A DNA stretch of 64,000 nt from Amphiscolops sp. MND2022. Lineage: Eukaryota. The DNA lies in contig OZ076409.1 in assembly GCA_964187785.1 (NCBI GenBank), forward strand, positions 61,692,001 to 61,756,000. The letters run 5' to 3'. The notes beneath the pieces were generated by a model, which was not told the DNA's origin, made no database searches, and saw only the letters and a program-made list of their open reading frames with translations. The translations under genes were made by a program, and so were the position numbers. This document shows, one piece after another, positions 1 through 64,000 of the stretch (the stretch's first letter is position 1; each line of letters starts with the position of its first letter).

Positions 1-3000
1 TTCCTTCTATGGTCACGTATGGGACAAATTATGTGTTGGATAAACCCCTCGTTTCAAAAATCTCTAAAGTTCTCACCCGTGAAACCTTTTCCTAGGCCCG
101 TTCTTTTTTTTTGGAAAACCGTTTGTTGCGATAAACTCTAGCAAAAAGTCAATTACTTTGTCCGCCGACGGATTTGAAAAAAAGTGTCCGACCAACCTGA
201 TTTGTTATCGACTGAGACTAGTAGATACTTTTTCTGATTGTATGCATTTTGGATTGGGTCCGCAAAATCTAGCGAGATATCGTCATTCGGTTGGCTTGCT
301 TCCGGTATATTTTTATACACTTCATATTCTTACCTGCTGTTTGTCAGTCAGCACAATTTTTGGCCTTTTCTAAAGTTCGCGTAGTATCAAAGGCCACCAC
401 ACAACAGATGCCCCGCACAATATGGCATCGCCCTGCTTGAACTCTTCTTGAAATTGTCCTCCAGTTTTGTGCGCTGGACACGCTCGCTGACCAGAATTGT
501 CGAATCAGCCTCCTCGCTGAAGTCCTCAGGTTCAATTTGCAGATAGTGTTTTTTTAGAATAAGTTTTCTGATCATAGCCAATTTTAAGATATTCGGTTGT
601 CCACACGTCTGCTGCTCGCACGCCGATTCATTATCCACTCCTTTCTCTGATCTTAACGCGAACAAGATATTCGATATTAAACTCGTGTCCCGCTGTACTA
701 TGATGCTTCTATTCGTTGTACGCCTTCTGTCTGCTGTTCTGATCTTTCTTTCCACTTTACCATTCCCTCTATGGTCACGTATGGGACAAATTATGTGTTG
801 GATACCCCCTCGTTTCAAAATTCTCTAAAGTTCTCACCCGTGAAAACTTTTCGTCGGCCCGTTCTTTTTATTTTTGGAAATCCCTTTGTTGCGATATACT
901 CTAGCAAAAAGTCAATTACTTTGTCCGCCGACGGATTTGGAAAAAAAGGCGTCCGACCAACCTGAATTGTTATCGACTGAGACTAGTAGATACTTTTTCT
1001 GTTTGTATGAATTTTGGATTGGGTCCGCAAAATCTAGCGAGATATCGTTATTCGGTTGGCTCGCTTCCGGTATAATTTTTTACGCTTCATGTTCTTACCT
1101 GCTGTTTGTCAGTCAGCACAAATTTTGGCCTTTTCTAAAGTTTCGCGTAGTATCAATGGCCACCACACAACAGATGCCCCGCGCAATATGGCATCGCCCT
1201 CCTTGAACTCTTCTTCAAATTGTTCTCCAGTTTTGTGCGCTGGACACGCTCTCTGACCAGAATTGTCGAATCAGCCTCCTCGCTGAAGTCCTCAGGTTCA
1301 ATTTGCAGATAGTGGTTTTTTTAGAATAAATTTTCTGATCATAGCCAATTTTAAGGTATTCGGTTGTCCACACGTCTGCTGCTCACACGCCGATTCATTA
1401 TCCACTCCTTTCTCTGATCTTAACGCGAACACGATATTCGATATTAAACTCGTGTCCCGCTGTACTATGATGCTTCTATTCGTTGTAAGCCTTCTGTCTG
1501 CTGTTCTGATCTTTCTTTCCACTTTACCATTCCCTCTATGGTCACGTATGGGACAAATTATGTGTTGGATACCCCCTCGTTTCAAAATTCTCTAAAGTTC
1601 TCACCCGTGAAAACTTTTCCTAGGCCCGTTCTTTTTATTTTTGGAAATCCCTTTGTTGCGATATACTCTAGCAAAAAGTCAATTACTTTGTCCGCCGACG
1701 GATTTGGAAAAAAAGGCGTCCGACCAACCTGAATTGTTATCGACTGAGACTAGTAGATACTTTTTCTTTTTGTATGCATATTGGATTGGGTCCGCAAAAT
1801 CTAGCGAGATATCGTCATTCGGTTGGCTCGCTTACGCTATATTTTTATACACTTCATATTCTTACCTGCTGTTTGTCAGTCGGCACAACTTTTGGCCTTT
1901 TCTAAAGTCTCGCGTAGTATCAATGGCCACCACACATCAGATCCCCGCGCAACATGGCGTCGCTCACAGCTTGCCCAAAGTGAATGGTCCCCAATGCATT
2001 TTCGCGCATATCTTTGGAAATCACTAAGCATTGATCCATGTATAATAATTTTTGCGAAACAATACTGAATGAAATTGATTTTCCCTTGCAAGGTGGTGGC
2101 ATTCTAGAGATTACTGCAGGAGTTTTATCTTTCACCAGGCAAATGATATTTTGTTTGTTTTTATCTTTTCCGTAGTTAGCTTGTACAAAGACGCAGCTTA
2201 CTTAACATTTGACAATTCATTATCCACTGACATTTCGGAGCTAATTGGCACTTGACGTAATGACGTAATTGTTTACAATTGATGCTCGAATGCGTAGACG
2301 CATGAACTGTGAGCACACCTTCTTTTGCGTGTTGCTTGCTTTTACCCCATCTCTCAAATCTGATTGGTCCTTTTTCATTGGTGACTTTTCTACGCAATGC
2401 CGGTACGATCTCTTTTAACACATTTGAAGTAAACCAACATTTCAACAATTCTTGCTGTTCTGATCATTCTTTCCACTTTACCATTCCCTCTATGGTCACG
2501 TATGGGACAAATTATGTGTTGGATAAACCCCTCGTTTCAAAATTCTCTAAAGTTCTCACCCGTGAAAACTTTTCCTAGGCCCGTTCTTTTTCTTTTAGGA
2601 AAACCGTTTGTTGCGATATACTCTAGCAAAAAGTCAATTACTTTGTCCGCCGACGGATTTGAAAAAAAGCGTCCGACCAACCTGAATTGTTATCGACTGA
2701 GACTAGTCGATACTTTTTCTGATTGTATGCATTCTGGATTGGGTCCGCAAAATCTAGCGAGATATCGTCATTCGGTTGGCTCGCTTCCGGTATATTTTTA
2801 TACACTTCATATTCTTACCTGCTGTTTGTCAGTCAGCACAATTTTTGGCCTTTTCTAAAGTTTCGCGTAGTATCAAAGGCCACCACACAACAGATGCCCC
2901 GCGCAATATGGCATCGCCCTCCTTGAACGCTTCTTGAAATTGTCCTCCAGTTTTGTGCGCTGGACACGCTCTCTGACCAGAATTGTCGAATCAACCTCCT

Positions 3001-3670
3001 CGCTGAAGTCCTCAGGTTCAATTTGCAGATAGTGGTTTTTTTAGAACAAATTTCCTGATCATAGCCAATTTTAACCTTTTCGGTTGTCCACACGTCTGCT
3101 GCTCACACGCCGATTCATTATCCACTCCTTTCTCTGATTTTAACGCGAACAAGATATTCGATATTGAACTCGTGTACCCGCTGTACTATGATGCTTCTAT
3201 TCGTTGTAAGCCTTCTGTCTGCTGTTCTGATCTTTCTTTCCATTTTACCATTCCCTCTATGGTCACGTATGGGACAAATTATGTGTTGGATACCCCCTCG
3301 TTTCGAAATTCTCTAAAGTTCTCACCCGTGAAAACTTTTCCTAGGCCCGTTCATTTTATTTTTGGAAATCCCTTTGTTGCGATATACTCTAGCAAAAAGT
3401 CAATTACTTTGTCCGCCGACGGATTTGGAAAAAAAGGCGTCCGACCAACCTGAATTGTTATCGACTGAGACTAGTAGATACTTTTTCTGTTTGTATGCAT
3501 TTTGGATTGGGTCCGCAAAATCTAGCGAGATATCGTCATTCGGTTGGCTCGCTTCCGGTATATTTTTATACGCTTCATGCTCTTACCTGCTGTTTGTCAG
3601 TCAGCACAATTTTTGGCCTTTTCTAAAGTTTCGCGTAGTATCAATGGCCACCACACAACAGATGGCCCGC
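1..3670 (-). repeat. Tandem amplification of a ~765-bp Gypsy integrase-core segment
   Basis: The marker ATGGTCACGTATGGGACAAATT recurs at 9, 771, 1538, 2492 and 3259. Confidence 0.92.
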
Positions 3671-6322
3671 GCCTCCACACCGTTGATTTTACCGTTGAGC
3701 CTTCATAATTGGGAGATAATGTGAAAGATGGTGACAAGCTCCTGTACTACTGTAGAATTAAAAGTGACTAGTCTATCCTCCCACCATGTTAAACTACTTG
3801 AAAAAGTTTTTATTTCCTTTTTTTACTTTAAAAACCCTTTTTAGGCCTTGTGGTCAGATACCACTCCAAATTTCACTTCGTAGACGTTCTTTTTAAAATA
3901 TTCCACTGATCATACTACAGGTAGCAGTTCTATTTCATTTATTGAAAAAACTTAGGTTTTAGTTCGGCCAGAAAGCTTGATGCATATGCAACTAGTTTCT
4001 TTCCTTCGTCTTATTTTTGCTGCCTAGCATTTGTGTGCTTGCATCACAAATTATTCGCAACAGTTTATTTCTTTTGGAATGATTTAATTTCACAACTTAT
4101 CTCACTCATTGATTCACTCTTTTAAAAACTTTTCCATGTTCATCGGCCCAATTCCAGATTGGGTCTCTTTCTAAGATCAATCTGCATGGAAAACAAATTG
4201 CCGCTAAATCTGAAACGAATCTATTGAACAGATTTACTGCGCCAAAAAGTGATCATAATTCTTTTAAAGTCGTTGGTCTGAATTTATTGGATAATCCTCA
4301 CACTTTTGGCGATATGCCTGAAATTGTCAAATCAAAGCCTAGCCACTCTATTCCCTGATTAGCAAATTTGCACTTTCCCGTCTTTAATAGTAATTCCGCT
4401 TCATCCACTACTCTCAAGATTTCCTGTACTATATATAAATGTTCGTTCTTGATTCCCTTGGTTACAATTAGTTTGTCGTCGATAAACACAAAACTCCGAT
4501 AAATTTCGCTAGTAACATCCATTACTTTTTATTATTCTCGCGGCATAAACGTCAGACCATACAACCCTGTTATGAATCTGTATTTTCCGTTAGATTCTCC
4601 TCCAATAAATCGAAAATTACACTGTTTTGCTTTTAGTAAAAGTGATGGGACTCGGCCATAAACATATGTCAAGCCCACGGACGAATACCATGCCTCTCCT
4701 TTTTTACTATCTAGTTTTTCTGCTGTCATCTCTAGTAGGTTTTATCGATATGGCAATTGGTTTATGTTTTTATCAATGGTCTTGTTCAACGGTCTTGCAT
4801 CTAGTGCTATCATTACCGAGCGGTCTTTCTTTACTGTTATCATCGTTGGCTGTTTAAAGACGTCTTCTTTTATGTCATTTACTTCCTCAATAGGTCCTGC
4901 TCTTGACAAACGTCTTGGTTTCAGTTTTATTTTGATTTGATGACTTTTTCCCGTTTCTTTTACACAATTTTGGAAAATCACTATCAAAATGCCTAGCTTC
5001 CGCACTTAGTTTTTCGTCGATTTCGATTGAATCAAGTTCACACTCGCCTTCGTTTATTAAAGCAAACTTGTACCGCAACGTTGACACCCATTCTCTCCAA
5101 ACACTTGACCTTGTTCCCTTCTTGGGAACTAGTTTTCTCGCCTCTATAGTGTATTGGTTGCCTACTTGTAACTGAGTTTGTTTCCCAATAGATTTATTGT
5201 TTTCCTATTGAAAACAAAGTATTCCTCCTCTTTTTTCCTCTCGCACTTGAAGTGTTTCTATTTTCAGTATTTGTTTTATCTCATCTAGTTCAAAAATTGT
5301 TATCGGGGATCCAGAGTCGATCATCGTTGTAAACTTGTTTCCATTTTTGAAACTTTCCCTGTATTATGGCTTCGTGTTTTCTTGTTCTCTTTCTACATTC
5401 AATATTTTCAACTAAGAGTCTCATTGTCATCTTCATCTTCATGGTCAACTAAATGTACGCGGCGCTTTGTTCGCTCACCATTGTCATTTGCTCTTAATTT
5501 GCCACGTTGTTGTGAATATCTTTCTTCCTCTGATTTCATGCTCTCTCCAAATTGCTTTTTCTGCAACAATAGTTGCACATCGCGTTTGGTCCTTTACAGA
5601 ATTTTAGGTGGTTCAACGTGGAACTACAAGCGCCGCATCTCTAACATTCTCGTGTATTCTTTCGACTTCCGGTCAGCGTGCAATCTGGCTCTTCGTTTAT
5701 TTTCGTTTTTCGTCCTATTTAGCCGTACGTTCTGTTTTTTTAAACCCGTACTCGAAGGCAATTGTAAATTGAAGTGCCTCTGCTGGGGTATCCTTCGGCT
5801 CTGTTCAGACTTTTTCTAGTACTTGTCTATTCGCCCTGTTCTGTACAAAAATGACGTACACCAATCCTTCACTTTGGTTTCTGAAGTCATATTTCCTAGC
5901 AATTTCATTTCGGACATTCCAATACTGGTGAAAGGATTCCTTCGGCTTTTGCTTTCTGAACAAGAACGTATTTCCATCCATAGTTCTTTTACGACGTATA
6001 TGAAGGCACTCGTTGCAGAATTGAATGAAATAAGGCAGCTGAATAAGCAAAGAAGTTCTTCGAGGGAAGATATCCGTGAGTATTTTTCTGCCAGTGTTTC
6101 CCTGTGAAATGAACAATAAATTCGTTACCATTCCTATTGCTGCTGTTTCCTATAGGACAGCCATCCGAGAGTTGGTACTCGAGGGTTTTGTTCAACTGCA
6201 TTTCTCGTCAATTCCGATATTGATATCGAGTGATGAGCTAACACTGCTACCTCGAATAGCTGCAATCACCGTTCCCAGTTGTAGCCAGGTGGGTGAGAGA
6301 ATTTAAAAGGTTATCTTCATTT

Positions 6323-7202
6323 GATTGCAGCGCCATGTTTACGACTAGCGAACTCAGTGCAATAAAAATGAATTGATTAGCAACTGTGAATTAGTATCAA
6401 TTCTGAATTATAGCAATTGTTTTGGTTTGCCATTATGGCTAAATTTGACAGGTTGTTAACCTTTGATTCAACCATTCAATTAATTCGAGTACAGTACTGT
6501 GATTAAGAATTCGTCCCCCTATGCTCTGAGCGTCGTTATCAACCAATTAGAATTGCGCATTTGCTCTCACTTTCAATTCTGATTGGCGCATCAAGTGACA
6601 TCTCCGGCGCAAAAAGAACACTTCTGCTATTTTCCCAGATTTGGGCAGGTTTTTGAGATATTTTCCTGAAAATTTTAAATTCATCGAATTCTGCAGATTG
6701 TATAGAATTTAATGATATATTTTTTGTTTCAAGAAGATTCTAAATGAAAAAATAATCTCAGTTTTCCGGCGCGAAACGTTCATTTCCTATCTTAATACAT
6801 GTAAATCGACGAAATTTTACCTTTCGAGCATGATATTTCAAAAACGGTTGATAATTTTTGAAATCGGAAAATATCCATAGATTCAGTAGATTTGTGCAAG
6901 TTATTTGAGCATAAAACTTGCCAAAATTACTGTTGGTAAAGCGGTCAAAAATTAGTAAAACGGAAAAAAGCCCCAAATTTGCTCAAAATCAGCTAATTGT
7001 AACTTTCTCAATTTTTGTCCCACAATGTAAACTAGATGAAATTCTAAGAAACTTTTAATTCTAATGTTTTTCAAAATTCTGAAGTGATTTCGGGATAATC
7101 GAGCCTAAAATCGCCCGGGGGACGTTTTCTTAATCACAGTACTGTATTTTCTCACTTTCACTTTCTCGTAGTTAGTTCAATGTAAATCTAGGCTCTACCA
7201 CA
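6323..7202 (-). repeat. Putative 5' LTR (6336-7202, interrupted by a MITE) and primer-binding site
   Basis: The minus strand reads ...GTAAACA|TGGCGCTGCAATC, an LTR CA end followed by a TGG-starting PBS. Candidate TG start at 7202. The partner LTR is not in the window. Confidence 0.5.
6492..7144. mobile_element. Tc1/mariner-type MITE
   Basis: TIRs CAGTACTGTGATTAAGAA...TTCTTAATCACAGTACTG, flanked by TA on both sides. Confidence 0.88.
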
Positions 7203-8407
7203 AAATTCAACTGACTTAAACATGGTTTCGTGTCATTAGTATGTGTAAAGTTTTTTTTGCACTTTTTAGTTGACCTCGAACTGACTCCCATTATCGCTAA
7301 AAAACAGTGCAACCAAATTCGAGCTTTTAATGCACTTTTGAACAATTTTCATTAACTTTTGTGGGTTAGAAAATTCGAAACGATCCAAAACAAAGGGGCC
7401 AGTTATCCAAGATGCTCCTTTAGAAGAAAGTTCGGTTGAAAAAGTAGTGTTTCAAAATCATTCCAATATACATAAACACTACCAAAAGCTTTCCAAACAT
7501 TTATTGCAACTTCTGGATACTTTTCGCTCTTTTTGTAGGTTACAACACCAAAAAAAAAACAGGTCGAAATCCAGAAAATTAATGTGTTAGAAGTGTTTCA
7601 AAATGACCTCAAAAAACATAAAACTCAACAAAACCTTTCGATTTCTGGCATTTTTTGGCTGCTTCTGTAGTTTTCGAGGGTCAGAAAACTGCGAAAACTC
7701 CAAGAATAGGAAAAACAGCTATCCAGGATGCTTTTTTTTGGAAGAGAAGTTTGAGAAAGGGAGAAAAACAATTTTCAAAATGACACCAGAATATTCCAAT
7801 TTTCCAACATATTCTGCAGTTTTTGTACATTTTTTGGGGCATTCGGTTTGATTACCCCCCGATTTGGTTACCAACCAGAGAATGGAAAAACCCAAAAGAC
7901 ATCCAATATGAAATAACTAGCTATCCAATCTAACCAGCTATCGAGAAACCCAAATTGTTATGTTCAAGAAGTGAACATTTTTAACTCAGGAAAAATACAA
8001 AAAATTCCATGTTGACATCCAAAATTATTCAACATGCTTCTTAGAAGAGAAAGTTGAGGTTTTTAGCTCAAAAAATGGAAAGATGCTTCCCAAAATATGG
8101 AAGGAAGAGTTTTAAATCTCGATCGTTTGATGCAACTTCTCTACGAATTTCGAATGTTTTCATAAGTATGAAGTTGTTATCTTGAAAGAGCAAAACAATG
8201 ATTCATTTGAGAGACCTTGTAATAAAGCAATAAGCAGTTTTGCATTTTTGCATTTTGAAAACTTTTCTTATGCCTCAAAAAACGAAAATGTTTTTTTTTC
8301 GTTTTTTGAAACTTCAATGCATTTTTAGACACTATTCTGCTTTTACTGGTAGGTGTTCAAAAATGAGTACCTTTGTATCATACTCTTAAGGACCGAAACG
8401 TAATTTT

Positions 8408-8902
8408 AACAAGACGATAACGTCTAAAGTCGGCGCCATATCTAAGGCTCAAAAAGCGCAAAATTTTTTTTTGGAAAAAAATTGAAATTTTTGAAAAAAA
8501 ATTTTCTGTCAAAAAAAGTCGCATAGTGCCGAAAAATGTAAAAGGGGGACCCTTCTGGATTAATCAACATACATTCCGTTGCAAAATATCAAAAAACTCG
8601 AAGGGGGAACTCTTTGGGGACAAAAAAATTTCGAAAAAAAAGTCGCACAGTGCCGAAAAAAACTCAAAGGGGGGACCCTAGAGTCTCGTCCTGTTTTGTA
8701 TCTTACAATAAAAATGGACTAACTGAAAGGGGGGACCCTTTGCACTATCTCAAATGCGCTGTCAGTATTTTAGTAGTACTGTAATTAGTAGTTGAACGTT
8801 AATTTTAACGTTCGTCGCTTCGAGTCTGTTTTAAAAAAAAAGAAAAAAAACGAGTGACTGTAATAGTCGGGCTCTTTTATTCATAAAAGCGCCGGCTAAA
8901 AA
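8408..8902 (-). mobile_element. HINE/DINE-1-like non-autonomous Helentron
   Basis: AACAAGACGATAACGTC hairpin plus AGTCGGCGC sub-terminal IR at one end; GCGCCGGCTAAAAA at the other; internal GGGGACCC repeats. Confidence 0.7.
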
Positions 8903-11900
8903 CCTTCGAAGATACCAGAATGAAAAAATTGAATGTTACGGCCTACGTACGGGTCGTTATTTTGAGTAGAGTTAATTCTAACTGATTTTGTAGGAGTGTA
9001 GAAGTTCTCGTTTCATTCTCCGTTTCTTCTTCGCATTTTCTCTTATATTTTCTCTTGCTTCAGGTTTTAGAAGCTTCAACATCACTTTCTGAGACTCTAC
9101 AAGGAGATTCTTGATTTCACAAGTGATCTCTTTTAAAGAAGCCCTCAAACTTTCAAAGAGACTAACTTCAACCCTGAGGGATTCTGGTTTAGACGGTCCC
9201 ACAACACTTACGTCTTGATCTAAATGGCAAGAATTTTCCACTGCCACTGGTGGAACACAAAACCTTCACTTACATTTTCATTTGCTTCTTGCTGGTTGTT
9301 CCTTCTCTTTTGACTCCTGGTGGTTGTCATTTTGATGAAGAAAGATTTGATTCAGATGAATTCAAGTTATCGTTTGAAGATTTTTCAACAAAGTTGAATG
9401 AGGTGAATTGAAACAAAAAACAAATTGAAGAGCAGCTGGTTTTCACGATCAGAAAAGACTGAGTCCCTCAATTAATAAAATGCATCGTATTTATACCCTC
9501 TTAGCATCATTTGATCGCGACTATATTCCTAGTTTCCTTCGAACAATTAGTCATTTCCTGTTTTTTCGGTTTAAAAATCATTATGATCCCAAATTTTCAT
9601 CGACATTTCGTCAAATTTTAAGACACGGCAATTTTAATTTAGTATTAGTCATCAACCGTGATCACATTATTTCATTCTGGCGTCCTTTTGCTTCCTCCCA
9701 ATCAGAAAGTAGATATTACTTCAGTCTGTCAATCCGGAAATGTTTCCCTGTTTTGCTGCTTTGGTTTGTAGGAAAATTGACGCGGAGATGACGCTGACGT
9801 GAACAACTAATACCTGATTTTGAAATTTAGCATGATCAAAATGTGATAACTAACTTCCAAATTACGATTATTTAAGCGATGCTAGGAAGATCTTTCAAAT
9901 TAATTGGGACGCAATCATCGAAATAGAATTGAAATCAAATTTACAATCCTTAATATTTAAATACATATATTGTCAACAATTTTGACTCGACGCGACAAGT
10001 GCGACAAGTTTACAAATCAACTCAACAGAAACAAGGAACTTCAAATATTAACTTAAAGTAGCGTTATGAAGTGAATGCTCTTTGGTATTATAAGCCTCAT
10101 TTATGAAATGGCACTCAATCGGATATGGCCTTTAACAAAATTTGTAGGTTCATGAATTTCTCAAACATGGGGCAGCGCAAACACAACGTCATACAAACGT
10201 GAACGGATAAAAAATATAACAGACAACAAGTTCATGCTTTACAACGCTGTTAATTAACAAAAATATTTTATGTAATAAAATACAGCCGTTTATCTAGCAA
10301 CAAAGATATAGATTGTGACTCTCATTTCAAGAAAATACAGAAAATTTCATCCAAATCGCTTTGTAGTGTAATTTTAGGTGAATGATATTTTAATCAACGC
10401 AGGGTAGACGCAATTCGTTAAATCCTCTTTCTCGTTTAGTTGAAACTAGTTCGAAACAACCGTTCTCTTTATGCTAGTCCCACTAAAATCGGTGTTCATT
10501 TTACTATCTTGGATGGATTAAGATAGCTTATTTTGATGGATTTGAGACGTACCGTTGACAAGTTTTGTTGGCAAATTGGGCAGATCGACTAGTTTGACGT
10601 AATACTGTCGAGTATTTTAGAAATGAGTCCCTAGCTAGTTACAAGCATCGTGACGTCACACTGGCGGTAAATTGAAATGATTTCTAATAAGGTCATTATT
10701 ATAGGCGGATAATTGGAATGGTTTTCTGGTACGCATAGACGAGGCAGTGACGTCAATTGGTATACCTTCAAAGCTTGTCTGCGTCTTACTGACGACAAAT
10801 ATACATGTATCTTTATTTCTACCGCTGCTTTGTTTACTTATCGCAGTTTTGTCGTCCTAAATCGCACTAATTGCTGTTCAAAGTGCAATTGAGCTGCTTT
10901 TCTCAGAAAAGGCCTAATTTTCTCGGCGTGCCATATCGATGTATTTTCTCTTTTAGATCTGATTGATGCTCTTCCTTGGAGATGATTTTGGATATGTTTC
11001 TATTTAGATTAGCTTATGATCTCTTTATTTTAAGACGTATTTTAATTTAGTTTTTAGGTGGCGAATGGTTCTATTTTGTCGAGAAGAGACTGAAACGCCT
11101 ACCGGAAAAGTGTGAAAAATCATTTTAGTTCATTTGTCTTCTGTAACTAATTTCGTTTGAAAATTCTGTTGAGTAGACGTATATTTTGTGTTTTAAGTCA
11201 CAGTTTATTTTGGCAATGAACATTAAAAGTGTAAAGTTTTATGACTAAGTTACCATTTTGAGAAGCGCAGGTTACAGCCGTGCCCTCTTCCGATTGCTAT
11301 GCGTCTGCAGGAGCTTCCCAAGCCCGGAGCGGGTTGTGACACTGAAACAAAAATTACAATTTGACATTTTAGTTGCAAAGTTTGAAACGTTTCTAAGTAG
11401 TTTCGTACTTTACATAACCATCGAAAGGAGCATCGAACGAAACAACTACACATTACGTTTTCATGAGAGAAAGTGTTTTTTCGGAAAAGGTCCCAGAAAC
11501 CTTACAAAAGCTAACTTATCTCCAATTTCTACTGTATTAATCATTTCCTGTACAATTTTTTTAGGTTAGAATGAATAATCACGTTTAAAGTTACACTGAA
11601 TGCCTCATGAGCGTTTTCTTAGAAAACAAAACTCGACGATAGTTTTTGATTTATCCAAAACACGCATATGAGATTCAAAAAACGTCCAACTTTGAATGTT
11701 TCTCGCTTTTTTATAATCTGTCGTTGTTTATGTAGTGTGATTATTCAAGGATTTTAATAACAACAAGTTCGGCTCCCAAACAATTTTTTGTTGTTCAAAG
11801 CTTCAGTCATTTTCAAAGCAGGGGTAAAATTATTTTAAATTGTGCACGTTTTCACGCTCGAGTCTTGAGAACATGTCGTAGCTATTTTTTCAGGAGCGGA

Positions 11901-14252
11901 AAGTATCCCACTGTTCAGTGAGGGTCGTATTTTGTTCGGTGTAAAATGAGGTAGTTATTTTCTAGTCAAAAAGCCAGCGTGTTGACAGAAATTATTCAGT
12001 AAGTTATAAAATGAATGAAGTGCTGTTTTGTCAAATTAATAACTAGGAAGTCGCCTGAAAAGACGACAAAAGGTGAATAAATGTAGAGAAAGAGTAGTTT
12101 GTTACTACCTTCCTATTGTTCATGCATTTTCGATAGGATTTTAATTTCATTCATAGTCTCAGATATAAGAATTTCTTCACTAGGTTGCTGCTTAAGTCTC
12201 AAGGCCAGTCAGAAAGAATGAGTTGACTATTGCATCGATTTGGGCAAATTATTTTCGGAACTGTTGAACTATATTTGGTGTTGTCAAGTCAAACTTGCTA
12301 ATTAAACTACGTTTTCCAGTACTACTTGCCCTGCTGGTAGCTTGTTTGTTGTTTCCTATGTTCAGTGCATATACTGCGCGTTTGACTCGGAATCTCCAAT
12401 CTGAGACCAAAAGCAAGGTCTTCGAGCTTGATCTTCACTTCTATTTCCCAATGAGTTGTGTAATCTTTTGGAAATATTTATTCATTTTCGTCATTTTCTG
12501 AGTGTAGAATCATGTTTATTATAATCTTTTTCATGTTGAAGTAGTTCAGTGTTTTTACCATTCCAATTATAAAACTTTCCTTTTTCGAGCTTCAGTCATC
12601 TGGGTTGATGTAAGTCAGTCCCAACTTTGGTTTGGCGTCTTGAATTGGCGGGAATTTGAGAAGAAGGGACCCGGAATCGTGACTTAGGTAAGAGGTTAAA
12701 CACTCCTCTTCTTTATGTGTGATGAAACTGAAAACTTGAGACACGAGGAAGCTTTCCTTCTGTGGATTTTCTTACCTGGGAAGGGACACTGAACTGAACA
12801 AGGTAAAACGTACACGTGCGGGACTTTTCCGCGCGCCTGGCGTAAAATATTTATGCCTGGAGCGGGGTTAGGAAAAGACACAATTCCTCGTTGAACTTAT
12901 GAAGATTAGTACTATCTTTAAGACTCGTTTCTTAGGATTTTCCGATTTCAATTCAATTTCCTATTTCAGAAACAAAGAAACCAGAAAAGTCAAAACAGTC
13001 AAAACATATTACCTGAATTCAGGTTTCGCAAACCGGTTTCATTCTTCACTACAATATCAGAGGATTCAAGCAAAAGCAAACTGATTCTCCCGCTATATGT
13101 TGGGGAGGAATGGAAGTCGTAAGTCATTAAGGAGACCAAAACTCAGAAATGTCCGAGCAGGACTTCGAGCAAATAATCAGTAAGATTGTGAACAGTGTCT
13201 CAAAAGGGCTCAAAAAAACTGAGTTAGGTCAGAGGGAAATCCCTATCGAAACAATCTCCTCAAAAGTGTAGTTTAAAAGGATCAAATCAGGACCCTTGCT
13301 GATCAACCTCCGGTGTGAATTCTCATGAAAGCACTATAGAAGAGACTGCGTGTGAAGTTGATCGATCAACAATCGTAACTCAGACAATGAGTTATAACAG
13401 TGATGGATCACGGGTTTATTTCCGACATTTCAAACCGATTTGAATATATCTGCTTCGAGAATTGATGCATAATTGTGCAAAAAAGTTACATTACAGCGAA
13501 ACATCTAGGTATTAATGAGGTTAGTTGACATTGATATTTTTCGCAGTATTTTAGTGAACAATTTTTGGCAAAAATATCTCCAAAGACTGTTTTAAATTTG
13601 ATAAATGTATAATTTGATTAGTAACCTTGGATCTTGAACCATGAACCTTGACAGCGAGTTCTTTATCTTCATGCCAATGGGAAACAAGCTATCAACAAGA
13701 ATTGATTGCATAAGACTTCAGCTTCGTGACCTAATCAAAATTTATTTCTTGAAGAACCACAGTGTTTATCAACAAATCGGGAACGACAGAAGTCGGAATC
13801 AACAAAGTCTGAATAGCGCAAAGCAGTTCAAATGGCTTGAACAATCTCTCAGAAGCATCATAAAGGCGAAAATTTTTCGAAGGGTGGACTTTAAAAAAAC
13901 CTTTAAAATTTTTAAAACTGGAAGCATCAAAGAGAATCAAAGCGATAGTTTTTCTGTGAAATGAAAAAAAAACAATACTAGTGTCGGAAAAACGAAATGA
14001 CTACCCTTTGGATACGAAAGGACATTTACCAATTGAAATTATCCAAAAAAACGACGAACCTTTTTGTGAAATGAAGTAAAATGTAATTTGCATGGAATTG
14101 AACGCGGGACCCATTTGTTTCGTTCAGTTCGTGTGTATTAAAAACGTTGAACAAGCGGACCAACAACCAGTGTAATAGGAGCATTTCATTTCGAAAGCGC
14201 AAATTAAAAAAGCGAATTTGGTGAAACCAAATACTGAACGTAGAGGTGTCTA

Positions 14253-15219
14253 CACGGCGTTCGACATCTTGAATATTTTGCCAAGATCTTGCCAAGATCT
14301 TGTCTAGATCTTGCAAGTTCTGGGAAAATTTTCGAAGAAATCCAAGATCTTGTAAAGATATCCGAGATGAAATCCAAGATCTTGTAAAGATATCCGAGAT
14401 GAAATCCAAGATCTTGTCAAGATATCCAATATGAAGTCCAAGATTTTACCAAGAAATCCAATATAGATTCCAAGAATTGGAAAGCATCTTTGCTCATTTT
14501 ACGTCCTAATGGATAGAATATGTGCAGAGCGACTAATGAGTCGTTTCCACTATGCTCACACCTAACAACCATCTCACTAAGTTCATCTGAAATCTGATTG
14601 GAGGACGAAATAAGCAGTTACACGAACGGATACCGGCGCTACTGCTTCCAGAAACTGAACAATGTCCTTATTCTGAGATGGAGGCTCTGCTTATGTGGAT
14701 TTTTATAAAACACGTGACAAGACTCACGACGAGAACGTGGCCTCCATCGAGTCCCAAAAAGATCAGATCAGCAAGTCAAAACCAAGCAAAACATACGGAA
14801 CAGAAGTGTGCCGTCTCGGAATTTTTCGAAAAAACAATACTTGTATCCAGAAAAACAGACACCTAAATCTGACACTACACCAAATGACGGTTTAGGAAAT
14901 TGAACAAGAAAACGTCAATAAACTTTTTGTCGAACATGTAGTTTTTCTGCAAGCAACGCTTCCAGAAACTGAACAATGTCCTTGTTCTGAGGTCGAGGCA
15001 GATTCGAAGTTATTCAAGATATCAAGACGAAATCCAAGATCTTGCCAAGATATTCAAGATGTCAAGACAAAATCCAAGATCTTGCCAAGATATTCAAGAT
15101 CCAAGATCTTACCAAAATATTCAAGATGTTAAGATAAAACCTAAGATCTTTCCAAGATATTCAAGAATTCAAGATTTTCCTAAGATCTTGGCAAGATATT
15201 CAAGATGTCGAACGCTGGG
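14253..15219. mobile_element. MITE/foldback element with CAAGAT-repeat arms
   Basis: TIRs (C)GTTCGACATCTTGAATAT.TTGCCAAGATCTT at both ends with TA flanks; arms built of CAAGAT(CTT) repeats. Confidence 0.8.
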
Positions 15220-15233
15220 TACAAGCAACTACC

Positions 15234-15496
15234 GAAGAGTTCGGATTATCGAATATCGGCTAATACGATATTTCGGGTAAACGAATAAACTTTTCAATCC
15301 TGGCAGTAAAGAATATACTAGCATAATAGCAGTAATACTATTACCATCAAGTTCGGCTGATCGAATACTGGCGTCACCAGCAAAAAATTTCGATTGAACG
15401 AAACCATGCTAGTATATTCTTTACTGCCAGGATTGAAAAGTTTATTCGTTTACCCGAAATATCGTATTAGCCGATATTCGATAATCCGAACTCTTC
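15234..15496. repeat. 91-bp inverted repeat with 81-nt spacer (palindromic MITE)
   Basis: 15234-15324 is the reverse complement of 15406-15496. Confidence 0.9.
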
Positions 15497-16211
15497 TAGT
15501 AGGCAATGAGCATACTTGGTACAATGTGTGTACTTTAAACGATGTGTGCTCAGACATGGCAGTATAAATACGTTTAATTTCGTGAATTTCTTTCAATCAC
15601 ATTGCCGTGAAAGACTGTGAAATAGATTGATTTTAACAAATCCTTGAAATTAACCTTGTTTGAAATGAATATATTAAGTTTCTTTGTCGGTTACATGTAA
15701 TAGAGACAATTTTAACGCTGTTTCAATTAATGTTTTGGAATTTGTCTGCCCATGTCGTCTTGTCCGGTAGAACGTAAGTTCTTGTACTTCAGATAATTTC
15801 GACAGAAGATATTCAAGGACTTGATGTGAAAAACTTTGAAAACTATATCAAATCTTCTTGTCAATTCATCCGACTTCATTTGAAATATCGAAGCAAATGT
15901 CGTGTCTTTTTTTAGTGTTATTTGGTAAAGAATCGCGAAATCACCGTAATTTTTGCTATAGCAGCGTGACATTTCAAAAGCGAATTTTTAGATGTTTTTA
16001 CGTCAATCACAGTCTTTCCTGTGTGGGCCTCACAATGGCGCTGTTATCAGCTGAAGAACCATGTAGCTTCGTTTACATGTAGTGTTAGTGTCAATAGCAG
16101 TCAGTAACTTGGCATTCTACTTCTTTTACAAGGTTGCTGTTAGTTATTCCCTATTGTGAGGCAGGTTTTAACCAAAGACTAGCTTCTTCAAGTGTCTAGA
16201 TTTTGAAGTCA

Positions 16212-17596
16212 GATCTTATGAACGACATGTTCTTGATGAAGTGCGAATTAGGCGACATATATAATCAGGGGTGTTGAGACCACAAAAATTGAGCGTGAAA
16301 ACGTTACACCCGAACTTTGAAAACGATATATCCGAACATGCGTAACATGCGAACTTCGGAACGTTATATCCGAACTTCGCATAAAAAGGTTTGAGCAAAT
16401 TAACAAAAAATGTGGACCATTCAGAGTGAACTGAAAAAAATATCCACTGTAACGGTCTGGATTTTTTCTTTAAGGGAAAAGGCGCCGACCAAAAATAGAT
16501 TTAAAAAATTCTGAAATTCGAAAGAGCAGTAAATAATCTCAAAGTAATTTCATCAGCCAAGCAACGTTTTGTAGAAGCTTTTCAGAAACATTTCGGAAAT
16601 TTCGGAGAAACAAATTTGCGAAATGTTCATCACCACAAAAATGCAGAAACGTGCAACACTGTTGTCAGACAAAGAAGAAGGAAAACATTTGTGTCGGCAC
16701 GAAAATAACAAAAGCAACACTGAAATTTCCAAAAAAAACATCGGACGCGGTTACAAATGTGTAACAAAAATTTTGGAAGGCGATAGACCGTATAGGCATG
16801 GTGCGGTGCCAAAACAGAAGCTCAATGAAAGAACTAAAAGACAAAGTGTTAGAAACCTGTCAGAAAGATCTTAAAATTTTCCTCTTAGCATCAAACTCTA
16901 ATGGCCCGAACAGACACTGGAAGACATAACATTGAACAGAATCAACATAAACAACAACATCTCCACCGAAGAGAAACGATTTCTTCTCGATCAGTCTCAT
17001 GGCATGTGGTATTAAAGGAGTGCGTGTAGTAAAGATCAAAGATGTTCCAAAAAAGTGTTTCCGAAAGGTGTTATGATCTGGGTTGGTATCGGAGTGAATA
17101 GAACAACTAGACTGCACTTCTGCAATCAAAGTATGGACTCAGAAAACAATATAAGTGTTTTCATAAATCACTAGATGCCCTTTCGGGAGCCAGGCTACAT
17201 TATGATGCAGGATAACGCGACGCCGCATAAATACCAATCTACGATCAATTTTCTGAACGCTCGAGGGATTGAAAGATTAGATTGGTTCACCCGACTGCAA
17301 TCTCATTGAGAACCTGTGAGGAATATTGGTTCGACATATATACTCCAACGGTAGAAAGTACCAAAACCTTGAGCATATTGAAACGGCTTTACGAAAATGC
17401 CTGGGACAATTTGGATAGTGACATGATGATTCGAAATCTTCCAAGTTCTTTTCCAAAGAGGCTATTCGATGTTGTTGTTGCGGAAGGGGAGCAACTAAAC
17501 ACTATTGAGTGAGTTCTTTATATCCTTTTGTTTTTTTAAAAAAGATTTTTTTCTAATTTTGTTCAGCTTTTCACATGATTTGGTCGTTCATAAGAT
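16212..17596 (+). mobile_element. Tc1/Tc3-like DNA transposon with pseudogenised DDE transposase (about 16740-17510)
   Basis: Motifs MMQDNATPHK (about 17202) and SPDCNLIENL*G (about 17290); inverted ends ATCTTATGAACGAC / GTCGTTCATAAGAT; frameshifts present. Confidence 0.82.
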
Positions 17597-18758
17597 ACTT
17601 GAAGTCATCAGTAGCTCAATGACTGTTTAGGAAAATTAGTTTGCTTGAAATCTACGTAAAATTCAAGAAGTCTGTTTCACTGGTTCTCAGAGCTTCTATG
17701 ATGGACAATGTTTCTCAGACTTTTGTTTGAATTTAACAGTTTATTTATTGTAGTTTCAATAGAATTTAGTTCTGCTCGATGATAAATTTCAGCCTGATTT
17801 TTTAAATCATTCAAAATATTAGGTTTATGACGAACAAACTGGAAATGAAGTTCATCTCCCGAACTCCGCTTTGTGAACGCTGAAAGAAAAATGTGCATCT
17901 AAAGTAGCCTGCGTTTAGATATTTTCTAGCATGCCTTGGTACTATATTTACATCCAATTGGTGAAGCAACAGTCGACTCGAAACAGTGTGGCTTCCCATA
18001 AGGTCCAACTGCTCACCGTTTCTTCTTTGTTGTTCCGCGTCCTTCACATTTTTCAAAACCACATCTCTAGTTTCTCAACGGTCATAATTGGGTCTTTTCT
18101 GCCAAAGGATCACTAGGGCAGTACTTTACTCAAGAACTGTATTAATGGCTTTGTTCTCGTCAATTTTGATCTACTATTATGCACTGCTTCGAAAGTGAAC
18201 CTACACTGCTAAAACAGCGATTTGGCAAACGAAAATTTTCAAAGCGCAAAACCTTTTAATAAACATTTTCATACATTTAAGTATTCATTTTACAAGTACT
18301 CATTTTGTGATCAGCAATACAAAAGTAATTCCTATTTTGAAATGGTATCAAAATTTAAAAAAATATATCACATTGTATTTCGAGGAATTTTGGAAATTGT
18401 TGAACTTTATTAAGCAATATCTGAGAAACTACTGTTCAGAAAAACCTCCTCTGATCATTTTTGTAGCCGTGACTCCGTTATTTACCTTTCACATTTAACA
18501 ATCATTCTGAAAGTTTTCCTGAAAAATGAACAGCCAAAAACACTTGTAATTTCACCGAAACTATTTCTACGTAGTTAAAATTGACGATTTCGCAGTAATC
18601 AATTTGCGGTGTAAATTCTAAAGGATGGCCTTTTCAGAAAGTGTGAAATTCAAAAGTTAGAAGCCTGAATCAAATGTCAAAAGTTTGTCTCTTCAATAAC
18701 AACACTTCAAACACTTCGATAACAACGGTACTTTTTGTAGTTTTTGTGAGTTCAAAAC

Positions 18759-21700
18759 AAACCAGAGCCGCATATGCGGTAAAGGAGTCGGCTTAAGTCT
18801 TTTTCCTACTGACTCGCTTCCGTTCGAATCGTATGAACAGTTTGTGAGAAAATCGAAAAAATCGAAAAATGACTGTTTTTTTGGCCATTTTTGGGCTAAA
18901 TTTGGCAATGTTTCTCACAACCCAGCCATACGAATTTAATGAAAATGCACATAAAGGACCATAATATGGTGCAGAATGACTGTAGAAAATTTCGTTCGAA
19001 TCGTATGGACAGTTTTTGAGAAAATCGAAAAAAAGTCGAAAAAAGGCTGTTTTTCGGCCATTTTCGGGCTAATTTTGGCCATGTTTCTCACAACCCAGCT
19101 ATACGAATTTAATGAAATTGCACATAAAGGACCATATTATGGTGTAGAATAACTGTAGAAAATTTCGCTCGAATCGTATGGACAGTTTTTGAGAAAATCG
19201 AAAAAAGTCGAAAAATGGCTGTTTTTTGGCCATCTTTGGGCTAATTTTGGCTGTTTCTCACATCCCAGCCATACGATTTTGATGCCATTGCACATATAGG
19301 ACTCTAATATGGTGTAGAATAACTGTAAAAAATTTCGTTCAAATCGTATGGACAGTTTTTGAGAAAATCGAAAAAAGTCCAAAAATGGCTGTTTTTTGGC
19401 CATTTTCGGGCTAATTTTGGCTATGTTTCTCACATCCCAGCAATACGATTTTGATGCCATTGCACATATAGGACTCTAATATGGTGTAGAACAACTGTAA
19501 AAATTTTTCGTTCGAATCGTATGGACAGTTTTTGAGAAAATCGAAAAAAGTCGAAAAATGGCTGTTTTTTTGGCCATTTTTGGGCTAATTTTGGCTATGT
19601 TTCTCACATCCCAGCCATACGATTTTGATGCCATTGCACATATAGGACTCTAATATGGTGTAGAATAACTGTGGAAAATTTCGTTTGAATCGTATAGCCA
19701 GTTTTTGAGAAATTCGAAAAAAGTACAAAAAAGGCTTTTTTTGGCAATTTTCGGGCTAATTTTGGCTATGTTTCTCACATCCCAGCCACACGATTCTGAT
19801 GCCATTGCACATACAGGACTTTAATATGGTGTAGAATAACTGTGGAAAATTTCGTTCGAATCGTATGGACAGGTTTTGAGAAAAGCAAAAAAAGTCGAAA
19901 AATGGTTGTTTTTTGGCCATTTTTGGGATAACTTTGGCTGTTTCCCACATCCCAGCCATACGATTTTGATGCCATTGCACATATAGGACTCTAATATGGT
20001 GTAGAATAACTGTAGAAAATTTCGTTCGAATCGTATGGTCAGTTTTTGATAAAATCGAAAAAAAGTCGAAAAATGGCTGTTTTTTGGCCATATTCGGGCT
20101 ATTTTTGGCTATGTTTCTCACATCCCAGCAATACGTTTTGATGCCATTGCACATATAGGACTCTAATGAGGTGTAGAATAACTGTAGAAAATTTCGTTCG
20201 AATCGTATGGCCAGTTTTTGAGAAAATTGAAAAAAGTCGAAAAATGACTGTTTTTTGGACATTTTTGGGATAGTTTTGGCTGTTTCTCACATCCCAGCCA
20301 TACGATTTTGATGCCATTGCACATATAGGACTCTAATATGGTGTAGAATAACTGTAGAAAATTTCGTTCGAATCGTATGGACAGGTTTGAGATAAGCGAA
20401 AAAAGTCGAAAAATGGTTGTTTCTTTGGCCATTTTTGGGATAATTTTGGCTGTTTCCCACATCCCAGCCATACGATTTTGATGCCATTGCACATATAGGA
20501 CTCTAATATGGTGTAGAATAACTGTAGAAAATTTCGTTTGAATCGTATGGACAGTTTTTGAGAAAACCGAAAAAAGTTGAAAAATGGCTGTTTTTTGGCA
20601 ATTTTTTGGGTTATTTTTGGCTATGTTTCTCACATCCCAGCCATACAATTTTCATGCCATTGCAAATATAGGACTCTAATATGGTGTAGAAAAACTGTAG
20701 AAAATTTCGTTCGAAACGTATGGACAGTTTTTGAGAAAAGCGAAAAAAGTCGAAAAATGGCTGTTTTTTGGCCATTTTTGGGCTAATTTTGGCTGTTTCT
20801 CACATCCCAGCCATACGATTTTGATGCCAATGCACATATAGGACTCTTATATGGTGTAGAATAACTGTAGAAAGTTTCGTTCGAATCATATGGACAGTTT
20901 TTGGGAAAACCGAAAAAAGTCGAAAAATGGCTGTTTTTTGGCAATTTTTTGGGCTAATTTTGGCTATGTTTCTCACATCCCAGCCATACATTTTTGATGC
21001 CATTGCACATATAGGACTCTAATATGGTGTAGAATAACTGTAGAAAATTTTGTTCGAATCGTACGAACAGTTTTTGAGAAAAGCGAAAAAAGTCGAAAAA
21101 TGGCTGTTTTTTGGGCATTTTTGGGCTAATTTTGGCCGTTTCTCACATCCCAGCCATACGATTTTGATGCCATTGCACATATAGGACTCTAATATGGTGT
21201 AGAATAACTGTAGAAAATTTCGTTCGAATCGTATGGACAGTTTTTGAGAAAATCGAAAAAAAGTCGAAAAATGGCTTTTTTTTGGCCATTTTCGGGCTAA
21301 TTTTGGCTATGTTTCTCACATCCCAGCCATACAATTTCGATGCCATTGCACATATAGGACTCTAATATGATGTAGAATAACTGTAGAAACTTTCGTTCGA
21401 ATCGTATAGACAGTTTTTGAGAAAACCAAAAAAAGTCGAAAATTGGCTAATTTTTGGCAATTTTTTGGGCTAATTTTGGCTATGTTTCTCACATCCCAGC
21501 CACACAATTTTGAAACCATTGCACATATAGGACTCTAATATGGTGTAGAATAACTGTAGAAAATTTCGCGCGAATAGTATGGACAGTTTTTGAGAAAATT
21601 GAAAAAAGTCGAAAAATTGCTGTTTTTTGGCCATTTTTGGGCTAATTTTGGCTATGTTTCTCACATCCCAGCCATACGATTTTGATGCCATTGCACATAT

Positions 21701-22551
21701 AGGATTCTAATATGGTGTAGAATAACTGTAGAAAATTTCGTTCGAATCGTATGGACAGTTTTTGCGAAAATTGGAAAAAAGTCGAAAAATGGCTGTTTTT
21801 TGGCAATTTTTTGGGCTAGTTTTGGCTATGTTTCTCACATCCCAGGCATACAATTTTGATGCCATTGCACATATAGGACTCTAATATGGTGTAGAATAAC
21901 TGTAGAAAATTTCGCTCGAATAGTATGGACAGTTTTTGAGAAAATTGAAAAAAGTCGAAAAATTGCTGTTTTTTGGCCATTTTTGGGCTAATTTTGGCTA
22001 TGTTTCTCACATCCCAGCCATACGATTTTGATGCCATTGCACATATAGGATTCTAATATGGTGTAGAATAACTGTAGAAAATTTCGTTCGAATCGTATGG
22101 ACAGTTTTTGCGAAAATTGGAAAAAAGTCGAAAAATGGCTGTTTTTTGGCAATTTTTTGGGCTAATTTTGGCTATGTTTCTCACATCCCAGCCACACAAT
22201 TTTGAAACCATTGCACATATAGGACTCTAATATGGTGTAGAATAACTGTAGAAAATTTCGCTCGAATAGTATGGACAGTTTTTGAGAAAATTGAAAAAAG
22301 TCGAAAAATTGCTGTTTTTTGGCCATTTTTGGGCTAATTTTGGCTATGTTTCTCACATCCCAGCCATACGATTTTGATGCCATTGCACATAAAGGACTCT
22401 AATATGGTGTAGAATAACTGTGGAAAATTTCGTGAAAATCGTATGGACAGTTTTTGAGAAATTTGAAATTTTCATGAAAAGGTCGGGAGAAAAAAAAACA
22501 AAAAAACCACGATTGCATAAGTAGTCGAAAATTTTTTCCGACCCCCAAAAA
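18759..22551 (-). repeat. ~173-bp satellite array (about 21 copies) enclosed by HINE-like termini
   Basis: Unit contains CACATCCCAGCCATACGATTTTGATGCCATTGCACATATAGG; 346-bp dimer period in the right part; hairpin CCGCATATGCGG at the left end. Confidence 0.92.
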
Positions 22552-23679
22552 CTATCCATGTAATTCTGGTTGAAATTTGAAGTTTCGCTCCTGTGACATT
22601 TTGCAGCTATTGATTACGTACAATTTTATTGCAATTTGAAATCAAATTTCTTCATCTTTTTGGTATCCAAGTGTTATTATTTCACAAATTTTCTGTGACA
22701 TCATACGAGTATCTGAAAGTTTAATTAGGTACTTTGTTTTTGTGACAAAAGCATTAGATGTCCACTCAATCAGATAAGACAGTGAGTGAAGAAACTTACA
22801 AAACTTAACGTCAGCATTCAAACATTGATTGTCATCATTGTTAACCAGTTGTCTTTTTTGACGCAAAAGAGCCACTTGAATGACTCTTGGACAACATTCT
22901 CAAATTTACATATTCAATTATGAAATGGGTTTTCAAGGTCGCCTTGGTTAATCATGTGATATACCATTGCATCGCACGTAAAAGTCGAACACTATTATTT
23001 GCTCATAAATGCTTACATGGTTTCAAATGAGGTATGGTTTTCAGGGTCTGTTAATAATCCCAGAATCACAAGACTTTTTAAGATTAACTTGGACACCTTC
23101 AGAGTTAATTTTGTAACCCTGAAGTAAATCTAAATTGTACTTGATCAAAAAAATTTGGCAAAAAAGATATCTTGACAACAGACATAAAATAAACTGGTGG
23201 AACGAACAACTGATCTATCATCATTCCGGATAACATCCTCTGCAAGTGTATTACATAATATAATATAATCCATTTCAATATAACGGTCTTGAATTACACA
23301 AATCACTCTGGAAGCTGCTGTTCAAAATTACCCAGGGGAAGAAAAGGCAGACTTGGATTGAACTAAGTTATAATAATTCAAAACCTTCGATACGGGCACA
23401 ACGAATCGTCTGATCACAAGACCTAGGAGAGAAAAAGTAGATCCAAGTTTCTGGATCCATCAGCAGATTGCATTAAATAAAAAGGAGAATCAGATAAACA
23501 AGCAACACATACAAACATTTGGAATTTTGGAGTTTTTCAACTAATAAGTTGTATTGGTATCATTTTATCGTTATAGTGGAGTGAAGTTCAGTTTTCCAAC
23601 ATCTTGTTTCGGCAAACACTTCAAAACAAAATTGAATTCTGGTCAGGAGCGAACACTCTACCCTCGGCGCGTGAATTAT

Positions 23680-23813
23680 TCAATTCTTGACCTCAGATTC
23701 GGAAGGTTTCACGTCTTGAGGTGGGCATTCCAAGTCGGATAATTTCGTGTTGATAGTTTTCACTGTATCTTCAAGAGTGGTAGCATTGTCCTTCAGGAGT
23801 TTCTTCAGGCTCT
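23680..23813 (-). CDS. CCAR1: CCAR1 terminal exon 22
   Basis: tttcAG acceptor, phase 1; encodes SLKKLLKDNATTLEDTVKTINTKL...EVKN then TGA. Confidence 0.82.
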
Positions 23814-26800
23814 CTGAAATAAGGTAGAAGTTACAAGCATGAGGAACCTTTGAACAAACCTTTATGAAAAACGTATGCTTATGATCGCAAAACCAATTAA
23901 TCGTGAGAGCGATAGGAATTCCATCTAGTTCGCAACTTTGACAATCGAAAATGGCGTAATTTGAAATTCTTAAGTCATTCAAAAACGCTTTAATCACACC
24001 GGATTCGAAATACCATCAGTGACGACAAGCATCGAAATGAAGGATTTTAAAAAAGGGTAACAATCTTTCGATTCATTTAAAGAAGCTCTCGGAGGTGAAC
24101 CTCTGTGGTTTAGTTCAGCACCAGTTAGTAATGTTCTAAATGACCTTCACAAATGGGTTGTTGATGAATTTTGATTCCTTATTTCGATTTCCTAATATTA
24201 AAATGAAAATCAGGATTGCGGGAATTTTTCTCTGAGTATTGCAGATGCAATAATAGAAAATACCTTAATTCTATGCAATAGTTTAACCCTAAATGACCTG
24301 GGTGTTTTTGTAAATTTTCGAAAAATTGGATTGAAAAATTTCAATCATTGATATCTCCAAAACTAGGAATAAAAGAGAAATGAACGTTCGAAAGGTTTGG
24401 CACTGGGCTTTCATTTTGGTTGAAAGAACCGCTGTCACAGCGCCGCATTCTCCAAAATTCTAGTTTGTAGTAACAGCAACATATTAGATTTTGTTACACA
24501 AGGACTTGTTGTGGAAGGTTATGGGGTTACTTTTTAATGGATCATGAACTTTTGAGAAAACGATTTCGCCAAAAACGGAGTTTTGGAAAAGTATAACAAA
24601 CTTTTTGCAAGAAAAACCCATTTTTCGCAATGTTGGAGACAAATTCACTTTTTATAATGCTTGCGCCGTTCAAAAATCAAACAACAAATTGTTGAGAAAA
24701 ACTGCTCGAGAATATGGGCCACTGGCAAAACGAATCAGAAGTTGAAAAAAGTTGACTGCTTCAAAGTACGGCTGGGCTATTCAAAATTAAACGATTCTCT
24801 AGAAAATCCTTGTGAAAAAATTCAAGTGCACAACACACTGATAACGCCATAGTTGCTTGTAATAATGTATTGTGAAAAAGTAACAAGCCGGGACCGGCCC
24901 AAGTCGGCGCCATATCCAAGGCTCAAAAATAGCAAAAAGACTTCCAAGTGTCAAGTATTCTCTTTTACAGTACTCGAAAATCGAAAATTCTTCAAAAAAA
25001 TTTTTTTCGAAAAAATTACATACTCAAAAAAATTGACCGAGTGGCGCGCCGGGGCCCGCTAGCGCGAGCCCCTGGCGCGCTTAAGTCTCACAATGCCGAA
25101 AAACTGAAAGGGGGACCCTTCGAGGTTTTTCATCCATTTTGTCGCAAAACATGAAAAAATTGAAGAAATTTTTTTTCATTTTCGGGAAAAAATCTCACAA
25201 TGCCGAAAAAAACTGAAAGGGGGGACCCTTTGGGATTTTCCAACATCCATTCTGTCGCAAAACATCAAAAAAAAGCAGGGGGGACCCTTTGGGGAAAAAA
25301 ATTCCGAAAAAATTTCTCGCAGTGCCGAAAAAAATTGAAAGGGGGGACTCTTTGGTCTCGCCCGGTATGGTATGTTACGCGGAAAAACAGGTAAAACCAT
25401 TTTGGTCCAGTTCGTTAGGCCAAATGGTGCAATTTGACACCATATTTTGTAGAACTTTCAAGAACTATTTTGGTCAGTTCGTGTGGATAGAAAAAAAATT
25501 ACTATAATAGTCGCGTTTCACTTCATGAAGCGCCGACTAAAAAGGGGTCAAATGTTGCTTTTCTAAATAAAAACCAGGAGGGAACTTTTCGAACAAGACG
25601 CCCGCTAACAATCAGGGTACTTTCAGCCCTGAACAATTTACCAACATACATTCAAAAATAAATCAAGACTTTGGTTAGTTAGTAATAGACAACGCGACCG
25701 AGAGATTGATTTTCCGCTATTGAATATATGAAATATGGGCGGAAAATAATGAGAACAAAAGAACATATTCACCCTGTGTTCTGGTAAGTTGGGCGTTTGC
25801 GCTGACACTTTGTGCCAACGAGTACTTGGTATCTGTCAATTTCTTGCTCAGTGTAGCACTCTCCAAAGCTTCAGCGTCAAACTTGGATTTGAGCACACCT
25901 GAAACCATCACAAAACACTTCCAATTAGATAATTGGGTAATGGGTTTTTAGAGCCATTACCGACCGAATTCAGAATGAGGCGCCAGCCTAGCGCAAAATA
26001 TGCCAAAACGGCATTTTTTTAATGCCGTACGCCAGTATCAAAATTCGTACGCCAGTATCAAAATTCAGTCTGATTTTTATCACAAATTAATTGAACATTA
26101 ACCGTTGTCCTTTTCCAAATCGGTGACTCGGGATTTGAAGACATTGTTGTCTGTTTGCAGCTGCTCGCTCTGTTGGATGAGATTGCTGATATTGATCGTG
26201 GCTCCCTTGTACTGCACAAAGTCACCCCCCGCCGCTGAGGAAGAACAACTAGCAGCACTCACACCACTCGGCGAGTCTGCCCCGAAATGCTTCACGTTGC
26301 CTGGAAAACACCAAAATATGTCAGCCAAAAACGATCGCATCAAGATGGACACATTTTTCTTTCATCTACCTTACCGCCTTCGTACGCCTGGGTACGAAGT
26401 ATCAAAGTACGAAAGGAATACTTCAGAAAAAAAGCTAATTCTCGAAGTCTTTCAATGCAAAATCTAAAACCAACAGGCCTCTATGATCCTATTAAATGAG
26501 ACCAATACAAATTCTTGTTCACTTACCCATAGGAACATCAGTGTAATATTTGTACGGGGCGTCCACTCCCTCTTCGACTGTCTCGTCTGTCATTTCCTGG
26601 TAGTTGACCAGATCTAGTTTGGACACCTTGCCCACCAAATACTTCACCTGTTGCCAAAAATGCAAATAATTGACAAAATGATACTGTCGGGTCGCGATTT
26701 GGAAGAATAGGTTTGACTTTTTAAAACTCTGAACCTTTGTTTAGAATATAAAACGGATAACAATTTTAAAAACTAAGTTAAATGCGGTTTTCTCCACCTG

Positions 26801-29800
26801 TTGTTTGGATAATCCCACACCGAGAGCATCGATGCAGTCCTCCAGATCTCTCTGTTTGATATAGCCAGAGAAAGATCGGTCGAAGAAGGAGAATGCGAGC
26901 AACAACTGGGGGTAGACTGTTTTCGGCACTAATTTCTTCACCACCACTATATCCTCTTCCACTGGTTTAGACTCGCCAGCCGAATCCTTCGTATCTTTCT
27001 CTTTTGCGTCTTTTTCGTCGGCTTCTGAAAACACACATTACTCTTTGAACGCTGATAGAACATGCCGAGATATCACTCTGGTATAAGAATACAATTACAA
27101 GTAATCAATCCAAAATCAATAGACGGCGATTCGGGGACACAGCTAGCTGACACATGATAATACAGGTCTCCCTGAAAAACTGCCAAAAAAGGTACCAGGG
27201 CGAAAACACAAGAAAATTATTGCATGTGTGAATCGCATGATGACGCCTATTCTAGAAGTAATTATGTATATCGATTTAAAAACTCCGGAATTTTTTCGAC
27301 AAATTGGGAAAAAGTGTATGTGCATCGAAAAATTGAATTTGTGACTGTGAATCAAAATTCATTAAATTATGGCGGAGGGAAAATTTTTCACAGCTCTGTG
27401 GTAAAAGTCTGCTTCGTTTTGTTTTGCGTAATCCTCATTGCTCAATTCTGAAAACAGCCCTTCATCGCTTATAATTTACGGATAATGTCCGGTCCGGCCG
27501 GTATCCGGCTTCAATCAATCCTGTCCGGTTGTCCGGCCGGAGAGAAATTTTTCTGTCCGGTCAACCTCTACAAGAAAGTTTCAGGACATTTTTGATTGTT
27601 TTGCAAAATCAAACTAAGAGAAATCCACACGAATTCAGAGATTGTGAAAGTTTTGGTTGAAGTGAATTTCAAAATGCATTTGAATTGTTCATTGGATTTA
27701 ATCGGGGCAGGCGGAAGGTCGTATTTGTAACGAATTCCCGAAAGCCGAAGATTGGGGTGCCAGCGTTTTCATACGGGGACAAATAAAATATGATAATAAA
27801 TAATGAAATTATAAAATATGAACGTACATGTACACTTTATGTAACACGTTATACTGATTACACGTTATACGAGGCATTTAGTATACGACAAAAAACTGTC
27901 GAAGACCTGAAGAAACTTGATACAAAAAGTTTAAAAACTGACCGTCATCTGTGATTGGTTCAGCAGTTTCATCGATCAATGCCGCTTTGCTCTTCTGTGA
28001 GTCTTCGGTGACGTCAGACTTGAGCTTCTTTTTCGGAGGCGCAGCAGATCCATCTTCGTTTACATCATCATCGCCCTCTTCTTCACCTTCGAGCTTTTCA
28101 TCCCCATTTGCTGTTTCCATAGCTTCGTCATCTTGCTTTTCTTCGTCATCCTGAAACAATTATTCCTTCCACGTATAGAAATTCTCGAATTTTAGAAAAA
28201 AAAATACTTGTATCTGAATGTCCATTCTAATCAATTACAAAAATGCGGTTATAGGATTGGTTTTCATTGCAAAGAAATGGTCGATGCTATTTTTAAAATG
28301 CATGGAAGATAGACTCTTTGATCAAATCTGCCAATGAGAGGCCGGGCAGAAGTTCTCAATCCATCTACGGACTGAACATGCATCCATATAAAAAATGTTG
28401 TGATCCAGATAAAGCGAACCTTCATGCATTCATTTCTCAACTAAAATGATTTTACCCTCAGAATTGTTCTACCTGATTTCCTCTTTTTAGTCGGCGCTTC
28501 ATGGAGTGAAACGCGACTATTATAGTGACTTTTTTTCTATCCACACGAACTGACCAAAATAGTTCTTAAAAGTTCTACAAAATATTATTGCACCAAATTG
28601 CACCATTTGGCCTAGCGAACTGAACCAAAAAAGTTTTTCCTGTTTTTCCGCGTAACATACAATACCGGGCGAGACCAAAGGGTCCCCCTTTCAATTTTTT
28701 TCGCCACTGCGAGACTTTTTCGAAAAAATTCTCCCCAAAGGGTCCCCTTCAATTTTTTTTGCTGTTTTGCGTCAGAATGGATGTTGGAAAATCCCAAAGG
28801 GTCCCCCCTTTCAGTTTTTTCGGAACTGTGAGATTTTTTTTCCGAAAATAAAAATTTTCCCCTTCAATTTTTTGATGTTTTGCGACAGAATGGATGTTGA
28901 AAAACCCCAAAGGGTCCCCCTTTCAGTTTTTCGGCTTTGTGAGACTTTTTTTCTAAAATTTTTTTCTCTCCAAAGGGTCCCTCCTTCAATTTCTTTAATA
29001 TTTTACAACAGATTGGGTGTTTAAAAATCCCAAAGGGTCTCCCCTTCCAGTTTTTCGGCATTGTGAGATTTTTTTCGAAAATTTGTTTTTTCTCCAAAGG
29101 GTCCCCTTCAACTGCGACAAAAATGTTGACAATTTCGGAAGTGTCCCCCTTTTAGCGCGCCAGGGGCTCGCGCTAACGGGCCCCGGCGCGCCACTCGGTC
29201 CATTTTTTTGCTTTTTCGATTTTCGAGTACTGTAAATTGACTGTTGGAAGTCCTTTTGCTATTTTTGAGCATTGGAAATGGCGCCGACTTGGGCCGATCC
29301 CGGCTTGTTTCTATTCGTCTGGTGTCACCAAATCGAAGACAGCAAGAAATAAGTTAATACTCGTCTTTTTATTTTGGAATGTTTAGTTGTGATGGTGATT
29401 GGTTATTCCAGTTTCTTCATCTAATTTGATTCAAAATAATCAAATATTACTGACAATTTAAATAATCAGACTACTCAAGTGTATAAAAGTTCAGTGAAGG
29501 AAACTTACTCTACAGTTCCTATCAAGAGTGAAATTAGACGTGAAAGGGTTCCAATCGAAAGTCATCGACCATTGATGGGGGGTGTTCAAATTGCCTAGGT
29601 GTTTAAATTTTTTCTGATAACTTACAATTTCATACGTAATTTCACTACCAATTGCAAAATTTCGGATTTGATGACTTTTCAGTGTTGATTTAAAATACTT
29701 GAAAATCATCATAACTCGAACTCTACTTGATTATGCACCAGCATACTTTTCAATTTCGGAAAACCAACAGGAGGGGATTTTGGAGAGGGTTCCAAAATTC

Positions 29801-32800
29801 AGGGCTCAGAGACAGTATGAGGGGGGACCAGCGGAGTACATATCTGTGACAAACTTGACTTGACCCTCACAGTCACTGGAATCTCAATAAACGTCAAAGG
29901 AGTCGAATAGGTAAAGGTACTCACTTCAGCCTCTTCCTTCAGTTTGGCCGCTTCCTCCGCCTCACGCTTCAATCTTTCCTCCTAGAAACAAATTTCAGTC
30001 TTAATTATATCGACAAACTTCATTTGGACGTCAAAAAATTAAGCAAGCCATGAACGGTTTAAGACGGCGCCACGGTCCATTCGAGGTTCAAATGCGTTTT
30101 TGATTCCTCGCAAATTATAATATCTAACGTAGAAAAATTTAGCGAAGAAAGAAAAAATTCGACGAATGAATTAACAGGACGAGAACGTCTAAAGTCGGCT
30201 AAAAAAGCTCAAGTCGCTTAAATGTTACAAGGCTGTTTTCGAGAGACTTTCGGATAATCCGACAGTTTCGGATAACCGAAAAACATTCTCAAGAGGGGAC
30301 CGTTTGGGTGAAAAAAAAACGTTTAGGATTTGTTGACATGAATTTATTAAAGAGCCAAAATGGGTACGAATTGGCATTATAAAAAGTTTTCAAAAAGACC
30401 GAAAAACACTCAAATGGGGGCTCAAAACACTCATATGATTTTGCTGATCAAGTAAAAAGATGGAAAACTCAAAGAGGGACTTTTCGGGCTCTCTGGGTAC
30501 ACTTTATATCTTAGGCTTGAAGATTGTACAAAGAATAACAAGACGAAAACGTCTAGAGTAGGCGCTCAAAAAGCGCAAAGTTTCTAAATTATTCCCAGGA
30601 TTTTTATTAAAAACTCACAAATAAGTGCCGAAATCAAAGGTGCCTTGGTTTCAACTAAGCCGAATAAAAAGGGGACCATTCGATGTGAAGATTGTAATTC
30701 TGGAGCAAAAAACTGAAAAATCAGAAACGGGGGATTGCGTTTTAGTTGAAACGGTAAACGCTCCAACATTTCATTCCATATTCTGGTCGGTCTATGTGGT
30801 TAAATTTAGTCGACGTTTTCGATAGAACAAGTGATACATGGAAGACTCGAAAACCACTTTTCCCCCAACCGGAGACAACAAAACCTCTCAAAAAACTAAA
30901 AATTGAAAAAAAAATCCGAAAATTTTTTCCGAAAACATTTTATGAAGTCTCGGGTAAGTGCCAAAACCCCTAAGGAGTCCCCTATGCTCGCAAAACGTTT
31001 CGTTTCTAGTAAACATTGAGGGGTTTCGATAAAAGAAATTGGAAGAAAGGTCACATGGAAAAACCCGCTTAAAAAAACAAAATTCGGTTCTAGCGAGCTG
31101 AGAAAACTTCAAGACAGAAAATGGAAAAACCTCAATGTCAAAAATTGTAAAGAGGGGGGATTTGGGCTTTCTGAAAATCCTTTTGATGCGAAATATCAAA
31201 AAAATTGAAGGAGACCCTATGGAGACAAAAATTTTTCTGAAATGAAAAATGAGAAGTTGGAACAGTCTGATAGTGTAGGAAAATGTACAAGGGGGACCCT
31301 TTGGATTTTTTGAACATCCATTCGGTTGCAAAAAATCAAAAAAAAATTGGAGGGGGGACCCTTTGGGAAAATTGTTTCCGAAAAAAGTCTCACAATGCCG
31401 AAAAAAATTGAAAAGGGGGACCCTTTAGTCTCTCCTGGTATTGTATGTTACCATGCGTTAGGCTAAAAAATGCGAAAAGGAAGTCTCACAAAGCCAAAAT
31501 AACATGCACAAAAAATTTTGGTCAAGTGCGAGACTCGAACCTACGCCCTTCTGCTTCGCCTGATTAACCTCAGTGCCAAGTGGCAGTAGAAGTTACAAGT
31601 TTAGTGTGGCAGTTGCAGTAGGTAGAAGCAACCGCTTGTAAAGCTTATAAAATCTGTCACTTCGTCGGTCTTGAAAAAATTTTAACAAGACGGGAACGGC
31701 CCAAGTCGGCGCCATATCTAAGGCTCAAAAATAGCAAAAGGACTTCAAAGTGTCAAGTATTCTCTTCTACAGTACCCGCATGAGGAAAAAATTGAAAAAA
31801 TCGATTTTTTTCATTTTTTTTGGTCCCCGGGAAGTCGCATAGTGCCGAAAAATGTAAAAGGGGACCTCAAAAAAGCCTAATTAACCTCTATCTCAAGTGC
31901 CAGTAGAAGTAGTGTGGCATTTCGTGTTAATTCAAGCCAGCTTATAAAGCTTATAAAATCTGTCACTTCGTTGGTCTTAAAAAAAAAAGAAAAGACTACT
32001 ATAGTCTGCGTTTTTCTACGAAAAGCGCCGACTAAAAAAACCAGTGCAATAGTCGTCCTTTTCTACGAAAGCACCGACTAAAAAGTCAACTACTGTAGTG
32101 GCTTTCTTAAGACCAGCGAACTGACAGATTTCTATATGCATTTTTAGTCGGCACTTTTCTAGTGAAAAGAGCCCGACTATTACAGTGCTAGTTTTTTTTC
32201 GTCAGACTACAATCTCACTCTGATTGGGCCACTTTTCTTACAATCGAAACTACTAAAACTACTACCATAAGGCCAAGTCCGGTCAGCGGAAATTAGTGCA
32301 AAAGGGTCCCCCTTTCATTTTTTACTTTTTTAACGTAACCTACAAAACCGGACGAGACTAAAGGGCCCCCCTTTCGATTTTTTTCGGCATTGTGCGACTT
32401 TTTTCGAAATTTTTTTAAGGTCACAAAAGAGTCCCCCTTTCGAGTTTTTTGATATTTTGCAACAGAATATATGTTAATAAAGCCCAAAGGGTCCCGCTTT
32501 TACAATTTTCGGCACTATGCGACATTTTCTGGAAGAAAAAATTCAAAAATTTTATAAAAAAGTCTTTTGCGCTTTTTGAGCCTTAGATATAGCGCCGACT
32601 TTAGACGTTCCCGTCTTGTTTTTAGTCGGCGCCTTTTCCTTTAAGGAAAAAAGCCCGACTATTACAGTGGCTAGTTTTTTTTTTCGTCAGACCACAGAGC
32701 TCATCGCGTATGTACCACTTTTTACAGAAACTGATAAGACTACTCAGGCCAAGTCAGGCCAATGGAAACTTAGTGCAAAGGATCCCCCTTTCACTTTTTA

Positions 32801-35800
32801 CCTTTTTTACGTAACCTACAAAACCGGAAGAGACCAAAGGGTCCACCCTTTCAATTTTTTTCGGCACAGTGCGAAATTTTTTTCGAAAATTTTTTAAGGT
32901 CTCAAAAGAGTCCCCACTTCGAGTTTTTTGAAATTTTGCAACAGAATGTATGTTAATGAATCCCAAAGGGTCCCCCCTTTTCATTTTTCGGCACTATGCG
33001 ACATTTTCGAAGTTTTTTTCAAAAAAAAATTTTCAAAAAAAAATTCAAATTTTGTTTCCAGTCGGGAAACAGTGATTTTCCAGTCATATCGAGCATGAAA
33101 GGCACACTTTGGGTGTCTCGAAAGTGTTTTCAAAGCTTTTCATGAATACGTCTTGAGCATATTCAGAAAACTTTGCGCTTCTTGAGCCTTAGATATAGCG
33201 CCGACTTTAGACGTTCCCGTCTTGTTTCTTTTTTTTTCGTCAGACCACAGACCTCATCGTGTATGTACCACTTTTTACAGACTTCATTCGTTCACGTGTA
33301 CTCGTCAGTACAGTCTTTACTCGGTTTACGGTGAACCCCGCGGTCACGGGTTCGAGTCCTTGCCTTAGCCAGAAACTTTTTCGAGCAATTTTTTCGGCAC
33401 TGTGCGACTTTTTTTCCGATTTTTTCGCCTTCAAAAGGTCCCACCTTCAAGTTTTTTTTGATATTTTGCAGCAAACTAAAGTGCCAAAAAGCCCAAAGGG
33501 TCTCCCTTTTTATGTATTTCGGCAATATGAGACTGTTCAAAAATCTCATTTTTCGTTTTTTTTTTGAAAATTAAAAAAAATTCGAAACTTTTTTTCTCCA
33601 AAAGGTCTCCCTTCAATTTATTTGATATTTTGCAACAAACTGGATTTTCAAAAAACCCGAAGGGTCTCGCGTTTACAGGTTTAAAAACTGCGCTTTTTGA
33701 GCCTCAGATATATCGCCGACTTTAGACGTTTCCGTCTTGTTCTAAGTCAAGTTAATAACTGGCTCCCGCCACTTGGTCTAACGATTGCCGCGGGTCAGAG
33801 TTAGTAGCTGGGAATCAGTTTGCATGGGTTCGAACCCTGCGCTGGACCACAATCTTGTAATGCTTGCAAAAGTAAAGGGGAGACCAGTAAGTACCCTCTG
33901 TGGTCCTGTAAATAATGCCTTTACAATTCGAAGAAAAGCCGAAATGTAAAAAGTTTGTATTGACTTTTGATATCTCACGACTGATCAAAAATAAAATTGA
34001 AACACGCTTGAATCCCCCACACCAATTGTTACACGTATTTTGCCATTGAAATCTCATTGCTTCCATTCAATAAAATAGCATATTAGTACAGATGAGTGAC
34101 CAGACCTTACGCCCAACGACACTATGCCCAAAGCGGACATTACACCCAATTTTTATGGGGACGGTGAATAACGTCCAAGGAAGGCAATCGTGATCTGCCA
34201 CGGCCACAAACTTCTAGTGCCCTAAACGCAGGAGCGAAGCGAAGCCATGCGCCATTGCCGATTTATCGGCTGGTTTTGACGAAGGCTCGACTGGAGGGGC
34301 GCGAAGCGTCCCGGGAGAAGGAAGCCCGAATCATACAACAAATTTTTCAAATTATTGGGCGTAATGTCCTTGGGCATTCAACAAATTCAACAATAGCAAG
34401 CGAGTCTTGATCGGAAAGATGTCACGACTAGCATATAACGTTCTATTGCCTCATGCCATTTTGCGGAGATTATTCTAAACTTCATCTTGGCTAGAAATGT
34501 TGCTGCCAAATCAAACTGTCAAATAATTACAAGACCAACGAAACGTGATGGGTGTGAAATTTAGTGAACCATGAAAATAGGAATCTTTAACGCTGCTGGG
34601 CCTTCAAAAAACTTTCTAATAGTTTGCTTTTTCGTCCAAGGAGAGTCTCCGAGAAATAGAAATACATAAGGCAAGAAGACATGGTTCGCGTATTTGAATC
34701 TAAAACGTATAACTTCCATCGAAATTCGTATTAGCATCAAAAAATGATAGAGGGTACCGAACAATTCGAAAAAAAAATCATTTTCGTTTTTATGTTCATG
34801 CTCATTAAACTAATTTTTTGCCGCAAATATTTACACACTGCGTGTCCCGGTAAACGAATGGGCTGACAAAAATTGGTGAGAAACTTTATGTTTCTGTGCT
34901 AATTTCTGTTTGTCCTCAATATACTCTGCTAGGTACAGTTGAATTCGCCTAATTCGTATCGCCAGGGACCAAATAAAACAGTAGGAATGAGAAATACGAA
35001 TTAACCGGATGATATTACAATTTGATTGTCGTGGGAGTTTCCGATACATAGCAATTAAACGAACATCCGAATTATCCCGTAGGGAACAATGAAAAGGCAT
35101 CTTTCTTGAAACTTAGGTTGCCTTTTCTATTCTGCCTCTTACGTTCTTTGCAGCCTCACTCTTGAAAGAGTCTCTTCTATTCCTTGAACCTTTTCTACGA
35201 ATGCAAATCAAGCAATGAAAACTTAGCATTTCAAACTTTACCTCTTCTTGTTTGGCCTTTCTGACAGCCTCTTCCTCTTCTCGTTTCTTCTTCTCTTCCA
35301 ATTCTTTCCTCTTCCTCTCGACCTCGGGGTCCTTGGCGTGTTCCAGGGCCCTATAGATCTCATAGCAGAAGTCCCGCTGTAGCATCTCGTACATACTCTC
35401 CGCAAACACTTCAAGCTGAGAAACAAACCAAACTCGCAATTCATTTACTCGTACATTGGCTGATAAAATGGAGTTCAAAAGTATATTCAACTCGAAGCTA
35501 TAAATTTATTTTAAAAACTATATGCACATCTTCCTATGTAAATATTATCCGAAAAACAGTTATGCTTATTGTAGTTCACGTCATGAAAAAATGCAATAAA
35601 ATGTCAAAATCTAAGTTGAAACCTATGCCAAAATATCTTCCATCAAAAATTCAAAATATTGGTTGCATTCTTGGCAGTTGCTTCTTAAATGTATAGTCCC
35701 ATAGATTTCAACCAGACACCATTAAACATATGCGCTTGGATTATATGTTATTTCAACACTAACAGTGAATGCATCTTCCTTGGATTCTGCATAAACTTTG

Positions 35801-38800
35801 TCCAAGAGGGAGCTGAACGAGACATCTCTGTACTTGACTGAATCAGAGGAGCTGCTTGGGTCATTGTCCTGAGGGTGCACTATGATGTGAGGGGTGTCGG
35901 GCAACTCGTACATCTTTCTGATCTCAGCCTGCTTCTCTTTTCGCTCCTTCTCCTTCCGCTCCTGCTCTTCTTTTTCCTTGCGTTCCTAAATACAAGCACA
36001 GCTCAATTAACACTTGAAAAAAGGAAAACATGAAACTATGGAAGCTTGATATAGTGGAAGCAGTGATACTACTGTATTTAACGCAAAGGCGAAATTCAAT
36101 ATCGGGCGATAATAAACTGCGTCTAGATTTCATCGATTAACAAAGTCTAATTTATTCCAAACATCTAAATCTTTTCTTAGACAACAAAAAATATTATTAA
36201 TGATGCTTTTCCAAAACTATGGAGTTTAGGTTTTTAAATTTGTGGTGGTTATTGTAACCAGAGCCGCATGTGTGGTAAGGAGTCGGCTTAGGTCTTTTTT
36301 CTTCTGACGCGCTCGAATCCCAGTCATATGATTTTGATGCCCTTGCACATGTAGGACCATAATATGGTTTAGAATGACTGTACAAAATTTCCTTCGAATC
36401 GTAAGGGCAGTGTTTGCGAAAATTGAAAAAAGTTGAAAAATGGCTGTTTTTGGCCATTTTTAGTCGGCGCTTCATGAAGTGAAAAGCGACTATTATAGTG
36501 ACTTTTTTTCTTTTTTTCAATCCACACGAACTGACCAAAATAGTTCTTGAAAGTTCTACGAAATATTATGGTGCCAAATTGAAACATTTGGCTTAGCGAA
36601 CTGAACCAAAAAGGTTTTTTGTTTTTCCGCGTAACATACAATACCAGGAGAGACTAAAGGGTCCCCCATTTCAAATTTTTTCCGCATTGTGAGACTTTTT
36701 TTCGAAAAAAAAATTATCATGAAAGGGTCCCCCCAGTAGTTAAGATTTCAGCCGGCCTTTCAACGGGGGGGGTCCTCGGTTTTCACGGGGTGGGTCCTTG
36801 CTCTGAAATTTTAGGACCTATCCCTAAAAGGAAGGGGTCCTTCCAAATTGGTGTTCGGAATTGATTCGGCTTTTGACTACGAAAGTAAATTATTGGTCGG
36901 ATTCTTTTTGTATTCGTTTTTGGAATCGGATTTTTGCGAAAGTACATGTAAAAGCGTAGACATTCTTGTTTGTTCTTTGAATGTCTGAAATTTGGAAAGT
37001 ACTAACCTTGAAATTTTGTTGTAATTGAATTGTAAAGCTGGATTGACTAATACTGCTAAAACTTTCTTGTAATTAAAGGCAGTGGTATTTCCAACTTTCT
37101 TATCTGTATGTACGCTTTATATGCGTTTCTCCAAATGTAGTGGTGGCGGTGTTCTTATTTCTACCTGGAAATTATCACTTGAAATAGTTGTTTTCCACGA
37201 AAATATTTCGAAAATATGTGAAATTATAAAGTTCATGTAGGAAAAGCATAGACATTCTTACTATTTGCTTGAATGTCTTAAATGTTTGCAAGAACTAACC
37301 TTGACATTTTGGTGTAAGTCGAATCTGAGCGGTGGTGGAATAACTAACACTTTCAAGTTCGAACAAGCTGTACAAAACTTTCCAAACATGGTATCAACTA
37401 TTGAAAGGTATTATTCCTTATTTGCAACGGTGGTTAGCTTGGAGGAATGTTAATATTACAATCAATGTCAGCAAGTGTTGTTTGGTAGTTGGAAAGAGCT
37501 CTACTTGACTGAAATACTGGCTGTGAAATTTTCTTCAATTCCTTCCAAATTTAGCAAAGGTCTAATTTTGATGTTTCACCAAAACGGTGTTACTTCTTTT
37601 CTTCGCCTTAATTGCAACTGGTATTTCTCATTGTGAAACACTTGTTAAAAGGAAGCATTTGCGAACATTCACCAGTTTATGGGTAAATACGATTTTACTT
37701 TACGATATTGGTATTACTAATTGTCATTTTTCAAGCAAAGAATTCTATAAAAATGGTACTAAATTTTGTCATCAAAGTCCGTAGCTGAAATCAATGAATC
37801 ATTCTTCAAATATCTGTTGAAAACTGGCAATTTCTAAGGTAAGTGTGATTTCTTTTGAAGTTATATCAACAATGAAAAAAAGGTTAGATCATTTTTCAAA
37901 CCAAAACCAAATAAATACAAAACCTGCATTATCAACAAAATTGTATCAAGTCATTAGTTTTTGTTGAACAACTGCATAGTATACTTGATCAACCCATATT
38001 CGCTCTGCATTTTTGTTGTTAGATCAAAGCATAGGTCCCGTATTGCGTTTTGATATCGATCAACGGCATCTCCGTCAACATAATACTGTAACGGAGAGAC
38101 TATGCTCGGAGAATTGAACCGTGGTATGACAAAAATCCATTTGTCCTTGATAGTTGGTAGACGGAGTGAAAATTCAGTTTGTTCCGACAAAACTACCTTC
38201 CAAAGACAGACATTGCATTTAACCATTTCTTGAAAATATTTTATGTAGAAGTCCGGGGACCCACATAAGAAAATTATATAAAACCAGAAACAAATGGTAA
38301 CCAGTTTAATGTTTTTATGAATGGAACTAGGAAAATTGCTAATGTTTCATTCCGGTTGTATTTTTTACTGAAACCGTTGTAAATAATCATAGTGGGAAAA
38401 TTTCAAGCTTGTTAACCTCAATCCTTGCTCAACGAGTGTTGTTTCGATCTAATTTTTTCCTGCTCCAAGAGTTGTTGGTTTTACATTTATAGCTTCCATT
38501 GCTCCTTGCACAATAGCCAATTGATCATTTTTCATATGAGAACCAAACATTTTGGTGTTATAGTCATTGAATTTGCTCTTTTGTGATTTTTTTTGGTTCT
38601 AATTCCAAAGGTTAAGTGATTTGAATGAAGAAATGAAAGAACCGAGTGAATTGTTTTTTAGTAAAGTTTCTTTGAATCTCTTCTTTGTCAAAATTCTCCT
38701 TGAATGAATATCAATGTTTCGCTAACGCCCTGGGGAAAAGCTTACCTTCAAACTCTGGATATACTGAATTACTTGTATATTGTCTTTTATGGTAGTCCAG

Positions 38801-41800
38801 CCGCCAAGTTTTCCTGGGAAAATTTACACACCTTTATTCAGCTAGCCTCTTTCAATTGTAGTTACCTGATTAATCATTTCAACCCTCGATTATTTAGGGG
38901 CTGAGTCATTTTGAGTTTTGTTCAATCAATCCTCCTTTAAAGAAGGGAAATGCTATTTTCCTTTGAAAAAAATGAATATTTTAGGAGACCTCCGTTTTCA
39001 AAATTCATTTTTCCAAAATCGTCTTGCGCATCTACACACCAATTTTGAGCTCGATCGGACCAGCCGTTTTCGAGAAAAAATGACCTTTTTTGCTAAAAAT
39101 CGACCAATTTGAAAAATGTGAATCGGATCAATTATCTTGGCATTGGAGGTTGCCAGAGTCCAACGGACGGTACCAATCGATTCGGCGCACTCTTTACTGC
39201 AAAAAGGTGTTATTTTTAAGGTTTCATCTTTTTTATTTCTTGAAAAATGATCCATTTTTTCATGAAAAAGTGTCAAAAAGTTGTTTTAAAAATTGTCCAT
39301 TTTCTCGTAAACTACGCGACTTTTGTTATTCACTCTTATAGTCAAGACTTGTGAAATTTTCCAAAGTTGACTCTTTGAGAATGTTAATTTCACATCAAAA
39401 CGTTTCTACTTTACATTGTTTTTCCTCTCTTTGAGGGGAGGGCCTTGGTAATTTTCTTTGAAAAAATGAATATTTTATGGACCCTCCCTTTTCAAAATTC
39501 ATTTTTCCAAAATCGTCTCGCGCATCTACACACCAATTTTGAGCTCGATCGGACCAGCCGTTTTCGAGAAAAATGACCTTTTTTGCTAAAAATCGACCAT
39601 TTTGAAAAATGTAAATCGGATCAATTATCTTGACATTGGAGGTTGCCAGAGTCCAACGGACGGTACCAATCGATTCGGCGCACTCTTTACTGCAAAAAGG
39701 TGTTATTTTTAAGATTCCATCTTTTTTATTTCTTGAAAAATGATCCATTTTTTCATGAAAAAGTGACAAAAAGTTGTTTTAAAAATTGTCCATTTTCTCG
39801 TAAACTACGCGACTTTTGTTATTCACTCCTATAGTCAAGACTTGTGTAATTTTCCAAAGTTGACTCTTTGAGAATGTTAATTTCACACCAAAACGTTTCT
39901 ACTTTACATTGTTTTTCCTCTCTTTGAGGGGAGGGCCTTGGCAATTTTCTTTGAAAAAATGAATATTTTATGGACCCTCCCTTTTCAAAATTCATTTTTC
40001 CAAAATCGTCTCGCGCATCTACACACCAATTTTGAGCTCGATCGGACCAGCCGTTTTCGAGAAAAATGACCTTTTTTGCTAAAAATCGACCATTTTGAAA
40101 AATGTTAATCGGGTCAATTATCTCGACATTGGAGGTTGCCAGAGTCCAACGGACGGTACCAATCGATTCGGCGCACTCTTTACTGCAAAAAGGTGTTATT
40201 TTTAAGATTCCATCTTTTTTATTTCTTGAAAAATGATCCATTTTTTCATGAAAAAGTGACAAAAAGTTGTTTTAAAAATTGTTCATTTTCTCGTAAACTA
40301 CGCGACTTTTGTTATTCACTCCTATAGTCAAGACTTGTGTAATTTTCCAAAGTTGACTCTTTGAGAATGTTAATTTCACACCAAAACGTTTGTACTTTAC
40401 ATTGTTTTTCCTCTCTTTGAGGGGAGAGCCTTGGCAATTTTCTTTGAAAAAATGAATATTTTATGGACCCTCCCTTTTCAAAATTCATTTTTCCAAAATC
40501 GTCTCGCGCATCTACACACCAATTTTGAGCTCGATCGGACCAGCCGTTTTCGAGAAAAATGACCTTTTTTGCTAAAAATCGACCATTTTGAAAAATGTTA
40601 ATCGGGTCAATTATCTCGACATTGGAGGTTGCCAGAGTCCAACGGACGGTACCAATCGATTCGGCGCGCTCTTCACTGTAAAAAGGTGTTATTTTTAAGG
40701 TTCCATCTTTTTTATTTCTTGAAAAATGATCCATTTTTTCATGAAAAAGTAACAAAAAGTTGTTTTAAAAATTGTCCATTTTCTCGTAAACTACGCAACT
40801 TTTGTTATTCACTCCTATAGTCAAGACTTGTGAAATTTTCCAAAGTTGACTCTTTGAGAATGTTAATTTCACACCAAAACGTTTCTACTTTACATTGTTT
40901 TTCCTCTCTTTGAGGGGAGGGCCTTGGCAAATTTCTTTGAAAAAATGAATATTTTATGGACCCTCCCTTTTCAAAATTCATTTTTCCAAAATCGTCTCGC
41001 GCATCTACACAGCAATTTTGAGCTCGATCGGACCAGCCGTTTTCGAGAAAAATGACCTTTTTTGCTAAAAATCGACCATTTTGAAAAATGTAAATCGGAT
41101 CAATTATCTTGACATTGGAGGTTGCCAGAGTCCAACGGACGGTACCAATCGATTCGGCGCACTCTTTACTGCAAAAAGGTGTTATTTTTAAGGTTTCATC
41201 TTTTTTATTTCTTGAAAAATGATCCATTTTTTCATGAAAAAGTGTCAAAAAGTTGTTTTAAAAATTGTCCATTTTCTCGTAAACTACGCGACTTTTGTTA
41301 TTCACTCCTATAGTCAAGACTTGTGTAATTTTCCAAAGTTGACTCTTTGAGAATGTTAATTTCACACCAAAACGTTTCTACTTTACATTGTTTTTCCTCT
41401 CTTTGAGGGGAGGGCCTTGGCAATTTTCTTTGAAAAAATGAATATTTTATGGACCCCCCCCTTTTCAAAATTAATTTTTCCAAAATCGTCTCGCGCATTT
41501 ACACAGCAATTTTGAGCTCGATCGGACCAGCCGTTTTCGAGAAAAATGACCTTTTTTGCTAAAAATCGACCATTTTGAAAAATGTAAATCGGATCAATTA
41601 TCTTGACATTGGAGGTTGCCAGAGTCCAACGGACGGTACCAATCGATTCGGCGCACTCTTTACTGCAAAAAGGTGTTATTTTTAAGGTTTCATCTTTTTT
41701 ATTTCTTGAAAAATGATCCATTTTTTTCATGAAAAAGTGTCAAAAAGTTGTTTTAAAAATTGTCCATTTTCTCGTAAACTACGCGACTTTTGTTATTCAC

Positions 41801-42950
41801 TCCTATAGTCAAGACTTGTGTAATTTTCCAAAGTTGACTCTTTGAGAATGTTAATTTCACACCAAAACGTTTCTACTTTACATTGTTTTTCCTCTCTTTG
41901 AGGGGAGGGCCTTGGCAATTTTCTTTGAAAAAATGAATATTTTATGGACCCCCCCCCCTTTTCAAAATTCATTTTTCCAAAATCGTCTCGCTTTTCCAAT
42001 TTTGAGCTCGATCGGACCAGCCGTTTTCGAGAAAAATGACCTTTTTTGCTAAAAATCGACCATTTTGAAAAATGTTAATCGGGTCAATTATCTCGACATT
42101 GGAGGTTGCCAGAGTCCAACGGACGGTACCAATCGATTCGGCGCACTCTTTACTGCAAAAAGGTGTTATTTTTAAGGTTTCATCTTTTTTATTTCTTGAA
42201 AAATGATCCATTTTTTCATGAAAAAGTGGCAAAAAGTTGTTTTAAAAATTGTCCATTTTCTCGTAAACTACGCGACTTTTGTTATTCACTCCTATAGTCA
42301 AGACTTGTGAAATTTTCCAAAGTTGACTCTTTGAGAATGTTAATTTCACACCAAAACGTTTCTACTTTACATTGTTTTTCCTCTCTTTGAGGGGAGGGCC
42401 TTGGCAATTTTCTTTGAAAAAATGAATATTTTATGGACCCCCCCCCTTTTCAAAATTAATTTTTCCAAAATCGTCTCGCGCATTTACACAGCAATTTTGA
42501 GCTCGATCGGACCAGCCGTTTTTGAGAAAAATGACCTTTTTTGCTAAAAATCGACCATTTTGAAAAATGTAAATCGGGTCAATTATCTCGACATTGGAGG
42601 TTGCCAGAGTCCAACGGACGGTACCAATGGATTCGGCGCACTCTTTACTGCAAAAAGGTGTTATTTTTAAGGTTCCATCATTTTACTTTCTTGAAGTATG
42701 ATCAATTTTTTCATGAAATTGTGATAAAAAGTGGGTTTTAAAAAGTGTCCTTTTCTCATAAACTACGTGCTTTTTGATATTTACTTTTATGGTCACGACT
42801 TATAAAAGTTTTAAGAGATATCAATAGGAGCGAAAGTAGAGAGAGAGAGAGGAGCTAAGATAGATAGTGGAGCGAAGATAACGAAAGAGAAAGATAGGAG
42901 CGAAAATAGAAGAAGATAGTGAGAGGAAGAGGAGCGAAAAGAGAGAGACA

Positions 42951-42998
<48 letters not shown>

Positions 42999-45900
42999 AG
43001 GGACAAAGGAGCGTTGATAGATAGAGGAGTGAAGATAGAGAAAGAAGGAGATTTCTAAACCTGGATAAAGAGACTTTCTCAATTTGATTACGATGGTTGA
43101 AATCTTCGAAGGTTCGAAGCAACTGCAAGTTTAAAAGATAAATGTTCAGAAAGGCCTTCACTCTTATTGTTGGAAAAATAGTCATGACTCTGCTCAGACT
43201 CTTCATTATTTGTATTGGTTCTAATAAACACCAATTCAATTTTAGTCTCCAATTGAATCTAGTAGTATGAAAAAAAAGTTAACACGAACCACTTTTTGCT
43301 GTTTTATTTTACCTCGAAAATGACTGGGAAAGTCAAACCATACGGTCGGTTTGAGTTCAAATTTTTCTTCGTTGTCACTCTGCTTCATTTCATCGTCCGA
43401 AACAACAAATTTCTTTTCATCCAGAAATAAAGTTGGATTATCCAAAGTAATTGGTACAATGGTTTTCGGTGAAGAATGAGGTATCTTGTAATGCCCGAAT
43501 GCTAACGTTTCATTTCNNNNNNNNNNNNNNNNNNNNNNNNNNNNNNNNNNNNNNNNNNNNNNNNNNNNNNNNNNNNNNNNNNNNNNNNNNNNNNNNNNNN
43601 NNNNNNNNNNNNNNNNNNNNNNNNNNNNNNNNNNNNNNNNNNNNNNNNNNNNNNNNNNNNNNNNNNNNNNNNNNNNNNNNNNNNNNNNNNNNNNNNNNNN
43701 NNNNNNNNNNNNNNNNGTAATCAAATGTAAAAAACACGCACCGTGTGTCGAGTACAAAATGACTCCTCCACCGGTACTAGACTTTCTTCGTTGATAAAAC
43801 TGATGCTCCAACGAAATTGGAGCGGTCTTTTCCATTGTGCCAAGCAACAGCGGAGTTTGAAAGAAGGCACTTTTTCCAGTGACAAGGTAGCCCATAGCAC
43901 AAAACCTATTTCTCTTGCCTTATTTCCTTTTAGTGGGAACTGCCGTTATCGAGGTTTGGACCTCAGCAAATCCTAAATCTTTGATGGTATTTGTGCAAAA
44001 GCTACTTTTTTGGCGAATTGATCTTTCAACAAAAAAATGCAATTTTTCTACGTGTGTGCTTCATCGAAAGTTAAACGTGGAATATATTTGCTTGATTCCA
44101 AAACACAAAAAAAAATGAAAATGAAAAAGCGAGTAACCACTTTTGCAAGTGACACTCCCAAAGATTCAATGGTTCAAAATGACAAAGTCGTAGATGCGTT
44201 GATGCATCTCAAGATTACTGTTGTAGGGTTGTACAAACGGCTCTTGTGTAGGCTCCACCAAAGTCTACAAATTGGCATCATTTTGCACGATTGGATTGAT
44301 GATATGCTATGAAGTATGACGACAATGATATGAACAGAACGTAGACAACGTAGAAGATGAAAACAACAAAAATAACAGTAATTTCGATAAAGCATTTTCA
44401 AAAAACCTAACTTTTATTACGTTTTGCCTTTTCAAACCGCGACACTATTTCAAACTGTTGAGCAAACGTTTTACAGTCTTCAAATTTGCAGGATGTTTTT
44501 GATGGATGAAATTTTATTTTAAAAAGTCTGTTCAGAGTAGACATGCTGCGCGAGTAATGTTGGAGGAGAGAATATTGCTTTGAAGACTACTGCAATTTCC
44601 CTGAACAGGAGGGCAGTTGAAGACATCAACAATCACAGTGGTATCTATTCCATAACCCGTGAACGCCGTCACCGGGTTCAAACCACCATTTACCCGTGCA
44701 ACTAGTATCAAAGCAATCTTTCGCGCAACCGACTACTCCAACCAGACCTTGAACAAAACATTCGCTGCAGCCTTTTCAAAGAAAACTGACAATGACTATA
44801 TCTGCACCAGGGAGAATGTTGAAACAAATTCGAAAAAAAAAATGTTTTAACTGAATTCATTTCTGAGGAGCGTTCAAACTGTCCAGCGATTTTCCTGGTT
44901 TGTCAATCCCACCATCCATCGCCTGAGCTAGTAAACAACCCTTGAGCAAAAGCAGTACGAATTCATAAGGGCTTGGATTTCGTTTGATGTAAAGTGTCCT
45001 ATACATGTTTTCACTGCTGTGTAAAAGATTTAGCCCTCTGAGTGAAGTTTTGACTTGGACTGAAAACGGTTGCTATACGCACACTACTGTATAATCAACA
45101 CCAGCGTCCCAACAAAACCTTAATCCCGTGTTACATTCAGACAAGCCCCCAAACACGTTTTTCCCGCTCTCCGAATGAAAATTGGAAGAAAAAAACAAAC
45201 AATGTATTTTAGACCACACTTGCCTAACATTTTTGCAGAAAAACAATATTTCGTTTGGCTAAAACTTGTTTGCTCTTACAAAAACATGAGAAAATAAACG
45301 TATCGACACTTATCCAAAGAGAAATTGAAAAAATAAAGTAGATTCCATATTATTCACTCGTTTCTTAAAAAATATATCTTTTAGATTATTATTTTGTACT
45401 CAACTTATAATAAAGTGATACTTTTTTTTCAAAAATCAAATAATCTGACTCATGAACTCTTTGTTACCTTCATGGTATCAGTTTTACCCTATGAATAACT
45501 GACATATCTTGAATGTTTTGAATAAACATGTGAAATGAAGAACCAGTGAAAACTTTTTAAAATAATTTGATTGAAAAACAATGAAGGCTCTGATGAAAGT
45601 GAAAACTGTCTCTTAATCGGAATTGATATGATTATTGTTTTGAAGATTTTGATGAAGAGTATTTCACAACTTTCGAAAAAACTTTTTGTAGTAAGAAACT
45701 TTCTAGTTTTGAAGAATCAAAGTGTTTGTTCACACAGAATAATTCTTCCGAGAACAATTTTTAAAGGAATCTCTGAGTAGAATTCTTTTTGATGTACCTT
45801 ATTTTTTAGAAATTGAACCAAAACGTTTGCAATTTGAAAGACGAAATGACCGATAATTGAAAACAAAACAAAAGCAGGATCTCTTGAACAATATGAAGAC

Positions 45901-48900
45901 GTGAGCAATATGAAAGCGAGGAACACGTTTCGAATCTGAAGTTTTTTCATTCCTCGAGCATAATTTGAAATAATTAAATTCTGTGCTGTTTATGATTTTA
46001 TGCATGATGGCAATCAGAGATAGACAGATCAGTTCCCTCTACCGGATACCATGCACCCAAACGACCAATCAGAAACAAGACAAACCCCATTCCTTCCAGG
46101 AAAGCCTGAAAAACGTTGAAGAACCGAACTTTGGAAGAGAACGGGTTGGAATGGAACTTATTCAAAATGTAGTATATATTCTTCAAATACTGAACCAATC
46201 CAGGTTAAATTGGATATCTTTTTGTTGTGAAAAAAATTCTTTTAACCGTCTGTTAATTGGTGATTGTATATGTTTTGTATTAGCTTGCGTTTCTTTTCAT
46301 TGATTAGCAGATAAATACAAAGTCAATTCAAATCTCAGTGCCAAAAAATACCACAAAGGATACACATAAGGCTCGGAAACCACAGTTTACCCAACTGGAA
46401 TTACAAAAAATCTTTTTTTGAAAATTAATTCGATTTTTTTTTCGGGAAAGTCTCATAGTGCCGAAAAAAGGAACTTTCAGCTTAGAAACTACTTTCCTCA
46501 AGCCGAAAACAGATAGGAAAGCAGGAACATACCCTTTAATCAAATGAAAGTTTCGGAAAAAAAAACGCACAGAGTCAAAACAGCCCAAAGAATGATAAAT
46601 AAGTGGAGATAAAACAGCTGTTTGATTATATTGAAAATAATAAGGTCTCACAGTGCCAAAAAAACCAGAGGGGGATTCTTCGGCTTCAGTTGAATTTGTG
46701 TCAACTCTGAATATCTTGAGAAACAAAGGAGGGACCCTTTTGTATTATTAAAAAACCTCTCCCACAAACAGAATTTCCAGTACACGTTATATCCGGAATC
46801 CGTTATAACCGGTTGGCCGTAAATCTTGTTGTGTGCTTGACGAAGGAGACTCCTTTACATTTCAAGTGCAGGATGTACATTGCCCAAAGGGACTTTACCA
46901 AAATTAAAGAATTTTTACTAGAACTGTTTTTGGAAAACCATGACTATAGTCGCTCTTTTCTAAAGAAAAACGCTGTCAAACCAATATGTTTGTCAAGAAT
47001 ACTTCCAGATTCTTTTCAAATTGGGCGTAATCGAAGCACGTCATATTTTGAATGAAACAATTGAACCGTTTTTTCCGCAAAAATGTTTTTTTACTTTCAC
47101 GATGACCTGACTTTTTTGATTCAATAATTCGGATTTTGACCATTCAAACGGTTTTCATCTGAGCTATGCAGTCAATACTAAAGAAGCTGAGATTCGATGA
47201 ACACTTTCGTATAGGCCTTGTCTTCGATCTGTCTTTCATTATACAGTACAATACTATAGGTCTAAAGTAGCTAAGATTCAATTAACACGATCCTGTAGCT
47301 TTTATATTCGATCAATCTTTCAACATACAGTACCATAAAATAGGTCTAAAGTAAATATTAGGTGAACACGATCGTATGGGTTTCATATTTGATCATCCTT
47401 TCCATATACAGTACCATACTATTGCTCTAAAGTAGCTACGATTCAATGAACACAGCCGTAGAGGACTTATGTGTGATCTATCTTTCATTATACATCACCA
47501 AATTATAGGAGTAGGGTAGCTAAATTTCAATGAACACGGCCGTATAAGACTTATATTCGGTATTTCTTTCAAAATACAGTACAATACTATAGGTCTAAAG
47601 TAGCTAAGATTCAATTAACACGATCGTATAGCTTTTATATTCGGTCAATCTTTTAACATACAGTACCATAAAATAGGTCTAAAGTAGCTAAGATTCGATG
47701 AACAGGGTCGTATATGTTTTATATTCGATCTATCTTTTAAAATACAGTAGCATACTGTAAGTCTAAAAGAGCTAAGAATCAATGAACATAGACATATAGG
47801 ACTTCTATTGGATCTATCATTCTATATAGCGTACAATACTTTACGTCTAAGGTAGGTGAGATTCAATAAAAACGGTCGTTTGGGACTTATATTTGATATA
47901 TCTTTCGATATACAGTCCCATTCTGTAGGTCTAAAGTAGCAAAGATTCAATTAACACAATCTTATAGGTTTTATACTCGATCAATCTTTCAATATACAGT
48001 ACCATACTAAAGGTCTAAAGTAGCTAAGGTTTTATGAACAAAGTTGTATAGGAGTTATCTTTGATCTATCTTTCAATTTACAGTACCATACTATGGATTA
48101 AAGTAGCTAAGATTCATTGAACACAGCTGTAAAGAAATTGTATTCGATCTATCTTTCAATATACAGTACAAAACAATAGGTCTAAAGTAGCTAAGATTCA
48201 ATTAACAGCATCGTATAGGTTTTATATTCGATCGATCTTTCAATATACAATACCATAAGATAGCTCTAAAGTAGCTACAATTTATTGAACAAAGTTGTAT
48301 AGGACTCATATTTGATCTATATAGATTTTACAAGATTCGACCATAATATAGCTCTAATGTAGCTACAATTTAATGAACAAAGTTGTATAGGACTCATATT
48401 CGATCTATATTTCATTTTACAGTACCATACTATAGGATTAATGTAGCTAAGATTCAATTAACACGATCGTATAGCTTTTATAGGCGATCAATCTTTCAAT
48501 ATACAGTACCATATAATAGGTCTAAAGTAGATAAGATTCGATGAACAGGGTTGAATATGTTTTATATTTGATCTATTTTTCAATATACAGTACCATACTA
48601 TAAGTCTGAAGTAGCTAAGATTCAATGAACATAGACGTATAGGACTTATATTGGATCTATCATTCAATATAGAGTACAATATTTTACGTCTAAGGTAGGT
48701 AAGATTCGATGAAAACGGTCGTATAGGACTCATATTTGATCTATCTTTCAATATACAGTACCATACTAAAGGTCTAAAGTAGCTAAGATTTTATGAACAA
48801 AGTTGTATAGGACTCATATTCGATCTATCTTTCCTTTCACAGTACCATACTCTAGGATTAAAGTAGCTAAGATTCATTGAACTCAGCTGTAAAGAACTTG

Positions 48901-51900
48901 TATTCGATCTATTTTTCAATATACAGTACAAAACTATAGGTCTAAAGTAGCTAAGATTCAATTAACACCATCGTATAGGTTTTATATTCGATCGATCTTT
49001 CAATATACAGTACTATGATATAGCTCTAAAGTAGCTACGAATCAATGAACAAAGTTGTATAGGACTCATATTTGATCTATATTTCATTTTACAGTACCAT
49101 ACTATAGGATTAATGTAGCTAAGATTCAATTAACACGATCTTATAGCTTTTATAAGCGATCAATCTTTCAATATACAGTATCATAATATAGGTCTAAAGT
49201 TGCTAAGATTCGATGAACAGGGTCGTATATGTTTTATATTTGATCTATCTTTCAATATACAGTTCCATACTATAAGTCTGAAGTAGCTAAGATTATATGA
49301 ACATAGACGTATAGGACTTATATTGGATCTATCATTCTATATAAAGTACAATACTTTACGTCTAAAGTAGGTAAGATTCGATGAAAACGGTCGTATAGGA
49401 CTCATATTTGATCTATCTTTCGATATAGAGTACTGTAAGATAGGTCTGAAGTAGCTAAGATTTAATAAACATAGTTGTATAGGACTCATATTTGATCTAT
49501 CTTTCAAATTACAGAACCTTACTTTAGGACTAAAGTAGTTAAGATTCGTTGAACACAGCTGTAAAGGACTTATAATTGATCTATCTTCCAATATACCGTA
49601 CCATACTATAGGTCTAAAGTAGCGGAGATTCGATGAACAGGGTCGTATATGTTTTATATTCGATCTATCTTTCTATATACAGTACCATACTGTAAGTTTA
49701 AAGTTTCTAAAATTCATTGAACATAGGCGTATAGAAATTTTATTGGATCTATCGGTCAATATACAGTACAATACTATACGTCTAAGGTAGCTAAGATTCG
49801 ACGAACACAGCTGTTAACGACATATATTCGATCTATTTTTCATTATACAGTACAATACTATAGGTCTAAAGTAGCTAAGATTCAATTAACAAGATCGTAT
49901 AGCTTTTATATTTGAACAATCTTTCAACATACAGTACCGTACTATAGGTCTAAAGTAGGTAAGATTCGATGAACAGGGTCGTATGTGTTTTATATTCGAT
50001 CTGTCTTTCTATATACAGTACCATACTATAAGTTTAAATTAGCTAAGAATCAATGACAATAGGCGTATAGGACTTATATTAGATCTATCAGTCGAAATAC
50101 ATTACAATACTATATGTCTAAGGTAGCTAAGATTCGATGAACACAGCTGTAAAGGACTTTTATTTGATCGATCTTTCTATATACAGTACAATACTATAAG
50201 TCTAAAGTAGCTAAGATTCAATGAACATAGGCGTATACGACTTATATTGGATCTATCTTTCATTATACAGTACAATACTATATGTCTAAGTAGCTAAGAT
50301 TCGATGAACATTGTAGTGTAGGACTTATCTTCGATCTATATTTCAATATACAGTACAATACTGTAGGGCTAAAGTAGCTAAGATTCAATGAACACAGTCG
50401 CGTAGAACTTATATTCGATCTATATTTCGAAATACGGTATATTACTATAGGATCTCTGTAGAGATCCTAGTAGAAAATAGTAGCTATTTCAGGGGCTACT
50501 CTGCGCATTTGTAAAAAAATATGCCCTTATTTCGTGTCCGGCACTTCGTTATTCAACACTGTGAAAACTCTTTCAGTCTTCTATACATGAGAAAAAGTAT
50601 ACTTTTTACAGCATTTCATCATCTTTTTTCGTCAATTTCTATAGCAATTTTCACAATTTGCAGGTCACATTTCCATGTTACTCGGTGTGAAAATATGGCG
50701 TTGTGTAAAGGTGGAGATATTTTTGGCGGTTGATGGTTGGAATGATAAAGAATGTTATCCATTACGCAAATGAAGGTAACTTCAGGGAAATTTTATCCAT
50801 GGAAATCACGCATCAATAAAGGTCACTAGCATCAAAAGGAAGTAAGTAGAAGCACATTCATTTCAACGTTGGTAGATGAAAGCACCTTTTATTGATCCTG
50901 TTTCCTTTTATCACGACCGCAATTTCCATTCCTAACAAACTGCTCCTTCCATTTTTTATTACTTTCCAGCACGCAAAGGTAAGGAAATTTCCTTTCATTG
51001 CCTGAAATAGAAACAAAAAAAATTTCCGGGCTCGGATTTTTCAAGGTTGTGTATATTTGTTTCGGTTTCTAGTCGGCTCTCCGTGAGTGAGTATTTTTTG
51101 ACCTTCGGTTACGTCATTGTGTCGCCATCATGACGTCATTTGGAGTTCGCGTTATGACCATGTTTGGTTACTCACTCAACCCCCCCCCCTCTTATAATGC
51201 CGCGTACTTTTACTACTCCGAATCTTACAAATTTTTCAAATTATTGAGCGTAATGTCCTTGGGCATTCAACAAATTCAACACAGAGGCGAAGCGGTGCTT
51301 CGCAACACATGACGAAGACATTATTTTAATATGCGTATATATATATATATTATTTTAATCGCATGCGTATATATTCAACAGTTCAACTTTGTTCAATAAC
51401 GTCCCTATGGCACAGTGGTCAACACTTATGCCGTGCAATCGGGAGGCTGCAGGTTCGAATCTCTCAGGGGTTTTGGCTTTTGTCTAAAAGGCGCTCATTA
51501 TGAACTTGACTATTGCGGAAAAAAACTTTCTTAGCTGGACTGCAATGCACATTGACTTCGTCATGTGCAACAATAGTAAGCGAGTCTTGATCGGAAAGAT
51601 GTCACGACTAGCATATAACATTCTATTGCCTCATGCCAATTTGCGGAGATTATTCTAAACTTCATCTTGGCTAGAAATGTTGCTGCCAAATCAAACTGTC
51701 AAATAATTACAAGACCAACGAAACGTGATGGGTGTGAAATTTAGTAAATCCATGAAAATAGGAATCTTTAACGCTGCTGGGCCTTCAAAAAACTTTCTAA
51801 TAGTTTGCTTTTTCGTCCACGGAGAGTCTCCGAGAAATAGAACCACATAAGGCAAGAAGACATGGTTCGCGTATTTGAATCTAAAACGTATAACTTCCAT

Positions 51901-54900
51901 CGAAATTCGTATTAGCATCAAAAATGATAGAGGGTACCGAACAATTCGAAAAAAAATCATTCTCATATTTTATGTTCATGCTCATTAAACTAATTTTTTG
52001 CCGCAAATATTTACAGACTGCGTGTCCCGGTAAACGAATGGGCTGACAAAAATTGGTGAGAAACTTTATGCGTGCTAATTTCTGTTTGTCCTCAATATAC
52101 TCTGCTAGGTACAGTTGAATTCGCCTAATTCGTATCGCCAGGGACCGAATAAAACAGTAGGAATGAGAAATACGAATTAACCGGATGATATTACAATTTG
52201 ATTGTCATGGGAGTTTCCGATACATAGCAATTAAACGAACATCTGAATTATCCCGTAGGAAACAATGAAAAGGCATCTTTCTTGAAACTTAGGTTGCCTT
52301 TTCTATTCTGCCTCTTACGTTCTTTGCAGCCTCACTCTTGAAATAGTCTCTTCTATTCCTTGAACCTTTTCTACGAAAGCAAATCAAGCAATGAAAACTT
52401 AGCATTTCAAACTTTACCTCTTCTTGTTTGGCCTTTCTGACAGCCTCTTCCTCTTCTCGTTTCTTCTTCTCTTCCAATTCTTTCCTCTTCCTCTCGACCT
52501 CGGGGTCCTTGGCGTGTTCCAGGGCCCTATAGATCTCATAGCAGAAGTCCCGCTGTAGCATCTCGTACATACTCTCCGCAAACACTTCAAGCTGAGAAAC
52601 AAACCAAACTCGCAATTCATTTACTCGTACATTGGCTGATAAAATGGAGTTCAAAAGTATATTCAACTCGAAGCTATAAATTTATTTTAAAAACTATATG
52701 CACATCTTCCTATGTAAATATTATCCGAAAAGGGTTCGGCTATGAAAAACCGTTATGCTTATCTAAGCTGAAACCTATGCCAAAATCTCTTCCATCAAAA
52801 TTTAAAATATTGGTTGCATTCTTGGCAGTTGCTTCTTAAATGTATAGTCCCATAGATTTCAACCAGACACCATTAAACATATGCGCTTGGATTATATGTT
52901 ATTTCAACACTAACAGTGAATGCATCTTCCTTGGATTCTGCATAAACTTTGTCCAAGAGGGAGCTGAACGAGACATCTCTGTACTTGACTGAATCAGAGG
53001 AGCTGCTTGGGTCATTGTCCTGAGGGTGCACTATGATGTGAGGGGTGTCGGGCAACTCGTACATCTTTCTGATCTCAGCCTGCTTCTCTTTTCGCTCCTT
53101 CTCCTTCCGCTCCTGCTCTTCTTTTTCCTTGCGTTCCTAAATACAAGCACAGCTCAATTAACACTTGAAAAAAGGAAAACATGAAACTATGGAAGCTTGA
53201 TATAGTGGAAGCAGTGATACTACTGTATTTAACGCAAAGGCGAAATTCAATATCGGGCGATAATAAACTGCGTCTAGATTTCATCGATTAACAAAGTCTA
53301 ATTTATTCCAAACATCTAAATCTTTTCTTAGACAACAAAAAATATTATTAATGATGCTTTTCCAAAACTATGGAGTTTAGGTTTTTAAATTTGTGGTGGT
53401 TATTGTAACCAGAGCCGCATGTGTGGTAAGGAGTCGGCTTAGGTCTTTTTTCTTCTGACGCGCTCGAATCCCAGTCATATGATTTTGATGCCCTTGCACA
53501 TGTAGGACCATAATATGGTTTAGAATGACTGTACAAAATTTCCTTCGAATCGTATGGGCAGTGTTTGCGAAAATTGAAAAAAGTTGAAAAATGGCTGTTT
53601 TTGGCCATTTTTAGTCGGCGCTTCATGAAGTGAAAAGCGACTATTATAGTGACTTTTTTTCTTTTTTTCAATCCACACGAACTGACCAAAATAGTTCTTG
53701 AAAGTTCTACGAAATATTATGGTGCCAAATTGAAACATTTGGCTTAGCGAACTGAACCAAAAAGGTTTTTTGTTTTTCCGCGTAACATACAATACCAGGA
53801 GAGACTAAAGGGTCCCCCATTTCAAATTTTTTCCGCATTGTGAGACTTTTTTTCGAAAAAAAAATTATCATGAAATGGTCCCCCCTTCAATTTTTAGATG
53901 TTTTGCAACGATGGATGTTAAAAATCCGAAAGGATCCCCCTTTTAGCGCGCCGCGCTAGCGGGCCCCCGGCGCGCAAATTCGGCCAAACTTTCTGGGTTT
54001 TTCAGGTACTGAATACTTGTAAAGTAAGGAATACTTGACAGTTTGAAGTCCTTTTGCTATTTCTGAACCTTAGATATGGCGCCGACTTATGCCGTTTCCG
54101 GCTTGTTGGGCTAATTTTGGCTATCTATATTTCTCACATCCCAGTCATACAATTTTGATGCCCTTGCGCACACAGGGGCCCCTTTGGGTGTAGAATGACT
54201 GTGCAAAATTTTATGAAAATCGTATGGACAGATTTTGAGAAACTTGAAAATTTCCTTGAATCTATCTGAAGGCGTCAACTGAGCAGCAATATATTTTCAT
54301 CTTGAATCATTTCAGCAAAATTTTTCCATAAACAAGTATGTTTCGGGAAGGAGCACCATTTTGGAGCATGAATATAAAGCATGGCAAAATTTTTTAGGGA
54401 AAAAGCGGCTGAGGGGTTGAACTTTAGCTACCAGGAATAAGACGCGGCGGATTATTTTGAATGCAACTGTCATTCTGATAACTAACTTTCTCCAATCTTT
54501 CCGCTTCTTCTCGTGCCTTTGCAGCCTCTGCTTCTCTCTTCTCCTTCCTTTCCTTGTCCTCTCTTATCTCGCGAGCCAATCTCTCGGCCTCTTCTTTCTG
54601 TTTGTCTTCCTGTTGTTTCAAGAACTGAGTCACACCCATCTTTTCATCCCCAGTCTGGGCAGACTCAGAGGTGTCTTTGGACTCCGGCTTGTCCTCGGAA
54701 GAACCCCAGTCTTTGGAGGACTCTTCTTCGCCAGCTGCAGTAGAAACCCCGCTGTCTTTGGCGTCAGTTCCTGAGACTTCCATTAACTCATCACCGTCGG
54801 CTGAAAAACCTCATGACTTAATAAAAAACAAGACGGGAACGTCCCAAGTCGGCGCCATATCTTAGGCTCAAAAATATTCAAGGAACAACTATTGGAAATA

Positions 54901-57900
54901 TTTGGAAAAAAATATTTTTTTCCAAAAAAAGTACTTGGTAAAAAAGTCGCACAATGCCGAAAAACCTAAAAAGAGGTCATTTAGGCTCATTCAACGTTTT
55001 CTACAAACCGAAAACTTCAAAAAATGCAAGGGGGTACCCTTTGATAAAATTCGAAAATTTTCGAAAAAAGTCGCATAGTGCCGAAAAAAACCCAAAGGGG
55101 GGACCCTTTGGTCTCACCTGTACTTTTGGAAGAAAAAATTTATGGTTTAGTGCGAGAATCGAACCCACGCTCTCCGGCTTGGTCGAAGATGGAAGATGAA
55201 CAAATATGAAAAATGAACAAATTGTAAGAAAAAAGGACCACTCAGAGTGAGATTGTCAACTGAAAAAAAAACTACTCACTGTAAGAGTCGGGCTTTTTTC
55301 CTTAAGGGAAAAGGCGCCGACTAAAAACAACTTGAAATATTGGCATTTGAAGTCACGCGAAACTTTCAGATGATAAAGAAATCTGATTAAACTTTTAAAA
55401 CCATCAAGTTGATTGAAGCCCCAGTTTAAATACTTAAAGAAACTTGGAATCGAACTATTCGCGTTTCTATCGAAAACTCCACAATGATGTTTTTTGCAAG
55501 GATGAATTTCCAACATTGATTTATATGAATAAGATTTATTTAGAAGTTGAATAATTGACACAATCAATGATTTGACACCGAGGGTGCCTAATGAAAACCT
55601 ATGGAAACAGTTTAGGAATGACATACTAAACGAAGTAGAAGCACTCACGTTGCAAGGTGACTTCATCGTATTCATTAGAGACCTCGCCGATGTTGCTGTT
55701 GGAGATATCAGCTTCTTCAGTGGCGTCACACTCCAACTCAACACCATTGGAGCCCGCAGACTTCTCACCATCCTCTAAGAGTTCGTCAGCCGGCTTCTTT
55801 TCTTCTTCGCCCTCGCCTCCTGAAACAAGATCTGAATTGCAAAATTCTGTCTAAACTTTTTGAACAAAACTAATTCAATAAGGCTTTCTTTGTCATCGTA
55901 AAAAGACGGAAGTGACTGAAATCTATCTTCTTAGTATTTTGAATTAGCGACAACCAATTAAATGCTCAAACCGAAGTGAGAGTATGCACAATGAATTTCG
56001 AAAAACTCGTTTCTTTTTCGTACAACCCACAAGGGAATGAAAATTTCAGACTAAATATAATAACCTCATCTTGAAACACTAAAAGACCAACCATGCAATA
56101 TTTTAAGAAAAAACTTGAGACGAATTAGCGAAAAAATACCGATGTCTAAACTTTTCAAAATATCAACGACTTGACTGATTGAATCCCGAAAACCAAATTT
56201 TTACCAAATCGTCTCCATCAGTCAAGTCATTGATACCTTCGAAGGCATACATCAATTTTGAGGAAATTAATCATTTAAAACTTGGGTCATTGAAACGTCA
56301 TTAACCTTGTGTTGGGCTGTCGCTGCTTTCAGCTTGGATGGCCTCTTCGAGTCTTTGCACAAGAACTGGCTTCAAACCTTTCGTGTCCAAATTACGAGCT
56401 GCCAACTCCGCTTTCAACTCAGTGACCTATGAGTCATGATTCAAACAACACGTTAATTTCCTTACTTCGTTGCGACAACTGTCACAAACTAGCAAAACTG
56501 ATGCAATTGCAAATTAAATATTTTTGGAAGGAAAGAGTTCTAGAAAGAAAAAGTAAAAGAACGTACTTTCATTGTAGAAGGTTTCAGCTGTGTCTTAACA
56601 TGTGACCCATCCTAATAAACAATAACGCAAAGTTAAACATGAAACAGAAAACAGAAGTATAACATTTTTGGACATACAACGATGATAAACACAAGGGTTA
56701 AAACTTCAGGACATTTTTAAACACTCATTTTGAACGAACTGCGATCAAGATTAAGCTGTCTTCACCAAAAATAAATGCTAGCAAAATCAATGAGGATAGG
56801 TTGTAAAATCAATCTATGTAATATATATGCCTTTTCGGGAGACTGTTTAGCCGCTGCGCTTTCTTGTTGGTTGTCTTGGGAAGATTCTTCATCTTCATTT
56901 GGTGGTTTTTCTTTCTCTTCAGCTGCTTCAGGAATAAGCTCTTCGTCCATCATTTCAGCAGCCTCTTCTTCCAAATCAGCGATAGGTGTCGGTGGAGGGG
57001 GCTCTAACTCGAGCGCTTTACTTTCTCCATACTGTTTGTACTCTTCTTTAATCTTTTCCCATTGAGCTTCATTTGGCATTAAGGTCCAAATGTCGGGCAC
57101 GAAAATGACGCGACATTGAAGTTTGTCTGCTTCGCCATTTAACTTATCACCCGGTTGCACAAAGAATAGTTCCGCGGTTGTATACCTATGGCAATTATAG
57201 CGTGTCAACAAACCAAGCCACCACAAACATCAGTCGATATAAGTAAGCACGCAATATCCCCACAAGGGTCTAGGTAACAACACAACAAAGTAACCAGACT
57301 GCACCCAACCATTCCGTGCCATGGCAAGGGGCCGTTTGGAACAGTCTGACCATGGTCTTATCAATAACTAAGTCATTGAAGCCTCAAAAAATAATTTCAT
57401 CTTGAATTGGCGTTTTTAAGACCAAATCAGCTGGTCTTCATCACCTGATCTTGTTATTAGACGAAATGGGCTTCCATCTCCGAGTTGAAAATAACAAAAA
57501 AAACGGAACATCTCTTCCTATCGGATTGCAAAATTTCCATATCAATAGAAAATCATCTTTCAACGGTTGAGCTTTTATGACTAACAAGCAGACTTTGAGA
57601 AGATGAACGTATAGCAAGATCTTCAAGAGGTTTGCCTTATTATATTTGCTTGAGGTATGTGATGAAAAAGAATTCAACTTACCAGTTACTGCACTTGGAT
57701 AGATCAATGCCAGTCTGTGCTTTGGTAACTCGGATGGCTGTATTGATAAGAACAGTGGGGTTACTGGCAGGATCAGCTCCGTCTACACTTGGCGACCACT
57801 TTCCGCCAACCAGACTCAGATTTTTGTTACCTTAAAAGGAATTACCAGCTGTGCACAATCACTGCGTAGCATGGAGCAAAAACAATCAATTTCGGGACAT

Positions 57901-60900
57901 AATTTTTTTAATCTACAAATATTCCTCGTTGAAAATCAGTCGCCAATCATCAAAAAATGAAAAAAAAACTGATGCAAATTGAGAATATACGTACATTATA
58001 ATAACCAACTACTACACAAAATTCAACGAATTCGGTCGAGACCTTTGGAAAAATACACATCCCATCTTAGACTTTACAAACGATGGGTTCCTGTTTTTTG
58101 CTGGGGGAGGAATCTCAACATGATAAGCAGTTTCTATCAATTATTGTCTGACCACCAATTTTCGAAAACTCAAAGAAAACTTTTTTCTACCCCTCAGAGG
58201 ATATTCATCACCACCTCCAGGAGGTTTGTTTCAAAACCAATTCCTTATTTGCTAATTGGATGCTTAAGCTGCATCACCGCAATTTCAGTGACTATCAATT
58301 TTGTAACAAACGAGATAAGATCGCAAAATTCTGCGATTAAAGCTAAAATCTCACTTTTTTGCCCGAGTAGGAAAGACAAGACTTTGGACACATGTTGTAA
58401 GTTGTCTCCTGCATTTGCACCCGATAGCCTGCAGCAATTCTTGTACAGGTAATCCAAGCTCTCTGAGCTCATCAGCATTACATTCACAATGAAAGACGAA
58501 TCCGCGTCCTGGGGCTCTTCTATTTCACGTGTTTCTTCGTTTGGATTGGTTGCTTTGGAGTCCATGACATAGTACTTGACAAAGTGACCCAACCCCAGGG
58601 CTTTTTTACCCACTGGGAACGTCTTCTGATAGCTAAACTTGAGATGCGCGAAGGTCTGAGGAATTGAGATACCGTCGAAGCGACGTCTTAGCTCGGTGAC
58701 ATCAATGCCGTGCCTAAAAAATATCACGATGAATAAAAAAAGCTATAAGGACGGTCAAAGTTGGTGCTCACAAAAGGCTTTACTCTTGACAATTTGGGTT
58801 CACTCTCAACACCAAGGGCGCCCAGCAAAAACACTCAATCTCTGAATTATCTGTCATAAGTAGTAAACCTGTAAATTCTCTCGCTCATTTAGCGGAATGG
58901 AGGCTAGTGTGTTTCAATTGAGTGGCCTCTACGAAGTCGAATTATTTAAAATCGAAATTTGCCACTGAAATTTCCAGCGTCGAATTATTTAGGATTGAAT
59001 TTCACAGGGCACTATAGCAATGGTATAGTATGAATGAAATTTTCACTTCTTTCGATGGTAGATAAAATCAAGTTTGAATTCGATCCTAGATAATTTTGCA
59101 TATTTTTCGATCCTACACCATAATTCGACTCTGTACAGCAATCCCTTTCAATTAAACCGATAAAATAATATCAGGCGATTTCAACGTAAAATACATCAAA
59201 ATTCCCAATTGTTACAACCGTTTTTTTCACAAATTACTGTTGAACTAATTCTACAAATTTGATATGTTCAGCAAGGACTGCCCACAAAACACAATTGTTC
59301 TAACACATTGAGAGGATATCTGGGCGGTTTCACGTTGTATCTCAAACTGACTCGCTTGATACTATCAGAATGGGCACTCCTGTCTCGAGAAGACTGATGA
59401 TAATCTCTGCTGTCTCTGGGCGACCTGTAATCTCTCTGATGACCAGACGACATGTTTTCACGACTCTTGTCTCTGCCTGAATAACTACTCATTGTCTTTT
59501 CATTGGTGGGACTTCGACTTCGCTTCCTGGATTGCGGGAGAGGACCTCGGCTGTCGTGGGGACTGGTCCTAACAGGTGTTCTGGACCGTGCAGGAGGTCG
59601 TACAGGGGGTCTGGAGGATCGGGTGTCATCACGGGAACTACTTTTGTAATCTGAAGAAAGGGTCGCAATGAATAAGTAACTCTCGAGAATAATGTTCCAT
59701 CAGAAGCAGCTATGAAATCTATCAAGGGAAAACAAACAAATAACAAGCCGGGAACGGCCCAAGTCGGCGCCATATCTAAGGCTCAAAAAGACTCGAAAAC
59801 GAAAACCACTTTTTCTACAACTGGAGACAACAAAAGCTCTCAAAAAACTAAAAATTGAGAAAAAAAATTCCGAATTTTTTTGAAGTTTCCGGTAAGTCGC
59901 ATAGTGCCGAAAAATGTAAAAGGGGGGACGCTTTGGGATTTTTGAACATCCATTCTGTTGCAAAATATCCAAAATTGATGGGAGGAACAATTAAAAAAAT
60001 TTCGGAAAAAAATCAGTCTCACAGTGCCGAAAAAAGGAGGAAAGTCTCATAGTGTCGAAAAAAGTGGACCCTTCTGCTTTGGAATAGCTTTTTATCGCAT
60101 GTTGGAGGCTTTGGATGCGTTGAAAATGAAGTACTAAGTACATATGGTAAAAGTTGGTAAATGAGCATTAATGCACAAAACGTGGACGTTTCGCGTTGAA
60201 CTGACGAAAAAAAACTAGCCACTGTAAGAGTCGGGATTTTCTTCGAAAAGGCCGGCTAAAAACTGATGGCAACAAAAATGTTTTTTAAAAGACCTATGAG
60301 GAACATAGAAATAGAGAAAGTGATCAAAGTCTCAATCGAACTCATTTTCTATGTTTCAAACGAATAGCTTTCGATACATTTTCTGAGGATTCAGTATAAA
60401 TTTTTTGGCATATCTCACCTCGTCCTTTAGGAGGGGAACTTCGTCTGTCATCACCTCTTCCTCCCCCTGCTGCCATCCGGTCGTATCTGTTGTACCCACG
60501 CGAAGAATCTCCTCCCCCAATACCCCTGGAACTCTTGTCTCCGTTGTAGTCTCTGTATGAGTCTCTTTCCTCATACATATCCCTTCGGGAACCCCCAGAG
60601 CTGCGGCCATCGTATCCACTCGAGGACTTGTATGCTGAACTGCCTCCATAAGCTAGAAACAAAAATAACAGATTGCAGAGTAAAAACAAACTACGTAAAC
60701 AGAAAAATGAAAACTTTCCCAAGGAAAATGTGTCCACTTTTTTGCAACCTTCTGGTCCAACTAAGATCTCGAGCACTAAAAGAGGCCAAATGGCCTTCCT
60801 TTGGAATTTTCGTATTTTACATGATTTACGAAACTACGAAAGAGCAAAAGGTCATCCCTTTTGCTCTTTCGTAGTTTCGTAAAACTGTTCGTTTTCTTTT

Positions 60901-63787
60901 CATTTCACCAAAGGGTCCTTCGTTTGATCTGTTTGACATTTTCAATTAAGTAAAAGCCTTTTCGACCCCAAAGGGTATTTTTCTTCACTGTACTACTTTC
61001 AAGAATTTTCATAAAAGCAGCATTTTAGCGTATTTTAGAGACTTTCAAGACAATCCCGTGTGCGATTTCTCAAAGGTTTTGGTAAAATTCTGGTCAATAA
61101 ATTAAATGAGAAAGGGGTAAGGAACTAACATTTATCCATGGAAGAAGTATCATATCTCGACCCCTTGGAGTACCCTAAAATGAAAAGACAAGTCTAGTGC
61201 TTCCTGAAGCATTGAAGATGGAAAAGATTTTTCTAATGGTCTCTAAATTTCAAGGGTAACGATTACTTTTATGAAAGGAGACCGAATTGGTTATCATTTT
61301 TCACAACCAAATTCCGATGTCTCAATAGAAAAAAGGTTGTTCAAAAATCATTAGCTAAAACATTCCTCAACAGGCAATAATATATAGGTAAAATTGGTTT
61401 GATTAATAGTAAAATTAATGTCCAGACGAGCCTCAAATGAAAACAAAATAGAGAACCTGAAGAGGGATGTGAGCTTCTGTAGTTGGCGCCACCTCCGCTA
61501 CGAGCGGCAGCACTGCTCAAATGGTCAGCCGACGACTGGTGGTATCCCCCGGAACTGCCACCCTTCGACATAGAAGAGACGCCTCCTCTTGCACTATAGC
61601 CGCCGCCACCACCAGCACCTGAAACAAAGCCACTCCATTCAACTAATCTCTAACTCGCTAATGAAATAAAACGCGACTATCACAGTGGCTTTTCGTCGTT
61701 TCTTCTCGAATCCGGTCGAAGTGATCATTTCATGGCGAATACCAAAACTCTACAAATTGGTCGGAGGGGTCAACACATTCGTATTTTGATGAGTGTTATT
61801 TTGGAATGGGCGACTTTTTTCCGGAAAAAACCTTCAGGCATTAAGCAGCTTTTGGAATTTTTATTTCACAAAAGGATTCTCGCTTTGATTCTTTTGATTT
61901 TTTTCGATGACAGAACGAAAAAAAAATATTGGTGAGAAAAAAGCAAAAAAAACCCTCTTCAACCCAAAGGGTCCCCATTTGGGTTTCTTCGCACTGAGAT
62001 GGAGAATGTTTTCACAAAAGATTCCTTGACGCTTTGAAGTACTTTGAGCTTAAACGGGGTACCGACTTATGTCGTTCCCAGCTTGTTTGAAGTTCCCGTG
62101 CTTTTAAATGTTTGAGTTTTAGCATGTTTCAAGATGCGTTAATATTGTTTTTTATTCGGACAATTTTCATATTTTGAAGGTTATATGAAAAGGTTGGAAA
62201 CGCTATTTGAAACCTTGTCAATACTCAGTGAAATTTGAATTTTCATGTTTGAGCATTTCATTGGTTGTCGCAATTTGACAAATCACAAAAAAATCCGAGC
62301 GAAACCGCTCGCTAATCGCTAATTCGTTATATAGTTGATTAGCGGAGTCAAAACTCTGCTTTCGACATACTGAGTAAAACTTCAAAATAAAAAACAACTA
62401 AACAAGAAGTAGACACAGACTAAATGGCCTTTTTGTTTTTCTGAGATGCAAGATGAACTAAAATTTGATCATTAGCTGTGCGCCTTAGTTTCGCCTAAGT
62501 TGTAGAGTGAAAATACTGTGAATTAAATTTTAAATTTTTTGTCAAAGTTTACAATTAATGGCACGGTTTAATTTTTGCAATCAATTTTTTCACATCCCTG
62601 GTTTCAATAGAAAGAAATGAAATTTGCGAACCGACCTTGGCCGAGACTTTGAACACTCGTTGCATGCCATTTGAAGGGCAAATCTCCGTTGTAGACGGCC
62701 TCCACTAAAACTTTATCATTAAGCTGAGGTACTTTCCCTTTCACCACTCTGAAACAGGTATTGAGCATTAATACCGGATTTTGCAGCTATTGGAACTTAC
62801 TTCTTAGGCAATAAAAGTGCCATCTCTTTGATTTCACCAAACTCCTATGATTCTAATCTTTCGAGAGATTATAAGTTTGCTAGGGTCCTTCTACTACTAC
62901 CAATACTACGAATTATAACTTGCCATCAACTATTGAACATTCATTCAAATTATCGGACTATTTGGTCAACTTTCGTTTAATCCTTTTGGAGAAGGTTCAG
63001 CACCCAATTTACAGATAAAATTAGGGTAAATTTTAACAACTATAACAAGATTTTAGCATATATTAAGACTATTGTATTACACTATTGTAATTTGTAACAC
63101 AGTATCAACATCCAATTAGTAGCATTTGTAACAAAATGCCTAATATCAAGAGGTCCGATAGCCTTTCAAAACATTGATGGGAAACAACGTGGTTCAGTCC
63201 TAGAAAACTCACGAGAATTGGAAGAAAACGTCGTTGTCGATGATGCCGAAAGAGTCCTGCACTTTGGTCACATGACCTGTGAAGACTCGAGGAGCTGTGT
63301 TGGAGCTGAAACCCCCTCCTGCACCAGCTCCACCTCCGGGTCTGTAGGAGCCCCCACCGCCACCCATAGAACGACTGTTGTATCCACCCTAAGTAAACAT
63401 GACTTTGAAAACCGATTCTCATGGAACCTGTTATTTATTGAGCGTATATTATTCACAAAAATCCTGATCAATTCATATGTGACTCGAATTGACAAAATGA
63501 ATAATCTCTAAACAAAAGGCATCTTACAAAATGATGGATTCAATGGACAATGAAAAGTTTTTGGTGTGGTATAGTTTTCTGGCTCGGTAACTGCTAGTTT
63601 TGAGTAAAGCACCGCTGTCAGAAACGTACGCTACGAAATGAAAACTCGTAGTCTTTTCAAGTTACGACCAAATAGTTGCTGTTCAACTAACCCCTCCGCT
63701 TCCATAACTAGAGGAAGACGGGTATCCGCCCACTGAGCCTCCGCCACTCGAGTAGTACTGACTGGAACTGTACTGATTTGAATACAT
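23680..63787 (-). CDS. CCAR1: CCAR1/CCAR2 (DBC1)-family gene, whole coding span; 22 coding exons (about 1368 aa) plus duplicated copies of exons 14-15
   Basis: Hand-spliced exons have consistent phases and sum to 4107 nt. Recognised motifs: S1-like RVFTGHVTKVQDSFGIIDNDVFFQFSVVKGKVPQLNDKVLVEAVYNGDLPFKWHA; DBC1-domain GGKWSPSVDGADPASNPTVLINTAIRVTKAQTGIDLSKCSNWY; SAP MKVTELKAELAARNLDTKGLKPVLVQRL; FAESMYEMLQRDF; EF-hand LLLAFSFFDRSFSGYIKQRDLEDC. Confidence 0.92.
24882..25543 (-). mobile_element. HINE-like element
   Basis: AACAAGCCGGGACCGGC-CCAAGTCGGCGC ... GCGCCGACTAAAAA. Confidence 0.72.
25773..25898 (-). CDS. CCAR1: CCAR1 exon 21, coiled coil
   Basis: tttcAG...GTGAAT boundaries, phase 1-1. 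Confidence 0.82.
26103..26300 (-). CDS. CCAR1: CCAR1 exon 20
   Basis: ttccAG...GTTAAT boundaries; encodes FVQYKGATINISNLIQQSE, start of the coiled coil. Confidence 0.88.
26527..26647 (-). CDS. CCAR1: CCAR1 exon 19
   Basis: aacAG...GTAAGT boundaries; encodes VKYLVGKVSKLDLVNYQEMTD. Confidence 0.88.
26798..27024 (-). CDS. CCAR1: CCAR1 exon 18, EF-hand-like
   Basis: tttcAG...GTGGAG boundaries; encodes PQLLLAFSFFDRSFSGYIKQRDLEDCIDALGVGLSKQQ. Confidence 0.9.
27943..28150 (-). CDS. CCAR1: CCAR1 exon 17, acidic, with NLS-like PPKKKLK
   Basis: tttcAG...GTCAGT boundaries, phase 0-1. Confidence 0.87.
28484..29309 (+). mobile_element. HINE-like element (same subfamily as 24882-25543, inverted)
   Basis: TTTTTAGTCGGCGC ... 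GCGCCGACTTGGGCCGATCCCGGCTTGTT. Confidence 0.72.
29925..29981 (-). CDS. CCAR1: CCAR1 exon 16 (EERLKREAEEAAKLKEEAE)
   Basis: ttctAG...GTGAGT boundaries, phase 0-0; continues the charged helix. Confidence 0.85.
30173..33741. mobile_element. Cluster of at least 6 nested or tandem HINE-like elements
   Basis: Hairpin ends at about 30173, 30537 and 31684 (minus) and 32620, 33226 and 33741 (plus). Confidence 0.7.
33775..33925 (+). mobile_element. tRNA-derived SINE-like sequence
   Basis: GGTCTAACG...GGGTTCGAACCCTGCGCTGGACCA shows acceptor-like pairing and a B box, but degenerate D and anticodon arms. Confidence 0.5.
35242..35415 (-). CDS. CCAR1: CCAR1 exon 15 (copy A, duplicate)
   Basis: Appears identical to 52418-52591, with intact splice sites. 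Confidence 0.7.
35764..35985 (-). CDS. CCAR1: CCAR1 exon 14 (copy A, duplicate)
   Basis: Appears identical to 52915-53136, with intact splice sites. Confidence 0.7.
38950..42810. repeat. 493-bp tandem array (about 8 copies)
   Basis: Equivalent ORF starts at 39643, 40136, 40629 and 41122 (period 493). Confidence 0.95.
42826..43050. repeat. GA-rich tract with pure (GA)n at about 42954-42995
   Basis: Visible directly in the sequence. Confidence 0.95.
43517..43716. other. Assembly gap (200 N)
   Basis: Run of exactly 200 N, probably a fixed-length scaffolding placeholder. Confidence 0.98.
47180..50470. repeat. 84-bp tandem array (about 39 copies) with higher-order structure
   Basis: Unit TACAGTACCATACTATAGGTCTAAAGTAGCTAAGATTC...; CAGTA recurs at 47577, 47661 and 47745. 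Confidence 0.93.
51282..51572 (-). mobile_element. 291-bp HINE-like insertion with tRNA-like core
   Basis: Absent from the paralogous site at about 34391; 12-bp IR CACATGACGAAG, terminal hairpin and (TA)n. Confidence 0.75.
52418..52591 (-). CDS. CCAR1: CCAR1 exon 15 (copy B)
   Basis: tctcAG...GTAAAG boundaries, phase 0-0; encodes LEVFAESMYEMLQRDFCYEIYRAL. Confidence 0.85.
52915..53136 (-). CDS. CCAR1: CCAR1 exon 14 (copy B)
   Basis: tttAG...GTTAGT boundaries, phase 0-0; encodes LPDTPHIIVHP...SLLD...KEDAFT. Confidence 0.85.
53609..54107 (+). mobile_element. HINE-like element nested in a 173-bp satellite monomer
   Basis: Splits GGCCATTTTT/GGGCTAATTTTGGCTA; both termini present. Confidence 0.75.
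54487..54800 (-). CDS. CCAR1: CCAR1 exon 13, acidic and charged coiled coil
   Basis: ttttcAG...GTTAGT boundaries, phase 1-0. Confidence 0.85.
54827..55327 (-). mobile_element. HINE-like element
   Basis: AACAAGACGGGAACGTC-CCAAGTCGGCGC ... GCGCCGACTAAAAA. Confidence 0.72.
55649..55819 (-). CDS. CCAR1: CCAR1 exon 12, acidic
   Basis: tttcAG...GTGAGT boundaries, phase 1-1. Confidence 0.85.
56306..56426 (-). CDS. CCAR1: CCAR1 exon 11, SAP domain
   Basis: catAG...GTTAAT boundaries; encodes VTELKAELAARNLDTKGLKPVLVQRLEEAI. Confidence 0.92.
56567..56611 (-). CDS. CCAR1: CCAR1 exon 10 (45 nt, DGSHVKTQLKPSTMK)
   Basis: ttattAG...GTACGT boundaries; supplies the start of the SAP motif. Confidence 0.8.
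56831..57185 (-). CDS. CCAR1: CCAR1 exon 9, end of DBC1 domain plus acidic linker
   Basis: catAG acceptor; encodes VIFVPDIWTLMP. The 3' boundary requires a GC donor (AAG|GCATAT). Confidence 0.8.
57683..57830 (-). CDS. CCAR1: CCAR1 exon 8, DBC1 domain
   Basis: tttaAG...GTAAGT boundaries; encodes GGKWSPSVDGADP...TGIDLSKCSNW. Confidence 0.92.
58355..58713 (-). CDS. CCAR1: CCAR1 exon 7
   Basis: ttttAG...GTGAGA boundaries; encodes DVTELRRRFDGISIP...PQDADSSFIVNVMLMS...LSFLLGQK. Confidence 0.9.
59305..59650 (-). CDS. CCAR1: CCAR1 exon 6, RS-rich, ending RYNVKPPRYPLNV
   Basis: ttcAG...GTTAGA boundaries, phase 1-2. Confidence 0.85.
59742..60263 (-). mobile_element. HINE-like element
   Basis: AACAAGCCGGGAACGGC-CCAAGTCGGCGC ... 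GGCCGGCTAAAAA. Confidence 0.7.
60419..60652 (-). CDS. CCAR1: CCAR1 exon 5, R/D/G/S-rich
   Basis: ttctAG...GTGAGA boundaries, phase 1-1. Confidence 0.85.
61457..61618 (-). CDS. CCAR1: CCAR1 exon 4, Gly/Ser-rich
   Basis: tttcAG acceptor, weak GTTCTC donor; phase 1-1 fits both neighbours. Confidence 0.75.
62636..62748 (-). CDS. CCAR1: CCAR1 exon 3, S1-like domain
   Basis: tttcAG...GTCGGT boundaries; encodes VVKGKVPQLNDKVLVEAVYNGDLPFKWHATSVQSL. Confidence 0.9.
63213..63388 (-). CDS. CCAR1: CCAR1 exon 2, Gly-rich segment plus start of S1-like domain
   Basis: ttAG...GTGAGT boundaries; encodes RVFTGHVTKVQDSFGIIDNDVFFQF. Confidence 0.9.
63692..63787 (-). CDS. CCAR1: CCAR1 coding exon 1 (MYSNQYSSSQYYSSGGG...)
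   Basis: Acceptor ttttcAG lies 8 nt before the ATG, implying an upstream exon. Donor GTTAGT, phase 0. Confidence 0.75.
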
Positions 63788-64000
63788 CGCACGCTCTGAA
63801 AAGTAGAAACATGACAGGCGAAAGAAAACCAGGATCAAAAACTAAACTATGTGTCATGATCAGTATCGTTAAGGGACATTGATTGACTTAAGAAGAGTGC
63901 GCTTCTTACGAATAACTTTTAAGGAGAAAGAAACTTTATTGGGGAAGAAAAACCAAAAGACTCTTTAGGTCCAAAAACGATAGGTGAATATTTGAATTGA

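Follow-up and report, generated by a model that had tools for sequence, protein, structure and literature searches.

Mavericks, or Polintons, are described as elements with (AGT)2//(ACT)2 end motifs, a protein-primed DNA polymerase B and genes for an integrase, an ATPase, a protease and a capsid, which carry mutual terminal inverted repeats (TIRs) and are bordered by a 6-bp target site duplication (TSD); the TIRs of intact vertebrate copies measure 46 to 1,447 bp (PMC8097293). At the eri-6/7 locus of C. elegans, several Polintons lie in one host gene and one strain carries an exon-bearing duplication, but the repeats described there are the TIR of a single Polinton family, and the locus was reshaped mainly by an inversion (PMC11414722). 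Transposon ends exactly at duplication breakpoints, with non-matching flanks, are known from hybrid element insertion (PMC2775673) and from the reversed-ends duplications of maize Ac/Ds (PMC3744419); in the cases described, the ends belong to one cut-and-paste family. A kilobase-scale direct repeat around an element inserted by an integrase is also a feature of aberrant retroviral integration (PMC5041404). Assembly can give a similar picture: in false heterotype duplications, near-identical copies adjoin on one scaffold, with a gap between the copies as a listed hallmark and false exon gains among the outcomes (PMC9516828).

The window (the whole 64,000-nucleotide stretch analysed) contains a host segment written twice, on either side of an insert with Maverick-type ends (Table 1). 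AGTAGT begins at 36735, directly after copy A, ACTACT finishes at 51217, directly before copy B, and copy B opens with CCGAATC, as does the sequence at 34326. These boundaries are set by the homology between the copies, without reliance on the hexamers, and the (AGT)2//(ACT)2 motifs sit exactly on them; with 13 occurrences of AGTAGT and 24 of ACTACT in the window, the chance of both falling on the boundaries is about 8e-8. The alignment of A with B (2333 matches, 25 mismatches, 10 gaps) confirms to the base the coincidence of breakpoints and insert ends reported in a first-pass annotation. The insert length of 14.5 kb given there holds for the sequence as written (14,483 bp), but this figure includes a 200-N gap, so the real length may differ. 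In contrast to eri-6/7, what is duplicated here is host DNA lying between two dissimilar ends (PMC11414722, as far as that locus is described), and the element found at the start of each copy in the maize cases described is not seen here (PMC3744419).

Table 1. Features of the duplicated locus (window coordinates)
Feature	Position	Strand	Remarks
CCAR1-like gene, span of tblastn matches	26753..63289	-	S1-like, DBC1-region, SAP-region, LAIKA and EF-hand exons (putative)
Older host element with inverted arms	34103..34368		Intact over 34325/34326, cut in copy B
Copy A, duplicated host segment	34326..36734		2409 bp
Exon e2, copy A	35242..35415	-	174 nt, phase 0-0, LAIKA second part
Exon e1, copy A	35764..35985	-	222 nt, phase 0-0, LAIKA first part
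Left half of insert, Maverick end	36735..43516		6782 bp; no host dispersed repeats detected
Left Maverick-type terminus	36735..36773	+	AGTAGT and G8 run at 36765-36772
493-bp tandem array	38955..42801		7.8 copies, units 0.4-3.4% apart
Maverick-type protein-primed DNA polymerase B, C-terminal tail (putative)	43365..43514	-	Cut by gap; match to P0072
Assembly gap	43517..43716		200 N, sole N run in window
Right half of insert	43717..51217		7501 bp; polymerase not continued, Maverick core genes not found
Decayed units of host intronic repeat family	46440..46764	-	n = 4, in right half
84-bp tandem array	47178..50451		39 copies, 75% matches, no open frame
Right Maverick-type terminus	51179..51217	-	ACTACT end and C10 run at 51180-51189
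Copy B, duplicated host segment	51218..53885		2668 bp
MITE in copy B only	51306..51567		15-nt arms (93%), CAA target duplication
Exon e2, copy B	52418..52591	-	Identical to copy A e2
Exon e1, copy B	52915..53136	-	Identical to copy A e1
Host dispersed repeat (BLAST)	53605..53945		Continues past 53885, ends at 36734 in copy A

The locus originally held a single copy of the 2.4-kb segment. Each breakpoint cuts an older repeat that continues in the other copy, as the first reading had it. At the right breakpoint, 12 of the 15 BLAST matches of copy B to other copies of the host repeat span 53885, against none of the 12 matches of copy A across 36734. The older host element (arms at 34103-34116 and 34136-34149 versus 34355-34368) spans 34326, and copy B keeps only its right arm (51244-51257; 4 matches against 0.04 expected).

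The surrounding gene is a putative member of the CCAR1/CCAR2 family. Its tblastn matches to named CCAR1 proteins are collinear, with the S1-like, DBC1, SAP, LAIKA and EF-hand regions in order. Pfam profiles place S1-like above the cut-off, LAIKA split across two exons (PF19256 in e2, E 4.5e-6, 26.8 bits versus a cut-off of 27) and EF-hand weakly, with no DBC1 match on the single exon tried. The claim that the duplication carries exons is borne out by e1 and e2, which lie in frame in each copy and together form the duplicated unit of 132 codons; the neighboring exon on one side ends at 54487, and that on the other side starts at 29981.

The insert differs from described Mavericks in lacking both a mutual TIR and a 6-bp TSD (CCCCCC versus CCGAAT), the latter in agreement with the first-pass annotation. 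The two ends are not TIRs of each other: what they have in common is the hexamer and a G-run that stops at position 38 from the terminus in both, and they are unrelated beyond position 39. Over the first 40 nt the similarity score has a p of 4e-4 versus random windows, while the core similarity beyond hexamer and G-run is not significant (p 0.06 versus shuffles, 0.12 versus random 22-mers); a weak local match lies further inward (p 0.03). BLAST finds no match between the two ends, and its best match between the two insert halves is 50 bp at 76%. The G-run architecture follows none of the 35 further AGTAGT/ACTACT sites in the window, and each terminal motif has 0 matches in the viral contigs searched; a metagenome match (L001) was rejected as a 26-bp chance match with no similarity beyond it. 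The partner end of the right half, that is, a matching TIR, is absent from the window. Two elements, not one, probably make up the insert as written.

The assignment of the AGT ends to Mavericks stands for the left half, where a putative polymerase tail supports it, whereas for the right half the terminal motif is the only pointer to such an identity. The tail of 50 amino acids matches residues 1171-1218 of the 1252-aa protein P0072 at 68% (E 3e-14), so about 3.5 kb of polymerase gene should continue beyond the gap. The polymerase assignment is transitive, via P0072, the tail itself giving no direct alignment to the polymerase of locus L008. Of 10 viral loci, 8 align with P0072 over ∼1100 aa at 31-37% and the other 2 over shorter stretches, and full-length relatives of this polymerase adjoin rve integrase, Pox_A32 ATPase and double-jelly-roll capsid genes on viral contigs of 15-21 kb. 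P0072 carries PolB-type motifs. Pfam gives it only a weak Endonuclease_7 match, searches of phages and NCBIfam return no match, PDB returns none except a zinc finger at E 0.4, peptide patterns reveal no close viral relative, and a polymerase profile search misses the left-half tail. A second, near-identical copy of the left family (P0070) is 97-100% identical over three blocks on a 486-kb contig.

Across the gap, no sequence overlap was found, and four polymerase queries detect no continuation in the right half (best E 0.32). The assembled part, set against described Mavericks (PMC8097293), contains large internal satellites and no integrase, ATPase, protease or capsid gene in 24 six-frame reads searched with Pfam; these genes may lie in the gap. 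None of 106 open reading frames from 10 Maverick-like loci matches the window at E 0.05. The halves also differ in their host-repeat content, with four decayed units in the right half versus none in the left. A coding role of the 84-bp array is ruled out by at least 39 stops in each of the three minus-strand frames.

The divergence between A and B is allele-like and uneven, with 2.0% plus the MITE insertion in one block and 0.2% in the other (non-coding mismatches, 23 in 1153 nt versus 2 in 860 nt; Fisher p 3e-4). A change-point test gives p 7.5e-4, and uniform divergence is rejected with exons excluded (KS p 0.003). The 396 coding nt show 0 differences where the non-coding mean would give 4.9, a pattern that fits two functional alleles; allowing for the block structure weakens this result, the P for e2 then being 0.03 under the neutral rate, or about 0.1 if relaxation affected a single copy.

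The locus is probably a false heterotype duplication, in which contigs of two haplotypes, each with a different intronic Maverick-type insertion, were scaffolded together; judged from the sequence, the 2.4-kb repeat most likely stems from joined parental chromosome copies and not from a true gene duplication. Haplotype 1 would carry an element L in the intron preceding e1 (at 36734/5, expected TSD CCCCCC), and haplotype 2 an element R in the intron following e2 (at 34325/6, expected TSD CCGAAT). Both long repeated elements would have interrupted their contigs, a break to be expected for the left family given its near-identical second copy. With the left contig from haplotype 1 and the right contig from haplotype 2 placed end to end across the gap, the DNA between the two sites would be written twice and both partner ends would be missing; the CCAR1-like gene would then have one LAIKA cassette per chromosome. 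One Hi-C-scaffolded assembly contains 939 gaps totaling 187.8 kb, or 200 bp each (PMC13173280), so the 200 N here are probably a placeholder.

The unpaired ends, the polymerase cut by the gap without continuation, the unlike history of the halves and the mosaic divergence count for this joining of haplotypes. Among the three explanations offered by the first-pass annotation, mis-scaffolding fits best, as the best reading rather than a proven one. It requires that one individual carried two different Mavericks in trans, 2.4 kb from each other, and the ends have more in common than the hexamer, namely the G-run and the weak inner match. A real exchange between homologues predicts mosaic allelic divergence equally well, and a long repeated element could produce a gap even in a real structure. 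The overlap here also departs from the false duplications described (PMC9516828) in that it does not abut the gap; both junctions lie inside gap-free sequence, 6.8 and 7.5 kb from it, behind unrelated transposon ends. If the structure is an artefact, it is a type of false exon duplication that is hard to purge because the haplotype overlap is hidden behind those ends. The two insertions would then be polymorphic Mavericks in neighboring introns of a conserved gene, which hints at a possible hot spot for insertion and at the left family having been active recently.

A real chimera between homologues, which would duplicate the 132 CCAR1 codons in frame, is a minority possibility when its forms are taken jointly. 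That a Maverick integrase joined two unlike ends, or those of an element with a TIR of ∼6 bp, into homologues 2.4 kb apart and so made an in-frame tandem two-exon duplication is unlikely. The corresponding account of the whole locus, a coupled integration between homologues of the hybrid-element-insertion type, is distinctly unlikely. Here, one of the ends joined to the homologue would come from a resident Maverick; the other would derive either from a different element or from one whose TIR is imperfect and spans only 6 bp. With the target 2.4 kb away on that homologue, the element would come to lie between two allelic copies. The order flank-A-[element]-B-flank is predicted, along with intact ends on both sides, flanks lacking a matching TSD and mosaic allelic divergence, and the hexamer and the G-run at equal distance accord with it. 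The process is known for cut-and-paste transposons (PMC2775673), as are related reversed-ends duplications with non-matching flanks (PMC3744419), and such an allele could be tolerated since the duplicated exons are of phase 0-0. However, the cases described in both reports involve one transposon family, whereas the ends here part after position 39, and coupled integration predicts neither a mid-insert gap nor a polymerase cut off without continuation. In the literature searched, mostly outside subscription journals, no report of coupled integration by Mavericks was found, nor of a Maverick with a kilobase target duplication or unlike ends. If real, the locus would be evidence for coupled or recombinant Maverick ends and would represent a Maverick-made in-frame domain duplication, giving CCAR1 a second LAIKA domain of 132 codons; Mavericks would duplicate host exons through a coupled-end reaction not found in that literature.

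The first reading also considered two Mavericks that sat on different alleles, 2.4 kb from each other, and recombined unequally; taken as two different elements with the crossover in the unassembled middle, this account retains a slight chance. It accounts for the unmatched ends, the missing TSD and the mosaic divergence, and at eri-6/7 more than one Polinton insertion is reported together with rearrangements of the locus, among them a 2.8-kb exon duplication in one strain (PMC11414722). Within the 14.3 kb assembled, however, the halves have no homology to serve such an exchange; the same coincidence of two insertions as in the joining of haplotypes is required, plus a rare crossover and survival of its product, and no gap is called for. 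A single aberrant integration with a 2.4-kb target duplication on one chromatid, the copies diverging later, is highly improbable: the termini do not form a TIR pair, and divergence is mosaic where initially identical copies should diverge evenly unless gene conversion is added. The breakpoints do fall exactly on both insert ends, and host sequence duplicated over hundreds or thousands of bp can border aberrant HIV proviruses, but in the cases described one end is often truncated (PMC5041404), whereas both are intact here.

Beyond the earlier reading, the analysis adds three points: the ends are unpaired, a putative polymerase gene is interrupted by the gap, and the duplicated exons appear to form an in-frame CCAR1 LAIKA cassette. 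No Rfam match occurs in 33000-55000 and no tRNA in the whole window. In the left half, the frame at 37960-38823 (stops read as X) has no homologues and no PHROGs or PDB matches, and an Atlas look-up of the open reading frame at 43245-43514 gives no lead. A single-sequence fold of P0073 is unusable at a pLDDT of 31. The open reading frame at 37957-38346 yields a weak laminin-G-like lead in the Atlas, with 94-107 of 256 features in common.

Pairwise alignment of the two copies of the 2.4-kb host segment, A and B, gives 2333 matches and 25 mismatches, and the sequence between them starts with AGTAGT at 36735 and ends with ACTACT at 51217, exactly where the first-pass annotation had placed the boundaries. 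These hexamers occur 13 and 24 times in the 64 kb, and the chance of both falling on homology-defined boundaries is ~8e-8. The insert of 14.5 kb described earlier measures 14,483 bp as assembled, but this figure includes the only gap of the window, besides which it consists of a left half of 6782 bp and a right half of 7501 bp. As already claimed, a 6-bp target site duplication (TSD) is absent at both homology-defined boundaries, and older repeats are cut at each breakpoint. At the right one, 12 of 15 matches to other host-repeat copies pass 53885 in B, compared to 0 of 12 passing 36734 in A; at the left one, an element with inverted arms straddles 34326, and its right arm alone is left in B. 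The ancestral locus had one copy of the segment. In the assembly, the pattern of duplication and insert does exist and is more sharply defined than in the first-pass annotation.

Features of the window discussed in the text, by position
Feature	Position	Strand	Detail
Tandemly repeated blocks	1-3724		Offsets ~760 and 1720 bp, 95-96% identical
CAAGAT-word arrays	14278-15209		Two, degenerate; periods 11, 20, 32, 40, 67
173-bp satellite	18821-22468		21 copies
CCAR1-like gene	~63289 to 26753	minus	Collinear CCAR1 matches; LAIKA region matched twice
Copy A	34326-36734
Old block of A	34326-35652		23 of 1153 non-coding nt differ from B
Recently shared block of A	35653-36734		2 of 860 non-coding nt differ from B
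Left sub-terminal copies	36939-37317		Two, diverged, ~290 bp apart, 80% over 90 bp
Open frame	37957-38346	minus	130 codons
Seemingly altered or broken polymerase end	43296-43364	minus
Polymerase tail	43365-43514		68% to P0072 residues 1171-1218
Gap	43517-43716		200 N
Host intron repeat	46440-46764		Four decayed units
Right sub-terminal motifs	51110-51138		TGACGTCA and related ACGTCA, 80-110 bp inside terminus
Copy B	51218-53885
Satellite-like part of host intronic repeat	36317-36461, 53468-53612		82-88% to 173-bp unit

One exon of the host gene has 60 relatives (E up to 0.001); five of their clusters were looked up, and the three that are named are all CCAR1 or CCAR1-like. Judged by these named relatives, the DNA is probably from an animal. 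The duplicated unit contains two exons (222 and 174 nt) that have GT/AG sites and are in phase 0 at each boundary, so a real duplication would insert 132 codons without shifting the frame. The elements sit in introns at both insertion sites, which lie 749 bp from the acceptor of duplicated exon e1 and 916 bp from the donor of e2.

The non-coding differences between A and B fall into two contrasting blocks (Fisher p 3e-4; scan-corrected change-point p 7.5e-4). A 291-bp insertion in copy B alone contains a 262-bp MITE and its CAA target duplication, and a complex indel lies near 35550. Both exons are identical, with 0 differences in 396 nt versus 4.9 expected at the non-coding mean, a contrast weakened by the block structure. 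Judged by this pattern, A and B look like alleles, which need not diverge evenly if they have a recombination breakpoint. The block next to the clean left element is the recently shared one, and that next to the right element is the old one, a coherent picture. This divergence fits an assembly join and a real exchange between homologues alike.

The identification of the insert as a Maverick is supported for the left half by its polymerase tail; for the right half, the terminal motif is the sole pointer to this class. The left-half frame running into the gap has three protein relatives, among them P0072 (1252 aa), which has motifs of family-B polymerases. With 8 of 10 viral loci retrieved by a motif pattern, P0072 aligns along ~1100 residues (31-37%); its alignments to the remaining two are shorter. 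Pfam searches of 38 ORFs from six of these loci detected an rve integrase in three, a Pox_A32 ATPase in three, and a double-jelly-roll capsid in two. The left half is predicted to be the end of a Maverick, the tail being assigned transitively through P0072: the tail does not align directly with the polymerase of the viral contig L008, and a polymerase profile search missed it. When the non-array insert was searched against Pfam as 24 six-frame reads, no Maverick family was detected. A second relative, P0070, represents a near-identical copy of the left-half stretch (97-100% in three blocks) on a 486-kb contig, which may be another locus, the other haplotype, or a sister assembly. Past the shared stretch, the residues of the window and P0070 are unlike the polymerase tails of P0072 and the third relative, P0071, so the polymerase end of this family looks altered or broken. 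The left half also contains a young-looking 493-bp array with units 0.4-3.4% apart; no host repeats were detected in it. For its 130-codon frame, a possible accessory gene, no homologues by sequence were found; the Atlas offers a weak lead to laminin-G/ConA-like domains. On the minus strand, each left sub-terminal copy includes the donor-like word GTTAGT. Ten Maverick-like viral contigs (L002-L011) span 9-22 kb; L003 shows the AGTAGT motif from base 3, L005 a Tet_JBP oxygenase ORF, and L002, L008, and L011 ORFs with an F5/8 type C domain.

On the minus strand, ~1170 further polymerase codons are expected past the gap. In the right half, none of four polymerase queries gets a match better than E 0.32, 0 of 106 ORFs from Maverick-like loci match the window at E 0.05, and a search against the insert halves alone returns two matches only, of 17 and 25 residues (E 0.009 and 0.003). 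The right half apparently does not continue the left-half polymerase gene and contains decayed host repeats together with an old 84-bp satellite (75% matches), so the gap either hides at least several kb or joins unrelated sequence. The right sub-terminal motifs recall the ATF/CRE sites of adenovirus ends.

AGTAGT is common to both ends, as is a G-run that stops at position 38, and the score of their first 40 nt exceeds that of random windows (p 4e-4). In the core between hexamer and G-run, left and right ends show no significant similarity (p 0.06 and 0.12); past 50 nt, they agree without gaps at 10-19 of 50 positions, and the strongest local match deeper inside is marginal (p 0.03); BLAST of one half against the other finds nothing better than 50 bp at 76%. 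Intact vertebrate Mavericks, according to PMC8097293, have terminal inverted repeats (TIRs) of 46-1,447 bp and 6-bp TSDs, in contrast to the insert, which lacks such a TSD and whose ends, on these comparisons, are not a TIR pair. The simplest reading is that the left and right elements belong to two families with a common terminal design. A single element whose inverted repeat is very short could still account for the insert; some protein-primed phages have ends of this kind.

Both strand-transfer junctions are genuine sequence, whether they lie in cis or in trans. The duplication is probably an assembly join in which ordinary Maverick insertion alleles of two haplotypes were written in tandem, which favors mis-scaffolding among the three options of the first-pass annotation; all likelihoods here are judgements, not computed. 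In this trans model, two heterozygous insertions would lie 2.4 kb apart, contigs would break within both elements, and broken contigs from different haplotypes would be joined. It predicts, all at once, the gap, ends that do not match, a polymerase that is cut off, the lack of a TSD, and divergence like that of alleles. PMC9516828 lists a gap between copies, as seen between A and B, among the marks of false heterotype duplication, and PMC13173280 describes fixed 200-bp gaps in a Hi-C-scaffolded assembly (939 gaps, 187.8 kb). According to PMC11414722, Polintons can strike one gene repeatedly, which eases the coincidence of two insertions.

That a Maverick really duplicated the LAIKA exons of CCAR1 in frame is doubtful. 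Coupled integration of unlike element ends between homologues, duplicating the segment in cis, is described for cut-and-paste transposons but demands an extra rare event, and no report for Mavericks was found in the literature searched; it is unlikely. Unequal recombination giving a chimera in cis profits from the same eased coincidence (PMC11414722) but additionally calls for a rare event, crossing-over of elements without visible homology, and is rather improbable. A single kilobase-long TSD is very improbable, since copies born at one moment should diverge evenly and A and B do not, and other explanations have the least weight.

Elsewhere in the window, the minus-strand frames of the tandemly repeated blocks resemble a decayed retroelement integrase; Pfam did not find an integrase in 390-824. 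The 173-bp satellite, whose unit matches part of a host intronic repeat, apparently grew out of that dispersed repeat.
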